A stretch of 64,000 nt of DNA, taken from contig JAHCRF010000001.1 in the NCBI GenBank assembly GCA_020148055.1, forward strand, positions 71,257 to 135,256, read 5' to 3'. Positions 1-64,000 of this stretch are shown one piece after another. The stretch is from Patescibacteria group bacterium (GTDB lineage Bacteria; Patescibacteriota; Minisyncoccia; Minisyncoccales; JAHCRE01). The notes beneath the pieces were generated by a model, which was not told the DNA's origin, did not search any database, and saw nothing but the letters and a program-made list of their open reading frames with translations. The position numbers were made by a program, and so were the translations under genes. Every line of letters begins with the position of its first letter. Positions within the stretch are counted from its first letter, which is position 1.

Positions 1-1356
1 AGCGCAAGCGATCGGCCAATCTAGGGTTGCAAATGGCCAGAGAGCTGAGGAGAACCAGGTATCCAGAACATCTTTCATTCCTTTAAGCGGTATTTTATGG
101 CCCCACCAGATTTGACGAGAAACACACCAATCTCTTATATTTTTTAACCAGTTAAAATAAATTTTCTCGAAGCTTTTTGGAACAAATTTAATTTTCCTAG
201 TTTTTACCGCCAAAATTGCCAGCCTGGCTAAATCATTCATTTTTAGAAACCACTGCCAGGAAGGGATTAGTTCAATTGTAGTTTTACATCGATAGCATTG
301 AGGAACTTGATGGACATAATCTTCAATTTTTTCTAAAAAACCTTGGTTTTTTAAATCTTTAACAATCTTTTTTCTAGCTTCCGAAGAAGCCAATCCTCGA
401 TAAGGCAGAGGGACTTCTTTGGTCATTTCCCCATTCTTATCGATAACCTGGATAATTTTTAGATTGTGCAAAAGTCCAATTTCATAATCTGTCATATCAT
501 GGGCTGGGGTTATCTTTACTGCTCCTGTCCCAAATTTTAGATCAACTAATTTATCTTTAATGATGGAGATTTCTCGGCCAACCAAAGGTAAGATAACTTT
601 TTTACCAATTAAATTTTTATATCGTTTATCTTTGGGATTTACTGCCACCGCCATATCTCCAAGCATTGTCTCCGGCCTGGTCGTAGCGACAGTAATAAAT
701 TTTTGACTTTTGACTTTCGACTTTTGATTTTTGATCGGATATTTGATATACCATAATTTTCCCTCCTTTTCTTTATATTCCAGTTCTAAATCTGACAGAC
801 TGGTCTGGCATCTCGGGCACCAATTTATTACTTTTTTCCCTCGATAAATCCAACCTTTTTTATAATAATGTAAGAATGCTTTTTCTATTGCTTGGCAATA
901 TTTCTCATCCATGGTAAATCGAGTTCTTGACCAATCGCAGGAAGCCCCTAATTTCTTCAACTGATCTAAAATGACATTTCCATATTTTTTCTTCCATTGC
1001 CAAACTCTTTTTAAAAATTTTTCTCGCCCTAAATCAAAACGAGTTTTTTGTTCTTTTTTTAACTCTTTTTCTACTCTCGCCTGGGTGGCAATACCAGCAT
1101 GATCGATCCCCGGGAGCCAGAGGGTTCTAAAACCTTGAAGACGTTTCCAACGGATTAAGATATCCTGGACAAGGGTATTTAGAGCGTGACCCATATGAAG
1201 AGAACCAGTAATATTTGGCGGAGGAATCAAAATTGTGTAAGATTTTTTTCTTTCCCCCGGTAGATTATCAGGATTAAAAAAACCAGATCTCAGCCAGAGA
1301 TTATAGATTTGACCCTCTACTTTTTTTGGAGCATAGACTTTTGCTAACTTTTTCAT
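1..1356 (-). CDS. valS: valyl-tRNA synthetase, N-terminal part (gene runs off the window start)
   Basis: Absent from the ORF track because there is no stop in the window. Reverse translation from ATG at 1356 gives MKKLAKVYAPKKVEGQIYNLWLRSGFFNP...PPPNITGSLHMGHALN (HIGH motif)...DVLDTWFSSALWPFATLDWP. Confidence 0.85.
   Translation of the reverse strand, partial: MKKLAKVYAPKKVEGQIYNLWLRSGFFNPDNLPGERKKSYTILIPPPNITGSLHMGHALNTLVQDILIRWKRLQGFRTLWLPGIDHAGIATQARVEKELKKEQKTRFDLGREKFLKRVWQWKKKYGNVILDQLKKLGASCDWSRTRFTMDEKYCQAIEKAFLHYYKKGWIYRGKKVINWCPRCQTSLSDLELEYKEKEGKLWYIKYPIKNQKSKVKSQKFITVATTRPETMLGDMAVAVNPKDKRYKNLIGKKVILPLVGREISIIKDKLVDLKFGTGAVKITPAHDMTDYEIGLLHNLKIIQVIDKNGEMTKEVPLPYRGLASSEARKKIVKDLKNQGFLEKIEDYVHQVPQCYRCKTTIELIPSWQWFLKMNDLARLAILAVKTRKIKFVPKSFEKIYFNWLKNIRDWCVSRQIWWGHKIPLKGMKDVLDTWFSSALWPFATLDWPIACA
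701..735. repeat. five-heptamer array (ttttgac ttttgac tttcgac ttttgat ttttgat) inside valS
   Basis: Direct reading. Translated on the minus strand as ...KNQKSKVKSQKF... just before the conserved ATTRPETMLGD. Confidence 0.85.
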
Positions 1357-1425
1357 GCTCAATTATTATACCACGCAATAATCTCAAAACTTAAATATTC
1401 AATTTGAAGATAAAAATTTTTAAAT

Positions 1426-2694
1426 TTAACTTATTCTTAAATTCGCATCAGCTTCAATATCAGGGGCCCGCCAAAGGCGGGAAGGTGGTCGGGACGCGAG
1501 GCCTTCTCGTGAAACGGGAGGCCCCGTCCTTGGGCGGGTCGGAGTCCAGGCCTTAGTTTCTTTTCTGAGATAACGAAAATAAGCAGCTACTGCCACCATA
1601 ACGGCATTATCAGTACATAAAATTTTTGGTGGAACCAAAAATTTAATCGTTAATCGCTGGTTTTTAATTGCTAATTGAAATTGTTTTCTTAATTCATTAT
1701 TGGCAGCCACCCCTCCACCAAGGATAATCATTCCGGCTTTATATTTTCTTGCTGCCTGGATGGTTTTATGAATTAAAACGTCAACTATTGCCTGTTGGAC
1801 CTCGGTAGACATTTCCTGGATAAATTTTTGCTTTTTGCGTTCTGTTTTCTGTTTTTTGATTTTATATAAGACCGCGGTTTTCAGACCAGAAAAACTGAAA
1901 TCAAAATTTTTTTGGTGAATCATTGGCCTCGGTAATTGAATATTGAATATTGAATATTGAATATTGGATTTTAATTGAGCGGCAAGCCGTTCAATGGCCG
2001 GTCCTCCTGGGTAATCCATTCCTAAAATTCTGGCTACTTTGTCAAAACATTCACCAGCAGCATCATCTCGAGTTTCACCAAGGATTTTGTATTCTCCGTA
2101 ATTTTTCATTAAAATTAACTGGGTATGACCGCCGCTTACCACTAAACAAACTGCCGGAAACGAAAACTTTAAACTTGAACCAACCAAGTTGGCGAAAATG
2201 TGAGCTTCGATATGGTTTACTGGGATTATTGGTAGTTCCCAAGAAAAAGCTAAAGCTTTGGCAAAATTTACCCCTACCCACAAGCAAGGTTCTAACCCTG
2301 GCCCCATAGTCACGGCAATTAGATCAATTTTTGGTTTCCTGTAATTTCTTAAGAATTCTTTTAACTCCTTTAAAAGATATTCTTCTCGTTTGAATATTTC
2401 TTCTAATACTGGATACTTGATACTTAATAGTTGATGCTTATCATTTTTTTTAAGCGATTTTGCTTTTTTTAACGCCCTTTTTAAAACAGGAATCAAATTT
2501 CGTTGGTGCTCTCTTTTAGCTAAGGTTGGATAGACTCCTCCATATTTTCTGTGAATTTTTATCTGAGAAGAGATAATATCAGACAGAATATTAATTTTCA
2601 TCCGTCTAAATCCGCGTTGTAATCTACCTTTATCTACTTCTACAATCGCTATACAGGTATCGTCACATGATGTTTCGACAGCAAGAATAATCAT
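1426..2694 (-). CDS. tsaD: tRNA N6-adenosine threonylcarbamoyltransferase TsaD (Kae1/Gcp family)
   Basis: MIILAVETSCDDT, NHIEAHI, VSGGHTQL, LCTDNAVM motifs. At 422 aa it is longer than usual because of repeat inserts at 1463-1547 and 1935-1969. Confidence 0.9.
   Translation of the reverse strand: MIILAVETSCDDTCIAIVEVDKGRLQRGFRRMKINILSDIISSQIKIHRKYGGVYPTLAKREHQRNLIPVLKRALKKAKSLKKNDKHQLLSIKYPVLEEIFKREEYLLKELKEFLRNYRKPKIDLIAVTMGPGLEPCLWVGVNFAKALAFSWELPIIPVNHIEAHIFANLVGSSLKFSFPAVCLVVSGGHTQLILMKNYGEYKILGETRDDAAGECFDKVARILGMDYPGGPAIERLAAQLKSNIQYSIFNIQLPRPMIHQKNFDFSFSGLKTAVLYKIKKQKTERKKQKFIQEMSTEVQQAIVDVLIHKTIQAARKYKAGMIILGGGVAANNELRKQFQLAIKNQRLTIKFLVPPKILCTDNAVMVAVAAYFRYLRKETKAWTPTRPRTGPPVSREGLASRPPSRLWRAPDIEADANLRIS
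1463..1547 (+). repeat. GC-rich hairpin element family A, copy 1 (in frame near the 3' end of tsaD, antisense to the host)
   Basis: 85 nt, about 87% identical by eye to 28032-28115. It is a GC island in AT-rich DNA and encodes ...TPTRPRTGPPVSREGLASRPPSRLWRAP... of TsaD. Confidence 0.9.
1935..1969. repeat. five-heptamer array (attgaat x4 + attggat) inside tsaD
   Basis: Direct reading. Encodes ...SNIQYSIFNIQ... upstream of the conserved FDFSFSGLKTAV. Confidence 0.85.
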
Positions 2695-2780
2695 AGAACT
2701 ATGAATTAAGAATAATGAATCATGAATAATAAAGAAAATAAGTTTCTCGCATAATTCATAATTCCTAATTCCTGATTCAT
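2693..2780. repeat. composite palindrome: inverted heptamer arrays (..tatgaat taagaat aatgaat catgaat / ataattc ataattc ctaattc ctgattc) around a short core
   Basis: Direct reading. Lies in the tsaD / tRNA-Glu spacer. Same 'gaat/attc' word family as 30476-30556, 37402-37510 and 48315-48401. Confidence 0.75.
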
Positions 2781-2833
2781 TTTAACGTTTGTCTTGCCTT
2801 TTTTCAATTTTTTAATTAAAATGATGATAGTTT

Positions 2834-2905
2834 GGCCTCGTCGTCTAGTGGTTAGGACAAGGGGCTTTCAATCCCTAAACACGGGTTCGATTCCCGTCGA
2901 GGCCA
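2834..2905 (+). tRNA. tRNA-Glu (anticodon UUC)
   Basis: Cloverleaf by hand: acceptor ggcctcg/cgaggcc, anticodon loop cuUUCaa, T-loop ttcgatt. No encoded CCA. Track ORF 2794 reads through it. Confidence 0.85.
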
Positions 2906-2913
2906 CTATTTTT

Positions 2914-4488
2914 ATGAAGGATTATTATCTTAAAGTTAACAAGGCTTCTGATCTTAAAGATAAACAAGAAAGAATAATTTTTCGTATTTTAGAGATTTTG
3001 CCTGGTTTTTTAAGCTGGGCAATTTTACTTTTAGTTATCATTTTATCTTGGCAAAAGCCGATTTTGGTAGCTGTCTTTATCATCTTTTTTGTAATTTTTT
3101 GGTTATTTAGAACAATCTACTTTTCATTTCATCTCCGGGCTGGCTATCAAAAAATGAAAGAACACGAAAATATTGATTGGCTAGCAAAGCTTAATCAACT
3201 GAGAGATAGAAACTGGAAAGATATCTATCATTTAATAGTCTTACCAATGTATAAAGAGCCTTTAGGAATTATTAAGGAAACCTTTAAAGCCTTAGAAAAT
3301 ACTGATTATCCTAAAGATAAAATGATTGTAGTTTTAGCTTGTGAGGAAAGAGCTGGAGAGGAAGCAAAAGAAACTGCCAGGATTATTGAAAAAGAATTTG
3401 CCAATAAATTTTTCAAATTTTTAATCACTTTTCATCCTCCAGATTTACCCGGAGAGATTGCTGCTAAAAGCTCAAATGAGACCTTTGGGGTAAAAAAAGC
3501 CAAGGAATTGATTATTGATCCATTTAAAATTCCTTATCAAAATATAATTTTTTCTTCTTTAGATGCCGATACTAAAATTTTTCCAAGATATTTTAGTTGT
3601 CTTACTTATCATTATTTAACCTCAAAAAACCCAACTAGAACTAGTTTTCAACCCATCCCTCTTTTTATTAATAATATCTGGCAGGCCCCTGGTATTTCTC
3701 GAGTTTTTTCCTTTTCCTCAACCTTTTGGCATACTATTAATCAGCAAAGGCCAGAAAAATTGATTACTTTCTCTTCCCATTCAATGAGTTTTTTAGCCTT
3801 AGTTGATACTGGATTCAAACAGACCAATGTAGTTTCTGATGACTCCAGAATTTTTTGGCAATGTTTTTTAAAATACAACGGAGACTATAAGGTTCAGCCT
3901 ATTTTTTATCCGGTTTCAATGGATGCTAATGTTTCTCGGAGTTTCTTTAGAACCTTAATCAATATCTACAAACAACAAAGAAGGTGGGCTTATGGAGTAG
4001 GGGATATCCCTTATTTTCTTTTTGGTTTTTTTAAAAATAAAAAAATCCCAATCTCAAAAAAATTTTCTTTAGGATTTGAGTTAATTGAAGGACACTTGTC
4101 TTGGGCTACTGCCTCGTTTTTAATTTTTCTATTAGGCTGGGTACCTTTAGTTTTAGGAGGAGAGGAGTTTAACCAGACCCTAATTTCTTATAATTTACCC
4201 TTGATAACCAGAAATATTTTAACTTTAGCAATGGTAGGCCTAACCGGATCTATCTATTTTAGTCTTAATTTACTCCCTCCTAAACCCCCTGAATATGGTC
4301 GGCTTAAATATTTATTTTTTGCTTTTCAATGGTTTTTAATTCCCTTAACAATGATATTTTTTGTTTCCCTACCAGCTTTAGATGCTCAGACGAGATTGAT
4401 GTTAGGGAAATATATGGGTTTTTGGCCGACTGAGAAAATTCGAAGGAATCTTACAAATTACGAATTTCCTCGAATTACGAATTCGTAA
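2914..4488 (+). CDS. membrane-embedded processive family-2 glycosyltransferase (cellulose/chitin-synthase-like)
   Basis: Start moved to ATG 2914, downstream of the tRNA. Has N- and C-terminal TM segments, VLPMYKEP, SSLDADT and QQRRW (QxxRW) motifs. Confidence 0.7.
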   Translation: MKDYYLKVNKASDLKDKQERIIFRILEILPGFLSWAILLLVIILSWQKPILVAVFIIFFVIFWLFRTIYFSFHLRAGYQKMKEHENIDWLAKLNQLRDRNWKDIYHLIVLPMYKEPLGIIKETFKALENTDYPKDKMIVVLACEERAGEEAKETARIIEKEFANKFFKFLITFHPPDLPGEIAAKSSNETFGVKKAKELIIDPFKIPYQNIIFSSLDADTKIFPRYFSCLTYHYLTSKNPTRTSFQPIPLFINNIWQAPGISRVFSFSSTFWHTINQQRPEKLITFSSHSMSFLALVDTGFKQTNVVSDDSRIFWQCFLKYNGDYKVQPIFYPVSMDANVSRSFFRTLINIYKQQRRWAYGVGDIPYFLFGFFKNKKIPISKKFSLGFELIEGHLSWATASFLIFLLGWVPLVLGGEEFNQTLISYNLPLITRNILTLAMVGLTGSIYFSLNLLPPKPPEYGRLKYLFFAFQWFLIPLTMIFFVSLPALDAQTRLMLGKYMGFWPTEKIRRNLTNYEFPRITNS

Positions 4489-4512
4489 TTAGTTTAGATT
4501 CGTAATTCGTAG
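4455..4512. repeat. 'cgaat/attcg' word palindrome; perfect 18-nt palindrome aattacgaattcgtaatt at 4473-4490
   Basis: Direct reading. Overlaps the last codons and stop of the GT gene (peptide ..YEFPRITNS*). Sits between convergent GT and recG, so it is a likely bidirectional terminator. Related to 52212-52278. Confidence 0.75.
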
Positions 4513-4515
4513 AGG

Positions 4516-6711
4516 TTATTCTAAATGGATTCTTTCTCGAAACTTCTCTACTCTTCCCCTTAATAAGGGATATTTTTTTAATTCAGGGTCCTCTTCTAAA
4601 ATTTCTTTAGCCGCCTTTCTAGTTTTCTCAACTAAGAATATATCTTTCAAAGCTGACATTGCTAAATCAGGAATTCCCCATTGTCTTTGACCAAAAAAAT
4701 CACCAGGGCCTCGAATTCCCAAATCTTTTTCAGCTAACTCAAAACCATTTTCAGAAGAAATCAAAGCTTTCAATCGTTGATGAGTTTTCTTAGCTGGAGA
4801 GTCAGTGAATAAAAAGCAAAAAGATTGATATTTTGATCTTCCTACTCTTCCCCGAAATTGATGGAGCTGCGCTAGCCCAAATCTTTCTGCTCCCTCAATC
4901 ATCATTACCGTGGCATTAGGAACATCGATCCCCACTTCAATTACTGAGGTTGAGACTAAAATGTCAATCTTTTTACCCCTTCCGGTTTGTGCAGAAAAAT
5001 GTTTCATTATCTTCTCTTTTTCTTTTGTAGTCATTTTCCCGTGTAACATTCCAACTTTTAAATCAGGGAAAACAATTTTTGATAGTTTTTGATATTCTTC
5101 TTTTACTGCCCTTACCTCAGCCCAGCTTGAAATTTCTTTTTCTATTTTTTCCTTATCACTAGGTTCAATCCTTGGGCAAATAACAAAAACCTGTCTTCCT
5201 TTTTTAACAACAGAGCGTATAAAATTATAAGCAGCCTTACGATTTCCCGGGGCAATCACCTTAGTGACGATTTTTTTCCTTCCCTTCGGCAATTCATTAA
5301 TTAAAGAAAGATCAAGATCACCGTAAATAGTAAGAGCCAAAGTCCTTGGAATTGGGGTAGCGGTCATTGATAATAAATGGGGAATTATTCTTGTTGCTTG
5401 CCCGCCTGCCGGCGAGGCTGGTTGCTGGTTGCTAGTTGCTAACTTTGCCCTTTGTTCCACTCCAAACCGATGCTGCTCATCCAGGATAACCAGAGCCAAT
5501 TTTCCAAAGCGCACTTTTTCTTGAATTAAGGCGTGAGTACCAATTAAAAGATCAATCTCTTCTTTTTTTAATTTTTCTAAAAGTTTTTCTCGAGAAATTT
5601 TGATAACTTTATTTTTTCTGTCGCCGAAAGCGACTCCCCGGAGGGTTGCTCTTTTAGAAAAAATTCTATTTTCTTTCCCGGTTAAAAGACCAATATTTAA
5701 ATTAAATTTTTTTAAAAGTTTTGAAATCTCCTGAAAATGTTGCTTAGCTAGGATTTCAGTTGGAGCCATAAAAGCCACTTGGAAACCTTGTTTTATTACA
5801 TTTAAAGCAGCTAATACAGCCACCACTGTTTTCCCTGAACCAACATCGCCTTCTAAAAGTCTGTTCATCGGTCTTGGTTTTTCGAGGTCTTTTAGAATCT
5901 GCCAGGCTGATTTTTTTTGGGCATTAGTTAATTTGAAAGGTAAGCTTTTAACAAAATTCTTAATTAACTGGGGATGAAAAGGGATTGGAATTGCTCTTTC
6001 TTTTGAGATTTTTAATTTCTCTCTTAAAACAAAAAGAGAAATAAAAAAAAGCTCCTCAAAAGAAAATCTTTTCTGAGCCTTTTTGGCTAAGGTTAAGGAA
6101 TCTGGGAAATGAATCTGCCAGATAGCTCTTTGGATTGGCAAAATTCGAGAATCTCTAATTACTTTTCCTGGTAGGGGTTCGCGAATTTTCTTTTTAAACT
6201 CAACCAAAAGGGGTCTTAGAATAAATCTTAACCATCTTGAAGACAATCCTTCAGTTTCGGGATAAACAGGGACAATTCTTCCGGTATGAATTAGACTTGT
6301 AGTTTGACTGATTTTCTCATGAGCTGGATTTGATAGATAAAGTCCTTTGTCTCCGAGAGTTATTTTTCCAGCTAAACATAAATTATCTCCTGATTTTAAA
6401 ACTTTTATTAAATAAGGTTGGTTAAACCAGATTACCTTTATTGCTCCTGATTTGTCTTTGACTATTGCCTGGGTTAAAATCATTCTTTTTTTCCAGGTTC
6501 TGATGTTTTCAATTTCTAGAATTTTTACCTTAATACAACAGGTTTCATTAAGTTTTACTTGAGATATCGGAATTATATTTGAAAAATCCTCATAGCGATG
6601 AGGAAAATGATAGAGAAGATCCCTGATTGTCTTTATTCCCAATTTCTTCAACCTCTTTTGGTAGCTGAGACCTACTCGAGGCAGACTCTCAATTGGAGTA
6701 GAAAGATTCAT
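4516..6711 (-). CDS. recG: ATP-dependent DNA helicase RecG
   Basis: Start moved to ATG 6711 (MNLSTPIESLPRVG), below the tRNA. Has DVGSGKT Walker A, LDEQHRFG, MTATPIPRTL and QFRGRVGRS. Contains inserts B and E. Confidence 0.9.
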   Translation of the reverse strand: MNLSTPIESLPRVGLSYQKRLKKLGIKTIRDLLYHFPHRYEDFSNIIPISQVKLNETCCIKVKILEIENIRTWKKRMILTQAIVKDKSGAIKVIWFNQPYLIKVLKSGDNLCLAGKITLGDKGLYLSNPAHEKISQTTSLIHTGRIVPVYPETEGLSSRWLRFILRPLLVEFKKKIREPLPGKVIRDSRILPIQRAIWQIHFPDSLTLAKKAQKRFSFEELFFISLFVLREKLKISKERAIPIPFHPQLIKNFVKSLPFKLTNAQKKSAWQILKDLEKPRPMNRLLEGDVGSGKTVVAVLAALNVIKQGFQVAFMAPTEILAKQHFQEISKLLKKFNLNIGLLTGKENRIFSKRATLRGVAFGDRKNKVIKISREKLLEKLKKEEIDLLIGTHALIQEKVRFGKLALVILDEQHRFGVEQRAKLATSNQQPASPAGGQATRIIPHLLSMTATPIPRTLALTIYGDLDLSLINELPKGRKKIVTKVIAPGNRKAAYNFIRSVVKKGRQVFVICPRIEPSDKEKIEKEISSWAEVRAVKEEYQKLSKIVFPDLKVGMLHGKMTTKEKEKIMKHFSAQTGRGKKIDILVSTSVIEVGIDVPNATVMMIEGAERFGLAQLHQFRGRVGRSKYQSFCFLFTDSPAKKTHQRLKALISSENGFELAEKDLGIRGPGDFFGQRQWGIPDLAMSALKDIFLVEKTRKAAKEILEEDPELKKYPLLRGRVEKFRERIHLE
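5383..5439 (-). repeat. element family B, copy 1 (gcaacNN heptamers + GC hairpin), in frame in recG
   Basis: Sense strand gcaactagcaaccagcaaccagcctcgccggcaggcgggcaagcaacaagaataatt is about 90% identical to 50750-50807. Encodes ATSNQQPASPAGGQATR. Confidence 0.9.
5620..5649 (+). repeat. element family E, copy 1 (gtcgccgaaagcgactcc hairpin), in frame in recG
   Basis: The gtcgc/gcgac stem with its flank resembles 48138-48156 (gtcgccgtaaggcgactcc). Encodes ..TLRGVAFGDRK... Confidence 0.7.
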
Positions 6712-6722
6712 AAGAATTGTGA

Positions 6723-6794
6723 TGCCCTCGAGAGGAGTCGAACCTCTATTTGAAGCTCCGCAAGCTCCTGTTTTATCCATTAAACTACGAGGGC
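6723..6794 (-). tRNA. tRNA-Arg (anticodon GCG)
   Basis: Hand fold: acceptor gccctcg/cgagggc, anticodon stem ggagc/gcttc, loop uuGCGga, T-loop ttcgact. No CCA encoded. Confidence 0.75.
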
Positions 6795-6870
6795 AAGCTT
6801 TTTAAATTTAACATAAATTTTTCTTTACTTCAAGTTGACTTAATTAATTTTATCCATTAAAATTAAAAGA

Positions 6871-6958
6871 GGAGGAGTACTCAAATGGTTACGAGAACAG
6901 TTTGCTAAACTGTAACCGTCTAAACAGCGGTTTGTGGGTTCGAGTCCCACCTCCTCCG
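6871..6958 (+). tRNA. tRNA-Ser (anticodon GCU), long variable arm
   Basis: Acceptor ggaggag/ctcctcc, anticodon loop uuGCUaa, long extra arm, T-loop ttcgagt. Confidence 0.85.
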
Positions 6959-6963
6959 CCTGA

Positions 6964-7051
6964 GGTGGGCTGTGCCGAATTTGGTCAAGGCACCAGTCTT
7001 GAAAACTGGGGTCCCGAAAGGGACGTGCAGGTTCGAGTCCTGCGCCCACCG
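6964..7051 (+). tRNA. tRNA-Ser (anticodon UGA), long variable arm
   Basis: Acceptor ggtgggc/gcccacc, anticodon loop cuUGAaa, extra arm ggtcccgaaagggac, T-loop ttcgagt. Confidence 0.85.
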
Positions 7052-7060
7052 CAATTTTTT

Positions 7061-7084
7061 AAAAACCGGCGAAGCCGGTTTTTT
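7061..7084. terminator. bidirectional intrinsic terminator (aaaaa-ccggc-gaa-gccgg-tttttt)
   Basis: 5-bp GC stem flanked by an A-run and a T-run, between the tRNA-Ser pair (+) and comF (-). Confidence 0.7.
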
Positions 7085-7115
7085 ATTCCTAATTCTGGAT
7101 TCATAATTCTTAATT
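7081..7115. repeat. five-heptamer half-element (ttttatt cctaatt ctggatt cataatt cttaatt)
   Basis: Direct reading. Same unit family as the right arm at 37476-37510. Abuts the terminator hairpin. Confidence 0.7.
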
Positions 7116-7119
7116 TTAA

Positions 7120-7842
7120 TTATTCTCTTGCTACTACTACCCCCTGGATTTCTTTAGCTCCTGATTTTTTTAAAACTCGAGCAGCCTCTTCCATAGTCGC
7201 CCCACTTGTATAAATATCATCAACTAATAAAATTCTCTTCTCAAAAATCTTATTTTGGTTCTGGCAAGAAAATGTTTCTTTAACATTTTCTTTTCTTTCC
7301 CTTTCTGAAAGTTTGACCTGAGGTAAAGTTTCTTTTATTTTTATCAAGCAATTTAAAACTAAAGGAATCTCTAAAATTTTTGAAAGTTCTTTACTAATCT
7401 CAGTTGTCTGGTTAAATCCTCGCCATCTTAACCTCTTTTCATTTAGAGGAATAGGGATTAAAATAAAGTTGGAGAAATTTGGTTTGTTGTTAAGTAATTG
7501 AAAATGAGTTATTATTAAAGAAGCTAAAGGTTTTGCCAGCTCTTTTATAAAAGGATTATATTTAAATTTCTGGATTAATTCTTTTATCAATGGATTTTGG
7601 TAGGAGAGAGCAAAATAGAGAGTACTGAGAATTTTTGGTTGACATTCAGGACACTTCTCTCCTTCTAGTAATCTTTTTGGCTTCTTGCAAAGGCAATATT
7701 GATATTGAGAAATTTCCAGGATAGATTGACAATCTTCACAAAGATAGCTTCCCCCCCGGCCGCAACTAAAACAAGATCTAGGGAAAAGGATATCTAATAA
7801 AAATTTTTTAATTTTTTCCATCATATTTACAGTTCTTTCCAA
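7120..7842 (-). CDS. comF: ComF-family competence protein / phosphoribosyltransferase-fold
   Basis: N-terminal Cys-rich zinc ribbons (CFSCG...CEDC, CPEC) and a C-terminal PRTase motif LLVDDIYTSGATM. Confidence 0.75.
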   Translation of the reverse strand: MERTVNMMEKIKKFLLDILFPRSCFSCGRGGSYLCEDCQSILEISQYQYCLCKKPKRLLEGEKCPECQPKILSTLYFALSYQNPLIKELIQKFKYNPFIKELAKPLASLIITHFQLLNNKPNFSNFILIPIPLNEKRLRWRGFNQTTEISKELSKILEIPLVLNCLIKIKETLPQVKLSERERKENVKETFSCQNQNKIFEKRILLVDDIYTSGATMEEAARVLKKSGAKEIQGVVVARE

Positions 7843-7899
7843 ATTGAGTTATAATTAACTTAGAGATTGTTTTTTAGTCTAAAGGTGTTATTATAAAAG

Positions 7900-9015
7900 A
7901 TGGTCCGATTTCCTTTTAAAATAGGTCTTAAGAGTTGCCTAGGGATAGATATTGGGACTTCCGGGATAAAAATTGTTCAATTATCACTCCAAAGAGAAAG
8001 AATAAAATTAGAAAAATATGGTGAGGCAACTGCTCGAATTTTTTATGAGAAACCTTTCAGAACTTTTGAGAAAAGTACCCTTTTACTATCTAATCAAGAT
8101 ATCGCTCGGGCAATTTTAGCTATTTGTAAAGAGGCAAAAATTTCTGAAAGGAAAGCCATTTTTGCAATCCCTGATTTTTCAAGTTTTTTTACCAGTTTTA
8201 ATCTACCGGCAATGACCAGAGAAGAGGTTTCTCAGGCAGTCAGATTTGAAGCTCGTCATCATATTCCCTTACCCTTAGCTGAAGTGAGTTTAGATTGGTC
8301 AATAATTGAAGGAGAATTAAGTGATCGAAAAAAAGTTCCTCTAAAGATCCTATTGGCGGCTGTACCTAACAATGTTATTAATCAATATCGCCAAATAGTT
8401 GTTTTGTCAAATCTTGAACTTAAGGCTTTAGAAGCTGAAGTATTTGGGCTATTAAGATCTTTGATTGGAGATGATAAGAGAGTGATTATCTTGTTAGATA
8501 TTGGAGCTCAAAGCACAAGCTGCAATATTATTGATCAGGGAATTTTAAAAGTCAGTCATAGTTTTGATGTAGCTGGAAATGAATTAACTCAAGTTTTAGC
8601 CAAGGCATTAAATGTTGATTATTTAACAGCGGAAAATTTAAAAAAAATTCATGGCCTAAAATTTTTGGTTTCCGGTGTACCTCCTATTGAAAAGAATCAA
8701 GAGATTCCCTTAATGACCAAGAAGGTTGGAGAGATTTTAAGACCTTTAATTGACCTAATTTTAACTGAAACAAAAAAGACTTCCCGAAGTTTTTATCAAA
8801 CTAAAGGGAAAAAAGTTCAAAAAGTGATTATTGCCGGCGGTTCGGCCTTACTCCCTGGTCTTAAAGAATATTTTTTCAAATCCCTTAAACAAGAAGTAGA
8901 GATTGCCAATCCTTTTTCTGACATTTTATATTCTCCAATTCTTGAAGAGACTTTGAAAAAAATGGGACCCTCTTATGCCATAGCCGTAGGTATGGCCCTG
9001 AGGGGACTCGAATAA
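7900..9015 (+). CDS. pilM: type IV pilus assembly protein PilM (actin-like ATPase fold)
   Basis: GIDIGTSGIKIVQL, DIGAQST and IIAGGSALLPGL motifs. First gene of the pilMNO order. Confidence 0.85.
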   Translation: MVRFPFKIGLKSCLGIDIGTSGIKIVQLSLQRERIKLEKYGEATARIFYEKPFRTFEKSTLLLSNQDIARAILAICKEAKISERKAIFAIPDFSSFFTSFNLPAMTREEVSQAVRFEARHHIPLPLAEVSLDWSIIEGELSDRKKVPLKILLAAVPNNVINQYRQIVVLSNLELKALEAEVFGLLRSLIGDDKRVIILLDIGAQSTSCNIIDQGILKVSHSFDVAGNELTQVLAKALNVDYLTAENLKKIHGLKFLVSGVPPIEKNQEIPLMTKKVGEILRPLIDLILTETKKTSRSFYQTKGKKVQKVIIAGGSALLPGLKEYFFKSLKQEVEIANPFSDILYSPILEETLKKMGPSYAIAVGMALRGLE

Positions 9016-9016
9016 A

Positions 9017-9544
9017 ATGGCAATAGAAATTATTCCAAAAAAAGTAGTTGGACCTTCCCCTTGGCAAAATACCTTGCTTTATTTTTTCATTTCTTTACTT
9101 TTGGTTTCCATTTTGGGTTACTTTGCCTTAGATTATTTTGTCAAAGAAGCTGATCGGACTCTTCTGGAGTTGAAAGAGGAGTTAATTGAAGCAAGATCTC
9201 CTCAACAAGTTGCCTTGGAAAAAGAAATTTCGGATTATCGAGAAAAAATCGAAGATTTCTCTTCTTTACTTGCTAGCCACCAAAAGAGTTCAAATTTTTT
9301 TGATTTCCTTGAGGAAATTACCCATCCTAAGGTTTTCTTTTCTGAGCTAAATTTGGATACTAAAGGAAATCGAGTTAGACTTTATGGTCAGGCTGATAGT
9401 TTTCAGACCCTGGGCCAACAATTGCTGATTTTTCAAAACTCTGAATTTATTCGGAATTTAAGTTTACCAGAAATTAGAATTAGAGAAGAGGGAAAAATCG
9501 GATTCATTTTTGATTTTTCTCTTAATCAAGAATTGTTTCAATAA
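9017..9544 (+). CDS. pilN: PilN-like pilus assembly protein (single N-terminal TM)
   Basis: 175 aa, one TM then a coiled coil. Called on position after pilM. Confidence 0.6.
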   Translation: MAIEIIPKKVVGPSPWQNTLLYFFISLLLVSILGYFALDYFVKEADRTLLELKEELIEARSPQQVALEKEISDYREKIEDFSSLLASHQKSSNFFDFLEEITHPKVFFSELNLDTKGNRVRLYGQADSFQTLGQQLLIFQNSEFIRNLSLPEIRIREEGKIGFIFDFSLNQELFQ

Positions 9545-9547
9545 ATT

Positions 9548-10105
9548 ATGTCTCGATTAACTTTAATTATTATTTGTTTTTTCCTCATTTTATTAATAGG
9601 CCTTTTCTTAATCTGGCCAAAATATCAAAACTTGGGAGCTCTTAAACTTGAAATTGAAGGAAAGGAAATTGAATTACAATACTTGGAAGAATATTTTCAA
9701 AGGCTCGATCAGCTTTCCCAAGAGCTTAAAAAATATGAGGCTCAACTTTCAAAGATTGATTTTGCCCTTCCCTCTGATTCTTCTTTAACTTTGCTTTCTT
9801 TAATAAATTTCCTTCAAAAAGCGAGCTCCCAAAATGGTTTAGTTTTTAAAGAATTGGGATCGTTTTCAATAATCTTACCGAAACCACCAGCCGAAGCTTC
9901 TGGTCTTCAGGAATCTCAACTTTCTTCTAAAATCAAAGAGATCTATCTTGGCTTTGAAGTTGCTGGTTCTTATTCTGCTTTGAAAAATTTCCTTAATACC
10001 TTGGAAAAAAGTGCCAAACTTATCGAAGTAGAAGAGGTTTCTTTTTCTTTTGAAGAGGAGGAGATTTTTTCTTTTATTTTTAAAATAAAAACTCATTCTT
10101 ATTAA
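9548..10105 (+). CDS. pilO: PilO-like pilus assembly protein
   Basis: 185 aa, N-terminal TM plus coiled coil. Called on position after pilN. Confidence 0.6.
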   Translation: MSRLTLIIICFFLILLIGLFLIWPKYQNLGALKLEIEGKEIELQYLEEYFQRLDQLSQELKKYEAQLSKIDFALPSDSSLTLLSLINFLQKASSQNGLVFKELGSFSIILPKPPAEASGLQESQLSSKIKEIYLGFEVAGSYSALKNFLNTLEKSAKLIEVEEVSFSFEEEEIFSFIFKIKTHSY

Positions 10106-10111
10106 AGATCT

Positions 10112-10378
10112 ATGGCTGTTACTTTTATTGAATCAAGAAAAAGGCAGAAATATCTAATTTTTATCTTAGTTGTGGTGATTTTTGGAATTGCTTTCCTAAT
10201 CTGGAATTATTTTTCAGCAAAACCAAAGCTTCCCTTCTTTAAACCTCTGCCGCCACCTGAAATAAAAATAAATTTTGAAATATTAAAAAGTCCAACTTTG
10301 GACGAACTTCAGTTATTTGAAGAGATTTTACCCTTTGAAGAGGAAATTGGTCGAGAAAATCCCTTTACTCCCTATTAG
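10112..10378 (+). CDS. small single-TM protein of the pilus locus (function unknown)
   Basis: 88 aa ORF packed tightly between pilO and pilB. One hydrophobic helix (YLIFILVVVIFGIAFLIW). Confidence 0.5.
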   Translation: MAVTFIESRKRQKYLIFILVVVIFGIAFLIWNYFSAKPKLPFFKPLPPPEIKINFEILKSPTLDELQLFEEILPFEEEIGRENPFTPY

Positions 10379-10432
10379 GTCTTGAGAAAAATCTTCATCT
10401 AATATCTATTACCTAATATCTAAATTTAGATT

Positions 10433-12160
10433 ATGACGTTAGTTCGCCAATTGATTCAAAAAAAGATCTTAAATAAAGAAAAAGCCACTTCTCTAGAATT
10501 TGAAATTAAAAGCTCGGGAAGAAAAGAGGAAGAGGTGATTTTAGAGAAAAAAATAGTTTCTGAAAGTTTTTTATTTAAGTTAAAGAGCGAAAATCTTAAA
10601 ATACCTTTGAAAGAAGTTCTTCCTGAAGATGTAATTTTCAAGGTTTTGGAGCGCATTCCTGAGGAATCAGCCAAGTATTACAAGATGATACCAATCCGTC
10701 AAAGAGACGATCTGTTGGAAGTCGGAATGGTCTATCCAGAGGATTTAAAAGCTCAAGAAGCTCTCAAATTCTTAACTCGTCAGGAAAAATTGTCTTATGA
10801 AGTCTTTTTGATTACCCCTACTACTTTTAATAATCTCTTGAAGAAATACCGAACTTTGAAAAAAGAAGTCACTAAGGCTTTAGAGGAGTTAGAAGAAGAA
10901 ATAAAGGTAGAGAAAGTTAAAGCTAGGCCTTTGGCTCCTGCTGAATTCGAAAGATTGGTTGAAGAGGCTCCAATTTCTAAAGTAGTGGCCGTGATGTTGA
11001 GGCACGCAGTAGAAGGAGATGCTTCTGATATTCATATCGAACCAACCAGAGATAAATTAAAAGTTCGATTCCGGTTAGATGGAGTTTTACATTCTTCTCT
11101 CCTCTTACCTATTAGAATCCATCAAGCTGTGGTAGCCAGAGTTAAAATTCTATCTAATCTTAAGATTGATGAAATGAGAGTGCCTCAAGACGGTAGATTT
11201 TCGACTAGAATAGATGGTCAAGACATTGATTTCCGGGTTTCCACTTTTCCGACTACCGAAGGAGAAAAAGTGGCAATCAGAGTTTTAGACCCTTCAAAAG
11301 GAATGTTGAGCTTGGAAGAATTGGGGATGGTTGGTAGAAATCTCGAGGTGATAAAGGAAGCGATAAAAAAACCCTATGGGATGATTTTAGCTACTGGTCC
11401 CACCGGGACAGGGAAAACCACTACCTTGTACGCTATTTTAAAAATTTTAAATCAGGAAGGAGTAAATATTGTTGCTTTAGAAGATCCGGTTGAATATTAT
11501 ATTGGAGGGATTAATCAGTCCCAGATGAGACCGGATATCGGTTATACTTTTGCCACCGGTTTGCGGCATGTTGTCAGACAGGATCCTGATATCATTATGG
11601 TTGGAGAGATTCGAGATGAGGAAACAGCTTCCTTAGCTACCCATGCTGCCTTAACTGGCCATGTTGTTTTATCTACCTTGCATACTACCAATGCCTTAGG
11701 AACAATCCCTCGACTTATTGATTTAGGAATTCAACCTTATTTAATTCCCCCCACTATAAGTATCTCTTTAGCCCAGAGATTGGTTAGGAGATTGTGTCCA
11801 GAATGTAAAAAGAAAGTCAAACCAAAATTAAAAATCAGAGATTTAATTTTGAAAGAAACTGAAGCTCTTTCTCTAACAGCTAAAAAAGATCTTAAGATCT
11901 CGAAAAGCTTCTCAATTTTTGAGCCTAAGGGTTGTAAAAAATGTCGTTTTGAAGGTTATTCTGGTCGAATTGGGCTTTTTGAAGTTTTAGTAATGACCGA
12001 TGAACTTTCTGAGCTAATCTTGAAGGAACCTTCAGAAGTTAAGATTGCTGAGGAGGCCGAAAACCAGGGAATGATTACAATGAAACAAGACGGTATTTTA
12101 AAAGTTTTAGATGGCATCACTTCAATTGAAGAAGTTTTGAGAGTGGCTGAGGAGAAATAA
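10433..12160 (+). CDS. pilB: type IV pilus assembly (extension) ATPase PilB/GspE family
   Basis: N-terminal GSPII-type domain, Walker A GPTGTGKTTT, Asp/His boxes and a tetracysteine CPEC...CKKC. Confidence 0.9.
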   Translation: MTLVRQLIQKKILNKEKATSLEFEIKSSGRKEEEVILEKKIVSESFLFKLKSENLKIPLKEVLPEDVIFKVLERIPEESAKYYKMIPIRQRDDLLEVGMVYPEDLKAQEALKFLTRQEKLSYEVFLITPTTFNNLLKKYRTLKKEVTKALEELEEEIKVEKVKARPLAPAEFERLVEEAPISKVVAVMLRHAVEGDASDIHIEPTRDKLKVRFRLDGVLHSSLLLPIRIHQAVVARVKILSNLKIDEMRVPQDGRFSTRIDGQDIDFRVSTFPTTEGEKVAIRVLDPSKGMLSLEELGMVGRNLEVIKEAIKKPYGMILATGPTGTGKTTTLYAILKILNQEGVNIVALEDPVEYYIGGINQSQMRPDIGYTFATGLRHVVRQDPDIIMVGEIRDEETASLATHAALTGHVVLSTLHTTNALGTIPRLIDLGIQPYLIPPTISISLAQRLVRRLCPECKKKVKPKLKIRDLILKETEALSLTAKKDLKISKSFSIFEPKGCKKCRFEGYSGRIGLFEVLVMTDELSELILKEPSEVKIAEEAENQGMITMKQDGILKVLDGITSIEEVLRVAEEK

Positions 12161-12166
12161 AATTAT

Positions 12167-12532
12167 ATGAGGTCAATTTTATTGGTTGAGGACGATCCTT
12201 TTATCATTGATATTTATACTACTAAATTGAAAGAGGCCGGATTTTTTATTGAGATAGCCGAAGATGGTGAAGAGGCCTTGAAAAAAATAAGAGAAAAAAA
12301 ACCCGACCTTTTAGTTTTAGATATTGTTCTGCCTAACATTGATGGATGGGAACTTCTTAAGAGAGTTAGAACCGAATTAGGTTGCGAAGATTTAAAAGTA
12401 GTTGTTTTTTCCAATCTCAGCCAAAAGGCAGACGTTGAAAAAAGTTTGGAATTTGGAGTAATAAAATATTTCATTAAAGCGGATTTTACTCCAAGTGAAG
12501 TGGTTGAAGAAATAAAGAAAATACTAAAATAA
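12167..12532 (+). CDS. stand-alone response-regulator receiver (CheY-like)
   Basis: 121 aa. Has the LLVEDD acidic pocket, phospho-acceptor context LLVLDIVLP, and S..K later. Confidence 0.85.
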   Translation: MRSILLVEDDPFIIDIYTTKLKEAGFFIEIAEDGEEALKKIREKKPDLLVLDIVLPNIDGWELLKRVRTELGCEDLKVVVFSNLSQKADVEKSLEFGVIKYFIKADFTPSEVVEEIKKILK

Positions 12533-12540
12533 TTTTAATT

Positions 12541-13608
12541 ATGGACTATTCTTCTCAACTTAGAGAATTATTGAATTTTACCATCCAAGAGAAAGCCTCT
12601 GATTTACATATTTCAGTTGGTCATCCTCCAGTTTTAAGGATAAGTGGTCGACTTATCCCCTTAATTAAATTCAAAAAAATTACTTCCGGAGACTCTCAGG
12701 GGTTAGCTTTTGAATTAATGACAGAGGAACAAAGAGAAAGATTTCTTCAGAAAAAAGAAATCGATTTTTCTTATAATTTTGAAGGAAGGGCAAGATTTAG
12801 AATCAATATTTTTTTTGCAAGTGGAAATATTTCCTCTGCTCTTCGTCTCATTCCAGCCAAAATTCCAACCATTGAAGAATTGAATCTTCCTCCAATTTTG
12901 CATCAATTTACCAAGCCTTCTCAGGGATTTGTTTTAGTTACTGGTCCCTCATCTCATGGAAAATCAACGACTCTAGCGGCTCTACTTGATGAGGTAAATC
13001 ATACCAGAAACGATCATATAATCACTATTGAGGATCCAATTGAATATGTTTTTGAGGACGATCGTTGTATTATTGACCAAAGGGAAGTTTATCAAGATAC
13101 AATCTCTTTTGCCCAAGCCCTAAGATCAACTTTCCGCCAAGACCCTGACGTAATTATGGTGGGAGAAATGAGAGATTTAGAAACCATGGCCACCGCTATT
13201 TCTGCTGCTGAAACCGGGCACTTGGTCTTCGCTACTTTACACACCAATTCAGCCTCCCAGAGTATCCATCGAATTGTTGATTCTTTTCCTCCTTTACAGC
13301 AAAGTCAAGTTAGAGCCCAATTATCAGGCTCTCTTTTAGGAGTAATTTCCCAGAGATTAATTCCTAGAATTAAAGGAGGCTTGATCCCTACTTGTGAAAT
13401 AATGATTAATACCTCGGCTGTGGCTAATTTAATTCGGGAAAACAAAATTCATGAATTACCCTTGGTTATTGAAACCTCAGCTGAAATCGGAATGGCTTCT
13501 TTAAATCGGTCTTTAGCCAATCTGGTTAGAGCAAAAGAAATTTCTTTAGAAAACGCCTTACTTTATTCTCTTAATCCAGTTGAACTAAAAAAACTTCTTA
13601 GATATTAA
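12541..13608 (+). CDS. pilT: twitching-motility (retraction) ATPase PilT
   Basis: 355 aa. Has Walker A GPSSHGKSTT, MVGEMRD and TGHLVFATLHT. Confidence 0.9.
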   Translation: MDYSSQLRELLNFTIQEKASDLHISVGHPPVLRISGRLIPLIKFKKITSGDSQGLAFELMTEEQRERFLQKKEIDFSYNFEGRARFRINIFFASGNISSALRLIPAKIPTIEELNLPPILHQFTKPSQGFVLVTGPSSHGKSTTLAALLDEVNHTRNDHIITIEDPIEYVFEDDRCIIDQREVYQDTISFAQALRSTFRQDPDVIMVGEMRDLETMATAISAAETGHLVFATLHTNSASQSIHRIVDSFPPLQQSQVRAQLSGSLLGVISQRLIPRIKGGLIPTCEIMINTSAVANLIRENKIHELPLVIETSAEIGMASLNRSLANLVRAKEISLENALLYSLNPVELKKLLRY

Positions 13609-13614
13609 AATAAA

Positions 13615-14826
13615 ATGAGATTTAATTATCAGGCCAGAACTAAAGCCGGTTCGCTTCAAAGCGGAACAGTTGAATCCTCTTCCCGAGAGGCAGCTTTAAC
13701 TCTTTTGGAAAAATATGGACTTTATGTCACTTCTTTAGAAAGGGCAGAAGTAATGCCAGTTTTTTTTAGAAAAATAAAGCTTTTCCAGAGAATCTCTAGT
13801 GGGGAGATAGTCAGTTTTTCAAGGCAATTGGCCATTATGTTTAAATCGAGAATTCCAATAGTGGAGATTTTTTATACTCTAGCCAAACAGACTAAAAATC
13901 CAAGTTTTAAAGAAAAAATTATTAAAATTGCTGAAGATGTAGAAGGGGGAGGTCCTCTTTCTTCTACCCTAGCTAAGCATCCGAGAATTTTTAGTCAATT
14001 CTATATCAGTATGGTCAAATCTGGCGAAGTTTCTGGAGAACTTTCAGAAGTTTTAGATTATTTAGCTGACCATTTGGAAAGGGAAAGGGATTTCCGTTCA
14101 AAAATGATTGGCGCAATGATTTATCCCGTCTTAGTTTTAATAGTTGTCTTAGTCGTAATTGTGGCAATGACCCTTTTTGTTATTCCCAAATTAGGTGACA
14201 TGATAAAAGAAATGGAGATGGAGACTCCTTTTATAACTGATCTTGTTTTAGGTTTTTCTGATCTTTTAAGAAAATGGGGAATATTTTTTATTGTTGGTGT
14301 TTTTATCTTAATGTTTGCCTTTTCCCGGTTCTTCAAGACCAAGCAGGGGAAAATAATTTTTGATAAATTTTCTTTGAAATTCCCTATAATTGGCGGTTTT
14401 TTACAAAAGCTTTATCTTACTCGTTTTGCCGAAAATTTGTCAACCTTAATTTCAGGAGGCTTGCCAATTGCCCGGGCTTTAGAAATCACCGCTGACATAG
14501 TTGGAAACGATGTTTACAAAAGCATCATTTTAACAGCTCGAGACGGGGTGAGAAGAGGAGAAACAATATCTTCTATTTTAGAAAAGTATCCTGAAGATGT
14601 CCCTCCTTTATTTACCCAGATGACCTTAGTTGGAGAGAGGGCTGGTCAAATAAGTCCAGCCCTAATGAATATCGTTGGTTTTTATCGAAAGGACGTTGAA
14701 AGAACTCTTGATAACTTTGTCAGTTTTCTTGAGCCACTTTTACTTATATTTTTAGGAGTAGTAGTTGCCGGATTAGTAGCCAGTGTTTTAATGCCAATCT
14801 ATCAGGTTGCCTTAGGAGGAATATAG
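13615..14826 (+). CDS. pilC: type IV pilus platform protein PilC (GspF family)
   Basis: 403 aa polytopic protein with duplicated T2SS-F-type domains. Confidence 0.85.
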   Translation: MRFNYQARTKAGSLQSGTVESSSREAALTLLEKYGLYVTSLERAEVMPVFFRKIKLFQRISSGEIVSFSRQLAIMFKSRIPIVEIFYTLAKQTKNPSFKEKIIKIAEDVEGGGPLSSTLAKHPRIFSQFYISMVKSGEVSGELSEVLDYLADHLERERDFRSKMIGAMIYPVLVLIVVLVVIVAMTLFVIPKLGDMIKEMEMETPFITDLVLGFSDLLRKWGIFFIVGVFILMFAFSRFFKTKQGKIIFDKFSLKFPIIGGFLQKLYLTRFAENLSTLISGGLPIARALEITADIVGNDVYKSIILTARDGVRRGETISSILEKYPEDVPPLFTQMTLVGERAGQISPALMNIVGFYRKDVERTLDNFVSFLEPLLLIFLGVVVAGLVASVLMPIYQVALGGI

Positions 14827-14856
14827 AAGTTTTCCACAGTTCGACTTATAAAGATT

Positions 14857-14865
14857 TGTTATAAT
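14857..14865 (+). promoter_or_regulatory. extended -10 (TGtTATAAT) upstream of the major pilin gene
   Basis: Motif read directly. No good -35 was seen. Confidence 0.35.
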
Positions 14866-14894
14866 AAAAATTGAGCCCTTCTAATGGAACTGAA

Positions 14895-14933
14895 TAAAAA
14901 ATCAAAAGGTCGAAAATCAAAAATTTCAAAAAT
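14895..14933. repeat. degenerate 'tcaaaag/tcgaaaa' word array in the pilin leader
   Basis: aatcaaaaggtcgaaaatcaaaaatttcaaaaa resembles the reverse complement of the valS array (701-735). Confidence 0.6.
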
Positions 14934-14951
14934 TAATGACTAATAATTAAA

Positions 14952-15449
14952 ATGGAAATTATGGTTAAGAAAAAAGGTTTTACCTTAATCGAGCTTCTAG
15001 TGGTAATTGCCATCATTGGAATTTTAGCTTCGATTGTTTTGGTCTCTTTAGGTGGAGCAAGGGCAAAAGCGAGAGATGCCAGGATTACAGGAGCTATGTC
15101 TCAGATTCGAACCAAGGCTGAATTGGTTAATGCAGCAGAAAATGCTTACACTCTTTTGGCCTGTGGTTATGATACTGAAATGACATCCCTTTGTAATGAC
15201 ATCGATAAACAGTGTCCTAGTGGAACATCAGGATGTGGAGCAGATGATGCAGACGGAGGAACTGAGGATGTAACAATTCAAGCGAGTGCTGATAAATACT
15301 GTGCCCATACCCCGCTGAATGTTCAATACGGTGGAGCTAACGATTACTATTGTGCAGATAGCACAGGAAGAGCCGGTAATACTACTACTGCACCCGGTGT
15401 CGCACCTTATTGCATTGCCCCAACTTACGTCTGTCCTGCTGTAAGATAG
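14952..15449 (+). CDS. type IV major pilin (Cys-rich C-terminal domain)
   Basis: Class III signal KKGFTLIELLVVIAIIGILA. C-terminal YC..TPLN..YYCADSTGRAG..YC...CP. Confidence 0.85.
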   Translation: MEIMVKKKGFTLIELLVVIAIIGILASIVLVSLGGARAKARDARITGAMSQIRTKAELVNAAENAYTLLACGYDTEMTSLCNDIDKQCPSGTSGCGADDADGGTEDVTIQASADKYCAHTPLNVQYGGANDYYCADSTGRAGNTTTAPGVAPYCIAPTYVCPAVR

Positions 15450-15541
15450 TTAATAATTGAAAAGCTTCTATTTGGTTTGATAATCCAAATGTGTTAGGGA
15501 CTCTGAAATTAAAGAGTATCAGAGTTATTTGATTTGAAATA

Positions 15542-16012
15542 ATGTTATTTTTCCTTAAGAAATCTAGAGGTTTTATTTTATTTAAAGATCAAAAATTTTC
15601 GGATGGTTTTACTTTGGTTGAACTCTTGGTAGTTATTGCTATTATCGGACTTTTAGCTTCGGTTGCTTCAGTTATTGCAATGGAGGCTCGAAAGCGAGGT
15701 AGAGATACAGGTATTCAGGCTAGTTTAGCCCAAGCAAGATTCGAAGCCGCCTTGATCCATAATAGCGATAAGTCTTATGTTGCTCTCTGTGATGCTAGTG
15801 ATACTCTTAATGATGCTAATGATAATCTCCGTATAATCGAGGATGGAGTTAGAAAATATGCCGGTGTTGACCCGATTTGTTATGCTGCTAAAGATACTTA
15901 TTGTGTTCAGTCTCCGTTAAATATAGGTGGTTATTATTGTTTAGACTCAACTGGATTTGCCGGGAAAATAACTGATTCCACTTATTGTCCAGCAAATACT
16001 CGTTGCCCCTGA
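15542..16012 (+). CDS. type IV pilin paralog with an unusually long leader peptide
   Basis: ...FSDG|FTLVELLVVIAIIGLLA about 22 aa from the start. Shares the YC.QSPLN..YYCLDSTGFAG..YC...CP tail with 14952-15449. Confidence 0.8.
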   Translation: MLFFLKKSRGFILFKDQKFSDGFTLVELLVVIAIIGLLASVASVIAMEARKRGRDTGIQASLAQARFEAALIHNSDKSYVALCDASDTLNDANDNLRIIEDGVRKYAGVDPICYAAKDTYCVQSPLNIGGYYCLDSTGFAGKITDSTYCPANTRCP

Positions 16013-16092
16013 TAAAAAGGTCAAATCTATTTTTTGTGGCGTAATAAAAAAATTTAATAAGATTGAGATAAATCCCGATGGATTTTTAAATT

Positions 16093-16123
16093 TGCTCCGG
16101 GCTTCGGCCGGGCAGATTTTTTT
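16093..16123 (+). terminator. probable intrinsic terminator after the pilin genes
   Basis: Imperfect GC hairpin gctccgggcttcggccgggcag followed by T7. Confidence 0.55.
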
Positions 16124-16161
16124 GTATTTCGATTTACTAACAGATTAGCTATAATAAAAAA

Positions 16162-16962
16162 ATGGAGTTGGTTTCCTTTTTCTCTCTTTTTATTTTCCTT
16201 TTTGGATTAGCAGTAGGTAGTTTTTTAAATTCAATAATTCACCGCTTACATACCGGCGAAAGTTTTCTATTTACTCATTCCTATTGTCCTCATTGTAAGC
16301 ACAAATTAAGCTGGCAAGATTTAATTCCTATTTTGAGTTTTCTAATTTTAAAAGGAAAATGCCGATATTGTAAAAAAAAGGTGTCCTTGCAATATCCCTT
16401 GGTTGAGTCAGCAACTGGAATTTTATTTATTTTAACTACCCATTACACACTACTTACTATAAGCTACGAAAGTTTACTGTTTACTGTTTACTGTTTACTG
16501 TTAAGTTGTTTCTTAATAATAATTTTCGTTTACGATTTAAAACACTATATTATTCCGGATAAAATAATTTATCCTGCAATAGGCATTGCCTTTATCTATA
16601 ATATTCTTTATTCATACTTCATAATTCATAATTCCTATTTCCTTGTAAATAGTTTATTAGCAGCCTTTACTGGAGGCCTCTCTTTTCTTTTTATTTTTCT
16701 CCTTTCGGGTGGCAAATGGATGGGTTTTGGTGATGTTAAGTTAGTTTTCTTTATGGGTCTTTTTTTGAGTTTTCCAGATATTTTGGTTGCTCTGTTTTTA
16801 GCCTTTTTAGTTGGTGCTATAATAGGGATAGGGTTGATTTCGGCTGGTAAAAAAACTCTTAAGAGTGAAGTTCCTTTTGGCCCTTTTCTGGTGACAGGAG
16901 CCTTTATCGCTTTCTGTTTCGGAAATCAAATAGTAAATTGGTATTTAAAAATTTTAAGATGA
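16162..16962 (+). CDS. pilD: prepilin peptidase PilD (A24 family) with N-terminal Cys4 domain
   Basis: CPHC...CRYC, multiple TMs and the GFGDVKL catalytic Asp context. TATAAT lies 6 nt upstream of the ATG. Carries two heptamer arrays. Confidence 0.85.
   Translation: MELVSFFSLFIFLFGLAVGSFLNSIIHRLHTGESFLFTHSYCPHCKHKLSWQDLIPILSFLILKGKCRYCKKKVSLQYPLVESATGILFILTTHYTLLTISYESLLFTVYCLLLSCFLIIIFVYDLKHYIIPDKIIYPAIGIAFIYNILYSYFIIHNSYFLVNSLLAAFTGGLSFLFIFLLSGGKWMGFGDVKLVFFMGLFLSFPDILVALFLAFLVGAIIGIGLISAGKKTLKSEVPFGPFLVTGAFIAFCFGNQIVNWYLKILR
16472..16506. repeat. five-heptamer array (gtttact x4 + gttaagt) inside pilD
   Basis: Direct reading. Encodes ..LLFTVYCLLLSC... Confidence 0.8.
16607..16641. repeat. 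five-heptamer array (tttattc atacttc ataattc ataattc ctatttc) inside pilD
   Basis: Contains the 18-mer attcatacttcataattc, which is identical to part of the rpoB-rpoC spacer arm (30522-30556). Confidence 0.8.
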
Positions 16963-17516
16963 AACAATTTAGCAATAAAAAGGGTTTTACCTTGGTTGAA
17001 ATTGTGGTCGTCTTTTTTATTATAATTTTGTTGTCGGCGATAATTCTTACTAATTATCAGGCAGGAGGACAACAATTTGCTCTTCAAAGATCAGCCAATA
17101 AATTATCCCAGGATATAAGAAGAGCTCAAGAAATGGCAATGTCAGTAAAAGAAGTTGGACCTTCCGGAGCAAAGATCGTGCCAGAAGGGGGATATGGTAT
17201 TTATTTTAAGACAAGTCCGCAAAAGATCATTATTTTTAATGACTGCAATAATAATCAACAATATACTCCAGGAAATGTTTGTGGTACCCCACCTGATAAA
17301 TTTCCTGAAAAAATTGAAGATATAAACTTAGAATCCGGTGTCCGGATAGAAAATCTTTCTCCTTCGACTCCTCTACACATTACTTTTAAACCCCCAGATC
17401 CTACTATCTCTATCTCTGACGGAGATCAAGCTATAATAACTCTCACCTTAGAAGCCGATCCATCAAAAACTAAAACAATAAAAGTAAATAAAGTCGGCCT
17501 GGTTGAGATAGAGTAA
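16959..17516 (+). CDS. minor (pseudo)pilin
   Basis: ATGA overlap with the pilD stop. MKQFSNKKGFTLVEIVVVFFII class III signal. Confidence 0.8.
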   Translation: MKQFSNKKGFTLVEIVVVFFIIILLSAIILTNYQAGGQQFALQRSANKLSQDIRRAQEMAMSVKEVGPSGAKIVPEGGYGIYFKTSPQKIIIFNDCNNNQQYTPGNVCGTPPDKFPEKIEDINLESGVRIENLSPSTPLHITFKPPDPTISISDGDQAIITLTLEADPSKTKTIKVNKVGLVEIE

Positions 17517-17568
17517 AAAAAGCTAACATCTAATTGTTAATAGATCAATTAACAATCAATAATCAACA

Positions 17569-18090
17569 ATGAATAATAAGAGTTTTACTTTATTGGAGGC
17601 AATCATAGCAATTTTTATAATTACAGTTGGAGTTGTTGGAGTCTTAGGTTTGGTTTCCCAGACAATTGGTTCTGTTATTGTTTCATCACAAAAACTAATT
17701 GCTGCCTATTTAGCTCAGGAAGGAATTGAAATTGTTAGAAATATCAGAGATACAAATTGGTTGGAGGGAGCGCCGAGTTGGGATGAAGGTTTAGGAGAAG
17801 ATGATTGGGAAGGAGATTATACAATGACTCAGAATTTGAATTTCTGTCTTTTTGCTTGTGGATATGATGATCTCAGTTTTCTTAAAATTGATGCTAATGG
17901 CTTTTATAGTTATTCTGCCGGAAATGATACAAAATTTAAAAGGAAAATTACCATCGCTGATAAAGAAGATTTGAGTGACCCCCCCGACGGTGTCTATGAT
18001 AAAATGACCGTTACAGTTGAAGTTTTTTGGCGAGAAAAAGGGAAAACCTACAACGTCTCTGCCCAGGAAAATTTATATAATTGGCGATAA
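17569..18090 (+). CDS. minor (pseudo)pilin
   Basis: MNNKSFTLLEAIIAIFIITVG prepilin-type N-terminus. Confidence 0.75.
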   Translation: MNNKSFTLLEAIIAIFIITVGVVGVLGLVSQTIGSVIVSSQKLIAAYLAQEGIEIVRNIRDTNWLEGAPSWDEGLGEDDWEGDYTMTQNLNFCLFACGYDDLSFLKIDANGFYSYSAGNDTKFKRKITIADKEDLSDPPDGVYDKMTVTVEVFWREKGKTYNVSAQENLYNWR

Positions 18091-18095
18091 TAACA

Positions 18096-18683
18096 ATGAA
18101 ACAGTTTAACAATTTAACAAAAGAATCTAAAGGTTTAACCTTAATTGAAATGCTGGTGGCGGTGACTATATTTGCTACGGTCGTAGGAGCCATTTCTGGA
18201 CTTTTTATTTCCGGTATTCGCTCTCAAGGGAGGGTTTTAGCCACTCAAGAGATTCTGGACCAAACAAGCTATGTCATGGAGTACATGAGTAGAGCTTTAA
18301 GAATGGCAAAGAAAGATTTAAATGGCGACTGTATTTCAGCTAAGTTAAATTATGAAAAAACTGGTTCAGGAACAGGCGGAATAAAATTTGAAAGTTATAG
18401 CGGCCCATGCCAAGAATTCTTCCGAGAATGGGACGCGATGGAGGGAGTTCATCGTCTAAAAGAAGCAAAAGCGGGGATTGAAAACTATTTAACTTCTCCT
18501 GATTTAGATGTGGTCTCCTTTAATATTGGACCCGACGCCAGTTGGGACCAAAATGATAATGACCAGCCACGAGTAACTATTTCTTTAGAAATGGAAAGTG
18601 GAAGGCCTGTAACAACAGGACCACCACCAAGAATCCAAATTCAAACCTCAATTTCTCAAAGAAACCTAGACGTCCAGTATTAA
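18096..18683 (+). CDS. minor (pseudo)pilin
   Basis: Start moved to ATG 18096. MKQFNNLTKESKGLTLIEMLVAVTIF. Confidence 0.75.
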   Translation: MKQFNNLTKESKGLTLIEMLVAVTIFATVVGAISGLFISGIRSQGRVLATQEILDQTSYVMEYMSRALRMAKKDLNGDCISAKLNYEKTGSGTGGIKFESYSGPCQEFFREWDAMEGVHRLKEAKAGIENYLTSPDLDVVSFNIGPDASWDQNDNDQPRVTISLEMESGRPVTTGPPPRIQIQTSISQRNLDVQY

Positions 18684-18684
18684 T

Positions 18685-19095
18685 ATGAAAATTGAAAAGC
18701 CAGAGTTCAAAATTCAAAATTCTAAGAAAGGTGTTTCTATTTATCTTGCCGTAATGATTATGTTTATTTTGTTAGCTATTGGTTTAGGAATGAGTGTGAT
18801 TATAGTTTCACAAATAAAAATGATAAGAGAAATGGGACATTCAGTAATTGCCTTTTATGCCGCCGATACCGGGATTGAGAAAGTTTTGTATAAAGATGAA
18901 GAGTGTCGCAGATCTGCTCCGAATTGTGATTTGTTAATTTGTGAAGCAGACTGCAGTAGACTTTCTGATCAAACCTTTCCAGAAGAAGCTATAGGTGGGG
19001 CAAGTTATATAGTAACAGTTTCTAATAATGCTACTTCTTTTGAATCAGTAGGGATTTATAAAGAAACTAAAAGGGCAATTGAAACCACAAGATAA
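18685..19095 (+). CDS. PilX-like pilus-associated membrane-anchored protein
   Basis: N-terminal hydrophobic anchor GVSIYLAVMIMFILLAIGLG without a G|F cleavage motif. Last gene of the pilin operon. Confidence 0.5.
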   Translation: MKIEKPEFKIQNSKKGVSIYLAVMIMFILLAIGLGMSVIIVSQIKMIREMGHSVIAFYAADTGIEKVLYKDEECRRSAPNCDLLICEADCSRLSDQTFPEEAIGGASYIVTVSNNATSFESVGIYKETKRAIETTR

Positions 19096-19107
19096 ATAAT
19101 CCAAAAA

Positions 19108-19137
19108 TAAAAAAATCCCTGATCAGGGATTTTTTTA
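19108..19137. terminator. bidirectional terminator (perfect palindrome atccctga|tcagggat with A-run and T-run)
   Basis: Direct reading between convergent genes. Confidence 0.8.
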
Positions 19138-19156
19138 TTTGTTTTAAGATTCTTTT

Positions 19157-19708
19157 TTACTCTCTAATTATTTTCCCTACCATCTCTAAAGCTTTTAATA
19201 TTATCATTGCTTTTGCCAGCCCCCTTTCTTTTTTTGGTGGAAAATGAAATCTTTTAACTAAAATTTTATCTCTTAATATTACTCCAATATCTACCTGACC
19301 TACTTTCTTCTCTGGAAATCTCAGGTCAGGTCTTGAAATTATTCCGGTAATTCCAATTCCAATATCGGAGCCTTTAATTTTTTTTACTGCTTTTTGGGCT
19401 AAAGCTTCAGCTATTTGAGTACTATAAACTGAATATTTTTTAATTAATTTTCTTGGGATTCCCAAAGCTATTTTTTCTTGCTTAGAATAAGGAACAAAAC
19501 CTCCTTTTATAATTTCTGAAGCGCCTGGGATATTTGTGATTGAATTTATCAAGCCCCCCCCCGTGCAAGATTCCATTGTAGCCAAAAACAATTTTTTCCT
19601 TTTTAAAGTGATTACTAAATTTTTAGCTAAAAATTTAATTTTTTTCTCAAGAATTCTCTTTTTAAATTTTTCTTTTCTTAAGTCAATTTCTTCAAAATTT
19701 TCTTTCAT
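19157..19708 (-). CDS. pncC: CinA-C/PncC-type nicotinamide-nucleotide amidohydrolase
   Basis: ATMESCTGGGLINSITNIPGAS...GGFVPYS motif region. Confidence 0.75.
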   Translation of the reverse strand: MKENFEEIDLRKEKFKKRILEKKIKFLAKNLVITLKRKKLFLATMESCTGGGLINSITNIPGASEIIKGGFVPYSKQEKIALGIPRKLIKKYSVYSTQIAEALAQKAVKKIKGSDIGIGITGIISRPDLRFPEKKVGQVDIGVILRDKILVKRFHFPPKKERGLAKAMIILKALEMVGKIIRE

Positions 19709-21225
19709 GATTTTAAAATGTAGGGTAAATTTCTTTTCCCTTTTGCCTTTTGATACTTTCTTAAAATCAAATCAATTTTTGATTTTTTTATTCTAAATTT
19801 CTTTTCAATTTCTTTTTTTGAAATTTTTAAATCCTCAATAGCAGATAAAACCGTGTCAATTTCCAAATAAAAGGCTCCGATTTCTCCTTCATCTGTCTGA
19901 CCTTTCCATAGTTCAGGAGAAGGAGCTCTTTTGAGAATTTCATCTGTAATTTCTCTAAAGAAATTGGCTATTTGATAAACTTGGATTTTATAAAGATTAT
20001 TTATCGGTTCAACTCCTGAAACTCTATCTCCACCGATTGTAAAATATCCCAACCTTTCTTCACTTTTATCTTCACTCCCAATAACAATAGCACGCTTGAC
20101 AGCTGATAAATCAAATAAAATCCCCATTCTTTCTCTTGCCATTAAATTTCCTTTTCTGATTTTTATGTTCCCACCTTTAAATTTTTTTAGAATTTTCCAG
20201 CTTAGATCAACCTGTTTATTTATTGGAATAGTAATTAAATTTTCTTTTGGCAATTTTAAATTTCTTGCCAATTTTTCAGCTAAAATTAGGCTTTCTTTTG
20301 AAGAAATTCCCAAGTAAGGCATTCTTAAAAAATAGACATTTTTTGGACCTAAAGCCTTAACTGCCAAAGTGGCAGCCAAGGCAGAGTCAATTCCTCCTGA
20401 TACTCCAATCACTGCTTTTTTGAAATGATATTTTTTAAAATAATTTCTTATCTCTTTAATTTTTTTCCCTGTAATCTCTCTGATTTTTTTCTGGGTAAAT
20501 CTTAAATGAGGAGGAATTTTTTCAAAATCAATGTAAGAAGCTCCTCTTGCTTCGTTCAAAAATCTCTCCTTCTTTAGAAAATAGGTTTTTCTTGGCATAT
20601 TTGGAGTAGTATATAATTTTTTTTCTTTAATATACTTTAGCACCTTTTCTGGCACCAAAGAAGTTAAATTTTTACCCTTCCTTATTCTTTCTCGAATTTT
20701 AGTAGCTGAAATCGGTATGTTTAAATTTACTTTTATTATCTTTTTAAAAGCTTTTTTTGATTTTTCTTTAAATTTTTTAGGAAGCTTTTTTAAATTAAAT
20801 TGGTGCCAAGATCTAGTAAAAACAATAAATTGAGCTAAATCTAAAATTTTTAAATCTCCTTTCCACTTCCCTTCAATAATTTCTCTTAAGGAATCTTCTC
20901 CAATTAACCAAAAAATTTGGCAGTTTCTCAACTTTTTTCTAAAAAATTTGAGTGTTTCAATAGTGAAACATTTTTTCTTTTTTCTTATCTCATAATCTGA
21001 AACTTCAAAATAAGGCCTTCTTTCAATTAAAAGCTTAGTCATCAAAAATCTATCTTTAGCTGAAGGCATTTTTTCTTTCTTCAAAGGAGGAACACCCGAA
21101 GGTAAAAAAATAATTTTTTCTAAATTAAGTTTCTTAAGGGCAGTTTCGGCTAAGATTAAATGGCCAAAATGGGGAGGATTGAGAGCTCCTCCTAATATCC
21201 CGATTTTTGAAATTTTTCTTTCCAT
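19705..21225 (-). CDS. fusion protein: nicotinate-nucleotide adenylyltransferase (NadD) + NH3-dependent NAD+ synthetase (NadE)
   Basis: N-terminal half has GILGGALNPPHFGHL and ISATKIRERI (NadD). C-terminal half has VIGVSGGIDSALAA (PP-loop NadE). Confidence 0.8.
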   Translation of the reverse strand: MERKISKIGILGGALNPPHFGHLILAETALKKLNLEKIIFLPSGVPPLKKEKMPSAKDRFLMTKLLIERRPYFEVSDYEIRKKKKCFTIETLKFFRKKLRNCQIFWLIGEDSLREIIEGKWKGDLKILDLAQFIVFTRSWHQFNLKKLPKKFKEKSKKAFKKIIKVNLNIPISATKIRERIRKGKNLTSLVPEKVLKYIKEKKLYTTPNMPRKTYFLKKERFLNEARGASYIDFEKIPPHLRFTQKKIREITGKKIKEIRNYFKKYHFKKAVIGVSGGIDSALAATLAVKALGPKNVYFLRMPYLGISSKESLILAEKLARNLKLPKENLITIPINKQVDLSWKILKKFKGGNIKIRKGNLMARERMGILFDLSAVKRAIVIGSEDKSEERLGYFTIGGDRVSGVEPINNLYKIQVYQIANFFREITDEILKRAPSPELWKGQTDEGEIGAFYLEIDTVLSAIEDLKISKKEIEKKFRIKKSKIDLILRKYQKAKGKRNLPYILKS

Positions 21226-21252
21226 TCTTTTATTATATAATAATTTATAGAT

Positions 21253-23283
21253 ATGGCTAAGAAATTATCGAAAACTGAGGCCAGAAAGAGGATAGAAAAA
21301 TTGAGAAAGGAGATTCAGCATCACGATTATTTATATTATGTTCTTAATAAACCTGAAATTTCAGATGCGGCTTACGATTCATTGAAGAGAGAATTAATCG
21401 AATTAGAAGAACAATTCCCTGAGTTTATTACCCCCGATTCCCCCACCCAAAGAGTTGGGGGAGCCCCTTTGGAGAAGTTTGAAAAAGTAAAACATAGAAT
21501 TCCAATGCTTACTCTACAGGATGCCATGGATGAAAAAGAATTACTTGATTGGCAGGGAAGGATTAAAAAATTGATGACTCCATCTGAAATTGAAAAATTA
21601 GATTATTTTGCTGAATTGAAAATGGACGGATTAGCTACTTCTTTAATTTACAAAAATGGAATGTTGTTTAGGGCAGCGACCAGGGGTGATGGCTTTACCG
21701 GAGAAGATATCACCCAAAATGTCAGAACAATAAAATGTATTCCCTTAAAATTGAGATTAGAAGAATTACCAAAAAAATATAAAATTCCAAAAGAGATTGA
21801 GATTCGTGGTGAAATTTATATGTCAAAAAAGGCCTTTTTGGAATTAAATAAGGAGCAAAAGAAAAAGGGACAAGGAACTTTTGCCAATCCTCGAAATGCT
21901 GCTGCTGGCTCAGCTAGGCAATTGAATCCCGAGGTTACAGCTGTTAGAAAATTAGGTTTTTCCGGCTATCAATTGGTAACAAATCTTGGTCAAAAAACTC
22001 ATCAGGAATCCCATCAATTAATCAGACTTTTAGGAATTCCCGAGAACCCTTTTAACAGATATTGTAGAAATTTAGGAGAGGTGATAAAACTCCACCAAAG
22101 AATTTCGAAAGAAAGAGATAAATTACCCTATGAGATTGATGGGATTGTTATCGATGTTAATAATGATAATTTATATAAAAAATTAGGAATAGTTGGGAGA
22201 ACTCCTCGAGGCGGAATAGCTTATAAATTCCCAGGGATAGAGGCTACGACTAAAGTTAAAGAAATCATCGTTCAAGTAGGAAGAACCGGAAAATTAACCC
22301 CGGTAGCTATTTTAAAACCAATCAAGCTGGGAGGAGTAACTATTTCCAGGGCTACTTTACATAATGCCGATGAAATTGAAAGATTAGGAGTAAAAATTGG
22401 AGACACGGTAATTATTCAACGGGCTGGAGATGTCATTCCCGAAGTGATTAGAGTTTTACCTTCTCTAAGAACTGGAAAAGAAAAAAGATTTAGAATGCCC
22501 CCAAAATGTCCATTTTGTGGAACAAAGATTATCAGAGAACCAGGAGAGGTTGATTATTATTGTCAAAATAAAAAATGCTTTGCTGCTATTAAAAGGTACT
22601 TTTACCATTTTGTTTCAAAGAAAGCCTTTGATATTGAACATTTGGGACCAAAAATTATAGATCAACTTTTAGACGAAGGTTTAATAAAAAGTCCTGCTGA
22701 TATATTCTTATTAGAAAAGGGAGACTTAATCCCTTTGGAAAGATTTGCTGAAAAATCTGCAAAAAATTTGATTGTAGCTATTCAGTCAAGAAAGGAAATT
22801 ACTTTAGCAAAATTCATTTATGCTTTGGGAATTAGAAATGTTGGAGAAGAAACCTCTCAAGATGTAGCAGAATATTTTGGAAGTTTAGAAGGCCTAAAGA
22901 ATGCTTCTTTAGAAGATTTGCAAGAGATTGCAGATATTGGCCCGGTGGTAGCTAAATCAATAAATCTGTGGTTTCGCCAGAAAAGAAATCTTAAATTTTT
23001 AGGAAAATTAGAGAAATCGGGAGTAAAAATTATTACTCAGAAAAAAACAAAATTCCAGCCCTTCAAAGGTAAAACTTTTATTTTAACTGGTGCTTTAGAA
23101 ACAATGACCAGAGATGAGGCTAAGGCAAAAATTAGATTGTTAGGAGGAAAAATTTCTGAATTAGTTTCAAGAAGAACCGATTTTGTTATAGTGGGCAAGG
23201 AACCCGGCTCAAAATATGAAATTGCTAAAAAGCTTGGCATAAAAATTGTCAAAGAAAAAGAATTTTTAGAAATGCTCAAATAA
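21253..23283 (+). CDS. ligA: NAD+-dependent DNA ligase
   Basis: AELKMDGLA adenylation site, OB fold, CPFCG zinc finger, HhH repeats and a C-terminal BRCT domain (FILTGAL..). Confidence 0.95.
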   Translation: MAKKLSKTEARKRIEKLRKEIQHHDYLYYVLNKPEISDAAYDSLKRELIELEEQFPEFITPDSPTQRVGGAPLEKFEKVKHRIPMLTLQDAMDEKELLDWQGRIKKLMTPSEIEKLDYFAELKMDGLATSLIYKNGMLFRAATRGDGFTGEDITQNVRTIKCIPLKLRLEELPKKYKIPKEIEIRGEIYMSKKAFLELNKEQKKKGQGTFANPRNAAAGSARQLNPEVTAVRKLGFSGYQLVTNLGQKTHQESHQLIRLLGIPENPFNRYCRNLGEVIKLHQRISKERDKLPYEIDGIVIDVNNDNLYKKLGIVGRTPRGGIAYKFPGIEATTKVKEIIVQVGRTGKLTPVAILKPIKLGGVTISRATLHNADEIERLGVKIGDTVIIQRAGDVIPEVIRVLPSLRTGKEKRFRMPPKCPFCGTKIIREPGEVDYYCQNKKCFAAIKRYFYHFVSKKAFDIEHLGPKIIDQLLDEGLIKSPADIFLLEKGDLIPLERFAEKSAKNLIVAIQSRKEITLAKFIYALGIRNVGEETSQDVAEYFGSLEGLKNASLEDLQEIADIGPVVAKSINLWFRQKRNLKFLGKLEKSGVKIITQKKTKFQPFKGKTFILTGALETMTRDEAKAKIRLLGGKISELVSRRTDFVIVGKEPGSKYEIAKKLGIKIVKEKEFLEMLK

Positions 23284-23338
23284 ACTTGTTTAAACTTACA
23301 CTCAAAAATCGCTTAAAATTGAATTTTTAACTTAGAGC

Positions 23339-24427
23339 ATGACCCTTCTTACCCATCTTAAAAGATTAGATTGGATTTTAATTATTACTGTATTTTTGTT
23401 AGTTGTGATTGGTCTTTTCTCTATTTATAGTTCTTCTTTAGCTAAGAGAGATTTTTTGAACTTGAAAAAACAAATTATTTTTTTGATAATTTCATTTTTT
23501 TTGATGATATTTTTTAGTTTTTTTGATTGGCGGATCTTTCGAGAAAATCCCTATTTAATTTTATTTCTTTATTTTTTTTGTTTGGCCAGTTTAATTGGTC
23601 TATTTTTTTTCGCTCCAGAGATTAAAGGGGCGAAGGGCTGGTATAAATTAGGCCCTGTTTCAATTGATCCAATCGAATTTACCAAAATTATTTTAATAAT
23701 TTTATTAGCTAAATATTTTTCAATGAGGCATGTCGAGATGTATCGAATAGGCCACATTTTGATTTCCGGATTTTATATGATAATTCCAGCTATCTTGATT
23801 TTCTTTCAGCCGGATTTAGGATCAGTTCTAATCTTAGTTATCTTATGGGTTGGAATTTTAATTATTTCTGGAATAAAAATTCGCCATTTTTTGATTCTCA
23901 GTCTTTTTTCTCTTTTAATTCTAATTTTAATTTGGTCTTTTTTCCTCAAGGATTATCAAAGACAAAGGATCATCAGCTTTTTCCAGCCGAGAATTGAGCC
24001 TTTAGGAACTAGCTGGAGCGGAATTCAGGCAAAAATTGCCATAGGAGCAGGTTCGATCTTTGGGCAAGGTATTGGTAAAGGTTCCCAAGTTCAACTGGGT
24101 TTTCTACCCGAACCTCAGACCGATTTTATTTTTTCAGCCATTGCTGAAGAAATGGGAATGCTTGGGATTGGATCTGCGTTTTTTTTATTTTCTTTTTTAG
24201 TTTGGCGAATTTTGAAAATTGCAATGTCTTCTCAATCTAATTTTTCTCGTCTTTTCGCCTCGGGTTTAGCTATTCTTTTAGTTTCTCAAATTTTCATTCA
24301 TATTGGCATGAATCTTGGAATTCTACCAATCATCGGTATTCCTTTACCCCTAATAAGCTATGGGGGAAGTAGCTTGATTAGTAATTTTATCAGTTTGGGT
24401 ATCTTGCAGAGTTTTAAGACTTATTAA
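23339..24427 (+). CDS. SEDS-family peptidoglycan polymerase (FtsW/RodA)
   Basis: About 10 TM segments. Has QPDLGS, PEPQTDFIFS and PLPLISYGGSS motifs. Confidence 0.85.
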   Translation: MTLLTHLKRLDWILIITVFLLVVIGLFSIYSSSLAKRDFLNLKKQIIFLIISFFLMIFFSFFDWRIFRENPYLILFLYFFCLASLIGLFFFAPEIKGAKGWYKLGPVSIDPIEFTKIILIILLAKYFSMRHVEMYRIGHILISGFYMIIPAILIFFQPDLGSVLILVILWVGILIISGIKIRHFLILSLFSLLILILIWSFFLKDYQRQRIISFFQPRIEPLGTSWSGIQAKIAIGAGSIFGQGIGKGSQVQLGFLPEPQTDFIFSAIAEEMGMLGIGSAFFLFSFLVWRILKIAMSSQSNFSRLFASGLAILLVSQIFIHIGMNLGILPIIGIPLPLISYGGSSLISNFISLGILQSFKTY

Positions 24428-24434
24428 AACCTAC

Positions 24435-24462
24435 TTGATTTAAAATTATAAATCGTTATAAT
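24435..24462 (+). promoter_or_regulatory. putative sigma-70 promoter (TTGATT-16-TATAAT)
   Basis: Motifs read directly upstream of 24542. Confidence 0.4.
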
Positions 24463-24487
24463 TTAATTAATTCTTAATTTTTTGATG

Positions 24488-24526
24488 GTTCGGCTTTGCT
24501 CACGATTAATCCTGAGCCTGCCGAAC
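24488..24526 (+). other. GC-rich nested hairpin in the 5' leader (gttcggc..gctca-N10-tgagc..gccgaac)
   Basis: 7-bp and 5-bp stems read directly. Track ORF 24482 translates through it, but the likely start is 24542. Confidence 0.55.
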
Positions 24527-24541
24527 GGATTGATTTTTAAT

Positions 24542-26866
24542 ATGAAGATTTCATTCAAAACTCGATCTATTAAAATAGCCAATCTTTGCCAAAAAATTAG
24601 CAAGATCATAATTTACTCTTTAACATTTCTATTGCCAATCTTTTTTTTACCTTTGACCTTAGATGTTCTTGATTTTAATAAACAAATATTGCTAATTATT
24701 TTGGTTTCTCTTGCTCTTTTGTTTTGGCTAGTAAAGATTTTAATCTCAGATAAAGTTGAGTTTAATTTTAGTTTTCTGAACGTCCCGGTTTTAATTTTTT
24801 TCCTAATCTACGGCTTTTCGACAATTTTTTCTCAATGGTCCTACGGGAGTTTTTGGGGTTGGCCGCTCAATATTAGTCAAGGTTTTTTAACCTTACTTTA
24901 TTTTCTGGTTTTCTATGTTTTGATTGCAAATATTTTTACTAAAAAAAGAGATATCTTCCGGCTTCTCTTTCTTTTTGTTATCTCCGGAGCTTTAGTGGCT
25001 TTATTCTCAATCTTCCAAATTTTTGGTAAATTCCTTCTGCCTTGGAATTTTGCTAAACTTACTTCTTTTAATACTATCGGAACCCTGAATTCCCTTTCAA
25101 TATTTATAGCTTTTCTTTTACCTTTAGCGATTTCCCTAACCTTTTTAGCTGAAAGACTAATTAAGCGAATATTAATAATTTCTCTCTTTATTTTCTTATT
25201 TTTGCTTATTTTGGTTAATTTTTGGACAGCCTGGATAGTTTTAATTTCAGGTACTTTAATTCTTTTTATTTTTGGTATTTTCAATCTTAGAGAAACCGGG
25301 CAGATTGATTTAATCTGGCTGCCAATGCTCCTTTTAATTATTAGCCTTTTCTTTTTAGTCTTTAGAATTTCTTTAGTTCAAATTCCAATTGAAATCTCAC
25401 CAACTCAGAGAACAGAATTGGGTATTGCCAAAAGTGTTTTGTCTAAAAATTTCTTTCTGGGAACAGGTCCTACGACCTTTATTTTTAGTTATTTAAAATT
25501 TAAGCCAATTGAGATAAACCAGACAGTTTTTTGGAACATTAGATTTACCAGTGGGGCGTCGGAAGTCCTTGATAAATTAATAACCACTGGAGTTTTAGGG
25601 ATTTCTGCTCTATTTTTTATTTTTGGAGTATTTTTTTGGTTAGGCTTGAGATATTTAAAGGGAAAAACCGCTTTTTCGAAAGGGGACAAAGATTCACTAC
25701 TTCCTTTAGGAGTTTTTTCCAGTTTCTTCGGTTTGGTTTTTAGCCAATTTCTTTATTCAGCCAATCTTACTTGGCTATTTTTCTTTTGGTTGTTATTGGG
25801 AGTTTTTATTGCCCTTTTTCCTAAAATAAAAAGCCGGGTTTTTAAATCTCTTCCTTTAGTTCTGGTAGGTCTTTGTGTGTTAATTTTTCTCTTAGGAATA
25901 GGACTTTCTTTTGTTGGGTTTGGGCATCATCTTGCTGAGATGAAATATCTTCAGGGGTTGAAAGCTTGGGAGCAGGGTCAGAGTGGACAAGCAATTGATT
26001 ATTTAAAAAAGGCAATTGATTTAAATCCTGGTTTAGATAGTTATTGGCGAGATCTCTCTCAGCTTTATTTAGTTAGACTAAATGAGATTTTACCCAAAGA
26101 AGATTTACCACCAGAGGCGATTGGAAATTTAATCAATAACCTTTTAGATTCTTCAAGAAAGGCGACTGAGCTTTCTCCAAAAAATGTGAGTAATTGGAAT
26201 GTCAGGGCATTTATCTATCAAAATTTGGCTGGTCTAGTTAAAGGAGCCGAAGATTGGGCTATTACTAATTATCAAAAAGCTGCAGACCTTGAGCCCAAAA
26301 ATCCCTATATTTTTACTGAGATTGGCAAAATTTATCTTAGTAAAGCAGATATTTCTGCCCAATTGGAAAATGAGGAGGAAATGACTAAAAATTTAGCTCA
26401 GGCCCAAGAGAATTTTCAAAAAGCTCTGGAATTAAAATCAGATTACGCCCCTGCCCATTTCCAAATCGCCATGATCTATGTTAGAGAGGGTAAAACAAGA
26501 GAGGCGATTGAGAAGTTAGAAGCAACAAAATTAGTTACTCCCTTTAATGACATCGGTTTGGCTTTCCAGCTTGGACTTTTATATTACAATGATAATCAGT
26601 CGAACAAAGCTTTGACCGAGTTTGAACGAGCAGTTAGTATTGATGAGAATTATTCCAATGCTCGTTATTTCTTAGGATTAATTCATGACCGGCAAGGAAA
26701 CCAAGATAAAGCCATTGAGCAATTTGAAAGAATTGAAGAATTAAATCCTGATAATCTGGCAGTGAAGAGGGTTTTAGCCAATTTAAGAGAGGGTTTACCG
26801 GCCCTAGAAGGAATTCAACCCCCAGAGCTACCAATTGAAGAAAGACCATCGGAGATAGAAAAATAA
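24542..26866 (+). CDS. O-antigen-ligase-like (Wzy_C) polytopic membrane protein fused to C-terminal TPR repeats
   Basis: More than 10 TM segments, followed by repeated TPR-like units (AIDYLKKAIDLNP, NYQKAADLEPKNP, FQKALELKSDYAPAH...). Confidence 0.7.
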   Translation: MKISFKTRSIKIANLCQKISKIIIYSLTFLLPIFFLPLTLDVLDFNKQILLIILVSLALLFWLVKILISDKVEFNFSFLNVPVLIFFLIYGFSTIFSQWSYGSFWGWPLNISQGFLTLLYFLVFYVLIANIFTKKRDIFRLLFLFVISGALVALFSIFQIFGKFLLPWNFAKLTSFNTIGTLNSLSIFIAFLLPLAISLTFLAERLIKRILIISLFIFLFLLILVNFWTAWIVLISGTLILFIFGIFNLRETGQIDLIWLPMLLLIISLFFLVFRISLVQIPIEISPTQRTELGIAKSVLSKNFFLGTGPTTFIFSYLKFKPIEINQTVFWNIRFTSGASEVLDKLITTGVLGISALFFIFGVFFWLGLRYLKGKTAFSKGDKDSLLPLGVFSSFFGLVFSQFLYSANLTWLFFFWLLLGVFIALFPKIKSRVFKSLPLVLVGLCVLIFLLGIGLSFVGFGHHLAEMKYLQGLKAWEQGQSGQAIDYLKKAIDLNPGLDSYWRDLSQLYLVRLNEILPKEDLPPEAIGNLINNLLDSSRKATELSPKNVSNWNVRAFIYQNLAGLVKGAEDWAITNYQKAADLEPKNPYIFTEIGKIYLSKADISAQLENEEEMTKNLAQAQENFQKALELKSDYAPAHFQIAMIYVREGKTREAIEKLEATKLVTPFNDIGLAFQLGLLYYNDNQSNKALTEFERAVSIDENYSNARYFLGLIHDRQGNQDKAIEQFERIEELNPDNLAVKRVLANLREGLPALEGIQPPELPIEERPSEIEK

Positions 26867-26876
26867 AAAGTTTAAA

Positions 26877-26903
26877 GTGGGGGCTTGACCCCCCACCTAT
26901 TTT
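26877..26903 (+). terminator. intrinsic terminator (gtggggg-cttgac-cccccac + ctatttt)
   Basis: 7-bp GC stem plus a T-rich tail, immediately after the stop at 26866. Confidence 0.7.
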
Positions 26904-26918
26904 GCCGTTTAATCTACT

Positions 26919-26987
26919 GGCGGCACACTAAACGAATAGTTTGTCCTCCTAGGGGAGGACTGGGCTATTCGCCCACCGTGTGCCGCC
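26919..26987 (+). other. 69-nt three-helix GC-rich hairpin (candidate small RNA or intergenic palindromic element)
   Basis: ggcggcacac/gtgtgccgcc (10 bp), cgaatag/ctattcg (7 bp), gtcctcc/ggaggac (7 bp), loop tagg. All perfect Watson-Crick. Confidence 0.6.
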
Positions 26988-27056
26988 TAAGTTAAACACA
27001 CTTTTTCGTCGTATTTCTATAAAAAGATGAGTTGAGAAACAAAATAGGTGGGAGGG

Positions 27057-27084
27057 TTGACAAATCTTTAATTAGGAGTAAAAT
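27057..27084 (+). promoter_or_regulatory. rpoB promoter: GGTGGGAGGG-TTGACA-16-TAAAAT
   Basis: Motifs read directly. The same module occurs at 51830-51857. Confidence 0.55.
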
Positions 27085-27177
27085 TAAAAATATCCAATTA
27101 AATTTTTTCTCATTTTTTTTAATTTTAATTTGCCCTAAGAATAAAATAGAGGGTGATTTTAAATTTAATTCCTGAAA

Positions 27178-30100
27178 ATGAAGTTTAAAGATTTTTCAAA
27201 ATCAAAAATTTCCCTACCCTTACCTTATTTACTCTCGATTCAAAGAGAAAGCTGGCAGAGATTTTGGGAAAGAGATTTAAAAGAACTCTTTTCAGAAATA
27301 TCGCCCATTCAAGATTATACCGGAAAGGAGTTAGAACTCTGGTTTTTAGACTATAAATTGGATGAGCCCAAATATAAAACTACCTTGGAAGCTAAGGAGA
27401 ATAATGATTCTTATGAAGCAGCCTTGCGGGCTAGAGTAAGATTAGTCAATCTCAAAACAAAAGAAATTAAAGAACAAGAAGTCTTTTTAACCGATTTCCC
27501 CTTAATGACCAAGAGAGGAACTTTTATTGTTAACGGGATAGAAAGAGTAGTTATTTCTCAGCTTATTCGTTCCCCCGGCGCCTTTTTTACTTCTCAGATA
27601 ATTAGAGGTGAAACTCATTTTGGAGCAAAAATTATTCCTAATCGGGGAGCTTGGCTTGAATTTGGAACTGAAGCCTCCGGTTTTATTGGAGTTAAGATTG
27701 ACCGAAAGAGAAAAGTAGCAGCTACTACTTTATTGAGAGCTTTCGGAATTGATCAAGATGAAAAAATTCTAGAGATCTTCCAAGATATTGATAACAATCC
27801 AGAAATTAACTATATTTCAGAGACAATAAAAAGAGACCCTACTAAAAATCAAGCCGAAGCCTTAATTGAAGTCTATCAGCATCTAAGACCAGGAGATTTA
27901 ACAACCGCTGAGACAGCTAGAGAGTTGATTGAAAACATGTTTTTTAATTTTGAAAGATATGATTTGTCAAAAGTAGGGAGATGGCGAATGTGGCAGAGAC
28001 TACCGGAATTGAAAAAATCCAAAATCCAAAAGGGGCCCACGAAAGTGGGAGGGCGGTCGGGACGCGAGGCCTTCCCGCGGAACGGGAGGCCCCGTCCTTG
28101 GGTGGGTTGGAGTCCAAAATCCAAAACTAAAAAGCCAAAGCTAGAAGAAGGAATCACCAGGTCAGATAGGGTTTTGCATCCCGAAGATATTGTGGCTGTT
28201 TTGAGAGAGATTATTAGATTAAATAATGACCCCGGGGGAAAACCCGATCAGATTGATCATTTGGGCAATCGGCGAGTAAGAACTTTAAATGAACTTTTAC
28301 AAAACCGATTAAGGGTAGGTTTAATGAGAATGGCCAGGATTATCAAAGACCGAATGGCTACTTTAGATATTTCCATCTTAACCCCGGTTCAATTGATTAA
28401 TTCCCGACCATTTATAGCGATAGTTAGGGAATTCTTTACCTCTTCTCAGCTTGCTCAGTTTATGGACAATGAGAATCCTCTTGCTGAATTAGAGCATAAA
28501 AGAAGACTATCAGCTACCGGACCAGGTGGTTTAACTCGAGAAAGAGCTGGGTTTGAGGTTAGAGATGTTCAACCATCCCATTATGGAAGGATTTGCCCTA
28601 TCCAAACTCCTGAAGGACCAAATGTTGGGTTAATTAATCATTTAGCTGGTTTTGCCCGAGTTAATCCTTATGGTTTTATTGAAACTCCTTATTTCAAGGT
28701 GAAAAATGGAAGGGTTACTTCAGAAATTTGTTATCTTAATGCCTATGAAGAAGAAAAGTATAATATTGCCCATGGAGGAGTACCAATCGATGAGAAAGGC
28801 AAAATTACCTCCAAAAAGGTTGAAGCTAGAGTAAAGGGTGAACCAGGAATAGTTGGTAGAGAAAAAGTTGATTTTTTCGACATCTCTCCTGCCCAATCAA
28901 TTTCTATCGCTACTTCTTGCATTCCTTTTTTACAAAATGATGATGCCAACCGAGCCTTAATGGGATCAAATATGCAAAGACAAGCTGTTCCTCTTCTCAG
29001 ACCAGGGGTTCCCCTAGTTATTACTGGAGCAGAAGAGAAGGTAGCTAGAGATTCTGGCCAGGAGATAATTGCCGAGGAAGAAGGGGTTGTTACCGAAGTC
29101 GATGCTAATCATATTAAAATTAGGGGTAAAAAGGGAGAAAAGAAATATCCTCTGCAAACTTTTATTCAGACCAATCAATTCACTTGTTTTCATCAAAGCC
29201 CCTTAGTTAAAAAAGGGAAGGTTGTTAAAAAAGGAGACATTTTAACTGATGGTGGAGGAATTTCTCAAGAACATTTAGCTTTAGGCCGAAATATTTTGGT
29301 TGCTTTTATGTCCTGGCGTGGAGGAACTTTTGAAGATGCAATTTTGATTTCTGAAAGATTGGTTAGAGATGATGCTTATACTTCAATTCATATTGAGGAT
29401 TTTAGTTGTGATGTTCGAGAAACCAAATTGGGACCGGAGATTACAACCTGTGATATTCCTAACGTTTCAGAAGAAAAATTGAGGAATTTAGATGAAGAAG
29501 GTTTAGTCAGAATTGGGGCTGAAGTTGGCCCAAATGATATCTTGGTTGGGAAGATTTCTCCAAAAGGAGAAGTTGATTTAACTGCTGAGGAAAGATTATT
29601 GAGAGCTATTTTTGGAGAGAAAGCTAGAGAAGTTAAAGATACCTCTTTATTAATGGAGCATGGTAAACAGGGGAGGGTAATTAATGTGAAGATTTTTTCT
29701 AGAGAATCGGGTCATAGACTTGACCCCGGAGTGATAAAAAGAATTGATGTTAAAGTAGCGGAGATTAGAAAAACTCAAGCCGGTGATAAATTAGCTGGTC
29801 GCCATGGGAATAAGGGAGTGATTTCTAAGGTTTTACCAATTGAAGATATGCCATTTTTAGAAGATGGAACTCCAGTCGATATTATTTTAAATCCTCTAAG
29901 CATTGCCTCGCGAATGAATATTGGTCAAGTTCTGGAAGCTCATTTAGGAAAAGCGGCCAAAAAATTGGGCTACATTGCTATTTCTCCGGCCTTAGCTGGA
30001 GTGACTGAGGAAGAGATTAAAGAAGAGCTTAGGAAGGCTGGATTACCAGAAGATGGAAAAGTCGCTCTTTATGATGGCCGAACCGGCCTACCTTTTTCCA

Positions 30101-30480
30101 AAAAAATTACTGTTGGCTATGTTTATATGATGAAATTAATTCATATGGTTACCGATAAAATCCACGCCAGATCAATTGGACCTTATTCTCTAATTACTCA
30201 ACAGCCCTTAGGAGGAAAGGCCCAATTTGGAGGTCAAAGATTCGGAGAAATGGAAGTTTGGGCTTTAGAAGGACATGGAGCAGCCCATAGTTTACAGGAA
30301 ATGTTAACTATTAAATCCGATGATGTCCAAGGTCGGGCAGCTGCTTATCAGGCCATCTTAAAAGGAGAGCCAATCAGAAATCCTAATGTTCCCGCGTCTT
30401 TAAATTTACTAATCAATGAATTAAAGGCTCTTGGGCTAAATGTTGAAATAAAAGAAAACCCCAAAGAACAAGAATCCTGA
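27178..30480 (+). CDS. rpoB: DNA-directed RNA polymerase beta subunit
   Basis: 1100 aa with canonical beta motifs (GRHGNKGV, FGEMEVWALE). Carries a 123-nt repeat insert at 28014-28136. Confidence 0.97.
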   Translation: MKFKDFSKSKISLPLPYLLSIQRESWQRFWERDLKELFSEISPIQDYTGKELELWFLDYKLDEPKYKTTLEAKENNDSYEAALRARVRLVNLKTKEIKEQEVFLTDFPLMTKRGTFIVNGIERVVISQLIRSPGAFFTSQIIRGETHFGAKIIPNRGAWLEFGTEASGFIGVKIDRKRKVAATTLLRAFGIDQDEKILEIFQDIDNNPEINYISETIKRDPTKNQAEALIEVYQHLRPGDLTTAETARELIENMFFNFERYDLSKVGRWRMWQRLPELKKSKIQKGPTKVGGRSGREAFPRNGRPRPWVGWSPKSKTKKPKLEEGITRSDRVLHPEDIVAVLREIIRLNNDPGGKPDQIDHLGNRRVRTLNELLQNRLRVGLMRMARIIKDRMATLDISILTPVQLINSRPFIAIVREFFTSSQLAQFMDNENPLAELEHKRRLSATGPGGLTRERAGFEVRDVQPSHYGRICPIQTPEGPNVGLINHLAGFARVNPYGFIETPYFKVKNGRVTSEICYLNAYEEEKYNIAHGGVPIDEKGKITSKKVEARVKGEPGIVGREKVDFFDISPAQSISIATSCIPFLQNDDANRALMGSNMQRQAVPLLRPGVPLVITGAEEKVARDSGQEIIAEEEGVVTEVDANHIKIRGKKGEKKYPLQTFIQTNQFTCFHQSPLVKKGKVVKKGDILTDGGGISQEHLALGRNILVAFMSWRGGTFEDAILISERLVRDDAYTSIHIEDFSCDVRETKLGPEITTCDIPNVSEEKLRNLDEEGLVRIGAEVGPNDILVGKISPKGEVDLTAEERLLRAIFGEKAREVKDTSLLMEHGKQGRVINVKIFSRESGHRLDPGVIKRIDVKVAEIRKTQAGDKLAGRHGNKGVISKVLPIEDMPFLEDGTPVDIILNPLSIASRMNIGQVLEAHLGKAAKKLGYIAISPALAGVTEEEIKEELRKAGLPEDGKVALYDGRTGLPFSKKITVGYVYMMKLIHMVTDKIHARSIGPYSLITQQPLGGKAQFGGQRFGEMEVWALEGHGAAHSLQEMLTIKSDDVQGRAAAYQAILKGEPIRNPNVPASLNLLINELKALGLNVEIKENPKEQES
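28014..28136 (+). repeat. nested insert in rpoB: 'aaaatcc' heptamer array interrupted by element A
   Basis: aaaatcc aaaatcc aaaa[84-nt A]aaaatcc aaaacta aaaagcc. The total of 123 nt equals 41 codons. Confidence 0.8.
28032..28115 (+). repeat. GC-rich hairpin element family A, copy 2 (in frame in rpoB, sense)
   Basis: 84 nt, about 87% identical to 1463-1547. Encodes ..GPTKVGGRSGREAFPRNGRPRPWVGWSP... Confidence 0.9.
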
Positions 30481-30556
30481 ATTATGAATTAGGAATCAAG
30501 AATAAAAAATAAGAAATAAAAATTCATAATTCATACTTCATAATTCGTAATTCTGA
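30476..30556. repeat. composite palindrome in the rpoB-rpoC spacer: 5x7 'NNNgaat' array, 11-nt core, 5x7 'attcNNN' array
   Basis: cctgaat tatgaat taggaat caagaat aaaaaat / attcata attcata cttcata attcgta attctga. The left arm overlaps the rpoB stop codon. Confidence 0.8.
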
Positions 30557-30560
30557 TATT

Positions 30561-33500
30561 ATGAGAGTAGCTGATCTTAAATCAATAAAAATTCGCTTAG
30601 CCTCACCAGAAGAAATTTTATCTTGGTCTCATGGCGAGATTACTAAACCTGAAACCATCAATTATCGAACTCAAAGAGCAGAAAAGGACGGTCTTTTTTG
30701 TGAAAGAATTTTCGGGCCAACTAAAGATTATCAATGCTATTGCGGTAAATATAAAAGAATTCGTTATAAAGGGATAACTTGCGATCGCTGTGGGGTAGAA
30801 GTGACAAAATCTTCGGTCAGACGAGAGAGGATGGGTCATATCAAATTGGCCTCACCGGTTTCTCATATTTGGTTCTTAAGAGGAGTACCGTCGCGAATGG
30901 GAATAATCTTAAATGTTTCTTTACCCAAATTGGAAAGGGTAATTTATTTTGCTGCTTACATTATCACAGAAGTTATAGAGGAGGCTAAGAAAAGAGTTTT
31001 AAAAGAGATTGAGAAAGAATACAGGTCAAAGGTAAAAACTCAAAAAGCTTCCCCAGCCCCACCCGCCACCCATCAAAGGAAAAAAACATCTAAGGCAAAA
31101 ACAAAAAGTAAAAATAAAATAAAACCCCAAGACCTGAAAGTAGCCAGAGATAAAGCTAAAGAGGAAGTGTTAGCTTTGAAACCTTTGAAAATTCTTTCTG
31201 AGGTGGAATATCACAATCTTTCTTTTAAATATGGAGAGGTTTTTACAGCGGGAACAGGAGCAGAAACTCTAAGGAAAATTTTTGAGAAGATAGATTTTAA
31301 AAAAGAAATTACCAAATTAAAAAAAGAAATTGAAAAAGCCTCACCGGTGAGTCGAAGAAAAATTTTAAGGAGATTGAAACTCTTCCAGTCGATGTCTAAC
31401 GCAAAACTGAGACCAGAGTGGATGTTTCTGAATGTTTTGCCGATTTTACCCCCAGATTTAAGACCAATGGTTCAGTTAGATGGTGGTCGTTATGCTTCCT
31501 CTGATTTAAATGATCTTTATAGAAGAGTAATTAATCGGAACAACCGTTTGAAATATCTTTTAGAAATTGCAGCTCCTGAAGTTATTGTTAGAAATGAGAA
31601 AAGAATGTTGCAGGAAGCAGTTGATGCTCTGATCGATAATGGAATGAGAAAGGGAGTAATTACCAGGGCGACCACTGGAGGAAGAAGGCTTTTGAAATCT
31701 TTAGCTGATATGTTGAAAGGAAAACAAGGGAGATTCAGGCAAAATCTTTTAGGTAAAAGAGTTGATTATTCGGGCAGATCGGTGATTGTCGTTGGACCAA
31801 AATTAAGACTTCATCAGTGTGGTCTTCCTAAAAAGATGGCCTTGGAATTATTTAAACCTTTTGTTATTAAAAGAATTTTAGATAAAGAATTGGCTTACAA
31901 TGTAAGGGCAGCTTCGAGGTTGATTGAGCAGGAAACCGAGGAAGTTTGGGCAATCTTAGAAGAAGTGGTTAAAGATAAATTGGTTTTATTAAATCGGGCT
32001 CCAACCTTACATCGATTAGGAATCCAGGCTTTCCAACTAATATTAATTGAGGGAGAAGCAATTCAAGTCCATCCTTTAGTTTGTAAAGCCTTTAATGCCG
32101 ATTTTGATGGGGATCAAATGGCTATCCATTTACCTTTATCAACTGAGGCCCAAAAAGAGGCTAAAGAAATAATGTTATCTACCTTAAATCTTTTGAAACC
32201 AGCCACTGGTATTCCAATTGTAACTCCTACTCAAGATATTATCCTTGGCTGCTATTTTTTAACCAAAATTAAAGAGAAAGCTAAAGGGGAAGGGAAGATC
32301 TTTGGAAATTTCCAAGAGACCGTTTTAGCTTATGAGTTTGGAGAGGTAGACTTAAAAGCCGGAATCAAGGTTAAAATAAAGAATTCGGAATTTTTAGAGA
32401 CTTCGGTTGGGCGAATTATTTTTAATGAGACTTTACCCGCAGGCTTCCGGTTTATTAATGAAGTGATAAATTCAAAGAAATTAGAAAAAGTGATAAGTGA
32501 AATTATTGAAAATTACGGAATAGAAAGATCGGTTGCTACCCTGGATAAAATTAAAGATTTGGGATTTGAATATGCCACTATTTCAGGTTTATCCTGGGGA
32601 ATGGATGATTTAGATATTCCTAAAGAAAAAGAAGAATTAATTAAAGGGGCAGAAACAGAAATAGAGATGATCGAAGAACACTTCAAAAAAGGGTTACTGA
32701 CTGAGGAAGAAAAATATCTAAAGACAATTGAAATTTGGCAAAAAATAAAATCAAAAATTGAAAAAATTGTTCCGAAGACATTACCATCTGAGAGTTCAGC
32801 ATTTTCAATTGTTGATTCCGGAGCGAAAGGCTCCTGGATCCAACCTGTGCAGATGTGTGGAATGAAGGGTTTAGTGATTAATCCAATGGGACAGATTATT
32901 GAACTTCCAATCAAAAGTTCTTATAAAGAAGGATTTAATGTTTTGGAATATTTCATTTCTACCCATGGAGCAAGAAAAGGAACAGTTGATACGGCTCTAC
33001 GTACCTCTACTGCTGGCTACTTAACCAGAAGACTTATTGATGTCGCCCATGAGGCAGTAATAACTGAGGAAGATTGTCATGACGAGAAAGGGATTGAAAT
33101 ATCCAGAGGGGATGCTGAAGAAATTGGCCAGAATTTTATCTTCAAGATTTTAGGGAGAGTAGTTATAGAAGATGTCAGAAATCCCGCCAGAGGCGAGGCT
33201 CGCCAAGGGCGGCAAAAAGCAAAAAGCAAAATTATCAAAAAAGGAGAAATAATTGATTGGAAAGCGGCTGAGGAAATAATTAAAGCTGGGGTTGAAAAAG
33301 TTCGAGTTCGTTCTCCCTTAACTTGTAAGTCAACCAGAGGAATTTGCCAGAAATGCTATGGCTGGGATTTAGGCTCAAATCAATTAGTTAAATTAGGGGA
33401 AGCGATGGGGATTGTTGCTGCCCAGGCGATTGGCGAGCCGGGAACTCAATTAACGATGAGAACTTTTCATACCGGTGGCGTGGCTGGAGGAGAAGATATA

Positions 33501-34205
33501 ACATTTGGATTACCGAGGGTTGAGGAAATTTTCGAAGCCAGAACATTAACTGAGAAAGGAGCAATTTCTCAAGCTGATGGAAAAGTGACTGAAATAACAA
33601 AAGAAAGGGTGATTAAAGTGAAACCTAAAAAGGGAAATCCTCGGCCAAAGAAAAAAGAGATTTTAGAATACAAAATTTCTCCCCGAATGGCTATTTGGGT
33701 TAAACCGGGCCAAGAGGTTAAGAAAGGTCAACAGCTCTCAGAAGGAAGATTGGATCTGAAGGAGCTATTTAAGCTTAGAGATAAAGAAGAAACCCAGAGA
33801 TATATTATTAAAGAAATTCAGAGAATCTATGTTTCCCAGGGAGCAATTATTCATGATAAGCATCTTGAGGTAATTGTTCGCCAAATGTTTTCCCGGCTAA
33901 GAATCCAAGAAGCAGGTGACAGCAATTTTGTTCCCGGCCAAATTATTGAAAGATCAAGATTTTTAGAAGGAAATAAAGTTTTAAGAAAGGAAAAGAAAAA
34001 GCAGGCTAAAGGAACGCCCATTTTGCTCGGAATGTCCCGAGTGGCTTTAACCGCGGATTCATTTTTATCAGCTGCTTCTTTTCAGGAGACTACTCGAGTT
34101 CTAATTAAAGCTGCTATCGAGGGGAAAGAAGATAGACTTGAAGGTTTAAAGGAAAATGTGATTATTGGAAAGTTGATTCCAGCCGGTACCGGTTTTCAAA
34201 AATAG
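30561..34205 (+). CDS. rpoC: DNA-directed RNA polymerase beta' subunit
   Basis: 1214 aa. Has the zinc-binding CYCGKY..CDRCG and the NADFDGDQM catalytic motif. Carries element C and a hairpin plus array insert. Confidence 0.97.
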   Translation: MRVADLKSIKIRLASPEEILSWSHGEITKPETINYRTQRAEKDGLFCERIFGPTKDYQCYCGKYKRIRYKGITCDRCGVEVTKSSVRRERMGHIKLASPVSHIWFLRGVPSRMGIILNVSLPKLERVIYFAAYIITEVIEEAKKRVLKEIEKEYRSKVKTQKASPAPPATHQRKKTSKAKTKSKNKIKPQDLKVARDKAKEEVLALKPLKILSEVEYHNLSFKYGEVFTAGTGAETLRKIFEKIDFKKEITKLKKEIEKASPVSRRKILRRLKLFQSMSNAKLRPEWMFLNVLPILPPDLRPMVQLDGGRYASSDLNDLYRRVINRNNRLKYLLEIAAPEVIVRNEKRMLQEAVDALIDNGMRKGVITRATTGGRRLLKSLADMLKGKQGRFRQNLLGKRVDYSGRSVIVVGPKLRLHQCGLPKKMALELFKPFVIKRILDKELAYNVRAASRLIEQETEEVWAILEEVVKDKLVLLNRAPTLHRLGIQAFQLILIEGEAIQVHPLVCKAFNADFDGDQMAIHLPLSTEAQKEAKEIMLSTLNLLKPATGIPIVTPTQDIILGCYFLTKIKEKAKGEGKIFGNFQETVLAYEFGEVDLKAGIKVKIKNSEFLETSVGRIIFNETLPAGFRFINEVINSKKLEKVISEIIENYGIERSVATLDKIKDLGFEYATISGLSWGMDDLDIPKEKEELIKGAETEIEMIEEHFKKGLLTEEEKYLKTIEIWQKIKSKIEKIVPKTLPSESSAFSIVDSGAKGSWIQPVQMCGMKGLVINPMGQIIELPIKSSYKEGFNVLEYFISTHGARKGTVDTALRTSTAGYLTRRLIDVAHEAVITEEDCHDEKGIEISRGDAEEIGQNFIFKILGRVVIEDVRNPARGEARQGRQKAKSKIIKKGEIIDWKAAEEIIKAGVEKVRVRSPLTCKSTRGICQKCYGWDLGSNQLVKLGEAMGIVAAQAIGEPGTQLTMRTFHTGGVAGGEDITFGLPRVEEIFEARTLTEKGAISQADGKVTEITKERVIKVKPKKGNPRPKKKEILEYKISPRMAIWVKPGQEVKKGQQLSEGRLDLKELFKLRDKEETQRYIIKEIQRIYVSQGAIIHDKHLEVIVRQMFSRLRIQEAGDSNFVPGQIIERSRFLEGNKVLRKEKKKQAKGTPILLGMSRVALTADSFLSAASFQETTRVLIKAAIEGKEDRLEGLKENVIIGKLIPAGTGFQK
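31037..31101 (+). repeat. element family C, copy 1 (C-rich 65-mer), in frame in rpoC
   Basis: Identical over 65 nt to 49629-49693. Encodes [21 protein letters not shown]. Confidence 0.95.
33184..33247 (+). repeat. GC nested hairpin (ccgcc-aga-ggcga-ggc-tcgcc-aag-ggcgg) followed by a 'caaaaag' heptamer array, in frame in rpoC
   Basis: Direct reading. Encodes ..PARGEARQGRQKAKSKIIKKG... The array family matches the uvrC array at 47531-47565 in reverse complement. Confidence 0.75.
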
Positions 34206-34232
34206 AAAAAATAATAGTATAATCAAGGATAG

Positions 34233-36302
34233 ATGGCTCAGAACCGAAAAAAAATAAAGAAAATTAATAAAACTCTTAGTAGGTCTTTAAAGATAAAGAG
34301 ATTGATTTTTGGGACTTTATTATTTTTAATCTCAATAGTCATTATTTTGAGTTTCTTCGATTTAGCCGGAGTTGGTGGCAGGATTTGTTTCAAAACCCTC
34401 ACTTTTTTATTTGGAAATACAGTTTTTTTAATCCCCTTATTTTTTGTGATTTTAGGCTGGGTACTTTTGAAGTCTGAATATCAAAAATTTTTCAAATCAT
34501 TGATTTTGACAATTTTGCTTTTACTTTTTGGAATTTCTGGAATTTTCGGAGCTTTGAATTCAACAAAACAGGGAGGATGGTTAGGTTATATTTTAAGTTG
34601 GCCTTTTTTAAGATTTTTTGGAATTTTGGTGACTCAAATAATATTTGGGGCCATGATTTTGACAGCTTTCTTAATTTTTTTGCAACTTTTTCAAAGACCT
34701 TCTTCCATTTCACCAATTTCAGAAACCAAGAAACCTTTGATCACCAGGATATTTAGGAAAATAAAGGAACCGAAATTGAAAATGAAGGAGATTACACCTG
34801 CTCCAAAACTTGAAATTAAAGAACCTTTAGAACTAAAAACCAAACCTATTTTAGAAAAAGAAGCCCCTCCTTTTTCTTATCAGCCCCCACCTCTTGATTT
34901 ACTCGAAGCTGATAAAGAAGTCCCTCATTCTGGCGACGTTCGAACTAATTCAGCTATTATTAAAAAAACTTTAGAAAATTTTGATATCAAGGTAGAGATG
35001 TCCGGAATCAATATCGGTTCCACCGTTACCCAATATACTTTAAAGCCAGCCGAGGGAATAAAGCTATCAAAAATCACTGCTCTTTCTAATAATCTGGCCT
35101 TAGCCTTAGCTTCTCATCCAATTCGAATCGAGGCTCCTATTCCAGGGAAATCTTTAGTAGGAATAGAAGTTCCAAATAAAGTCAGGGCTAAGGTAAGATT
35201 AAGGAATTTAATTGAACATCCAACTTTTCAGCAATCAGTATCGAATCTCACGCTTGTTTTAGGAAGAGATGTTTCTGGCTTTCCGGTTTTTGCCGACCTT
35301 GCTAAAATGCCCCATCTTTTAGTTGCCGGCTCAACCGGGACGGGTAAAACTATCTTTTTAAACAGTCTAATTTTAAGCCTTCTTTATCGAAACTCTCCCA
35401 GAATTTTAAAATTTATTTTGGTTGATCCTAAAAGAGTTGAATTTCCAGTTTATAATGACCTTCCTCATCTTTTATCTCCAGTTATTTTGGATGTTAATAG
35501 GACGATTAGTGTTTTGAAATGGTTAACTAAGGAAATGGAGAGAAGATTTGAAATTTTAGCTGGGGCCAGGGTTAGAGATATTAGAAGCTTCAATGAGATG
35601 GCTTTTAAAACTAAAACTGAGCCCTTGCCATATATTATCTTGATTATTGATGAGTTAGCTGATTTAATGGCTGCTAAAGGAAGGGAGATTGAGTCAGGTA
35701 TTGTTAGATTAGCTCAACTGGCCAGGGCCGTTGGTATTCATCTGGTAGTTGCCACCCAAAGACCATCGGTCGAGGTAATTACTGGTTTAATTAAAGCCAA
35801 TATTACCTCTCGGGTTACTTGTCAGGTGGCTTCCCAAATTGATTCAAGAACAGTTTTAGATATGGCCGGAGCAGAAAAACTCTTAGGTTTAGGGGATATG
35901 CTTTTTGTTTCAGCTGAAATTTTAAAGCCAAAGAGAATCCAAGGAGCCTATGTTTCCGAAAAAGAAGTAAAAAAGATAGTTAAGTGGATAAGGTCAAAAA
36001 TCCAAATAGAAACAATCGAAGATAAATTAGCTGAAGATTTAGAAAAGGATTTGACTTTCCAACCTAAGGAAGAATTAGGATTTCTAAAAATCGAGGAAGA
36101 TCCCTTATATGAAGAGGCAAAAAAAGTAGTAATTGAGGCCAGGAAGGCTTCAGCTTCCCTTCTGCAGAGGAAATTAAGAATTGGTTACGCCAGGGCGGCA
36201 AGACTTATAGATGTATTAGAGGAGAGGGGGATAGTTGGGCCTCTAAATGGAGCTAAGCCAAGAGATGTTTATATTTCAAGCGATAGCGAAGAAATATCCT
36301 GA
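34233..36302 (+). CDS. ftsK: DNA translocase FtsK/SpoIIIE
   Basis: N-terminal TM domain, VAGSTGTGKT Walker A, and a C-terminal gamma winged helix (LLQRKLRIGYARAARLIDVLE). Confidence 0.92.
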   Translation: MAQNRKKIKKINKTLSRSLKIKRLIFGTLLFLISIVIILSFFDLAGVGGRICFKTLTFLFGNTVFLIPLFFVILGWVLLKSEYQKFFKSLILTILLLLFGISGIFGALNSTKQGGWLGYILSWPFLRFFGILVTQIIFGAMILTAFLIFLQLFQRPSSISPISETKKPLITRIFRKIKEPKLKMKEITPAPKLEIKEPLELKTKPILEKEAPPFSYQPPPLDLLEADKEVPHSGDVRTNSAIIKKTLENFDIKVEMSGINIGSTVTQYTLKPAEGIKLSKITALSNNLALALASHPIRIEAPIPGKSLVGIEVPNKVRAKVRLRNLIEHPTFQQSVSNLTLVLGRDVSGFPVFADLAKMPHLLVAGSTGTGKTIFLNSLILSLLYRNSPRILKFILVDPKRVEFPVYNDLPHLLSPVILDVNRTISVLKWLTKEMERRFEILAGARVRDIRSFNEMAFKTKTEPLPYIILIIDELADLMAAKGREIESGIVRLAQLARAVGIHLVVATQRPSVEVITGLIKANITSRVTCQVASQIDSRTVLDMAGAEKLLGLGDMLFVSAEILKPKRIQGAYVSEKEVKKIVKWIRSKIQIETIEDKLAEDLEKDLTFQPKEELGFLKIEEDPLYEEAKKVVIEARKASASLLQRKLRIGYARAARLIDVLEERGIVGPLNGAKPRDVYISSDSEEIS

Positions 36303-36402
36303 AAGGTATTTCAGTAAACAGTGAACAATAAAACAATGTTTAAACCCCCACTTTTAACAGTGTTTTGACTTAATTTTTAAAGGGTTATATCATAAAGTTA
36401 AT

Positions 36403-37401
36403 ATGGCAAGACAGAAGAAAGAAAAAAAACTTGAAAAAAAGGATTTAGAAGGGGCAATAACCGAAATTAAACAGCGCTTCGGTGAAGGGTCAATCATGAA
36501 ATTAAAAGAAACCCGGCCAGTTGATGTTGATGTAATTCCTACTGGTTCAATTTCTTTAAATCTGGCTTTAGGAGTAGAAGGAATACCTCGGGGTAGAGTG
36601 ATTGAAGTTTTCGGACCAGAGGGAGGAGGAAAAACAACTTTGGCGCTTCATATTTTAGCTGAGGTTCAAAAAAGAGGAGGGGTGGCAGCTTTTGTTGATG
36701 CCGAGCATGCTTTAGATCCTGATTGGGCAAAAAGAATTGGAGTAAACGTCGATGATCTTTTAATTTCTCAACCCGATTCTGGAGAACAGGCATTAGAGAT
36801 CGTTGAGACTTTAGTTAGATCGGGCCAAATTGATGCTATAGTGATCGATTCAGTTGCTGCTTTGACCCCCCAAGCTGAAATTGAAGGCGAGATGGGAGAA
36901 TTTCAGATTGGCCTTCAGGCTCGTTTGATGTCGCAATGTTTACGAAAATTGTCGGGAATTGTTTCTAAAACTAAGACCTCGGTTATCTTTTTGAATCAGA
37001 CCAGGATGAAAATTGGTATTCGCTTTGGAAATCCTGAGACCACTCCTGGGGGTTTAGCTTTAAAATTTTATTCCTCGGTGAGAATTGCTTTAAGAAGAAT
37101 TGCTCAGATAAAACACGGGGAGGAAATTATCGGCAGTCGAATAAAGGCTAAAATTGTCAAAAATAAAGTAGCCGCTCCTTTTAAAACAGCTGAATTTGAT
37201 ATTTATTATAACGAAGGAATTTCTTATCTGGCCGACATTTTAAATACTGGAATTAAGTTAGAAGTTATTAAGAAAGCCGGAAGCTGGTTGAAATATGAGA
37301 ATATAAAATTAGGACAGGGCTTTGAGGCTAGTAAAAAATTCTTGAAAGAGAATCCAAAAATACTAAAGAAAGTAAAAGAAGCGATTGTAAACCAAGTTTA
37401 A
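36403..37401 (+). CDS. recA: recombinase RecA
   Basis: [12 protein letters not shown], the L1/L2 loop region and NQTRMKIG. Confidence 0.97.
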
Positions 37402-37510
37402 GAATCACGAATCACGAATTATGAATTATGAATAGAATAAAAACGGTAATTCAAAAACTGCCCCCAAGGGCAGTTTTTTATTCTTGATTCCTAATTCCTT
37501 ATTCTATTTA
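37402..37510. repeat. composite palindrome: 5x7 array (gaatcac gaatcac gaattat gaattat gaataga), terminator core, inverted 5x7 array (ttttatt cttgatt cctaatt ccttatt ctattta)
   Basis: Direct reading. Lies between convergent recA and rpsR. The right arm overlaps the rpsR stop. Confidence 0.8.
37453..37479. terminator. bidirectional intrinsic terminator core (aaaaa-ctgccc-ccaa-gggcag-tttttt)
   Basis: 6-bp GC stem, 4-nt loop, flanking A-run and T-run. Confidence 0.8.
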
Positions 37511-37701
37511 CTAGTATAAGATAACAATCCTAAAGACCTCGCCCTCTTAATCGCTTTGGCCAATTTCCTCTGATGCTTAGAACAAATCCCGGTTCTTTTT
37601 CTTGCCCTAATTTTTCCTAATCCAGAAATGAATTTTCGTAAAAGTTCAGTATCTTTGAAATCAATTTCTTTTATTCCTTTTTTACAAAAATAACAATCCA
37701 T
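37504..37701 (-). CDS. rpsR: 30S ribosomal protein S18
   Basis: 65 aa, [24 protein letters not shown]... Confidence 0.92.
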
Positions 37702-37704
37702 AAT

Positions 37705-37795
37705 CAGTATTTAGTATTTCGTATTAAGTATAAAGTATAAGAAAGAAAACCTCTGAGCTCGAACCTCAGATACTTTATACAGAATACTTGATACT

Positions 37796-37797
<2 letters not shown>
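37705..37797. repeat. composite palindrome of the 'agtatt/atact' family inside the rpsF-ssb-rpsR operon (ssb-rpsR spacer)
   Basis: cagtatt tagtatt tcgtatt aagtata aagtata, then core hairpin tctgag-ctcgaac-ctcaga (37752-37770), then atacttt atacaga atacttg atacttt. Confidence 0.8.
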
Positions 37798-38245
<448 letters not shown>

Positions 38246-38253
38246 TTATAGTA

Positions 38254-38661
38254 TTAGATTTCGCCTAAAATTTCTTCGAGTTTTTCTCCAATCTTTTCTA
38301 ATTCTACTTTTCGTTCCTTTTTTAACTTTTTAACTTTTACTTCAGGCGTGATTTTTGGAATCTCATTTTTTTTAGGCACTCTCTGTACTAAAATCAGGTA
38401 ACGGAGAATTGAGGATTCCTGTTTTAATTTCTTCTCCAAATTTCCCAGTTTTTCAGGTTCAAAATGAAAATCTAAGGTAGCTAAGTAGCCCCTCTCTCTT
38501 TCTTTAATCGGATATTCCAATTTTTTTTCAATTGGATTTTTAGATTTTTCCAATCTCCCCCCATCTTCTTTGACAAAGGAATTTATTTTTTCCTGAAAAA
38601 TTTTTAGTTCCTCTTCTGAAAGATCAGGAGAAAGTAGGTAGGTGAGCTCGTAGAATTTCAT
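38254..38661 (-). CDS. rpsF: 30S ribosomal protein S6 (with Lys/Glu-rich C-terminal extension)
   Basis: Start moved to MKFYELTYLLSP (ATG 38661). Confidence 0.85.
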   Translation of the reverse strand: MKFYELTYLLSPDLSEEELKIFQEKINSFVKEDGGRLEKSKNPIEKKLEYPIKERERGYLATLDFHFEPEKLGNLEKKLKQESSILRYLILVQRVPKKNEIPKITPEVKVKKLKKERKVELEKIGEKLEEILGEI

Positions 38662-38701
38662 AAAAACGATACTAACACGCAAATGATTATCAGCGTCGGG
38701 T

Positions 38702-39757
38702 CTATATCTTAAATTCTATTACCTCTCCGTCCTGGACAACATAATCTCTTCCAACTGTTCTGATCCATCCTTTTTTTTGGGCGCTGGTCCAAGACTCAGC
38801 TTCAATCAATTTCCGCCAATTAATTACTTCTGCCCGAATAAATTTTTTTTCAAAGTCAGAATGGACTTTTCCTCCAGCTCCTGGAGCGCTTATCCCTCTT
38901 TTAATTGTCCAGGCTCGACTTTCTTTCCCAGTGATGGTGAAAAAGGTAATTAAATCTAAGGTATTATAGCAAGCCAAAATTAGTTGGTCAAGAGAAGATT
39001 TAAGATTTAACTCTTTTATTTCCTTAGCTGAAAGTTCGGAGATTTCCTCTTCTAATTTAAGATTAAGTATTAGATATTGAGAACCGACCTTTAATTTTAA
39101 TTCCCCGCCAATTTCTAATTCCTCGGGTTTGTTGATATTAAATAGATAAATTATTGGTTTTTGGCTAAGGAATTGAAGCTCTCTAATTAATAGGTGTTCA
39201 GTTTCTGAGAGAGAAAGGTCAAGAACTCTTTTCCCACTCGAGAGACTTTCTTTAATTTTTTTTAAAAGATTTAATTTCTTAATCTTCTCTTTATCTCTTA
39301 ATTTTTTCTCTTTTTCTGATTTGATTAATATTTTCTCAACTGTCTCCAGATCTTTCATCAAAAGCTCGATTTCAATGATTTCTAGGTCTCTTTTGGGATT
39401 GACATCCTTTTCTAAATGTTCAACTTTCTCGTTTTCAAAAGCCCGAATTACTTCAACTATAGCATCACAATTTCTAATCTGGGCTAAGAATCGGTTTCCT
39501 AACCCTTCACCTTTGTGGGCTCCCTTAACTAAACCGGCAATATCAACAAACTCAATTGTCGTGGGAGTAATTTTTTCAGGTTTAATAACTTTGGTAATTT
39601 TTTCCAATCTTTCATCAGGAACGAAAACTCTACCGATATTAGGATTGATAGTGGTAAATGGATAACTAGCAATCTCAACACTCTTTTTAGTTATGGCTTT
39701 AAATAAAGTTGATTTACCTACATTAGGTAAACCAACAATTCCTACTGAAAAGCTCAT
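38702..39757 (-). CDS. ychF: redox-regulated ATPase YchF/OLA1
   Basis: GIVGLPNVGKSTLF, the TGS-like C-terminus and YVVQDGEVIEFKI. Confidence 0.9.
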   Translation of the reverse strand: MSFSVGIVGLPNVGKSTLFKAITKKSVEIASYPFTTINPNIGRVFVPDERLEKITKVIKPEKITPTTIEFVDIAGLVKGAHKGEGLGNRFLAQIRNCDAIVEVIRAFENEKVEHLEKDVNPKRDLEIIEIELLMKDLETVEKILIKSEKEKKLRDKEKIKKLNLLKKIKESLSSGKRVLDLSLSETEHLLIRELQFLSQKPIIYLFNINKPEELEIGGELKLKVGSQYLILNLKLEEEISELSAKEIKELNLKSSLDQLILACYNTLDLITFFTITGKESRAWTIKRGISAPGAGGKVHSDFEKKFIRAEVINWRKLIEAESWTSAQKKGWIRTVGRDYVVQDGEVIEFKI

Positions 39758-39781
39758 AAACTTATGTTATAATAAATCTGC

Positions 39782-41203
39782 ATGAAAATCAACCCAAATA
39801 TTTTCAGAGCTTATGATATTCGAGGGATTTATCCTGATGATTTGAACGAAATTGTGGTCTCTCAGATCGTTAAGGCTTTTTGTGTTTTTTACCCCAAAGC
39901 GCAAAAAATAGTTCTTTCTCGTGATCCTCGGTTGAGTTCTCCCTCTCTGTATAGGGCAGCGATTAATGCTTTAATTGCGGCTGGCAGAGAAGTAATTGAT
40001 ATTGGTGTAAGTTCTGACCCTCTATTTTATTTCTCAATTTTCCATTATCATTTCGATGGAGGAATAATGATTTCTGGCTCTCACAATCCGAAAGAATACA
40101 ATGGTCTCACCCTCCATATTAGAAAACCTGATAGAGAAATTTCAGAAGATGTCATTGGAAAGGATTTAGAAAAGATAAAGAAAATGGTTACAAAAGGAGA
40201 AAAAATTGATCTACCAGAGGCTTTTGGGCAGCGGGGGAAAATAACCATTCTTGATCCCGCCAGAGATTACATAAATTTCGTAACCGCTCGGATTGAATTG
40301 AAACGGCCTTTAAAAATTATTATTGATTCAGGTAATGGTGCTTGCGGATTTTTACCAGAAAAAGTTTTTAAAAAACTCGGTTGCCAGGTAGAAACCCTTT
40401 ATGGAGACTTTGATGGTAATTTTCCCCATCACCTACCTGATCCTTATCAGGAAAAAAACCTTTTAGATATACAGAAGAGGGTTTTGGAAAAGAAAGCTGA
40501 TTTAGGTCTCGCCTTCGACGCTGATGGTGATAGAGTCGCTCCAATTGATAATCAGGGGCGCAGGATATCTGGTGATTTTTGTCTTTTAATGTTAGCTCGC
40601 CAGATTCTCCAAAAGAAGAGAGGGCCAGTTGTTCACTGCATGAGAGTATCCAAAGCTTTCTTAGATGAGATGGAGAAAGAGGGGATAAAGACTTATTTTT
40701 CTGTTTCTCATCACAATGCGGTGATTGAAAAAATTATTGAAAAGGGAGCTGTTTTTGGAGGTGAGATTACTTATCATTTTTTATTTCCGCTCGATTATTA
40801 TCTTTGCGATGAGGCTATCTTTTCTTCTTTAAAATTAGCTGAAGTTGCTTCTAAAGTTAAGGATTTGGCTAACCACGTTGATAGTTTACCCCGTTACTAC
40901 GCTAGCCCAGAGGTATTTATTGATTCAACTGATGGAGAAAAGTTTAAAATCATTGAAAATTTAGAGAAATATCTCAGAGAAAGAAATTTCGATTTCATTG
41001 ATGTTGATGGAGCCCGAATTAATTTCTCCGGTGGTTGGGCTTTGGCCCGAGCCTCAAATACGGAGCCCAAGATTAAATGCCGTTTTGAAGGGGAGACTAA
41101 AGAAGATTTAATTAGAATTGAGAAAAAGGCTTTGGAAATTTTTAAAAAAGTGGAGATGCCAGTAACAGAAAAGACCTATTTGGAGTTAGGCCTTAAAGAG
41201 TAG
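39782..41203 (+). CDS. phosphomannomutase/phosphoglucomutase (alpha-D-phosphohexomutase family)
   Basis: ISGSHNPKEYNGL active-site Ser loop, the FDADGDR Mg site and RASNTEP. TGtTATAAT ends 8 nt upstream of the ATG. Confidence 0.88.
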   Translation: MKINPNIFRAYDIRGIYPDDLNEIVVSQIVKAFCVFYPKAQKIVLSRDPRLSSPSLYRAAINALIAAGREVIDIGVSSDPLFYFSIFHYHFDGGIMISGSHNPKEYNGLTLHIRKPDREISEDVIGKDLEKIKKMVTKGEKIDLPEAFGQRGKITILDPARDYINFVTARIELKRPLKIIIDSGNGACGFLPEKVFKKLGCQVETLYGDFDGNFPHHLPDPYQEKNLLDIQKRVLEKKADLGLAFDADGDRVAPIDNQGRRISGDFCLLMLARQILQKKRGPVVHCMRVSKAFLDEMEKEGIKTYFSVSHHNAVIEKIIEKGAVFGGEITYHFLFPLDYYLCDEAIFSSLKLAEVASKVKDLANHVDSLPRYYASPEVFIDSTDGEKFKIIENLEKYLRERNFDFIDVDGARINFSGGWALARASNTEPKIKCRFEGETKEDLIRIEKKALEIFKKVEMPVTEKTYLELGLKE

Positions 41204-41223
41204 TTAATGAGTTTTCGCCTTAA

Positions 41224-42201
41224 TTAAATAAGGCCCATTTTTTTTCTGACATCCTGCATCGTTGATTGGGCAATTATTCTTGCTTTTCGTGCTCCTTTGT
41301 GCAAAATTTCTTTAATATAGACTTCTCTTGATAGAAGTTCTTTTCTTTTTCTCCGGAAAGGTTCCAGAGAGTTTATTAAAAGCTTTATCAAGGATTTTTT
41401 AAATTTTTCATATCCTTGGTCTTTAAAATCTCTCTCTAATTCTTTGATAGATTTCTCACTAAAAAGAGAATAAATAGTTAAGAGATTGGAAATTCCCGGT
41501 TTTTTGATAAGATTATATTTTATTTTTCTCCCTGGATCAGTGACAGCAGCCATTATTTTTTTTCTGATTTCAGTGGGTTTGGCAAATAATTCAATGCATC
41601 CTTTAGGGTCATCAGTTTTTGACATTTTTTTTCTTGGGTTTTGTAAGGACATGATTTTTGCTCCCATTTTTGGAAGTAGAACCCTTGGCATCTTAAAGGT
41701 TTTGCCGAATCTTTGGTTAAAGTGCCTAGCAAGAGTTCTTGATAACTCAACATGTTGTTGTTGGTCTTTTCCAACTGGTACGATGTCTGTCTGGTAGATC
41801 AAAATATCAGCTGCCATTAAAACCGGATAATCCAAAAGTCCAGCATTTATATTTTTCTTAAACTGTTTTGATTTTTCTTTATATTGAGTCATTCTAGTTA
41901 GCTCACCAACCGGAGCTATTGTATTTAAGAGCCAAGTGAGTTCAGTGTGTTCTTTAATCTGAGATTGAACAAAAAAAATACATTTTTCGGGGTCTAAACC
42001 AGCTACTAAATAAACAATGGCTAATTTCATAATATTTTTTTCCAGCTCTTTTGGGCTATAAGGAGTAGTTATGGCATGCAAATCCACAATACAAAAAATA
42101 CACTCATTATTTTCTTGGAGCGGAATCCAATTCTTTATAGCTCCCAAATAATTCCCGATATGAATTTCGCCAGTTGGCCGAATGCCACTAAATATCCTCA
42201 T
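41224..42201 (-). CDS. trpS: tryptophanyl-tRNA synthetase
   Basis: SGIRPTGEIHIGNYLGA (HIGH-like) and KMSKT (KMSKS). Confidence 0.93.
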   Translation of the reverse strand: MRIFSGIRPTGEIHIGNYLGAIKNWIPLQENNECIFCIVDLHAITTPYSPKELEKNIMKLAIVYLVAGLDPEKCIFFVQSQIKEHTELTWLLNTIAPVGELTRMTQYKEKSKQFKKNINAGLLDYPVLMAADILIYQTDIVPVGKDQQQHVELSRTLARHFNQRFGKTFKMPRVLLPKMGAKIMSLQNPRKKMSKTDDPKGCIELFAKPTEIRKKIMAAVTDPGRKIKYNLIKKPGISNLLTIYSLFSEKSIKELERDFKDQGYEKFKKSLIKLLINSLEPFRRKRKELLSREVYIKEILHKGARKARIIAQSTMQDVRKKMGLI

Positions 42202-43916
42202 ACTTCTATTAGCACCGGAAGAATGATTGGACGTCGTTGAGTTTTAGTATATAAGAATTGGCCGATTTTATTTCTTATTTCATCTTTGACATAAGTCCAA
42301 TTAACTGCTCCTCCTGAGCCCGCAGTTCTATTTACAATACTGATTACTTTTTTCCTTGTATTTTTTAGTAATTCTTTTGATTCTCTAAGATAAACAAACC
42401 CTCTTGATATTATATCAGGCGAACCTTTAACTTTACCAGTCTGGCGATCTATTACTGCCACAATAACAAACATCCCATCTCGAGCCAGCATCTGGCGGTC
42501 TCTTAAAACCACTGCGCCAACGTCGCCAATACCTAAACCGTCAACCATGACATAACTTGAAGAAACCCTTGTTTTCTCAATAAAAATTTTTTTCTGAGTT
42601 AGGTTAATAACTTGACCATTCTCAGCCACTACCACATTTTTTTTAGGCACCCCTAAATCCTTAGCCAGTTCTCCATGGGAAACTAACATTGAATATTGGC
42701 CATGGATCGGTAAAAAGAATTTGGGTTTCATAATTTTTATCATTTCTTTTAGCTCCTCTTTCTGAGCATGACCACCGGCGTGAATATCCATCATTTTGTA
42801 GTGGAAAACCCTTGCCTTTTGTCTTAAAATGTCATCTTTCAAAATTTGGACCGTTCTCTCATTTCCAGGAATAACCGAGGAGGAAAGCACAACGGTGTCT
42901 CCTTCTTTAAAACGAATAAAGGGATGTTCTCTATTTGTAATTCTCATTAAGATAGCTGATCCCTCCCCTTGGGCACCGGTACAGAGAATAGTTATTTTTG
43001 AATTTGGATAATTTTCAACATCTTTTGCCCTAATAATCATTCCTTTTTTAAATTTGATATATCCTAAAATCTTTGAGATTTCAACATTAGTTTTCATCGA
43101 ATAACCTTCAATTACCACTTTCCTTTTGAATTTTTGTGATAAACTAATGATTTGCTGAATCCTATTTATTAAGGAGGCGAAAGTAGCGGCGATAATTCTA
43201 CCTTTCGCCTTTTTAAATATTTCTTCTAAATTTTGCAAAATTTCTCTTTCTGAAAGAGAGTGACCGATTTCTTCAGCTCCAGTGGAATCTGATATTAAAA
43301 GTAAAATTTTTCTTTTGGAAAAATTTCGAAGTTTCTGGAAATTGGTTGGTAAGTCGTTTATCGGAGTAGGATCAAACTTAAAATCAGAGGTATGCAAAAT
43401 ATTGCCGATTGGTGTTTCAATAAAAAGCCCCAGATTATCAGGAATGTTGTGATTGATACGAAAGAACTCAATTCTAAAAGGTCCTAGCTTAATTTTTGAA
43501 CCGTCTCTAACTTCATTAATTTGTAGTTTTGGTAGGTTCGGGAAATCTCCCTGTCTTTTTAGAATAATACCCCGAGTTAGAGGAGAGGCAAACATTTTCG
43601 GATTTTTTAATTTTTCAATCAGGTAAGGAATAGCCCCAATATGATCATAATGGCCATGGGTAAAGACTACGCCCAAAATATCTTTTTCTTTGCCCTTAAG
43701 GTAGTTGATATTGGGAATGATAAAATCTATCCCCGGCATATTCTCTTCAGGCAATCTAAAACCCATATCAATAATTAAAATCTTCTTTTTATATTTCGAG
43801 TGGGAACGAGAAATATCCCTAGAGGTATACTCAAGAAGCATCATATTTCGGCCAACCTCGCCTAAGCCTCCTAAAGGAATAACGCGTAAATTCTGCTGCT
43901 TTTTTGTTTTAGCCAT
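42198..43916 (-). CDS. rnj: ribonuclease J (metallo-beta-lactamase / beta-CASP)
   Basis: FTHGHYDHIGA motif and beta-CASP region, 572 aa. Has a 4-nt overlap with trpS. Confidence 0.9.
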   Translation of the reverse strand: MAKTKKQQNLRVIPLGGLGEVGRNMMLLEYTSRDISRSHSKYKKKILIIDMGFRLPEENMPGIDFIIPNINYLKGKEKDILGVVFTHGHYDHIGAIPYLIEKLKNPKMFASPLTRGIILKRQGDFPNLPKLQINEVRDGSKIKLGPFRIEFFRINHNIPDNLGLFIETPIGNILHTSDFKFDPTPINDLPTNFQKLRNFSKRKILLLISDSTGAEEIGHSLSEREILQNLEEIFKKAKGRIIAATFASLINRIQQIISLSQKFKRKVVIEGYSMKTNVEISKILGYIKFKKGMIIRAKDVENYPNSKITILCTGAQGEGSAILMRITNREHPFIRFKEGDTVVLSSSVIPGNERTVQILKDDILRQKARVFHYKMMDIHAGGHAQKEELKEMIKIMKPKFFLPIHGQYSMLVSHGELAKDLGVPKKNVVVAENGQVINLTQKKIFIEKTRVSSSYVMVDGLGIGDVGAVVLRDRQMLARDGMFVIVAVIDRQTGKVKGSPDIISRGFVYLRESKELLKNTRKKVISIVNRTAGSGGAVNWTYVKDEIRNKIGQFLYTKTQRRPIILPVLIEV

Positions 43917-43921
43917 GTTTT

Positions 43922-44010
43922 AAGTATTAGGTATTAAGTATAAAGTATCTAGTATTAAAAAAATAAAATTTAAAAATACTAAGCACTTAATACTAGATGC
44001 GAGATGCGTA
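43922..44010. repeat. composite palindrome, 'agtatt' family: 5x7 array, 19-nt A-rich core, inverted 5x7 array
   Basis: aagtatt aggtatt aagtata aagtatc tagtatt / atactaa gcactta atactag atgcgag atgcgta. Lies between the rnj start and tRNA-Leu. Confidence 0.8.
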
Positions 44011-44013
44011 ACT

Positions 44014-44102
44014 TGGTGCGGACGGAGAGAATCGAACTCTCACGGGGAAATCTCCCCCGATGATCCTGAATCATCGGCGTCTACCGGTTCCGCCACGTCC
44101 GC
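44014..44102 (-). tRNA. tRNA-Leu (anticodon CAG), long variable arm, CCA encoded
   Basis: Acceptor gcggacg/cgtccgc, anticodon loop uuCAGga, T-loop ttcgatt, 3' ACCA. Confidence 0.85.
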
Positions 44103-44694
44103 CTTTTAAAAAATCTAAATTTTTTGGCATTGATTTAAAAGGTTTTTCAAAACGAAGCTTTGGAACTTTAGTATAATTTTTGTTTTTCATCCAACCGGAT
44201 TGAGTATAAAAATAGCAAGCGCCTCCCATTTTTTCTATATCCCTATAAATATTTTTGGTTTTTTCTGAAACCCAGTTTCCTGTTTTTAGTACCCTTTTAG
44301 AGGGATTGATGGTAATTACTGCATAATCCGGAGGCACAACAACCCAATTTCCTGGTTTAGCTGTTGTTATTATAACATCTTTAACAATTTCGCCTTGAAC
44401 TTTTTGCATTAAAAAAATTGCTTCTCCCTTCAAAACAGTATAGAGCTCTTGATAACCTTCTGAATTACGGTTGCCTTTGGTTCTAACAAATTCTTTTCCT
44501 AACATCCTCGCAGGGATAACCGTGATATCATACCTTAAACCGTCTTTTTTTTTGATGCCTCGATACATATAATAAAGCTCCAAATTAGGGGCTGTTTTAA
44601 GCCATTCTTGATCATAAATAACCTTTCGCATATCGTTCAAACAGCGAATATCAGGCTTTCTGTTCTCTATTTCTTGTTTCTTGTTTTTTAACAT
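44071..44694 (-). CDS. cupin-fold protein homologous to archaeal-type glucose-6-phosphate isomerase (metal ligands apparently not conserved)
   Basis: GKEFVRTKGNRNSEGYQELYTVLKGEAIFLMQ aligns from memory with the Pyrococcus cPGI GKEFFFTKGHFHAKLDRAEVYVALKGKGGMLLQ. Start set at the TAATG overlap (44694). The 3' end overlaps the tRNA-Leu gene by about 32 nt. Confidence 0.6.
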   Translation of the reverse strand: MLKNKKQEIENRKPDIRCLNDMRKVIYDQEWLKTAPNLELYYMYRGIKKKDGLRYDITVIPARMLGKEFVRTKGNRNSEGYQELYTVLKGEAIFLMQKVQGEIVKDVIITTAKPGNWVVVPPDYAVITINPSKRVLKTGNWVSEKTKNIYRDIEKMGGACYFYTQSGWMKNKNYTKVPKLRFEKPFKSMPKNLDFLKGGRGGTGRRR

Positions 44695-46700
44695 TATTTC
44701 CAGACCCTTCGGGTTTTGATATACCAATTTTCAATTCCGGAAAATCTTTTGGAAGGATCAACGATTATTTTTGTTTCAATTCCTTTAACTTCTTTAGAGA
44801 CAAAATAAAGATAATTTGGATTACAAAGAAAAACTACTGGAGCATCAGCAATTAAAATATTCTGAAATTCTTCATAAATTTTAGCCCTTTCTTCAAAATT
44901 CTGCATTTTTCTTCCATCTTCGAGTAATTTGTCAACAGCTTTATTCTCGTATAAAGCCAAGTTTAATCCTGGATTTCTTTTTTGTAAAGAATGCCAGAAA
45001 GGAAAAGGGTCAGGGATTGAACCCAAGACTTGGCCAAATAAAAGGCTTTCGTAGTCTCTTGGCTTGATGACTTCTCTTTCCAGAGTTGAAATATCAAAGG
45101 TCTTAATTTCAATCTCAGCCCCTAAAACTTGCCATTGTTCTTTTAAGAGATTGGCAATTTCGATTAAAAATGATTGATCAACAGTAACCAAAGAAAAGGA
45201 AAGGGGTAAAATTTCAACCGGTTTCTCGAAACAGATCTCATTTAATTTAGCCCGAGTAGTTTTTCTCACCAAGCCCGTTCCCTTTTTAAATCCCCAGGGT
45301 TCTAAAATGTCTTTTGCATATTTCTCCTGGAATCTGATTACCGCCTCTTTTGTTAAATTTCCAAAGAAACCTGTAACTTTACCCTCGGGATAAATTTCTG
45401 GATCTTTGGCTAGGCATTTTTGGAGCTCTTCGACTTCTTTCCCTTGTGAATTTAACTTTAGATCACTTTTGAACTGAAATTCAGCCTCTTTTTTAATAGT
45501 CTTTTCCCTTTTGCCTATTTCTTTCTCTTTAAAATCAGCTCTGTCTAAAATTTCCTTAGCTTTCTCTAAATCAAATTGATAAATTTTAATTGGAGGTGAA
45601 AAATCATAAATGGTTGGTAAAATTGGAGAGTCAACGATTTCTCCTTGATTAGCCAGAACTTTTTCTAAAATTTCCTTTTTGTTAGTTCCATAATTTAAGG
45701 CCTCTCTAACTTCTTTTTCTGCCAGAACCTTGGATTTTTCTGGATTAAAAAATAGAGCAAAATATCTTGGCAAAGAAAGAGAATAATTACAAAACTCATT
45801 TTCTTTCAAAAATTTATAATATTCTGGATCAAGAATTGAAAAACCTTGGATTTCTTTTTCTTGAAAGGCCCAAATTAAATCCTCTTCTTTTTCAAAAAAT
45901 TTAAAGGAAATTTTAGATATATTAGGTTTTTTTCCAAAATAATCAGGATTGGCAATCAAGGTTAAAGAAGTTATTGAACCTGATTCATTTTTTTCCAATT
46001 CTTTAAATTGATAAGGACCTGATCCAATAGGTTTGAGATTATAGTCTGATAGACGAAAATTGGCAGCCGATATATTTTCCCAGATATGCTTTGGTAAGAT
46101 TTTTAAGGTTAGATTTTCCAGGAAAGGGGAGTAGGGATTCTTTAGTTTAAAACGAATTCCCAAATCAGAGATTTTTTCTATTTCCACTCCTAACCAGTTT
46201 ATTCTGAGAGGACTATTATATTCCGGATCTTGAATGATTTTAATAGTAAAAATTACATCATCAGCTGTTAATTTATTTCCATCGTGCCAAAAAATATTTT
46301 TTTTTAGATTGCATTCGTAAGTTTTTCCTGCTTCTTGAATTTGACAATTAGCCAAATCTGGGACAATTCCCCCTTTTTCGTTATATTGCATCAATCCGGA
46401 AAACAAGATCTCGGTTAAATCCTGATCAATATCCCTCAAAGGGGCATAAATAGGATTAATAAATCGAGGAAAATCAGTCTCACTCAATACTAATATTCCT
46501 TCTACGAAAATTCCTCCCAACGCTGGTTTAATTTCCGTATTTTTAAAATAAAAATTGGCAGATAGAAAAATAAAAGAACTCAAAGCTAAAGACAAAAAAA
46601 TAAAAAACAAAACTTTCTCTTTTTTGCTTAAAACCTTTAAAAATTGCCTCCATTGGTTTTTGGAAGGCCATTTTTTAATTCCCAAATTAAAGAGAGACAT
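44694..46700 (-). CDS. family-5 (peptide/nickel-type) ABC substrate-binding protein with an inserted peptidoglycan-binding domain
   Basis: SBP_bac_5-like N and C regions. The internal segment GKEVEELQKCLAKDPEIYPEGKVTGFFGNLTKEAVIRFQEKY matches the PG_binding_1 pattern. Start moved to MSLFNLG (46700). Confidence 0.7.
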   Translation of the reverse strand: MSLFNLGIKKWPSKNQWRQFLKVLSKKEKVLFFIFLSLALSSFIFLSANFYFKNTEIKPALGGIFVEGILVLSETDFPRFINPIYAPLRDIDQDLTEILFSGLMQYNEKGGIVPDLANCQIQEAGKTYECNLKKNIFWHDGNKLTADDVIFTIKIIQDPEYNSPLRINWLGVEIEKISDLGIRFKLKNPYSPFLENLTLKILPKHIWENISAANFRLSDYNLKPIGSGPYQFKELEKNESGSITSLTLIANPDYFGKKPNISKISFKFFEKEEDLIWAFQEKEIQGFSILDPEYYKFLKENEFCNYSLSLPRYFALFFNPEKSKVLAEKEVREALNYGTNKKEILEKVLANQGEIVDSPILPTIYDFSPPIKIYQFDLEKAKEILDRADFKEKEIGKREKTIKKEAEFQFKSDLKLNSQGKEVEELQKCLAKDPEIYPEGKVTGFFGNLTKEAVIRFQEKYAKDILEPWGFKKGTGLVRKTTRAKLNEICFEKPVEILPLSFSLVTVDQSFLIEIANLLKEQWQVLGAEIEIKTFDISTLEREVIKPRDYESLLFGQVLGSIPDPFPFWHSLQKRNPGLNLALYENKAVDKLLEDGRKMQNFEERAKIYEEFQNILIADAPVVFLCNPNYLYFVSKEVKGIETKIIVDPSKRFSGIENWYIKTRRVWK

Positions 46701-46705
46701 TGTAA

Positions 46706-46921
46706 TTAAAAAATCAAATTGAGGATGGCCAGAAGAATAAAAAGAATTCCAAAAATTATTGTTGCCCAAAAAACTTTTTTTTCAATTCCTCGCCGGGTAG
46801 CATAAAAACCACTGGTTCCGCCAAAAATTGAACCTAAAGCCCCTCCTCTTTGTTGTAAAAGAATGAACAAAATTAAAAAGATAGCAATAATAATTTGAGC
46901 AAAAGGTAAAAATGTTTTCAT
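46706..46921 (-). CDS. secG: preprotein translocase subunit SecG
   Basis: 71 aa, two TMs, LLQQRGGALGSIFGG motif. Confidence 0.8.
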   Translation of the reverse strand: MKTFLPFAQIIIAIFLILFILLQQRGGALGSIFGGTSGFYATRRGIEKKVFWATIIFGILFILLAILNLIF

Positions 46922-46958
46922 TGAAATTTTATTCGACCGGAGACCTTCTAACCCTAGG

Positions 46959-47306
46959 TCATTTTTTAGGAATAAAGAGAGGGAAGATAAGATTCAATCC
47001 CCAGATAATAACGCTAGTTAAAAAAAAGGGCAAAATTCCTGAAATTTTAAGTTTGGGAAAGATAAAAGTAACAATCCAGACCATTCCCATATTTATTACC
47101 AAACCAAAAAGGCCAAAGGTCAAAATTCTTAAAGGGAGAGTGATTATTTTCAAAATTGGTTTGATAAAAAAGTTAATTAAACCTAAAACTAGGCCAGCTA
47201 AAATTAAAATTTGCCAAGAATCGGCAAATTCCACCCCAGGTATGAACCGAATTGCTAGCCAGATTCCTAAGATGCCGGCAATAATTTGGAGGATTAAACG
47301 TTTCAC
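46959..47306 (-). CDS. 4-TM membrane protein of the 'phage holin family IV'/YvlD-like family
   Basis: 115 aa. LGLINFFIKPILKIITLPLRILTFGLFGLVIN is typical of the family. There is no phage context. Confidence 0.6.
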   Translation of the reverse strand: MKRLILQIIAGILGIWLAIRFIPGVEFADSWQILILAGLVLGLINFFIKPILKIITLPLRILTFGLFGLVINMGMVWIVTFIFPKLKISGILPFFLTSVIIWGLNLIFPLFIPKK

Positions 47307-47327
47307 AATATTGAAGATAGCAGATAT

Positions 47328-48803
47328 TTAATTCCTAGTCAACATTTTTTCCTTTCTCAATTTCCTATGATAAGAAATCGCAAATCGGTGAGCCTCGTCA
47401 CGTAATTGCAAAATTAAATTGAAAATTTCTCTTGGTAAGTTTTTCAGAAAAATCGGCCTTTTTCGATTCTCAATGTATAGTTTATTTCCCTTTTTAGCTA
47501 AACTTGCAACTATTATCTTTTTTTTGCTTTTTGCTTTTTGCTTTTTGATTTTGAGGGCAGCGTTAAGTTGCGTGATTCCCCCATCAATTAAGACCAAATC
47601 TGGCCAGCCCCATTCAGGATGTTGCAATCTCCGAGATAAAATTTCTTTTATCATTGCTATATCACTCGGTCTGCCAGAAATCTTGATTTTAAATTTTCGA
47701 TAAAATTCTTTAGCTGCCTGGCCTCTAATAAATGTCACCATGGCACCTACAGCTAATTTTCCAGAAATATTTGAAATATCATAGGCTTCAATTCTTTTTA
47801 TCTTCTTTTCGGTTTTTAAAATTTTCTTTAAAATTTTTTGAATTTGGGGCCAGTCCAAAATTTTTGCCTGCTTGCCAGGATCTGTGACTTCAAGCGCTGG
47901 CAGGCGGGCATTAAGGATTACCTTTTCTAAGGAAAATATTTTATCCCTAATTTTGGCTGCTTTTTCAAAATTTTGCAAATCAGCTGCTCTTTTCATTTCT
48001 TTTTTTAAATTTCTTAAGACCTGATTTCTTTTTCCTTGGAGAATTTTGAGAAGATTTCTGGCGTTCCTTTGACACTCCTTTTTAATTTTTTCTCTTAGCC
48101 CAGGAATTTGAGAACTAAGTTTTGCTCCCCCCCTAGGGTCGCCGTAAGGCGACTCCTTCAGGGATTTTAATAGGCAAGGAGCTGGACAACGACCCAATTG
48201 ATACCAGAGACAAGGTCTTTTTGGCAAGATTTTGCAGGTTCTGTAAGGGAGAGCTTTCCTTAAAATTTTTAGAGTTTGTTTTAAAGCTTTACCATCAACA
48301 AACGGACCAATAAACTGGAATTTAGAATTATGAATTATGAATGATGAATTATAAGGTTTTTTCTTTTTTGTTCTTGATTCTTGATTCCTGACTCTTGATT
48401 CCCAAAATGGTTGGTGGGTCAAGAATACTCTTGGAAAGCCCTCTTTAGCTATTCCAACATAAAAATAATTTTTGTCATCTCGCCAAACAACATTATATTT
48501 TGGTAGAAATTTTTTTATTAAATTTGCCTCCAGAATTAAAGCCTCGATTTCTGAATCAGCTTTGATAAAACCTATTTTTTTGGTTTTATCTAGAAAAATA
48601 CTTTCTTTGAAACCGGGTTGTTGAAAATGATTTTTAACTCGCTTTCGAATATTTGAAGCTTTGCCAATGTATAAAATTTTCCTTTCTTTGAAGCAATAAA
48701 CCCCCGGCTTTTTAGGAAGTTTTTTAACCCCCTCCTTTTTTAAAAATTTAAATTTTTTCACGTTCGGTAATCCGATTTTAACTTGAAATTGATAATTTTT
48801 CAA
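47328..48803 (-). CDS. uvrC: excinuclease ABC subunit C
   Basis: GIY-YIG N-terminus (PGVYCF..ILYIGKA..), UvrBC domain, RNase H-like endonuclease domain and a C-terminal HhH region. Interrupted in frame by four repeat inserts. Confidence 0.9.
   Translation of the reverse strand: MKNYQFQVKIGLPNVKKFKFLKKEGVKKLPKKPGVYCFKERKILYIGKASNIRKRVKNHFQQPGFKESIFLDKTKKIGFIKADSEIEALILEANLIKKFLPKYNVVWRDDKNYFYVGIAKEGFPRVFLTHQPFWESRVRNQESRTKKKKPYNSSFIIHNSKFQFIGPFVDGKALKQTLKILRKALPYRTCKILPKRPCLWYQLGRCPAPCLLKSLKESPYGDPRGGAKLSSQIPGLREKIKKECQRNARNLLKILQGKRNQVLRNLKKEMKRAADLQNFEKAAKIRDKIFSLEKVILNARLPALEVTDPGKQAKILDWPQIQKILKKILKTEKKIKRIEAYDISNISGKLAVGAMVTFIRGQAAKEFYRKFKIKISGRPSDIAMIKEILSRRLQHPEWGWPDLVLIDGGITQLNAALKIKKQKAKSKKKIIVASLAKKGNKLYIENRKRPIFLKNLPREIFNLILQLRDEAHRFAISYHRKLRKEKMLTRN
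47531..47565. repeat. five-heptamer array (tttttgc x3, tttttga, ttttgag) inside uvrC
   Basis: Direct reading. Encodes ..KIKKQKAKSKKKI... Reverse complement of the rpoC array family. Confidence 0.85.
47866..47909 (+). repeat. 13-bp GC hairpin insert in uvrC (gcctgcttgccag-N18-ctggcaggcgggc)
   Basis: Direct reading. Two of the 13 pairs are G:T, which is only tolerated if the plus strand folds. Shares caggcgggca with family B. Confidence 0.65.
48125..48163 (+). repeat. element family E, copy 2 (gtcgcc-gtaa-ggcgac hairpin at 48138-48153), in frame in uvrC
   Basis: Perfect 6-bp stem with a GNRA-type loop. Encodes ..KESPYGDPRGGAK... Related to 5620-5649. Confidence 0.7.
48315..48401. repeat. complete 87-nt composite palindrome ('gaat/attc' family) inserted in frame in uvrC
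   Basis: ctggaat ttagaat tatgaat tatgaat gatgaat, then a 17-nt core, then ttttgtt cttgatt cttgatt cctgact cttgatt. 35+17+35 = 87 nt = 29 codons (..ESRVRNQESRTKKKKPYNSSFIIHNSKFQ..). Confidence 0.85.
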
Positions 48804-48864
48804 CCAGATTTGTTAGATAGAGGGTTTGTTGAAATTCTTTGAAATTTTGGGTATAATAACTTTT

Positions 48865-49698
48865 ATGAAAGAAAAAGTTATTAAAATCCGTGGAGCCAAA
48901 GTTCACAATTTAAAAAATATTAATCTTGATATCCCAAAAAACAAACTGGTAGTGATTACTGGGATTTCAGGTTCAGGAAAATCATCTTTGGCCTTTGATA
49001 CATTATATGCTGAAGGACAAAGAAGATATGTTGAGAGTTTATCTGCTTATGCAAGGCAATTTTTAGGAGTGATGGATAAACCAGAGGTTGACAAAATTGA
49101 AGGAATTTCACCTGCAATTTCAATTGACCAAAGAAAAGCAGCTCACAATCCACGCTCCACTGTTGGAACCATTACTGAAATTGCAGATTACTTAAGATTA
49201 TTATTCGCTAGGATAGGGAAGCCCCATTGTCCAAAATGTAAAAAAACAGTTAGCCGTCAGACCATCGATCAAATTACTGATCAGGTTTTGAAATTGCCAA
49301 AAAGAACAGAAATTTCGATTTTGGGTCCAGTTGTTAGAGGTCGAAAAGGAGAGCATCGGGGAATTTTAGAAGAGATTCAAAGATCAGGATTTATCCGAGT
49401 GAGAATTGATGGGATTTTACACCGAATTGAAGACTACAACCCACCCACCATGTCCTCCCACTCGCTTCGCGAGCGGGCCCCTACTCTAGGGCTGAAGTTA
49501 GACCGAAAGAAAAAACACAATATTGAGGTTGTTGTTGATAGATTAATAATTGATAAAGACTTGGATAGATCAAGGTTGGTTGATTCTCTGGAAACAGGCC
49601 TAAAGTTGGGAAAAGGAATAGTAATAGTAACTCAAAAAGCTTCCCCAGCCCCACCCGCCACCCATCAAAGGAAAAAAACATCTAAGGCAAAAATCTAA
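48865..49698 (+). CDS. uvrA: excinuclease ABC subunit A, N-terminal fragment; the frame ends at TAA inside or just after repeat element C
   Basis: [47 protein letters not shown]... TATAAT (48852-48857) lies 7 nt upstream of the ATG. Confidence 0.85.
49435..49492 (+). repeat. GC-rich insert D in uvrA (hairpin cccactcgc-ttc-gcgagcggg at 49457-49477)
   Basis: GC island encoding ..[19 protein letters not shown].. between conserved RIDG and [13 protein letters not shown]. Shares gcgggcccct with the reverse complement of element A copy 1. Confidence 0.65.
49629..49693 (+). repeat. element family C, copy 2; coincides with the frame break in uvrA
   Basis: Identical over 65 nt to 31037-31101. Confidence 0.95.
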
Positions 49699-51799
49699 TG
49701 ACTTAATATTCAGCGAGTATTTTGCCTGCGAGGAATGTGGGATTTCTCTTCCAGAATTAGAGCCTCGGCTTTTTTCATTTAATTCTCCTTATGGGGCCTG
49801 TTCAGCCTGCCAGGGGCTTGGAGAAAAATTAGAAATCGATCCAAAATCAGTTTTACCCAATCCAAATTTATCGATTTCTGAAGGAGCAATTTTTCCCTGG
49901 GCTCATGCCTCTCATAAAGTTGGCAGGCAGGGTTATTTTTGGTGGCAGTTCACCCACTTGGCAGAAAAGTATAACTTCTCCTTAGATGTCCCGGTTAAAG
50001 AACTTCCCAAAAAGATCATTGATTTAATTTTATATGGTAATGGCCAATTTGAGGGAGTAGTTCCCAATTTGGAAAGGAGATATCACGAAACTGATTCAGA
50101 ATATACCCGTAAGGAAATTGAGCAGTATATGATAAAAAAGAGATGTGAAAAATGTCAGGGAAAAAGATTAAGGCCTGAAGCCTTGGCAGTGACTGTGATA
50201 AAAAAATCAATAAATGAAATCGTTGAAATTTCAATAGAAAAAGAAAAAAGATTTTTCGAGAATTTACTACTAAATCCTAAATCCTATAACCTAAATCCTA
50301 ATGACTACAAAATTGCCCAACCAATTGTTAAGGAAATCATTAAGCGATTACAATTTCTAATTGATGTTGGTTTAGATTATTTAACCTTAGATCGGAAGAC
50401 AGAAACTTTATCGGCTGGGGAAGAGCAGAGAATAAGATTGGCTACTCAGTTAGGTTCTCAATTAACCGGAGTTTTATACATTTTGGATGAACCTTCAATT
50501 GGTCTTCATGCTAGAGATCAGGGTAGGCTCATCGAAACCTTAAATAAGTTAAGGGATTTGGGCAATACCGTTATTGTTGTTGAACATGATCCTCAGACAA
50601 TCATGGCTGCTGACTGGGTGATCGATATAGGGCCAGGAGCGGGGAAACACGGTGGCAAAATTATATTTAAGGGAACACCAAAAGAATTACTGAGATCAAA
50701 GACACTTACTGGAGATTATTTAGCTGGAAGAAAGAAAGTTGAGATAAAAGCAACCAGCAACAAGCAACCTGCCTCGCCGACAGGCGGGCAAGCAACCAAG
50801 AATAATTATCTAATAATAAAGAAAGCGGCTGAGCACAATCTCAAAAATATTGATGTTAAAATTCCTTTGGGAAAATTTGTCTGCATTACTGGAGTTTCGG
50901 GTTCGGGCAAAAGTTCTCTAATGAATGATATTTTAGCTAAAGCCCTGATGAGGAAATTTTACAAAGCCAAAGAGGAACCGGGAGAATTTAAAGAATTAAT
51001 TGGAACAGAATTTTTGGATAAAGTGGTTTTAGTGGATCAGTCTCCAATTGGCCGAACCCCCAGATCAAATCCGGCAACTTATACCGGAGTTTTTTCTTAT
51101 ATCAGAGATCTTTTTTCAAAAACCAGAGAGGCCAGAATTAGGGGGTATCGGCCAGGACGTTTCAGTTTTAATGTTAAGGGAGGAAGATGTGAAGTATGTC
51201 AAGGTCAGGGTCAAATCAAAATCGAGATGTACTTTTTGCCTGATATTTATATTGAGTGCCAGGAATGTAAGGGGAAAAGGTTCAACAAAGAAACCTTGGC
51301 TATTGAATATAAAGGAAAGAATATTGCTGAGGTTTTAGAAATGACAGTTGAAGAAGCCCTAAAATTTTTCATAAATATTCCCGGTATCTATCATAAATTA
51401 AAAACTTTGTATGATGTTGGTTTAGGCTATATTCAATTGGGCCAGCCAGCCCCTTCTTTGTCTGGAGGGGAGGCCCAGAGAGTGAAATTAGCTACTGAAC
51501 TTTCTAAAAGGGCTACGGGAAAGACTTTATATATTTTAGATGAACCAACCACTGGTTTGCATCCCGATGATATTAAAAAATTAGTTTGGGTTTTGAGAAA
51601 TCTGGTAGATAAAGGAAATACGGTTTTATTAACTGAACATAACATCGATATCATCCGCAATTCAGATTGGATAATAGATTTAGGACCGGAAGGTGGAGAT
51701 GAAGGCGGCGATATTATTGCAATAGGTACTCCATTTGAAATTACAAAAAACAAAAAAAGTTATACCGGACACTATTTAAAACAAGTTTTTAAATCTTGA
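49631..51799 (+). CDS. uvrA: excinuclease ABC subunit A, remainder of the gene in the +1 frame (open from 49631; UvrA homology resumes about 49700)
   Basis: [41 protein letters not shown]... and a second ABC module, [10 protein letters not shown]...[12 protein letters not shown]...[12 protein letters not shown]. The track only lists it from 49958. Confidence 0.85.
50271..50305. repeat. five-heptamer array (taaatcc taaatcc tataacc taaatcc taatgac) inside uvrA
   Basis: Direct reading. Encodes ..[15 protein letters not shown]... Confidence 0.85.
50750..50807 (+). repeat. element family B, copy 2, in frame in uvrA
   Basis: gcaaccagcaacaagcaacctgcctcgccgacaggcgggcaagcaaccaagaataatt. Encodes [17 protein letters not shown]. 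Confidence 0.9.
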
Positions 51800-51829
51800 C
51801 CCCTACCACCAATTTTATTGGTGTGAGGG

Positions 51830-51857
51830 TTGACAAATGCTCTATATTTTCTAAAAT
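51830..51857 (+). promoter_or_regulatory. groESL promoter: GGTGTGAGGG-TTGACA-16-TAAAAT
   Basis: Same module as upstream of rpoB. The -10 is bracketed by the 9-bp inverted repeat tctatattt (51841-51849) / aaatataga (51860-51868). Confidence 0.55.
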
Positions 51858-51869
51858 CTAAATATAGAA

Positions 51870-51896
51870 TTAGCAATTAAAGATTAAAACTGCTAA
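51870..51896 (+). promoter_or_regulatory. degenerate CIRCE-like inverted repeat (TTAGCAatt-N9-aacTGCTAA)
   Basis: The outer hexamers and the 9-nt spacer match the HrcA operator consensus TTAGCACTC-N9-GAGTGCTAA. The inner triplets do not. Confidence 0.5.
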
Positions 51897-51919
51897 AACA
51901 GTTTATAGAAGCAAAACGT

Positions 51920-52210
51920 ATGAAAATAAAACCCTTATCTAATCACATTCTTATTGAGCCAATGAGGCAAGAGGAGAAAACTAAAACCGGAATTTTACTT
52001 CCGGAAACAGCTGAGAAGGAAAAACCAGAGCAAGGAAAAGTAATTGCTGTAGGGCCAGGAAGAAAAACGGATTCAGGTAAAATCATTCCTTTGGAAGTAA
52101 AAAAGGGGGATATTATCCTCTTTACTAAATACGGACCAACAGAAATCAAAATTAATGGTAAAGAATATTTAATTGCTAAGGAAGAAGATATCCTGGCAAT
52201 ACTTGAATAA
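51920..52210 (+). CDS. groES: co-chaperonin GroES
   Basis: 96 aa. [37 protein letters not shown]. Confidence 0.95.
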   Translation: [96 protein letters not shown]

Positions 52211-54010
<1,800 letters not shown>

Positions 54011-54033
54011 ACCCGCATATTATGTATCGGTTA

Positions 54034-54059
54034 AAAAGTGTCTAAAAGGGACACTTTTT
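54034..54059 (+). terminator. intrinsic terminator after groEL (aaaagtgtc-taaaagg-gacactttt)
   Basis: 9-bp stem including the A/T extension, plus a T-run. Confidence 0.7.
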
Positions 54060-54060
54060 A

Positions 54061-54089
54061 TTGCCAGGGGTAAGACTTTAATTTATAAT
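54061..54089 (+). promoter_or_regulatory. sigma-70-type promoter TTGCCA-17-TATAAT for lemA-htpX
   Basis: Motifs and spacing read directly. Confidence 0.55.
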
Positions 54090-54204
54090 AAAATAGTTAC
54101 CTGCTCGCTCCGCCTTGCCTGCCCGACATGACCAGTCTCTGGCAAATGAACGAAGCAAAGCGGGGCAAGGGGGGAAAGGTCGTAAAATTAAAGGAGTTAA
54201 AATT

Positions 54205-54759
54205 ATGATAAACCTAATTTATATCTTATTAATAATAGCAGCTTTTATCATTTTATGGCTGATTTTCACCTATAATCGTCTAATTACTTTAAAGAATCGA
54301 GCCAAAGAGGCCTGGGCCGATATTGATGTTCAATTAAAAAGAAGATATAATTTAATCCCCAATTTAGTTGAAACAGTTAAAGGTTATGCTGCTCATGAAA
54401 GAGCGGTTTTTGAAAAAGTGACTGAGGCAAGAGCAAGAGCAATGGGAGCTAAGACGGTGAAGGAGCATTCTGAAGCGGAAAATTTTCTTTCTGAAACATT
54501 AAAGACCCTTTTTGCGGTGGCTGAAAATTATCCTCAATTGCGGGCTTCAGAAAATTTTCTGGAATTGCAAAGAGAGCTAAGAGATACCGAAGATAAAATC
54601 CAGGCGGCTAGAAGATTTTATAATGGAAATGCTAGAGATTTAAATATTAAAATTGAAAGTTTCCCGGCCAATATTGTTGCTCAAATTTTTCGTTTTGCGA
54701 AAATGGATTTCTTTGAGATAGAGGGGGCGGCCAGAGAACCGGTATCTGTGAAGTTTTAA
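54205..54759 (+). CDS. lemA: LemA family membrane protein
   Basis: Start moved to ATG 54205 (AAAGGAG 8 nt upstream). One TM, then YNRLITLKNRAKEAWADIDVQLKRRYNLIPNLVE. Confidence 0.88.
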   Translation: MINLIYILLIIAAFIILWLIFTYNRLITLKNRAKEAWADIDVQLKRRYNLIPNLVETVKGYAAHERAVFEKVTEARARAMGAKTVKEHSEAENFLSETLKTLFAVAENYPQLRASENFLELQRELRDTEDKIQAARRFYNGNARDLNIKIESFPANIVAQIFRFAKMDFFEIEGAAREPVSVKF

Positions 54760-54827
54760 AAGTTGACTAAGAGTATCAAGAGATTAAGAAATAAACTTAA
54801 TCTCTCAATCAACTTAATATCTTAATA

Positions 54828-55733
54828 ATGACTCTCTATACTCTAGCTGAATCGAATATCCGGAAGACCTGGTTTTATTTAATGTTCTTTTTTTGTTTTA
54901 TTATTTTTCTTGGTTGGATTATTTCTTATTTTCTTCAAAATTGGGGAATTTTCTGGGTTGCTTTAATTCTTGGTATTCTGATGAACTTTGCCAGTTTCTG
55001 GTATTCTGACAAGATTGTTCTGGCAATGGCAAAAGCTAAAAAAATTGAGAAAAGAGATAACCCCGAGCTATATCGAATTGTTGAAAATCTTTGTATCACA
55101 GCTGGCTTGCCGTTACCTAAAATTTACATTATAAATGAGCAGCAACCAAATGCCTTTGCCACTGGCAGGGATCCAAAAAGGGCAGCAATCGCTGTGACTC
55201 AAGGACTAATTGATAAGTTAGATAGAGTGGAATTGGAAGGGGTTCTTGGTCATGAATTAGCCCATATCGGAAATCGAGATATGTTATTGGCAACTGCAAT
55301 TGTGGTTTTAGTTGGGATGGTAGTTTTGATGACTGATTTTTTCTTTCGGATTTCCTTTTGGGGAGGGGGTTCTCGGCGTCGGAGAGAAGGTCGGAGAGAA
55401 GGGGGCTCAATTTTAGGATTAATTGCCTTGATTTTGGCAATTTTTGCTCCTTTATTTGCTACTTTAATAAAACTGGCTATTTCCAGAAAAAGAGAATTTT
55501 TAGCTGATGTTTCAGGAGCCCTTTTAACCAGATATCCTGAAGGATTAGCTAGGGCTTTGGAAAAAATTTCTCGAGACCCGAGACCATTGAGAGCAGCTAA
55601 TGATGCAACTTGCCATTTATATATTGTTAATCCCTTTCGCAGTCAAGAAAGAAAATCCTGGCTTCATAAACTTTTTATGACCCATCCACCAGTTGAGGAA
55701 AGGATTCGGGCTTTGAGAGGAATGAGAATGTAA
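54828..55733 (+). CDS. htpX: M48-family zinc metalloprotease HtpX
   Basis: HELAHIGNRD (HExxH), 4 TMs, and a Gly/Arg-rich loop. Confidence 0.9.
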   Translation: MTLYTLAESNIRKTWFYLMFFFCFIIFLGWIISYFLQNWGIFWVALILGILMNFASFWYSDKIVLAMAKAKKIEKRDNPELYRIVENLCITAGLPLPKIYIINEQQPNAFATGRDPKRAAIAVTQGLIDKLDRVELEGVLGHELAHIGNRDMLLATAIVVLVGMVVLMTDFFFRISFWGGGSRRRREGRREGGSILGLIALILAIFAPLFATLIKLAISRKREFLADVSGALLTRYPEGLARALEKISRDPRPLRAANDATCHLYIVNPFRSQERKSWLHKLFMTHPPVEERIRALRGMRM

Positions 55734-55760
55734 TTTTAAATTTTTAAATTTTCAATCATC

Positions 55761-56291
55761 ATGCTTTGCCCTATTTGTAAAAAAGAATTGGAAGAGTCCA
55801 TTTTTTATAATGTTGAAGTTGATTATTGCCCAAATTGTCTTGGTCTTTGGTTTGAGGAAAATGAATTAAGATTAGCCAAAGATGAAAAGGATGAAAATCT
55901 AAAATGGTTAGATATTGATTTATGGAAAGATGGGAAAAGATTTAAAATTTATCTTGGAGAGAGACTTTGTCCTTTCTGTAGACTTCCTCTTTATGAAGTT
56001 TATTATGGTGATTCTCGGGTGATTGTTGATTTTTGTAGTTTATGCCGGGGAATTTGGTTGGATAGAGGAGAATTCAAAAGAATAATTAAATATTTAAAAG
56101 AGAAAGCTGATTTTGAAATTTTAAATAATTACGCTAAAAACTTACTTGAAGAGGCGGCCGAAATCTTTATTGGCTCAGAGACTTTACGAGAAGAAATTTT
56201 AGATTTCCTAACCATTTTAAAACTTCTGAATTATAAATTTGCTACTCAATATCCAACAATAACAAGGATGATTTCTAATTTACCCCGTTAG
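55761..56291 (+). CDS. zinc-ribbon (zf-TFIIB-like) protein with two CxxC...CxxC units
   Basis: CPICK..CPNCLGLWFEENEL and CPFCR..CSLCRGIWLDRGEF. Confidence 0.6.
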   Translation: MLCPICKKELEESIFYNVEVDYCPNCLGLWFEENELRLAKDEKDENLKWLDIDLWKDGKRFKIYLGERLCPFCRLPLYEVYYGDSRVIVDFCSLCRGIWLDRGEFKRIIKYLKEKADFEILNNYAKNLLEEAAEIFIGSETLREEILDFLTILKLLNYKFATQYPTITRMISNLPR

Positions 56292-56362
56292 AAATGTAGG
56301 AGAAAATAGACTAAAGGGAATACCCCATTGGAATTTCTAACGGGGTTTACCTAAATAAAAAA

Positions 56363-56448
56363 GGAGAGGTGCGCCGAATTGGTAAGGCACTGGTTTGGAG
56401 AACCAGCGGGCCGAAAGGCCCTTGCAGGTTCGAGTCCTGTCCTCTCCG
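56363..56448 (+). tRNA. tRNA-Ser (anticodon GGA), long variable arm
   Basis: Acceptor ggagagg/cctctcc, anticodon loop uuGGAga, extra arm cgggccgaaaggccc, T-loop ttcgagt. Confidence 0.85.
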
Positions 56449-56453
56449 CTTCC

Positions 56454-56945
56454 ATGACAGAAATTCAAAATAAAGAACTTCATCGGATTACCTCAACTGC
56501 CATTGTGCACAAAGACGGTAAATATTTATTATTACAGCGCAGTCCAAATAAAAAGGCCTTTCCGGGGAAATGGACGGTTCCCGGTGGAGGATTAGAGGTT
56601 TCAGATTACATTAACTTGCCAAAGACAACCTCTGACCATTGGTATTTTGCAATTGAAAATTCTTTAAGAAGAGAGATAAAAGAAGAGACTGGTTTGGAAG
56701 TTGGGGAATTGAAATATCTGTGCTCCATGACTTTTATTCGTCCTGATGGAATTCCAACTGTGATTTTAAGTTTCTACTGTGATTGGAAATCAGGTCTAGT
56801 TAAATTAGATGAAGATAATATAAATTATGCTTGGACCGCAGTTGAGGAAGCTAAAAATTATGATTTAGTTGAGGGCTTATTAGAAGAAATCAAAATGGTT
56901 GACCGCCGATACCATCCGCCCTCGGCGGAGATACGAGGCAAGTAA
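56454..56945 (+). CDS. NUDIX hydrolase
   Basis: Start moved to ATG 56454, after the tRNA. Nudix box GGGLEVSD...REIKEETGLEV. The C-terminal tail is encoded by a GC hairpin. Confidence 0.8.
   Translation: MTEIQNKELHRITSTAIVHKDGKYLLLQRSPNKKAFPGKWTVPGGGLEVSDYINLPKTTSDHWYFAIENSLRREIKEETGLEVGELKYLCSMTFIRPDGIPTVILSFYCDWKSGLVKLDEDNINYAWTAVEEAKNYDLVEGLLEEIKMVDRRYHPPSAEIRGK
56903..56928 (+). repeat. GC hairpin (ccgccg-N14-cggcgg) forming the 3' end of the NUDIX ORF
   Basis: Direct reading. Encodes ..DRRYHPPSAEIRGK*. Confidence 0.5.
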
Positions 56946-56957
56946 AATAATAAAATT

Positions 56958-58478
56958 ATGTCAGACTCAATTACTAAAAAACTCTCACTTTTTAAAAAAC
57001 CCTTAAAAGTTCTTTTTGTTGCTGCTGAAGTTCACCCTTACGCTACCATTGGCGGATTGGGAATGGTCGTTTTTTCACTCTCTCGAGCATTGAAGAAGTT
57101 GGGAGTGGATGTGAGGATTTTTATGCCAAAATATGCCTTAATTGACGAAAAAAAATATCGGTTGGAAATAATTTCTGAAGGATTGAGAGTCCCAACTGAT
57201 GAGACAGCCGAGGAAAAAAAGTTTTTGATTTGTAATGTTAAAAGATATCTTCCTACCGATCCTGATGTCCCGGTCTATTTTTTAGAAAATATGGAATATT
57301 ATGAAAAAAGGTCTAATGTCTATGGTTATTCCGATGATCCAATTCGTTTTACTCTTTTATCTCGAGGCGTCTTAGAATTCTTGCGGCAGTCCGATTGGGT
57401 TCCTGATATTATAAATTGTGCTGATTGGCATACAGGCGCTCTCCCAAATTATTTAAAGACTATCTATAACCAAGATCCGATTTTAACTAAAATTAAGACC
57501 GTTTTTTCAATTCACAATCTTTCTCATCAAGGGGTTTTTGACCATCGTTTTGTCTCAGAATTAGATTTTGATGATGGGAAATCACTAATTGCTCCATTTT
57601 TTTCGGAAAAACTTTCAAAACAAAATTTTATGAGAAGAGGAGTTATTTATTCTGATATTGTTAACACCGTTTCCGAAACCTATTCAAGGGAAATTTTGAC
57701 CAAAGAGTATGGTGAGAGATTAGATGATCTTTTAAAAGAGGTAAGGACAAAAGTTTTTGGAATTTTGAATGGTTTGGACTATCGGGAATTAAATCCAGCC
57801 ACTGATAAATTAATTCCTTTCAATTTTAGTATCTCAAATCTTAAAAGAAGAATTAAGAACAAAATTCATCTTCAGAAAGAATTTAATTTGGAGATTTCAT
57901 TAGATATCCCAATTTTGGGAATGGTGGGCAGGTTGAGCGGACAAAAGGGGATTGATCTCCTTTTTCCAATTTTGGAAACTTTAATTTCTGAGTTTAATAT
58001 TCAATTTGTTGCTGTCGGAGCAGGGGAAGCAAAATATCGAACTTTTTTTGAAGAGATTGCCAAAAAATTCCCTAAAAAAGTTGGTTGCCATTTAATGTTT
58101 GATTTTGTTTTAGCCAGGCGTGTTTTTACAGGTTGTGATTTGTTTTTAATACCATCTAAATTCGAACCCTGCGGGATTACCCAAATGGAGGCAATGAGAT
58201 ATGGAGCAATACCGGTCGTTAGAAAAACCGGGGGATTGGCTGATACGGTTGAAGATTTTGACCCAAAAAAGAATTCGGGGAACGGTTTTGTTTTTGAGGA
58301 TTTCAACGCCTATGCCTTTTTTGGAGCAATAGTCCGGGCTTTAGAAACTTATAAACACAAAAAAATCTGGCAAGAATTAATGAAGAGGGCAATGAAAGCT
58401 GATTTTTCTTGGGAGGTCTCAGCTAAAAAATATTTCGAACTCTATAAGAAAGCTCTTGTTTTTGTTTTTAAGAAATAA
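56958..58478 (+). CDS. glgA: glycogen/starch synthase (GT5), paralog 1
   Basis: VAAEVHPYATIGGLGMVV (KxGGL-like region), GRLSGQKGIDL and SKFEPCGITQMEAMRYG. Confidence 0.85.
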   Translation: MSDSITKKLSLFKKPLKVLFVAAEVHPYATIGGLGMVVFSLSRALKKLGVDVRIFMPKYALIDEKKYRLEIISEGLRVPTDETAEEKKFLICNVKRYLPTDPDVPVYFLENMEYYEKRSNVYGYSDDPIRFTLLSRGVLEFLRQSDWVPDIINCADWHTGALPNYLKTIYNQDPILTKIKTVFSIHNLSHQGVFDHRFVSELDFDDGKSLIAPFFSEKLSKQNFMRRGVIYSDIVNTVSETYSREILTKEYGERLDDLLKEVRTKVFGILNGLDYRELNPATDKLIPFNFSISNLKRRIKNKIHLQKEFNLEISLDIPILGMVGRLSGQKGIDLLFPILETLISEFNIQFVAVGAGEAKYRTFFEEIAKKFPKKVGCHLMFDFVLARRVFTGCDLFLIPSKFEPCGITQMEAMRYGAIPVVRKTGGLADTVEDFDPKKNSGNGFVFEDFNAYAFFGAIVRALETYKHKKIWQELMKRAMKADFSWEVSAKKYFELYKKALVFVFKK

Positions 58479-58479
58479 A

Positions 58480-58509
58480 TCCCGCACCTTGCTTGCAAGG
58501 TGCGGGATA
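58480..58509. terminator. strong GC hairpin (atcccgcaccttgc / gcaaggtgcgggat) between glgA-1 and the GH57 gene
   Basis: 14-nt perfect inverted arms. There is no clear T-run, so the terminator role is uncertain. Confidence 0.45.
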
Positions 58510-58516
58510 AAATCTT

Positions 58517-60010
58517 ATGATTTGGGCAAATTTTTTACATATTTATCAACCGGCTGAACAACAGCCGGATATTTTAGAGGCGATTGTTGTTCAAAGTTAT
58601 CGACCGATTTTAGAAGGATTTAAAAAACACAAAAAAGTAAGGCTTACTTTTAATGTTAATGGAGCCCTCCTGGAGCTGTTTGATAGATACAAATATTACG
58701 ACCTTATTGATATTTTAAGAGAACTGGGTCAAGAAGGAAGGATCGAATTTACTAGTTCGGCAAAATATCATGCCTTTTTACCTTTTTTGGAAGAAAAAGA
58801 GATTATTCGTCAAATTAAGATTAACGATGAAACAAACAAGTTTTTCTTAGGCAAAGCTTATAATCCCCAAGGTTTCTTCCCGCCTGAAATGGCTTATAAA
58901 GAAGAATTAGCAAAGATTATTGCCGATTTAGGATTTAAATGGATAATTTTAGATGAAATTGCTTGTGGGGGCGAGGTTGAAAAAGTGGATTATACAAAGA
59001 TTTATCAAATTAAAAATACCAAACTCAAAGTTTTTTTTAGGGAAAGGAGATTAAGCAACTTGATTATGTCAGCGGTTGTTCGTTCTCGAGAAACTTTGAT
59101 TGAGGCAATGAAAGAGGATTTAAAAACTAACCGTTATTTAATTACGGCTATGGATGGTGAGACTTTTGGCCATCACCGACCGGGATTGGAAAAATTACTT
59201 TTTGATGTCTTTGAAGTTCCAGATTTTGATTTAATCAAGATTTCAGAAATTCCGGATTTCTATAAAAAAGTCAAAATAGTAAAACCTGTTAAATCAACCT
59301 GGGCGAGTAGTAAAGAAGATATTGAAAAAAATATTCAATTTCTCTCCTGGTCTGATCCAGAAAATATTATTCATAAATGGCAATGGAGTTTTCTCAAGAT
59401 GGTTTTAAATGAATTTTATAGAATGGATAAAAATCACTCCCGGTATCAAATGATAAGAAAAAAAATTGACCTCTGTTTATCCAGTGATCAATTTTGGTGG
59501 GCATCAGCTAAACCCTGGTGGAGCTTAGAGATGATTGAAGATGGTGTCTATCGATTATTAGATGCCATTCGAAATATTCCCAATGTTTCAAAAGAGAAAT
59601 TGAGAAAAGCCAGGGATTTCTATGAAAATATTGTTTCAACTGCTTTTGAGTGGCAAAGGACTGGAAAAATTAGGAAAATGATGAAAGAGCAGGAATCCGT
59701 CTTAAGAATTCCCTTCAAAGATCGAACTATTGGAAAAGGGGGAGCTGAAAGAGGAGTTTATTATGCTTTCTTGCATATGATGAAAAATTCAGAAAAAAAA
59801 GCCGCCAAAAAGAGAGAATATGAAAAGGCAATTCTTTGGCGGGATGCAATTTATAAGCTGGAAAACAAACTGGATATTTACGATGCTCTAAACGCAATCG
59901 ATCTTTTACGAACAAAAATCCCTCATGACCAAATTGAAAAAACTATTAAGAAATATAAAGCAAAGTATCGGGAAATCCGAGGAGGTCAACCCGAACAAAG
60001 AGGGTCTTGA
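58517..60010 (+). CDS. glycoside hydrolase family 57 protein (alpha-glucan-active)
   Basis: FLHIYQP start and the DGETFGHH catalytic region typical of GH57. Confidence 0.75.
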   Translation: MIWANFLHIYQPAEQQPDILEAIVVQSYRPILEGFKKHKKVRLTFNVNGALLELFDRYKYYDLIDILRELGQEGRIEFTSSAKYHAFLPFLEEKEIIRQIKINDETNKFFLGKAYNPQGFFPPEMAYKEELAKIIADLGFKWIILDEIACGGEVEKVDYTKIYQIKNTKLKVFFRERRLSNLIMSAVVRSRETLIEAMKEDLKTNRYLITAMDGETFGHHRPGLEKLLFDVFEVPDFDLIKISEIPDFYKKVKIVKPVKSTWASSKEDIEKNIQFLSWSDPENIIHKWQWSFLKMVLNEFYRMDKNHSRYQMIRKKIDLCLSSDQFWWASAKPWWSLEMIEDGVYRLLDAIRNIPNVSKEKLRKARDFYENIVSTAFEWQRTGKIRKMMKEQESVLRIPFKDRTIGKGGAERGVYYAFLHMMKNSEKKAAKKREYEKAILWRDAIYKLENKLDIYDALNAIDLLRTKIPHDQIEKTIKKYKAKYREIRGGQPEQRGS

Positions 60011-61041
60011 GTTTTACCAAAGATAATATTGGAAAATATTTTAGGTTTCGTCTTAAAAAGAAGGCAGCCTACTAAAGACTGGGCAGCAATTCTTTTTCTT
60101 AAAATAATAAAATCTTTTCTTAAAATAGGATCTTTTAAAACTTTATTCCAATTTTGGCCAAAATATTCTTTAAGAAAAATTTTAGAGAAATCTTTAAGGT
60201 TATCTAAAGAAAACCTTTTAAGTAGCTGGCGATTTATTAAGTCTAATTGGCAAAGGAAAGTGAAAATATCAATAATTTTTCTGGAAAGACGGCTCTCACT
60301 AAAATCTAAGACCCAGACTTTTCTTCCCCCCAAAAATATATTCTTTGGGTGAAAATCGTGATGAGTAATAACCCTATCAGTACTTTTTCTATTTCGATTT
60401 TCCCAATCTACGATTTCATTAATAACTTTTTTCAGAAATTTTAATTTGCCCGGATAACCTTCCTTTAGAATTCGAAGTTGCTCCTGCCAGTAAGTCTGGC
60501 TATAAGAACCTCGCTTGGCGAGAACCTTGTTTTCTTGCTTCGCTCGAAAATAAGAAAGGGAAAAAACATCTTGAAAACGATAAGGTAAGGTTTTATGAAG
60601 TTTCTTTAGCCAACGGGCACTTTTTTTTAAGGCTGAGAAAATCTCTTGAAATGATTTTTTTTCCAAAATCTCAAAGAATGATTCTCCTTTAATTTCTCTA
60701 GTGATAACCATTGAATGTTTTTTTAAAAAAGCCAGTGGTTCGGGAATGGAGTAATTCCCAGAAGAAAAGTTCCTTTTCCACAAATAATCCATTACCCTCC
60801 AGGATTGGAATCTGGTTGGGTCAGGTGAAGAAAGGGCATGAAAGGCCAAAGTTTCCTTCTTACCATCAATTTTTTTGACCAAAACAGAATATCTAATATG
60901 ATAGCTTCGATCAAGAAAACCTCCTAATCTTTTTGCCTTTACCGAAAGAATCGTTTTTGCCCTTTTGTTAACTTTCTTTTTGTAAGGTAAAAAAAGGCGA
61001 CGACAATAATTTGGGTCAGAAATAAATCGAGGAGAATTCAT
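59986..61041 (-). CDS. APH/choline-kinase-fold kinase (possible sugar/maltose-type kinase)
   Basis: ITHHDFHPKNIF...VWVLDFSES (HxDxxxxN...D(F/L)). Start moved to MNSPRF (61041). Confidence 0.55.
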   Translation of the reverse strand: MNSPRFISDPNYCRRLFLPYKKKVNKRAKTILSVKAKRLGGFLDRSYHIRYSVLVKKIDGKKETLAFHALSSPDPTRFQSWRVMDYLWKRNFSSGNYSIPEPLAFLKKHSMVITREIKGESFFEILEKKSFQEIFSALKKSARWLKKLHKTLPYRFQDVFSLSYFRAKQENKVLAKRGSYSQTYWQEQLRILKEGYPGKLKFLKKVINEIVDWENRNRKSTDRVITHHDFHPKNIFLGGRKVWVLDFSESRLSRKIIDIFTFLCQLDLINRQLLKRFSLDNLKDFSKIFLKEYFGQNWNKVLKDPILRKDFIILRKRIAAQSLVGCLLFKTKPKIFSNIIFGKTQDPLCSG

Positions 61042-61063
61042 TATTTTAAATATAACATAAAAA

Positions 61064-62497
61064 ATGGGCAAAAAATATTTAAAAGTTTTATTTGTAGCGT
61101 CAGAATGCGCCCCAATAGCTAAAGTTGGGGGTTTGGGAGATGTTATAGGAAGTCTGCCAAAGGCCCTAAAGAAATTGAGGGTAGATCTTCGAATTGCTAT
61201 TCCAAAATATAAAGGTATAGATTTTAAGAAACACCTTTTTAAAATAATTGCTAAAAAAATTAAGGTTGGAAAAAGTTTTGTTAATATTTACCAAGGTTTT
61301 TTACCGGGAAGTAAAGTTATTTTATATCTTTTAGAAAATAAAAAATATTTTGGAGAAAATGGAATTTACTTTGAAAGGGGTGCCTTTGTTGGTTCTTTTA
61401 GAGAAATTCAGAGATTTTTGTTTTTTTCTCAGGCAATTTTAGAAATTTTTGAAAATTTAAATTGGTTTCCTCAAATTATTCATTGTCACGATTGGCATAC
61501 GGCAATTGCACCTTTGTTGCTAAAAATAAAAACAAAGAATAAAAAGCCAAAAACTTTACTTACTATTCATAACTTAGCCAATCAAGGAGAATGGAGGGCT
61601 AAAAAAATTTTGGATTTCTTGAATTTAAAAGGAGATGAAATAGATAGTTTAAAAATTAGGGATAAAAGGAAAAAATTAAATATTTTAGCCCAGGGAATTT
61701 TAAATACCGATTTCTTGAATACTGTCAGTAAAACTTATTCTCAGGAAATTTTAACTAAAAAATATGGTGAGGATTTAGAGAAAATACTTTCAAAAAGAAA
61801 AAAAGATCTCTTCGGAATTTTAAATGGCATTGATCAAGACCGGTTTAACCCAAAGGCCTGTCTTAATCTAAAGGTAAATTACTCCGTTTCAAACCTGAAT
61901 CAAAAAAGGGAGAACAAAATAGATCTCCAAAAAATTTTAAAACTTTCTCAAAATCAAAATTTTCCTTTATTTAGTCTTATTGGGCGTTTAACTTCTCAAA
62001 AAGGGATTGATTTAATTGCAAAAATTGTTCCTGATTTAGTAAATTCTGGTTGCCAATTAATAATTTTAGGAGTAGGGGAGCGGAAATATGAAAATAAGCT
62101 CTTAAAATTAGCAAAAAAATATCAAAGGAATGTTTCGGTTCAAATCAAATTTGATCCCGTTCTGGCTCAAAAAATTTACGCTGGCTCGGATTTCTTTTTG
62201 ATGCCTTCTCGTTTTGAGCCCTGTGGATTGGGTCAGTTAATCGCCCAAAGATATGGGACAATTCCAATTGGTAGAAAAACCGGAGGATTGGCCGATACAA
62301 TAGAGCAGGATAAAACCGGTTTTCTTTTTAAAGAATATAAAGCTGGAGCTTTTTTAAGAGTTATTAGAAAAGCTCTAAAATTTTATCAAAACGAAAAAGA
62401 ATGGAAAAAATTAATTAAAAGGGCAATGAAAAAGGATTTTTCCTGGAAAAAATCAGCCAAAGAATATCTAAAACTTTATAACAAGCTTATAGCTTGA
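61064..62497 (+). CDS. glgA: glycogen/starch synthase (GT5), paralog 2
   Basis: VASECAPIAKVGGLGDV (KVGGL), GRLTSQKGIDL and SRFEPCGLGQLIAQRYG. Confidence 0.88.
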   Translation: MGKKYLKVLFVASECAPIAKVGGLGDVIGSLPKALKKLRVDLRIAIPKYKGIDFKKHLFKIIAKKIKVGKSFVNIYQGFLPGSKVILYLLENKKYFGENGIYFERGAFVGSFREIQRFLFFSQAILEIFENLNWFPQIIHCHDWHTAIAPLLLKIKTKNKKPKTLLTIHNLANQGEWRAKKILDFLNLKGDEIDSLKIRDKRKKLNILAQGILNTDFLNTVSKTYSQEILTKKYGEDLEKILSKRKKDLFGILNGIDQDRFNPKACLNLKVNYSVSNLNQKRENKIDLQKILKLSQNQNFPLFSLIGRLTSQKGIDLIAKIVPDLVNSGCQLIILGVGERKYENKLLKLAKKYQRNVSVQIKFDPVLAQKIYAGSDFFLMPSRFEPCGLGQLIAQRYGTIPIGRKTGGLADTIEQDKTGFLFKEYKAGAFLRVIRKALKFYQNEKEWKKLIKRAMKKDFSWKKSAKEYLKLYNKLIA

Positions 62498-62574
62498 TAT
62501 ATCAAAGTGCTGCTTTGTTATAAAACTTTGGCCGTTGATTTACTATAAAATTTTGTTAAAATTAAGTTGCTTTT

Positions 62575-64000
62575 ATGTTTCTTTCTCCTATTGAGGAAAT
62601 CAAAAATCGTCTTGATATAGTAAAAGTAATCTCAAGTTATATTAAATTGAAAAAAGCAGGAGCGAATTATAAGGCTCTCTGTCCCTTTCATTCAGAGAAG
62701 AAACCCTCATTTTTTGTTTCTCCAGCTAGACAAATCTGGCATTGCTTCGGATGTTCCGCCGGAGGCGATATTTTTAAATTTGTAATGCAAATCGAAGGAG
62801 TAGAATTTGGAGACGCCTTAAAGATTTTAGCAAGAAGAGCCGGTGTAAAGTTAAAAAGAGAGGATCCAAAATTAAGAACTGAGAGACAAAGAACTTATGA
62901 AATTTGCGAGCTATCTTCCAGATTTTTCCAAAAACAATTGGAAGGAAGCAAAACCGGTTTGGAAGCTAAAAAATATCTTTTAGCTCGAGGAATTACTGAA
63001 GAATCAATTAAAAAATGGCAAATTGGTTATGCTCCTGATAGCTGGCGGGGATTATCTGATTTTTTGGTCTCTCAAGGATACACGCGGGAAGAAGTTGAAA
63101 AAGCCGGTCTAGCAATAAAAAATGAAAAAGGTAATTTTTATGATCGATTTCGGGGAAGAATAATTTTTCCAATTTTTGATTTAAATTCCCAGCCAATCGG
63201 TTTTGGAGGCCGAGTATTCAAAACAAGTCGCGAGCCACGGGTTATAAGGTCCCGGGCGAGCGACACCTTAAAGGAAGAGGGAGGCAGGGAGCAAGACGAC
63301 CGTCGGAAGGGAGAAACCTTGGTGTCTCCCTCCGAGCCTGCAAAATATATTAATACCCCCGGTACTTTGCTTTATGATAAAAGCCGGATTTTATATGGTT
63401 TAGATAAAGCCAAAATGGAAATTAGAAAAAGAGATTTTTCTATTTTAGTAGAGGGCTATATTGATGTCATTATGTCTCATCAGGTAGGTTTCAATAATGT
63501 GGTAGCTACTTCGGGAACTGCCTTAACGCCTTACCAATTAAAAATTTTGAAAAGGTATTCGGAGAATATTTTGACTGCTTTTGATATGGATATTGCTGGA
63601 GATTGGGCGACTAAAAGAGGAATAGATTTAGCTCAGGCCCAGGGATTTAATGTAAAAATAATTACTATGCCAGAAAGTTTAGACCCGGCTGATATTATTT
63701 CTCAAAATCAAAAAAAATGGAAAGAATTAGTGGAGAGTTCAAAATCAATTTTAGATTTTTATTTTGAAACTACTTTCTCTAAGTTTGATAGAAAAACTCC
63801 CCAGGGAAAGAAGGGGATTTCAAAAATTCTTTTGAAGGTGATAAAAAGAATTCCAAATAAAATTGAACAGTCCTATTGGATTCAGCAACTTTCAAAAAAC
63901 CTGGAAGTTAGAGAGGAAGATGTAATCGCTGAGCTTCGAAAGATAAAAATTGAAAAACCAGAAACTGAGGAGGTTGAGGAATTGCCTCCTCAGAAATCTC
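62575..64000 (+). CDS. dnaG: DNA primase (runs off the window end)
   Basis: Absent from the track because there is no stop. MFLSPIEEIKNRLDIVKVISSYIKLKKAGANYKALCPFHSEKKPSFFVSP..WHCFGCSAGGD zinc ribbon. Toprim EGYIDV..AFDMDIAGD. Contains a 117-nt GC insert. Confidence 0.9.
   Translation, partial: MFLSPIEEIKNRLDIVKVISSYIKLKKAGANYKALCPFHSEKKPSFFVSPARQIWHCFGCSAGGDIFKFVMQIEGVEFGDALKILARRAGVKLKREDPKLRTERQRTYEICELSSRFFQKQLEGSKTGLEAKKYLLARGITEESIKKWQIGYAPDSWRGLSDFLVSQGYTREEVEKAGLAIKNEKGNFYDRFRGRIIFPIFDLNSQPIGFGGRVFKTSREPRVIRSRASDTLKEEGGREQDDRRKGETLVSPSEPAKYINTPGTLLYDKSRILYGLDKAKMEIRKRDFSILVEGYIDVIMSHQVGFNNVVATSGTALTPYQLKILKRYSENILTAFDMDIAGDWATKRGIDLAQAQGFNVKIITMPESLDPADIISQNQKKWKELVESSKSILDFYFETTFSKFDRKTPQGKKGISKILLKVIKRIPNKIEQSYWIQQLSKNLEVREEDVIAELRKIKIEKPETEEVEELPPQKS
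63226..63342 (+). repeat. 117-nt GC-rich structured insert in frame in dnaG
   Basis: Lies between conserved GFGGRVF and (A)KYINTPGT. Hairpin gtcgc-GA-gcc-a-cggg...cccg-ggc-GA-gcgac, followed by a purine-rich segment with a gggaga/tctccc stem. Confidence 0.8.

Follow-up and report, generated by a model that had tools for sequence, protein, structure and literature searches.

The rpoB gene, which encodes the beta subunit of RNA polymerase, is intact in the 64-kb stretch of DNA that we analysed (64,000 nucleotides; hereafter the window), and it contains a heptamer microsatellite interrupted by a GC-rich segment, element A (Table 1). The host of the window is a Nealsonbacteria-like Patescibacterium (CPR). 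All the beta-subunit Pfam domains were present in 120 rpoB homologues, the best of which were Patescibacteria proteins with 88-91% identity. The layout given by the first-pass annotation was exact (array at 28014-28031, element A at 28032-28115, array at 28116-28136); TRF detected both halves of the array, the second of which runs as far as 28143 owing to a fourth, degenerate unit, AAAGCTA.

Table 1. Coordinates of the rpoB site and of related features in the window.
Feature	Position	Strand	Description	Basis
rpoB (RNA polymerase beta)	27178-30480	+	1100 aa; intact ORF holding the array and element A	ORF list, translation
5' heptamer microsatellite	28014-28031	+	AAAATCC AAAATCC AAAA; encodes part of KKSKIQK; homologous to the array-only alleles of L011 and L013	
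Element A, outer module O, 5' half	28032-28056	+	GGGGCCC, hairpin 1 (CCCAC GAAA GTGGG), then AGGGCGG	family alignment, hairpin survey
Element A, nested core hairpin C	28057-28098	+	42 nt, 14 codons; TCGGGACGCGAGGCC..GGCCCCGTCCT	
Element A, outer module O, 3' half	28099-28115	+	G-tract tail; TGGGTGGGTTGGAGTCC	
3' heptamer microsatellite	28116-28143	+	AAAATCC AAAACTA AAAAGCC AAAGCTA	TRF array
Second O+C copy of element A	1463-1547	+	85 nt; antisense, in frame, C-terminal tail of tsaD (ORF 1426-2694, minus strand)	
Outer-only (O) member	49432-49481	-	antisense, in frame, N-terminal part of uvrA; region unaligned to solved UvrA	
recG hairpin in array	5393-5440	-	(GCAACNA)n array that encloses a 21-nt GC hairpin; the hairpin reads PASPAGG	
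uvrA copy of recG array and hairpin	50749-50800	+	includes recG-native flank; 92% identity over 48 nt, similarity reaching about 66 nt when flanks are counted	
rpoC short GC hairpin	33181-33231	+	CGCCAGAGGCGAGGCTCGCCAAGGGCGGC abutting (GCAAAAA)n; hairpin of the type that L009 and L010 carry in their rpoB loop	

The loop that holds the array and element A stands in for about 6 residues of the E. coli beta subunit, between residues 406 and 413, and its length ranged from 13 to 84 aa (median 24) in 119 homologues. In the AlphaFold model, rpoB residues 285-323 had a pLDDT below 50 and were without secondary structure; positions 28014-28143 encode a hypervariable surface loop of RNA polymerase beta that is predicted to be disordered. 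Unrelated further inserts were found in the loop of three relatives (L014, L016 and L017), among them, in L014, an A-family copy that is oppositely oriented, and in the window and its relatives the arrays of this loop are interrupted by three different GC elements. Independent insertions have clearly hit the same rpoB loop.

We then compared the array with the corresponding alleles of related lineages. Two relatives, L011 and L013, have array-only alleles at the same site, and in the closest relatives, L009 and L010, the same array is interrupted by a different GC hairpin. The array is therefore older than element A, which bears out the earlier proposal that the element entered a pre-existing array; this order of events is established at the level of sequence comparison, the ancestral state being deduced from cousins (nearest rpoB, 88-91% identical), with no element-free allele found in the same lineage. 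The 3' array aligns with the units AAAATCC AAAATCC AAAACTT of L010, the window having one extra unit, and the number and sequence of heptamers vary among the window, L009, L010, L011 and L013, as in a length-polymorphic microsatellite. The site would thus have started as an old A-rich (AAAATCC)n microsatellite, common to related lineages, translated as KSKIQNP-type repeats and already in frame; a recent, lineage-specific copy of a dispersed element A would then have landed inside it.

The first-pass annotation had also suggested that the two parts arrived together, which is at odds with the 3' units common to L010, a relative without element A. A related explanation, in which a single templated patch, about 123 nt long, brought array and element from another locus, like other short patches that seem to have been copied between genes of this genome, appears quite improbable to us. 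Patches with host-native flanks do move, as indicated by a 65-nt segment, apparently frameshifting in uvrA, that is 100% identical between rpoC (31037-31101) and uvrA (49629-49693) and by the array-plus-hairpin segment of recG, whose uvrA copy is 92% identical over 48 nt. However, (AAAATCC)n is present at the exact rpoB site in relatives devoid of element A, L010 has 3' units that can be aligned to those of the window, and the copy of the element found in tsaD has no flanks in common with the rpoB copy.

Element A itself is a nested structure in which a 42-nt core hairpin (C) lies within an outer module (O) of about 42 nt made of a hairpin and G-tracts. It is modular, since both outer-only and core-only copies exist: at the same tsaD site the L018 copy is outer-only and the window copy is outer plus core, and core-only copies were found in L001, L003 and L004. 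The stem of hairpin 1 differs in sequence and length among 8 copies with the pairing always kept, 98.4% of the cells of the core hairpin alignment are paired, with compensatory changes at 4 pairs, the tail GG.T[TC]G[GT]AGTC is conserved in at least 10 family copies, and each element carries 4-7 tracts of three or more G. The RNA fold of the whole element gave z-scores of only -1.2 to -2.4; because fold thermodynamics alone is unconvincing, the case for structure rests on the compensatory changes, which could stem from quasi-palindrome template-switch correction instead of selection. Rfam covariance models run with permissive thresholds over 27980-28170 gave chance-level matches only (E of at least 0.3, far below gathering scores). 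Measured up to GAGTC, outer-only family copies are 42-50 nt long and those with outer module and core 83-87 nt, or one nucleotide more when the terminal pyrimidine is counted. These lengths are not always multiples of 3, meaning that a net in-frame length is the outcome of selection or of junction trimming and not an intrinsic property.

Looking at the other copies, the one in tsaD was about 85-92% identical to the rpoB element, which makes element A a real repeat. L020, the nearest relative, has an empty tsaD site, and of the 70 aligned homologues listed only 3 have an occupied one; the net insertion is 27 codons and lies in the C-terminal tail, past the solved-structure alignment. Both sites are tolerant positions, a variable, predicted-disordered loop in rpoB and a C-terminal tail in tsaD. 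In-frame, open copies occur in rpoB, tsaD and uvrA of the window and in secA, dinB, a LigT-like ORF, tsaD and rpoB of relatives. Sense copies read GREAFPxxGRPRP (2 of 2), and antisense copies read RTGPPxxREGLAS or ..PPSR..RAP, in one frame at 6 of 7 sites even though all six frames are open. A scan of the genome collection for the core hairpin returned one locus only, a core-only copy in CP179888.1 (Nealsonbacteria), without picking up the source genome, so the family is narrow. Viral contigs scanned twice, with the core and tail motifs, gave no match. A HMMER search with the 34-aa tsaD insert gave a single irrelevant repetitive protein; the peptide is not a conserved protein motif. With both frames concatenated into a 56-aa query, a protein search yielded no candidate that had words in common with it.

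Could element A be left untranslated? The GC clusters and the byps of yeast mitochondria are GC-rich mobile hairpins of an AT-rich organellar genome that also occur inside protein-coding genes; the ribosome jumps over byps, which do not have to keep the frame. Removal of element A from the mRNA, or a ribosomal bypass as with byps or the T4 gene 60 gap, would suit its strong conserved secondary structure and its GC-richness within an AT-rich genome. We nevertheless hold this to be extremely unlikely: unlike byps, the coding copies of the family are all free of stops, net in frame and with a preferred frame per orientation, there is no matching geometry of take-off and landing codons, and Rfam has no family match. 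Bypass between CAA codons was considered separately and rejected, since resumption past the downstream CAA reaches a stop.

We also examined the reading frame of rpoB. According to the first-pass annotation, element A had transposed into a 35-nt array of five heptamers with duplication of AAAA (88 nt), each part was out of frame, and only the composite, kept by selection, preserved the frame. The arithmetic (35 + 88 = 123, remainders 2 and 1) is correct; it is, however, one of three parses (84 + 39, 81 + 42 and 88 + 35), and the frame effect claimed for the composite hinges on the choice of boundaries. With boundaries uncertain by about 3 nt, the rpoB copy would add 84 nt (28 codons), in frame alone, or a net 81 nt if the TCC at its end belongs to the interrupted heptamer. 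When 84 or 81 nt were deleted in silico, rpoB stayed open, and the 81-nt deletion matched the array-only allele of L011 with 2 mismatches in 33 nt and yielded the KKSKIQNPKSK of this relative. In contrast, deletion of 88 nt led to a premature stop after KLKSQS, which would make this essential gene a null allele. It follows that each part is in frame alone, and the supposed ancestor lacking the 88 nt would not have been viable.

The AAAA found on both sides of element A is to be expected in an array where this motif recurs every 7 nt, and the duplication proposed from it has no counterpart at about 14 other family copies, none of which has a target-site duplication. When flanks were compared for 6 O+C copies, about 7 O-only ones and 3 with the core only, they had no more than one A in common; AAAA was present at rpoB alone, where it is the array itself. 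What remains for the compensation of frames is that the natural GC/AT boundaries in L009 give 41 + 34 nt, each out of frame, and that a change in heptamer copy number could in principle offset a frame shift. Taken together, these data make a selected combination of two out-of-frame parts very improbable at rpoB, and since the idea of frame compensation fails, no new selective principle is needed at this gene. We also considered that the heptamer phase was kept across the element (84 = 12 x 7), and rejected this because the units on either side are offset from each other by 4 nt.

Another suggestion had been that heptamer arrays are preferred targets of GC elements. The window contains 34 period-7 arrays when 3.35 were expected from 20 second-order Markov simulations, about a tenfold excess, and the other periods were near expectation. 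Adjacency also exceeded chance, with 11 of 61 GC islands adjoining period-7 arrays compared with 2.2 expected (0 of 5000 permutations) and, in the window alone, 4 of 17 compared with 0.72 (P = 0.007). The adjacency reported at 33184-33247 was likewise found, a GC hairpin abutting (GCAAAAA)2.9 in rpoC; the nearest relative, L010, is without this hairpin and differs by a net 12 codons. Similarly, the recG gene of L020 has the array only, and that of the window is longer by 7 codons. However, about 12 other members of the A family have no array flanks.

If the arrays were true integration targets of GC hairpins, this might operate through a hairpin-recognising enzyme of HUH/RAYT type or through slippage-prone DNA that attracts template switching. 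Such targeting would account for the adjacency being five times that of random placement, for the short CGCC..GGCGAGGC hairpins within arrays in recG, uvrA, rpoC and the rpoB of L009 and L010, for the three different GC elements that break arrays in the rpoB loop and, as to an enzyme, for the RAYT-like gene of a relative (L016). We consider it unlikely all the same. There is no array close to most A- and O-family copies, the uvrA example was copied from that in recG or the reverse and is not independent of it, and the L016 gene is flanked by different palindromes, absent from the window. It is mainly the short hairpins that account for the excess, which is confounded with permissive protein loops: both types of feature are confined to tolerant loops, and this by itself leads to co-occurrence. 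Some real array targeting, at least by short hairpins, may exist alongside the significant association. As for rpoB, since the A family lies mostly outside arrays, the adjacency of element A and the array is most likely due to the site being permissive and not to targeting.

Candidate routes for the mobility of element A would be templated copying guided by microhomology, or a single-strand transposition that depends on hairpins; within the 64-kb window we found no mobilising enzyme. REPs, which go with RAYT transposases, are extragenic and have a conserved 5' GTAG. Like REPs and BIMEs, members of the A family are imperfect GC-rich palindromes whose stems show compensatory changes, and they lack target duplications; unlike REPs, most of its copies are intragenic and apparently translated. 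The RAYT-like gene of L016 (E = 5e-7, below the curated cut-off) is flanked by GGACATCGCATGTCC and not by A, O or C modules. Neither the GGACATCGCATGTCC palindromes, a RAYT nor a transposase similar to the L016 Y1 protein was found within the window, and the gene was set aside as a candidate mobiliser because its palindromes differ and are absent there. The family resembles MITEs in being small, non-autonomous, multi-copy and sometimes intragenic. It departs from them in that the ends GGGGCCC.. and ..GGAGTCC are not complementary, the pairing being internal (hairpin 1 and core hairpin), and in the lack of a fixed-length target-site duplication. No related IS was found in the DNA covered, 64 kb from the source and some 150 kb from relatives.

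For the arrays, heptanucleotide repeats (STRR) are present in cyanobacteria. A heptamer period is over-represented in some bacteria (PMC4692102), and intragenic tandem repeats of Borgs create disordered regions (PMC9879509). The arrays of the window are likewise rapidly evolving tandem repeats that add low-complexity, disordered protein segments. Their unit of 7 nt is not a multiple of 3, the peptide period being 7 aa for every 3 units, so that slippage by a single unit shifts the frame; essential genes, rpoB and rpoC for example, contain them, and they are potential frameshift hot spots.

A close parallel for element A is that of the Rickettsia palindromic elements (RPEs), short dispersed hairpin repeats found in frame in unrelated housekeeping genes of a reduced genome, where they add translated segments to the proteins and each family keeps to its own frame (PMC10969869). 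The A family shares with them multiple in-frame copies in unrelated protein genes, a consistent frame and tolerant positions; its host belongs to a different phylum, the Patescibacteria, and we put forward the likeness as one of functional class and not as membership of an RPE family. It also differs in being 42-88 nt long instead of about 100-150 bp, GC-rich in a 35% GC genome, and modular and nested with a G-tract tail; the elements described here are also often embedded in heptamer microsatellites.

Altogether, our results point to the rpoB loop as having probably received two unrelated kinds of insertion, an old heptamer array and a recent, in-frame copy of the dispersed element A. Family members would behave as selfish or near-neutral DNA, entering unrelated housekeeping genes and intergenic DNA in either orientation. 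Copies in genes would stay in the mRNA and, judging from their open frames only, be read as a Pro/Gly/Arg-rich coil, and only in-frame outcomes in tolerant loops would survive. A far broader reading, which we regard as rather doubtful, is that Nealsonbacteria-like CPR genomes run a loop-remodelling process, in which heptamer landing pads and a microhomology-guided, templated copying of nesting GC-rich hairpin/G-quadruplex modules, sometimes with host flanks, act on surface loops of RpoB, RpoC, SecA, TsaD, RecG and UvrA, and changes in heptamer units (±1 mod 3) correct the frame. If true, this would be a previously undescribed process that writes continually into the surface loops of essential proteins.

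To our knowledge, few clear cases beyond the Rickettsia RPEs have been described of repeats that colonise housekeeping proteins in frame. That a second, unrelated RPE-like family occurs in a reduced genome suggests that such colonisation is permitted time and again by genome reduction together with weak selection. The essential rpoB of an ultra-small CPR genome tolerates heavy insertion, its loop of 13-84 residues among close relatives being built of heptamer microsatellites and GC-rich selfish repeats, and such inserts add length and diversity to the marker proteins on which CPR phylogeny and binning draw, rpoB among them.

Re-reading of the sequence confirmed, to the nucleotide, the coordinates that the first-pass annotation had given for element A, a GC-rich repeat, and for the two halves of the heptamer array that it interrupts in rpoB (see table). 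Array and element lie within an intact rpoB ORF of 1100 amino acids, with the translation ...LPELKKSKIQK-GPTKVGGRSGREAFPRNGRPRPWVGWSP-KSKTKKPKLEE.... When 120 homologues were aligned with fixed delimitation, the segment from RWRMWQRLPEL to EITxxDRVL was hypervariable (13 to 84 residues, median 24), its shortest form being LPEL-TKKA-EITV. E. coli beta has some six residues in place of this loop, lying between positions 406 and 413. An AlphaFold model of rpoB 141-470 shows residues 285-323 without secondary structure and at a pLDDT of less than 50. The nearest proteins to the window rpoB come from 'Patescibacteria group bacterium' and Candidatus Nealsonbacteria, the two best at 88-91% and the named Nealsonbacteria at about 75%.

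Translated heptamer arrays (KSKIQNPKSK, KSEIRNP, KFKIQNS) are found in the rpoB loops of several relatives. We compared the loop DNA of eight relatives, two of which (L011 and L013) carry array-only alleles, that of L011 reading AAAAAATCC AAAATCC AAAACCC GAAATCC AAACC.... L009 and L010, the closest relatives of all, have the common array too, and in both of them it is interrupted behind TCC by another GC hairpin, CGCCCCGAAGGGGCGAGGCTCGC...GCGGC, with 30 extra nested nucleotides in L010. The loop of L014 has an (AAAATTC)n array broken by another hairpin, as well as a diverged member of the element A family in opposite orientation, and L016 and L017 contain further unrelated inserts. The array-only alleles and the different hairpin in the array of L009 and L010 thus bear out the proposal that the array was there before element A. 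Since the relatives' alleles are array-only or carry other inserts, the array is old, insertions have struck the loop on many independent occasions, and element A is a recent, lineage-specific arrival. Further presence/absence differences of 15-48 nt were seen between the window and its nearest relative, among them a 48-nt hairpin upstream of the window ORF at 24482 and, in L010, a 36-nt GC element immediately upstream of the rpoB start.

Positions of arrays, element A family members and other inserts
Feature	Sequence	Position	Remarks
5' array part	window	28014-28031	AAAATCC AAAATCC AAAA
Element A	window	28032-28115	rpoB; 84 nt, 67% GC
3' array part	window	28116-28136	AAAATCC AAAACTA AAAAGCC (three full units) + degenerate AAAGCTA
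Second element A copy	window	1463-1547	antisense; C-terminal tail of tsaD
Outer-only copy	window	49432-49481	in uvrA; regular-expression search
Presence/absence difference	window	24487-24534	
Presence/absence difference	window	20534-20581	
Presence/absence difference	window	31058-31072	
Presence/absence difference	L010	9960-9995	
Presence/absence difference	L010	16701-16736	
Short hairpin in array	window	5393-5440 (array + hairpin)	recG; 21-nt in-frame insertion; L020 with array only
Short hairpin in array	window	33181-33231	rpoC; absent in L010
Short hairpin in array	L009, L010		rpoB loop
Short hairpin in array	window	50749-50800 (array + hairpin)	uvrA
Inverted array pair	window	2693-2780	
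Inverted array pair	window	4452-4511	
Inverted array pair	window	7078-7124	
Inverted array pair	window	16591-16642	
Inverted array pair	window	30464-30553	
Inverted array pair	window	37399-37504	
Inverted array pair	window	48315-48401	
Inverted array pair	window	52210-52279	

Element A is itself a nested composite of an outer module (O) and a core (C), because copies exist with O only (tsaD of L018), with both (window) and with the core only (a LigT-like ORF in L001 and L003, dinB in L004). At the window tsaD site the outer module is accompanied by the 42-nt core hairpin, placed between ..GGTGG and TGGG..; the site is empty (TGG GAG CAG ATC) in the nearest relative, L020, and, among the 70 aligned homologues listed, in all except 3. 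Regular-expression searches of the window, the source scaffold and the relatives' sequence yielded the outer-only copies, another of which lies in intergenic DNA of the source scaffold, and the core hairpin was recovered by pattern scans from seven metagenome contigs and a single Nealsonbacteria genome. Module O is made up of GGGGCCC, a hairpin and GGGAGG, with a G-tract tail that ends in G(G/T)AGTC(C/T) and whose at least four G3 tracts form a canonical quadruplex motif; module C is a 42-nt hairpin nested in O. The stem of hairpin 1 varies in sequence and length across eight copies, pairing always being kept. Pairing holds in 98.4% of cells of the core hairpin, and double compensatory changes occur at four of its pairs, a level that 1 of 500 shuffles attained, with the caveat that most core copies were found by a pattern that fixes part of the sequence. 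Rfam gave no family match to the element.

The L018 family member (4420-4462) and that of the window sit at one and the same tsaD codon and agree in orientation and frame, TsaD identity being 57%. A shared codon in distant lineages, with the site empty in nearly all other homologues, points to site preference or to lateral exchange of the 3' end of the gene. The window TsaD (1426-2694) has 422 residues versus about 335 in solved homologues; beyond the element, the gene holds period-7 arrays (1825-1863, 1935-1966, 2406-2439) and a 12-aa N-terminal insert.

The rpoB site had been read as an 88-nt insertion, element A plus a duplicated AAAA, into a 35-nt array, with only the composite preserving the frame. 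Three parses fit the sequence. Removal of the GC element as such (84 nt) leaves ELKKSKIQKKSKTKKPKLEEGIT; removal of 81 nt, if the terminal TCC is assigned to the heptamer that was interrupted, leaves ELKKSKIQNPKSKTKKPKLEEGIT, which over 33 nt differs at 2 positions from the L011 array-only allele; and removal of 88 nt leaves ELKKSKIQNPKLKSQS*, which cuts short an essential protein. Taken separately, the element amounts to 28 or 27 codons and the array to 13 or 14, both of them in frame, so there is nothing to compensate. The AAAA target duplication, which the 88 + 35 parse needs, fares no better: no target duplication was found at any other family copy, and a flanking AAAA is expected anyway since it recurs every 7 nt in the array. 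Both claims are thus artefacts of boundary choice, element A boundaries being uncertain by about 3 nt. Measured to GAGTC, outer-only copies of the family span 42-50 nt and copies with outer module and core 83-87 nt, one more with the terminal pyrimidine, and not all lengths are multiples of three. For the 85-nt tsaD copy the net gain is exactly 27 codons, since the two nucleotides with which the element consensus ends are supplied by the conserved Trp codon. In-frame length is thus an outcome of junction overlap and selection, and frame arithmetic at a resolution of about 3 nt cannot support the earlier conclusion.

rpoC (31037-31101) and uvrA (49629-49693) share a segment of 65 nt at 100% identity. 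The segment breaks the frame of uvrA (48826-51799), which is present as two ORFs, and a 'repaired' UvrA with the segment removed aligns contiguously with solved UvrA. Either a templated insertion has recently shifted the frame and left a pseudogene, or the assembly is at fault here; as a true frameshift, the break would indicate that out-of-frame insertions do occur where tolerable, which agrees with selection, not mechanism, enforcing the rpoB frame.

Co-occurrence of arrays and GC islands was tested on 215 kb, made up of the window and 14 non-redundant loci (tRNA islands left out), adjacency being defined as within 12 nt. Period-7 arrays adjoined 11 of 61 GC islands, where placement at random would give 2.2 (0 of 5000 permutations); for the window alone the figures were 4 of 17 and 0.72 (P=0.007). 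Most of this excess comes from short hairpins of the type CGCC-loop-GGCGAGGC. Among them, the one in uvrA does not count as an independent case, since its array and hairpin are a copy of those in recG (92% identity over 48 nt, the similarity reaching about 66 nt when flanks are included), the common segment taking in a flank that is native to recG in L020. Arrays and GC elements are, moreover, both confined to tolerant loops, and this is enough by itself to make them co-occur. The suggestion that arrays are preferred targets is therefore possible for short hairpins, in line with the excess, but unsupported for element A, about 12 A/O-family copies having no array flanks. In dnaG, the DNAG_N Pfam match falls into two parts, separated by a 96-nt GC-rich island (63223-63318) that may be the 'element B' of the first-pass annotation.

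No mobilising enzyme was identified for element A, and two lines of evidence on the mechanism point in different directions. In favour of templated copying, short patches travel together with host flanks, as do the recG-to-uvrA patch and the 65-nt segment common to rpoC and uvrA; the recG-uvrA similarity suggests patch copying between unrelated genes, and the junction overlaps of 2-3 nt (TCC in rpoB, GG in tsaD) would fit. Hairpin-specific single-strand transposition would fit the conserved structure, the absence of target duplication and a gene for a Y1 transposase resembling the REP-associated type (RAYT) in L016 (5600-6700; NCBIfam REP_Tyr_transpos, E=5e-7, below cut-off). The palindromes of this gene, however, are different: it is flanked by at least three copies of GGACATCGCATGTCC, which is absent from the window. 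Two relatives carry a recA intein (Pfam Intein_splicing and LAGLIDADG_3; L015 12942-15311, L017 18759-21122).

The window, with a GC content of 35%, contains 34 period-7 tandem arrays versus 3.35 expected from second-order Markov simulations, other periods being near expectation; about half of the period-7 arrays lie inside ORFs. The excess is a genuine peculiarity of the source genome. Inverted array pairs, (GAATNAN)n followed by (NTNATTC)n, form long AT-rich palindromes at gene ends and in spacers, that of the rpoB-rpoC spacer beginning within the final rpoB codons. A role in termination or processing is possible for these palindromes. A coding inverted pair, (GAAGTAG..) and (CTTCAAA..), with the architecture of these intergenic palindromes, is found in the rpoB loop of L017 (10460-10560).

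All coding copies of the element A family are open and in frame. Both sense copies (rpoB and secA) read GREAFPxxGRPRP, 6 of 7 antisense sites read RTGPPxxREGLAS or ..PPSR..RAP, and all six frames of the element are stop-free. Such in-frame behaviour is that of the Rickettsia palindromic elements (RPEs; PMC10969869), but phylum, size, composition and modular architecture differ, so we do not claim membership. Full-text literature searches turned up neither heptamer arrays nor in-frame GC elements as described features of CPR/Patescibacteria. Three points are genuinely new: the nested O + C architecture, the spread of the family in frame, as with RPEs, through housekeeping genes of CPR bacteria, and a hypervariable rpoB loop that is built of heptamers.

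Follow-up and report, generated by a model that had tools for sequence, protein, structure and literature searches.

Rickettsia palindromic elements (RPEs) are short repeats that lie within conserved protein-coding genes, where they occupy surface linkers and are read in one frame across their hosts. Together with other intragenic MITE-like repeats (PMC10969869, PMC2229807) they served as comparison systems for the present locus. The 65-nt repeat studied here (repeat C) resembles them in lying within the linkers of conserved genes, in being read in the same frame in its hosts and in having a composition unlike that of the genome. Unlike the RPEs, it was found in two copies, has neither a palindrome nor terminal inverted repeats and disrupts one of its host ORFs; moreover, its left end is native to one host gene, and 0 copies were found in other genomes. 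The open host ORF typical of RPEs is kept in rpoC and lost in uvrA, where a frameshift leads into a TAA 3 nt downstream of the repeat.

Repeat C was also compared with microhomology-flanked templated insertions of the MMBIR/FoSTeS type, which are documented mostly from yeast, human and cancer genomes (e.g. PMC8421209, PMC11724301). Like these, repeat C shows an insert identical to its donor, a donor that is itself unchanged and 6–10 nt of microhomology at both junctions; furthermore, precise excision restores the recipient, and the insert length is free of the multiple-of-three constraint. To our knowledge, natural inter-genic templated insertions across 18.6 kb have rarely been described in bacteria, and a literature search for GC-rich inserts within patescibacterial genes turned up nothing. 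With regard to its G-quadruplex (G4) motif, repeat C resembles the G4 motifs of bacterial coding regions in having four canonical G3+ tracts, a high G4Hunter score and a position on the template strand.

Anatomy of the 65-nt repeat and its G-quadruplex motif

The window, by which we mean the whole 64-kb stretch of DNA that was analysed, has a GC content of 35%, in keeping with the AT-rich genome described in an earlier, sequence-only reading. It contains one exact 65-nt repeat at two sites, 31037-31101 and 49629-49693, both on the plus strand. The identity noted in that reading proved to be exact (65/65 nt, 0 mismatches), and so did the shared reading frame, since both copies are translated into the same 21-residue peptide. 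The repeat is by far the longest exact one in the window, the runner-up being 26 nt, and 0 of 100 shuffles gave a 65-mer match. The two conserved host genes named earlier were borne out by their Pfam domains: rpoC (30561-34205) carries RNA_pol_Rpb1_1 to Rpb1_5, and the second host, uvrA, carries UvrA_inter and UvrA_DNA-bind. The uvrA copy is located 18.6 kb downstream of the rpoC copy and in equal orientation.

Read from left to right, the repeat consists of AACT, CAAAAA, a 49-nt core and a second CAAAAA. The first 30 nt of the core have a GC content of 70%, compared with 35% for the genome. The features of the rpoC copy and of the G4 motif are as follows:

31037..31101, plus strand: repeat copy 1, in frame, in the hypervariable Lys-rich linker of beta'
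31037..31046, plus strand: left 10 nt (AACT + CAAAAA), native to rpoC by orthologue comparison
31047..31095, plus strand: 49-nt core, which is C-rich at first (GCTTCCCCAGCCCCACCCGCCACCCATC) and ends in an A-rich tail
31096..31101, plus strand: terminal CAAAAA in rpoC, with a second CAAAAA directly after it at 31102-31107, as read from the sequence
31051..31071, minus strand: canonical G4 motif GGGTGGCGGGTGGGGCTGGGG on the rpoC template strand, by G4Hunter and fold model
49643..49663, minus strand: second occurrence of the G4 motif, here on the uvrA template strand; the complement is GGGTGGCGGGTGGGGCTGGGG

A canonical four-tract G4 on the template strand had been pointed out before, and as a motif it is indeed present in both copies. 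As criteria we used four G-tracts of at least 3, loops of 1–7 nt and a score of more than about 1.5 in G4Hunter; the motif, whose loops measure 4, 1 and 2 nt, scores 2.48, while the score of the corresponding 25-nt window (-2.12) is the most extreme in the 64 kb. A search of both strands of the window for G3+N1-7 x4 motifs returned only those of the two repeat copies, against an expectation of 0.025 per mononucleotide shuffle. Folding into a G4 is also predicted by the G-quadruplex model of ViennaRNA, which with RNA parameters gives -14.5 kcal/mol for the G4 and -2.2 for the best hairpin. The G4 motif is a passenger of the duplicated segment and is not conserved in the orthologues.

The rpoC and uvrA copies

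With the repeat in place, rpoC stays one ORF of 1214 aa, in frame. Its best relative in the protein collection is 78% identical. The 10 nt that open the repeat are native to this gene, since the nearest orthologue, P0001 (L003), likewise reads AAA ACT CAA AAA; the peptide TQK is found at the equivalent position in four orthologues, three of which have KTQK. The 49-nt core, in contrast, is additional DNA in rpoC relative to the orthologues, and the total of extra DNA comes to 42–54 nt depending on the alignment.

The situation in uvrA is different, as can be seen from its features:

49629..49693, plus strand: repeat copy 2, in a uvrA linker with GKGIVIV on one side and DLIFSE on the other
49633..49638, plus strand: CAAAAA of the uvrA target, the stretch of microhomology; P0124 has AAT CAA AAA in the orthologous position
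49639..49693, plus strand: putative 55-nt insertion (core + one CAAAAA), whose removal gives a single UvrA ORF of 959 aa
48865..49698, plus strand: truncated N-terminal uvrA ORF of 277 aa, with its TAA at 49696-49698, 3 nt past the repeat
49694..51799, plus strand: rest of uvrA, read in the +1 frame, open from 49694 as far as its stop and with homology to UvrA

An insertion of 55 nt does not divide into whole codons, and uvrA is consequently frameshifted and ends at the TAA three bases past the insert. The frame that the two copies share thus stops at this codon and conserved UvrA resumes in +1, so that the gene is split into calls of 277 aa and 613 aa. When 49639-49693 was deleted in silico, one intact UvrA of 959 aa was obtained, and its linker (TQKSN) is orthologue-like: the nearest orthologue, P0124, has NQKTKKNN, with the empty site AATCAAAAA, and the linker varies among relatives from 0 to 40 aa. 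From the precise excision and the orthologues, the original uvrA site probably read ...GTA ACT CAAAAA TCT AAT GAC... (V T Q K S N D), and the predicted empty-site allele is GTAACTCAAAAATCTAATGAC. A search of the protein collection for conspecific genomes that might show this allele found none; the best UvrA relative in it is 77% identical, and all three clusters are singletons.

The break in uvrA coincides exactly with the boundary of the repeat, and uvrA was the only visibly broken gene seen in the window, where part of the ORFs were compared with orthologues. That the uvrA copy frameshifts its gene, and is not a harmless in-frame insertion, had been overlooked in the earlier reading. Simple rescue of uvrA by re-initiation was considered and rejected: the sole ATG just past the stop, at 49698, lies in the wrong frame and encodes MT before another stop codon, and the first in-frame start for the downstream part is at 49958.

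The two copies are not equivalent. Deletion of the 55-nt unit from rpoC would shift the frame of a normally essential gene and break it, whereas the same removal restores uvrA. This is in line with rpoC having given the sequence and uvrA having received it, and we regard the rpoC copy as the probable donor.

Origin of the uvrA copy

The repeat is best explained as a real and very recent duplicative insertion of 55 nt, i.e. the 49-nt core together with one CAAAAA. Very recent copying had already been suggested from the sequence, and the 100% identity, the microhomology at the borders and the restoration of uvrA upon removal all speak for it. As for the way in which it arose, we give about an even chance to a recent, microhomology-primed templated insertion of the rpoC segment into uvrA as a one-off accident. 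A DNA end nascent at the CAAAAA of uvrA, left by a fork that had stalled or broken or by an intermediate of repair, would have paired with the near-identical AACTCAAAAA in rpoC. Synthesis on the rpoC template would then have proceeded across the core up to the next CAAAAA, and the end would have returned to uvrA through that second CAAAAA. Such an event would belong to microhomology-primed template switching, a class that includes MMBIR, FoSTeS and RecA-independent replication template switching. It may be speculated that a G4 on the G-rich strand could leave the C-rich strand of rpoC single-stranded as template; like the direction of copying and the template switch itself, any such role is something we infer. 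What would be expected of a templated insertion is found at this locus: the insert is identical to a donor that is intact, both junctions have microhomology, and precise removal restores the recipient. The frequencies per site of AACTCAAAAA, TCAAAAA and CAAAAA in the window are 2.3e-5, 7e-4 and 2e-3, respectively, and to judge by the rarity of the first two the homology at the insertion junctions is not random.

There are points against a templated insertion as well. The event is a single one, and a distance of 18.6 kb is long for simple replication slippage. Within this genome the census of copies covers the 64-kb window, so a third, master copy may lie elsewhere, and the copied unit nearly coincides with the extra DNA in rpoC, as would also be expected of a cassette that has entered both genes independently. 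The repeat could thus be a non-autonomous mobile mini-cassette that enters TCAAAAA-type sites in DNA coding for Lys-rich linkers, with its master copy elsewhere; it would then form a third family beside the GC-rich intragenic families A and B and be comparable to the RPEs. This is possible, but we consider it on the whole unlikely. In its favour, the core is absent from the orthologues at both sites, where the empty sites natively read A(C/A)TCAAAAA, so that target specificity could take the place of homology to rpoC; the direct CAAAAA repeats around the unit resemble a target-site duplication; and families A and B are themselves repeated GC-rich inserts in conserved genes of the same genome. 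The CAAAAA that flanks the core in both copies sits in low-complexity native linker sequence. The implied gain is about 54 nt for rpoC and 55 nt for uvrA, and one rule of element plus target-site duplication would thus hardly cover the two genes together. The window holds two copies only: a low-stringency search (blastn-short, word size 7) for a diverged third copy in it returned nothing but A-rich fragments of at most 17 nt. Outside the window, a 29-mer of the core had 0 matches in 185,579 GTDB species genomes and in JGI metagenomes. A 20-mer gave 11 genome hits and one viral hit (IMG/VR), and as all these loci have 56–74% GC and no similarity in their flanks, they are regarded as chance matches. 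A peptide census with five concatenated reading-frame translations (stops omitted) gave 14 word-sharing candidates, none with E <= 10, but it should be underlined that this test is weak, as the window's own RpoC also failed to reach E <= 10. Unlike families A and B, the 65-nt repeat shows neither a hairpin nor terminal inverted repeats, and its fold is weaker than that of shuffles on both strands (z +1.2 to +1.6). Neither a transposase nor an integrase was seen among the window ORFs scanned, and no Rfam family was found at the repeat at the gathering threshold or at E <= 1. Given two copies without hairpin or terminal repeats and 0 copies in the collections searched, the term "element" used for it earlier is not supported.

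Two further explanations concern the extra A and the reality of the uvrA copy. The A5 run could stem from a separate slip or error on top of an in-frame insertion, that is, a transfer of 54 nt (18 codons) by either of the two routes above, followed by a change from A4 to A5 by slippage or consensus error, in which case uvrA may be intact or rescued by transcriptional slippage. Poly(A) tracts in AT-rich genomes are prone to slippage, and the repeat contains such runs (A7 and A5); dropping one A yields an intact UvrA of 977 aa with the full peptide, and 54 nt is the amount of extra rpoC DNA in one alignment. We nevertheless hold this course of events to be decidedly improbable. The extra A equals the next base of the rpoC copy, so that the identity runs to 65 nt and not 64, which counts against it. 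Furthermore, 913 A or T runs of at least 5 were available in the window, which makes an unrelated slip exactly at the repeat boundary improbable, and consensus errors in A5 runs are rare in Illumina data. Two assemblies also agree on the sequence: the window does not differ from a 36-kb ENA scaffold anywhere in the 34.3 kb that they share, a stretch that takes in the split uvrA and both copies, while the window extends 29.6 kb beyond the start of that scaffold and its RpoC is recorded for an NCBI contig of 137 kb. This agreement also bears on an assembly or library artefact, in which one copy, most likely that of uvrA, would be absent from the real genome. For such an artefact speaks that the sequence was assembled from a metagenome; a conserved gene with a frameshift and a repeat with perfect identity are both classic signs of trouble, and rpoC and uvrA of relatives are often called split too in low-coverage assemblies. 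The Illumina data of the project were assembled at k = 27–117 (PMC9723726), and the junction homologies are only 10 nt (left, AACTCAAAAA) and 6 nt (right, CAAAAA). Since these are far shorter than the smallest k, the junction k-mers must be present in the reads. Unlike in chimeric joins, correct uvrA is found on either side of the 55-nt insert, and excision leaves a perfect ORF, as for a biological insertion. With two assemblies of different contig boundaries in agreement and junctions shorter than k, an artefact, which the earlier reading had offered as an option, is very unlikely. Finally, Patescibacteria (CPR) genomes are rich in diversity-generating retroelements, and an A-rich repeat with one reading frame in both genes might recall a template/variable repeat pair or selection for a common functional peptide. 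The chance of either is close to nil: the copies are 100% identical with 0 adenine-specific differences, a reverse transcriptase is absent from the window ORFs scanned, the uvrA copy destroys its gene, and the identity extends to synonymous nucleotide positions, which excludes convergence.

Two further candidates were tried and dropped. A tRNA origin of the C-rich core was rejected because T-arm, acceptor and CCA geometry misfit by eye and ARAGORN reported no tRNA there, and a transposon or an IS200/605-type PATE because no transposase was seen among the window ORFs scanned and there are no subterminal hairpins.

A templated insertion from rpoC, as the most likely reading, would make this locus a clean natural bacterial example of a microhomology-flanked insertion in which the sequence alone reveals donor, recipient, empty site and consequence (the uvrA ORF is no longer intact). 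The organism, an uncultured member of the Patescibacteria, comes from subseafloor sediment, where selection on the repair of UV damage is presumably weak. With regard to annotation, the case calls for caution, as what looks like an in-frame repeat in two conserved genes is a pseudogenising insertion.

Families A and B and a possible spread of GC-rich inserts

The two other repeat families of the window are located as follows:

1464-1548 (tsaD) and 28032-28116 (rpoB): family A, GC-rich, in both orientations relative to the hosts
5393-5440 (recG) and 50749-50796 (uvrA): family B, GC-rich

Their identity, previously put at 87–91%, was measured as 85% and 92%, so the earlier range was roughly right. 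Being 85–92% identical, they are older than repeat C with its 100%.

A broader, doubtful idea is that repeat C is the youngest product of a transposase-independent spread of GC-rich "linker cassettes" among housekeeping genes by template switching. The switching would be primed on short A-rich repeats (CAAAAA, TCCAAAA and AAGCAACCA), and cores able to form a G4 or a hairpin could expose single-stranded donor DNA. On this idea, families A and B would go back to earlier copying and would have persisted because it left the reading frames of their hosts unshifted. If true, such spread could explain many odd loop insertions in conserved CPR proteins. If the event at uvrA is recurrent, it would provide a mechanism by which GC-rich peptide inserts spread among the conserved genes of AT-rich CPR genomes, and it would tie the choice of donor in template switching, in a testable way, to DNA that can form a G4 or a hairpin.

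Families A and B resemble repeat C in that they occur in the same genome, in hypervariable linkers of housekeeping genes, and are bordered by short A-rich direct repeats; in family B, for instance, the copy in uvrA is a 42-nt insert between 9-nt direct repeats AAGCAACCA. The shared stretch takes in some of the flank as well, as with AAGAATAATT in family B. In contrast, families A and B fold into hairpins (z = -2.35 for family B) whereas repeat C is unstructured, and they leave their host ORFs open whereas repeat C breaks uvrA.

Element C in rpoC and uvrA

Element C, a 65-nt sequence (AACTCAAAAAGCTTCCCCAGCCCCACCCGCCACCCATCAAAGGAAAAAAACATCTAAGGCAAAAA), occurs exactly twice in the window, at 31037-31101 in rpoC and at 49629-49693 in uvrA, both on the plus strand, and was matched in none of 100 shuffled controls. 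It is by a wide margin the longest exact repeat of the window (the runner-up is 26 nt), and no diverged third copy came up there in a search at low stringency. The layout is AACT, CAAAAA, a 49-nt core (GCTTCCCCAGCCCCACCCGCCACCCATCAAAGGAAAAAAACATCTAAGG) and another CAAAAA. Both copies are read in the same frame and translate to the same peptide, so that the sequence-only reading was right about both the perfect identity and the common frame.

The rpoC gene (30561-34205; protein record NCBI MBZ9578340.1, 'Patescibacteria group bacterium') encodes five RNA_pol_Rpb1 domains, whereas uvrA was identified by its UvrA_inter and UvrA_DNA-bind domains; the best homologues of both products are Patescibacteria/Parcubacteria proteins with 77-78% identity. 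In rpoC the repeat lies between EKEYKSKxK and LKxARDRAKEE, in a hypervariable linker of beta' that is rich in Lys. The nearest orthologue, P0001 (locus L003), has the codons AAA ACT CAA AAA ACA AAA ATT AAA here, and four RpoC orthologues carry the peptide TQK at this position (KTQK in three of these), which makes the first 10 nt of the repeat native to rpoC. Relative to the orthologues, rpoC then has 42-54 nt more, depending on the alignment, beginning with GCT (31047). From the sequences compared, this linker site looks like a hotspot at which insertions recur: another Parcubacteria RpoC, P0006, has a Gly/Ser/Pro-rich insert of about 70 aa at the corresponding position (window ~31040-31100).

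In uvrA, the frame common to both copies meets a TAA at 49696-49698, and the conserved rest of UvrA follows in the +1 frame, open from 49694 through 51799. Because the repeat frame stops and the remainder sits in the +1 frame, gene calling splits uvrA into ORFs of 277 and 613 aa. This disruption coincides with the 3' boundary of the repeat, and uvrA is the sole visibly disrupted gene seen in the window, some of whose ORFs were compared with orthologues. Deleting 49639-49693 in silico (55 nt, the core plus one CAAAAA) yields a single intact UvrA of 959 aa, whose linker resembles that of its orthologues. Taking the 55-nt unit out of rpoC would shift the rpoC frame, hence the two copies are not equivalent. 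The insertion point in UvrA falls within a hypervariable linker, the length of which ranges from 0 to ~40 residues across 55 relatives. In P0124, the closest UvrA relative, it reads NQKTKKNN (AAT CAA AAA ACA AAA AAA AAT AAT), so that TCAAAAA is the native end of the empty uvrA site. Two genes of relatives are likewise called split, the uvrA of P0124 (L005, 3001-5815; 590 and 351 aa), on a contig with ~4x coverage, and the rpoC of P0017 (L004, 2001-5593; 530 and 669 aa); these splits may be low-coverage errors or real disruptions.

Origin of the uvrA copy

The simplest history, to which we give about an even chance, is that the rpoC segment was copied into uvrA. The 10-nt match AACTCAAAAA would have served at the left junction and the next CAAAAA at the return junction, and the resulting 55-nt increment would have caused the uvrA frameshift. 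From the aligned sequences, we infer that this junction anatomy is the signature of a templated insertion that microhomology primed and template switching produced. In eukaryotes such insertions are well described (MMBIR; e.g. PMC8421209). Bacteria have a counterpart in RecA-independent replication template switching. The per-site frequencies of AACTCAAAAA and TCAAAAA are 2.3e-5 and 7e-4, respectively, and judged by these word frequencies the junction homology is non-random. Since the window contains 913 runs of at least five A or T, an unrelated frameshift exactly at this junction is unlikely; insertion and frameshift were probably one event. Very recent copying, as had been suggested from the sequence, gains support because the copies are perfectly identical and the 2.9-kb uvrA is otherwise intact. 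Element C shares all three sequence-level features of templated insertions, namely an insert identical to its donor, microhomology at both junctions and restoration of uvrA upon excision. We class it as a further case of an already described type of mutation rather than as a new element. Element C would be of wider interest were gene-to-gene copying of linker cassettes to prove recurrent across the MAG, at which the borders of family B (a GC-rich repeat shared by recG and uvrA) hint.

That element C is instead a mobile cassette inserted in both genes seems to us rather improbable. The core is missing from orthologues at both sites, the empty sites both read A(C/A)TCAAAAA, the bounding CAAAAA direct repeats could be a target-site duplication, and the genome has further repeated GC-rich inserts within conserved genes (family B, and family A in tsaD and rpoB). 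However, there are only two copies within the 64-kb window, the insert increments in rpoC and uvrA are unequal, and element C lacks hairpins and inverted repeats (fold z +1.2 to +1.6), while families A and B fold. RPE/MITE-type elements typically have such structure or repeats and keep the host ORF open, unlike element C in uvrA. No copy was found in 185,579 GTDB species genomes, JGI metagenomes or IMG/VR beyond 20-mer matches in GC-rich genomes, read as chance; a peptide census was likewise negative, and no transposase, integrase or reverse transcriptase was found in the window. A DGR reading was rejected, as the two copies show no adenine-specific differences and the window has no reverse transcriptase nearby.

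The assembly artefact proposed in the sequence-only reading is very unlikely to lie behind either copy. Upstream of the first base of ENA scaffold_298 (36,086 nt) the window has a further 29.6 kb, and the recorded source of its RpoC is an NCBI contig of 137,397 nt, so that at least two assemblies exist; these are identical across their common 34.3 kb, in which the two copies and the split uvrA are contained. The BioSample, from Costa Rica Margin subseafloor sediment, belongs to PRJNA599172, whose Illumina NextSeq 2x150 reads were assembled by Megahit (k 27-117) and SPAdes (PMC9723726). With junction homologies of 10 and 6 nt against such k values, a 55-nt detour is impossible in a de Bruijn graph unless reads hold those junctions.

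The G-quadruplex motif

As had been noted, the template strand of rpoC and uvrA carries a canonical G4 motif, GGGTGGCGGGTGGGGCTGGGG, within an AT-rich sequence (window GC 35%). It is the only such motif in the window (0.025 expected per shuffle), with a G4Hunter score of 2.48; its 25-nt windows reach 2.12, the most extreme value of the whole stretch. The ViennaRNA G-quadruplex model predicts that the motif folds (-14.5 vs -2.2 kcal/mol). The motif is not conserved in orthologues and, by sequence comparison, travelled within the duplicated segment. One idea is that the G4 might expose the C-rich strand as donor template.

Other GC-rich inserts and repeats

GC-rich inserts and repeats elsewhere in the window
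1464-1548, antisense to tsaD, near its 3' end: family A, GC-rich, 85 nt, 85% identity
28032-28116, sense, in rpoB: family A, encodes GPTKVGGRSGREAFPRNGRPRPWVGWSP, between copies of AAATCCAAAA
5393-5440, minus strand, in recG: family B, 92% identity, encodes ATSNxQPASPxGGQAT
50749-50796, in uvrA: family B, encodes ATSNxQPASPxGGQAT
49432-49513, in uvrA: third GC-rich insert, contains palindrome CCCACTCGCTTCGCGAGCGGG
33180-33240, in rpoC: GC-rich hairpin insert CCCGCCAGAGGCGAGGCTCGCCAAGGGCGG, encodes NPARGEARQGRQ
2685-2784, 7075-7109, 16600-16647, 30461-30553, 37391-37510 and 48307-48394: degenerate heptamer arrays
63222-63346: 58%-GC region, 125 nt, downstream of the last glycogen-synthase-like gene

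The measured identities of families A and B lie just outside the 87-91% first put forward, which was roughly right. Family A folds as a long hairpin, its copies differing mostly by G-C to G-U changes; the family B core hairpin has z = -2.35. The uvrA copy of family B is a 42-nt in-frame insert between 9-nt direct repeats (AAGCAACCA). After a 1-nt indel, both copies have the A-rich 3' flank AAGAATAATT, read in different frames (RII in RecG, KNN in UvrA). At this UvrA linker, the GC-type inserts of the relatives P0195 and P0201 (SLRSGQAP...) are much longer. Most relatives lack an insert at the site of 49432-49513; a different one, rich in Pro, Ser and Arg (LPHLPPRPSSRGSAIE), is present there in P0121, P0122 and P0128.

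On both strands the region 63222-63346 folds far more stably than shuffled sequence (z -3.3 and -3.1); it matches no Rfam family and, on these folding models, may be an undescribed structured RNA. Tandem heptamers, (CAAAAAG)x3, directly follow the rpoC insert at 33180-33240, and an array of the same heptamer lies on the other strand in uvrC (47517-47547); repeats of this type repeatedly adjoin GC-rich inserts in the window. The degenerate arrays (GAATTAT, GAATCAC, or the complement ATTCATA) are found in several of the intergenic regions and, in one or more places, within an ORF; they run in either orientation and often form pairs that face each other about a gene boundary.

Follow-up and report, generated by a model that had tools for sequence, protein, structure and literature searches.

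Heptamer arrays and GC-rich mini-elements at linker and loop sites of uvrA and uvrC, and in other genes, of a patescibacterial genome

Two kinds of repeat in uvrC and uvrA

The contig is of the Paceibacteria/Nealsonbacteria-like type and comes from a groundwater bacterium with a tiny genome. The window analyzed here, a 64-kb stretch of this contig, carries uvrC (47328-48761, minus strand) and uvrA (48865-51799, plus strand), with partial valS and dnaG genes at its ends. Comparisons were made within this window, with a further 8.6 kb of the same genome and with loci anchored on uvrA/uvrC. All eight features that the original prediction had named in the two genes exist, where it placed them or a few bases away, and its observation as a whole is partly confirmed. 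The features fall into two classes. The first comprises period-7 arrays, modules of ~32 nt with four to five imperfect copies of a 7-nt unit; they occur alone or in inverted pairs, are rich in A on the coding strand (56% A) and have a sharp length mode at 30-35 nt. The second comprises GC-rich mini-elements of 39-85 nt, mostly hairpins, which occur in multiple copies and sometimes inside arrays, with further copies in recG, rpoC and one intergenic position. The window holds 24 period-7 arrays against 0.2 expected, which excludes chance, while other periods stay at background.

The uvrC gene is intact (477 aa, GTG start), and its product, 100% identical to P0001, contains the GIY-YIG, UvrC_M, UVR and UvrC_RNaseH Pfam families; like its clade homologues, it is devoid of the C-terminal (HhH)2 domain. 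All four predicted uvrC inserts are present, but the heptamer array at 47521-47552 is no insertion relative to most clade homologues. This array (GCAAAAA x4.6 on the coding strand, TTTTTGC on plus) encodes KQKAKSKKK in the loop that connects helix 396-408 to strand 417-422 in the structure model, and most homologues have a heptamer-coded linker of similar length and other spelling at this site (KCKMQNAKCKM, KIKNQESRIKN). The GC-rich hairpin at 47866-47909, with a 13-bp stem including two G-U pairs (RNA fold -19.5 kcal/mol, z -2.7), encodes ALEVTDPGKQA where a linker joins the UVR helices to the RNase H-like domain; model residues 284-301 have pLDDT<50 here, and a similar insert occurs in ~5 of 45 homologues. 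Element E (48123-48161) is an exact 39-nt GC-rich hairpin insertion (13 aa, LKESPYGDPRGGA; z -3.0) at model residues 199-213, also with pLDDT<50, a site at which another insert (PKESLRLPTGQA) is present in ~15% of homologues. The fourth feature (48315-48401, 87 nt) pairs two heptamer arrays in inverted orientation, one GAATCAA-type and one TTCATAA-type; its translation is ESRVRNQESRTKKKKPYNSSFIIHNSKF (pLDDT<50 at residues 120-146). This palindrome has a weak block-wise stem (z -1.7), and its family (D1-D3, I2, I7, I13, I14) includes intergenic palindromes at 2685-2784, 7075-7124, 30461-30553 and 37391-37510. All four uvrC features, like the gene, lie on the minus strand.

The reading frame of uvrA is interrupted: frame 0 stops at TAA TGA (49694-49699) and frame +1 runs from 49700, and in the identical ENA contig the gene caller splits uvrA into 277 and 613 aa. 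The break, absent from the original prediction, is due to element C (49630-49693, plus strand; repeat family D11), a C/A-rich insert of 64 nt that forms no hairpin and causes a +1 frameshift; when it is taken out, an 18-residue protein stretch is restored. The repeat at 49629-49693 is 100% identical to 65 nt of rpoC (31037-31101, plus strand), where the copy is in frame and lies in a ~50-aa insertion (residues 156-206) found in no solved beta-prime subunit. Element C occupies the hypervariable UvrA site between KGIVIV and NDLIFSE, which carries a different array/hairpin combination in each of eight genomes.

The other three uvrA features, all on the plus strand, keep the frame. Insert D (49435-49482; 48 nt, 16 aa) contains a GC hairpin, CCCACTCGC/GCGAGCGGG, is bordered by a TGAAG direct repeat, forms a 16-residue gap against the solved UvrA structure 2R6F, and is carried by 0 of 120 UvrA homologues. 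The heptamer array at 50270-50301 (CTAAATC x4.6) encodes ten residues at a 7-residue gap against 2R6F; its third unit is CTATAAC, avoiding an in-frame TAA, and the same patch is present in a relative (L083). Element B (50749-50807; family I1) consists of three AGCAACC units, a GC hairpin, TGCCTCGCC-GACA-GGCGGGCA, and another AGCAACC, in the linker joining the two ABC halves of UvrA. In total, seven of the eight uvrA and uvrC features keep the reading frame, and every one is located at an inter-domain linker or loop. The suggestion that large multidomain proteins tolerate loop insertions fits this pattern, as the model has three long linkers with pLDDT<50, each matching the place of a uvrC insert, and all four uvrA features are gaps in the alignment with 2R6F.

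Copies in other genes and recurrence across the clade

The GC elements are copied between loci. The two further inserts predicted in recG are present, one (5383-5441, minus strand) being a copy of element B in matching coding orientation, with 92% identity over 5383-5440, and the other (5618-5646, minus strand) a hairpin related to element E, in which the core GGAGTCGCCTTACGGCGAC recurs with 18 of 19 bases matching, a score reached by 0 of 1000 shuffles. Element C is shared by uvrA and rpoC, and insert D has an intergenic relative in the same genome (L170 13441-13488). An 85-nt GC element is common to rpoB and tsaD. The inserts of the latter gene (1458-2439, minus strand), used as a comparison case, are this element at 1464-1548, an in-frame 27-aa insert, and three heptamer arrays (1825-1863, 1935-1966 and 2406-2429), all on the minus strand. 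In a relative (L082), a single 60-nt element is present in both uvrC and uvrA.

Across 120 UvrC and 120 UvrA homologues, the insert sites are hypervariable, and the same loops bear different inserts in ~90 related genomes, which identifies them as real hot sites. In 80 related loci, 155 period-7 arrays were counted, compared to 10-30 for other periods, and those in uvrA/uvrC always lie at one of two or three recurring sites of the gene. Their relative positions are 0.26-0.36 (44 arrays; the site of 48315-48401) and 0.84-0.87 (17 arrays) in UvrC, and 0.24-0.29, 0.46-0.49 and 0.64-0.68 in UvrA. Among 100 arrays, 50 distinct units are represented, and the encoded peptides show no conservation at all. 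An in-frame stop would be expected in 51 of 141 coding arrays if these were perfect, and every one is patched; this patching (51/51), together with frame retention by 7/8 features, shows that the inserts are translated under selection. In uvrA loci of other bacteria, 1.41 Mb in total, period 7 was not enriched, and no uvrA arrays were found in other candidate-phyla lineages. The proximity of hairpins to arrays exceeds that of random positions in the same genes only ~twofold (10% versus 4.7%).

Insert load relative to other genes

Within the window, uvrA/uvrC make up 7.6% of coding bp and carry 8 of the 23 coding insert loci (post hoc binomial p=1.9e-4); in the 80 related metagenome loci, their share of coding bp is 32.5% and they hold 101 of 125 coding period-7 arrays (p=1.5e-28). 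When orthologues from nine syntenic genomes are compared, extra residues amount to 11.8% of the UvrC core, the highest indel load of the syntenic genes, and to 5.1% for the core of UvrA, compared with 0-1.9% for GroEL, RNase J, SBP5, aaRS and GroES. The claim that excision-repair genes are insertion hot spots thus holds against neighboring genes in the window, the nine genomes and the 80 loci, but not as a property specific to excision repair. TsaD has the highest insert density in the window, equals UvrC in extra residues across 120 homologues (6.6% vs 6.5%) and exceeds it in lag-7 peptide repeats per 1000 aa (TsaD 1.27, UvrC 0.85, UvrA 0.12). With TsaD as heavily loaded and inserts also carried by ValS and GyrA, as well as by PilD, RecG, RpoB/C and GPI, such specificity was rejected.

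The proposed bias to DNA/RNA-handling genes is weak: with the repair genes left out it reaches p=0.10, and for arrays counted over 72.6 kb of this genome p=0.035 (post hoc); none were found in LigA, FtsK, RecA, SSB or RNase J. The statement that metabolic genes are free of inserts is inexact, since short arrays occur in GPI (44670-44686) and NadD-NadE (19733-19752), and inserts lacking a repeat signature in GroEL, RNase J and the SBP_bac_5 protein. Targeting of highly transcribed DNA is not supported: neither the 38.8 kb of GroEL nor the 5.2 kb of GroES sequence contains an array.

Related systems and the origin of the inserts

The closest analogues are Rickettsia palindromic elements (RPEs) and cyanobacterial heptameric repeats. 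RPEs, according to the account in PMC10969869 (Ogata et al. 2000, 2002), measure ~100-150 bp, are Rickettsia-specific and fall into ~ten sequence families, each of which encodes its own conserved peptide. They share with the present inserts a short, partly palindromic form, in-frame location in unrelated housekeeping genes of a reduced genome, translation as extra peptide at fold-compatible positions, and intergenic copies; unlike RPEs with their scattered sites, the inserts here measure 32-87 nt, are in many cases 7-nt arrays with no conserved sequence, and return to the same sites throughout a clade. The heptameric STRR of Calothrix/Nostoc and the GGGAATC repeats of Xanthomonas are described as intergenic, and each genome has one conserved unit or a few (PMC4692102). 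They likewise consist of tandem 7-nt units far above other periods, single or in inverted pairs, differing in length and sequence between close relatives, with polymerase slippage proposed as their source; in contrast, the arrays here have dozens of unit spellings and a tight ~32-nt module, and many lie in frame within conserved genes. REP/REPIN sequences mobilized by RAYT transposases are extragenic by definition and mostly have a GTAG or CGTC tag (PMC3116915, PMC3733652). Elements B, D, E and the 13-bp hairpin resemble them as GC-rich imperfect palindromes of 20-40 nt with several copies per genome, but are intragenic, mostly lack the tags, and lie in a window with no RAYT gene.

Lineage-specific insertions are also found in RNA polymerase beta/beta-prime, and similar loop insertions in large enzymes; most of these form folded domains and stay stable in a given lineage. 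They too add sequence to a conserved multidomain enzyme at permissive positions that are used repeatedly, and the rpoC copy of element C sits at such a position, whereas the sequence here is fast-changing repeat DNA common to unrelated genes. In cyanobacteria, Elhai et al. in 2008 reportedly described small dispersed repeats, very small hairpins nested in tandem heptamer repeats. Similar nesting is seen here, but it is only a modest tendency, and the phylum is different.

The interpretation offered with the original prediction is partly supported. Active targeting, in which a site- or structure-specific mobilization system inserts arrays and hairpins preferentially in uvrA, uvrC and a few other genes, appears improbable; in one variant, existing arrays serve as landing pads and the 7-nt arrays are serial target-site duplications from insertion and excision. 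It would account for the extreme site fidelity over ~90 genomes, the uniform module size, the TGAAG repeat around insert D, and the same heptamer on both flanks of element B and of the rpoB 85-nt element. It would also account for the near absence of arrays from other indel-tolerant genes (GlmM, SBP5 and GroEL), which makes tolerance insufficient as an explanation and requires seeding or self-perpetuation to be assumed. However, units and flanks share no common target motif, elements C, E and the tsaD 85-nt copy have no flanking repeats, the overall hairpin-array association is weak, no transposase, RAYT-type gene or other mobilizing enzyme was identified within the 64-kb window, and a footprint of 7 nt per event would kill in essential genes.

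We regard it as still less probable that the inserts are functional, either as selected Lys/Asn-rich linkers in nucleic-acid-binding proteins or as phase-variable 7-nt switches by which repair is turned off and mutator subpopulations arise. Retention of arrays at the same sites across the clade, their often basic peptides, the weak excess in nucleic-acid enzymes, a unit length that is no multiple of 3 and a uvrA gene found in an 'off' state are consistent with it. Against it, the peptides are wholly unconserved, minimal homologues do without the inserts (KGMVMVNDLLFSEH), slippage is suppressed in short imperfect arrays, essential genes in which the off state would be lethal also carry arrays, and the uvrA break is caused by element C, which is no array.

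Relaxed selection or ongoing loss of excision repair, with junk accumulating in uvrA and uvrC, is largely refuted and very unlikely, despite the frame break by element C and the top-ranking indel load of UvrC. The dN/dS values of UvrA (0.12; 0.13 downstream of the break) and UvrC (0.19) lie within the range of six neighboring genes (0.04-0.25), few genes of the syntenic block match the core identity of UvrA (0.81), and uvrA of the window lineage is not accelerated (11 private changes versus 21 in its sister). Moreover, 240 of 240 UvrA and UvrC homologues are full length, and the same inserts occur in essential rpoB, rpoC, valS, tsaD and gyrA. An artifact of chimeric metagenome consensus or mis-called genes is scarcely credible: the one further assembly that was found, ENA scaffold_298, matches with 100% identity across 21.4 kb and is hence not independent, and the 100% identical 65-nt repeat could be a consensus error, but both flanks of every insert are collinear with homologues and the same insert kinds recur at the same sites in ~90 independent assemblies from several sources.

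The best explanation, and a probable one, is that two genome-wide kinds of repeat occupy a few permissive linkers, as inherited fast-turnover loci shaped by in-place slippage, copying and selective filtering. The same positions are occupied clade-wide with a new spelling in nearly every genome, which argues for inherited loci of this kind and not for eight independent recent hits. Arrays would arise and re-homogenize in place by replication slippage favoring 7-nt units; many bacteria have an excess of heptameric repeats, for which slippage of the polymerase is a proposed cause (PMC4692102). Two points sit less easily with slippage: the sharp length mode would not obviously follow from it, and a one-unit change shifts the frame, which makes stepwise growth within essential genes awkward. 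GC elements may be copied between loci regardless of frame, with selection then purging stops, frameshifts and disturbed folds, such that inserts survive only at linker sites. In uvrC and uvrA, these are inter-domain linkers and surface loops, two to four in each gene, where the inserts are simply translated as hydrophilic, probably disordered peptide. The element C copy in uvrA may be a fresh event, as yet unfiltered by selection or somehow rescued. Under this explanation of inherited, fast-turnover linker loci, the hot appearance of uvrA and uvrC would stem from several long-lived linkers with arrays in each of them, and TsaD, ValS, GyrA, PilD, RecG and RpoB/C would show the same pattern.

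Inserts in uvrC and uvrA

The gene map of the window (GC ~35%), based on Pfam scans and an identical ENA contig, runs from one end to the other through a partial valS, tsaD, recG, a pilus cluster, ligA, rpoB, rpoC, ftsK, recA, RNase J, GPI, uvrC, uvrA, groES/EL, a NUDIX gene, glycogen genes and a partial dnaG. Judging by the source names of homologues, its proteins find their matches among Patescibacteria of Paceibacteria/Nealsonbacteria type. The original prediction of four inserts each in uvrC (47328-48761, minus strand) and uvrA (48865-51799, plus strand) held for all eight. Those of uvrC are a TTTTTGC array of 4.6 units (47521-47552), a GC-rich hairpin with a 13-bp stem (47866-47909; -19.5 kcal/mol, z -2.7), element E (48123-48161; fold z -3.0), and an 87-nt inverted pair of heptamer arrays (48315-48401) belonging to the same family as the intergenic palindromes at 2685-2784, 7075-7124, 30461-30553 and 37391-37510. 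When 120 homologues were aligned, element E appeared as a clean insertion of 13 aa, both the palindrome and the hairpin fell in stretches of variable length in all 120, and the array occupied a linker where most homologues carry a heptamer-coded peptide of similar length in another spelling. The UvrC AlphaFold model has three long low-confidence coil segments (pLDDT<50), which coincide with the palindrome, with element E and with the 13-bp hairpin; the array lies in a short loop. Further intergenic heptamer palindromes, which may be terminators or REP-like elements, lie at gene ends (4452-4511, 52210-52279 and 37706-37740 / 43920-43958; units AATTCGT, CGAATTT and AGTATTT).

In uvrA, insert D is a 16-aa insertion present in none of 120 homologues, and element C, a CTAAATC array and element B each lie inside a stretch that is hypervariable family-wide. 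Minimal UvrA homologues run through these three stretches uninterrupted (KGMVMVNDLLFSEH), and alignment to the solved Geobacillus UvrA (2R6F) leaves gaps of 16, 17, 7 and ~10 residues at the four inserts. The position that holds element C carries eight different sequences in eight genomes, each of them an array alone, an array enclosing a GC hairpin, an inverted array or element C. An AlphaFold model of a UvrA homologue, whose longest coils (250-264, 457-473 and 620-656) coincide with the hot sites, was too poor for reliance (mean pLDDT 56). On the strand opposite uvrA, one relative has an ORF of 402 aa (L086 12895-14103) that runs over the 3' end of the gene and matches LAGLIDADG and HTH weakly.

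Several of these elements recur elsewhere. Element B matches recG 5383-5440 at 92% identity, with coding orientation shared; a 100% match to element C is found at rpoC 31037-31101; recG also contains the element E core (5618-5646); and a relative of element D lies in an intergenic region of the window's own genome (L170 13441-13488). Hairpin folding was found for elements B, D and E and for the 13-bp hairpin (z -1.6 to -3.0), and no fold for element C or the single arrays. Two more general statements about hairpins were set aside: that GC hairpins regularly lie nested in arrays, for which the enrichment is only about two-fold, and a generic census of stems of at least 10 bp (34 observed vs ~11 expected), for which the AT-rich stem background is too noisy.

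Related insertions were also observed in other genes. Residues 156-206 of rpoC (31026-31180) form a ~50-aa insertion relative to all solved beta-prime subunits, of which element C makes up part only and the remainder is Lys-rich. A strongly folding, very GC-rich 85-nt element is present in rpoB (28032-28116), in frame and flanked on both sides by AAAATCC repeats, and, with its orientation reversed, close to the tsaD 3' end (1464-1548), where it forms a 27-aa insert; the two copies are 85% identical, and an Rfam E-value search of the element gave a chance miRNA match only. In the closest relative (L082), a 60-nt element, made up of a CCCTAAA-type array that encloses a GC hairpin, stands in both uvrC (residues 146-173) and uvrA (residues 454-478), with one mismatch.

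Heptamer arrays and the reading frame

By a simple lag-match score, the window contains 24 period-7 arrays, compared with 0.2 in shuffles, and periods 5, 6 and 8-11 stay at background level. At least 12 different array units are represented, 18 of the 24 arrays are coding, and 100 arrays of relatives comprise 50 distinct units; A accounts for 56% of the array coding strand. Across 1.41 Mb of uvrA loci sampled from other bacteria, arrays of period 7 are not commoner than those of periods 6 or 9, and uvrA of the Uhrbacteria, Sungiibacteria, Saccharibacteria and Falkowbacteria loci checked is free of arrays; these loci come from a genome-collection scan with universal motifs of a UvrA alignment, which gave no close relatives among the matches listed, and serve as negative controls only. 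An apparent 3.9-kb uvrA in a Falkowbacteria locus proved to be an adjoining ABC gene rather than an insert.

Perfect repetition of the consensus unit would place an in-frame stop in 51 of 141 coding arrays, and in every one of the 51 the offending unit is mutated; a TAA-to-TAT patch is common to the CTAAATC array of the window and the array of one relative (L083). Since the units are patched in this manner and seven of the eight inserts keep the frame, the pattern shows, as read from the genomes, inserts that are apparently translated and policed by selection for openness only.

Element C is the only out-of-frame insert among the eight. Frame 0 of uvrA meets TAA TGA at 49694-49699, the gene resumes in frame +1 from 49700, and deleting 64 nt (49630-49693) restores intact reading, so the insert length is 3n+1; the emptied site would read GTAATAGTATCTAATGAC. 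The sole other assembly found is base-for-base identical and therefore offers no independent check of the break. Downstream of it, dN/dS relative to the closest relative is 0.13, a rough value because dS is high (0.6-1.2), and the window lineage of UvrA has 11 private substitutions against 21 in its sister. On these grounds the break is very recent, a minority allele, or rescued. The relaxed selection on uvrA and uvrC that had been suggested as a cause of the inserts is not supported. One A fewer in an A7 tract inside element C (49672-49678) would restore the frame, and rescue might proceed by that route. Programmed translational bypass, as in T4 gene 60 or the mitochondrial byps, requires matching take-off and landing codons, whereas the codon before element C is GTA and that before the resumed frame is AAA.

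Distribution among genes and sites

The broader part of the original prediction, that excision-repair genes are insertion hot spots, was evaluated within the window, where arrays and GC-rich elements merge into 23 coding insert loci. Eight of these lie in uvrA and uvrC, two genes with 7.6% of the coding bp between them (post hoc binomial p=1.9e-4). The densest gene is tsaD, with four loci in 1.27 kb, and pilD has two in 0.8 kb; no single-gene enrichment survives correction for the 49 genes of the window, information-processing genes show no significant excess once the repair genes are removed (p=0.10), and LigA, FtsK, RecA, SSB and RNase J contain no insert loci. A further 8.6 kb of this genome, lying outside the window on the side of its start, contributes a second valS array (L170 10234-10264) and one gyrA array (GGTCAAA x5.4; L170 14357-14394), with no arrays in its six smaller genes; over the combined 72.6 kb, arrays are biased to nucleic-acid enzymes (p=0.035, post hoc).

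All comparisons across genomes started from uvrA/uvrC neighbourhoods or from three protein families. Among orthologues in eight syntenic loci obtained via UvrA homologues, extra residues make up 11.8% of UvrC and 5.1% of UvrA, with 27 and 8.6 large indel regions per 1000 aa, respectively; they amount to 1.0-1.9% in GroEL, peptidase M48, LemA, RNase J and SBP5 and to 0% in the tRNA synthetase and GroES. Some features of these neighbours are of another kind. GroEL has inserts of 23 aa and 14 aa (53594-53662 and 53768-53809), otherwise present in the closest relative alone and with no repeat or hairpin signature; RNase J has a 12-aa insert found in this genome only (YTSRDISRSHSK; 43794-43829), which has no repeat signature and on checking is not a palindrome; and the M48 peptidase gene carries a perfect 12-nt tandem repeat (GTCGGAGAGAAG x2.1; 55378-55402).

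A metagenome scan with UvrC yielded 80 further loci (766 kb in total) containing 155 period-7 arrays. Array density is 0.615/kb in uvrC, 0.277/kb in uvrA, 0.71/kb in the GPI N-terminus and 0.56/kb in intergenic DNA, and ~0.03/kb in the remaining coding DNA. The two repair genes hold 101 of the 125 coding arrays (p=1.5e-28), and uvrA alone is enriched 5.5-fold over non-repair coding DNA (p=2e-10). Recruitment bias through the array-coded scan pattern KIKKQKAK was considered and rejected, the pattern occurring in none of the 80 loci. Within genes, arrays take the same relative sites in every genome.

The hot-spot claim is thus upheld relative to neighbouring genes but not as something specific to excision repair, for TsaD is equally loaded: extra residues reach 6.6% across 120 TsaD homologues, compared with 6.5% for UvrC and 5.3% for UvrA, and heptad-periodic peptide runs per 1000 aa number 1.27, 0.85 and 0.12, respectively. 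The singling out of excision-repair genes is a local truth only. Of the explanations offered earlier, tolerance of loop insertions is supported but insufficient, as other indel-tolerant genes are almost array-free, and targeting of highly transcribed DNA fails on GroEL and GroES, which have no arrays in 44 kb. On the best reading, the hot genes are in truth a handful of hot sites.

Known repeat systems, origin and significance

Rickettsia palindromic elements (RPE) are inserted in frame, translated and placed compatibly with the protein fold (PMC10969869). The present inserts share with them in-frame coding insertion and translation with the host protein (seven of eight, stops patched) as well as fold-compatible sites (linkers of pLDDT<50 at three uvrC inserts, gaps relative to 2R6F). 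RPE, compared here by description, are palindromes of ~100-150 bp with conserved-peptide families, whereas these inserts measure 32-87 nt, their peptides at one site are unrelated between genomes, and element C and the single arrays are unfolded. With REP/REPIN hairpins (PMC3116915, PMC3733652), elements B, D, E and the 13-bp hairpin share the form of multicopy imperfect palindromes of 20-40 nt. REP/REPIN are extragenic, however, and all eight features here lie inside uvrA or uvrC; neither REP tag (GTAG or CGTC) occurs in B, E, the 13-bp hairpin or the hairpins of rpoC and the NUDIX gene, D (CTAC) and the 85-nt element (CGTC) being the sole carriers of a REP-type tag, and no RAYT (Y1 transposase) gene appears among Pfam matches of the 64-kb window and L170.

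For the heptameric simple-sequence repeats of cyanobacteria and Xanthomonas, polymerase slippage is the proposed cause (PMC4692102). The over-representation of a tandem 7-nt unit relative to other periods is shared, but these repeats (STRR) comprise one or a few conserved units per genome and are intergenic, whereas the window has many units, in arrays that are mostly coding. Phase-variable contingency loci are long near-perfect tracts that turn non-essential genes on and off by changes of unit number; the arrays here consist of 4-5 imperfect units and also occur in rpoB, rpoC, valS and gyrA. Introns, inteins and known structured RNAs were discounted, as 47328-51799 has no curated RNA family match (no Rfam match at E<=1, and only tRNAs at the gathering threshold across the whole window). 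Because defining features of RPE, STRR and REP were each looked for and found lacking, the inserts are best placed as a variant apart rather than inside any of these systems. The full-text collection searched yielded no account of heptamer arrays, or of repeats lying in frame, from Patescibacteria/Paceibacteria.

The hot sites would be old permissive linkers that carry self-renewing 7-nt arrays and now and then gain copies of GC-rich mini-elements, with selection filtering events that are themselves blind to frame; slippage and copy-paste would presumably supply the DNA-level steps. Lengths of arrays peak sharply at 30-35 nt (4.5-5 units) in the window and the 80 metagenome loci, coding and intergenic alike, which is unlike typical microsatellite lengths and which a plain slippage model fails to predict. 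An improbable alternative is that the ~32-nt heptanucleotide modules are not slippage debris but products of a dedicated DNA-level mechanism in Paceibacteria, either serial 7-bp target duplications from insertion and excision of a GC hairpin element or an enzyme that adds repeats from a template. In both cases fixed landing pads in conserved genes such as uvrA, uvrC and tsaD would be used repeatedly; uvrA would then have been caught in action, and its broken frame may be a reversible off-switch for excision repair, all of this forming one unlikely whole.

To our knowledge, selfish or slippage-born repeats translated within essential genes have so far been a Rickettsia curiosity; here the same phenomenon occurs in a candidate-phyla lineage with genomes of ~0.6 Mb and with another kind of repeat. 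For annotation, protein lengths in these genomes differ by 5-12%, and genes such as uvrA are split. Modules of so uniform a size, confined to one clade, hint at some peculiarity of replication or repair. The loop positions of the inserts are fixed despite deep divergence. Some 90 genomes constitute a natural experiment, each with another solution at the same site, which shows the capacity of UvrA, UvrC and TsaD linkers for arbitrary peptides and the patching of stop codons in 7-nt repeats.
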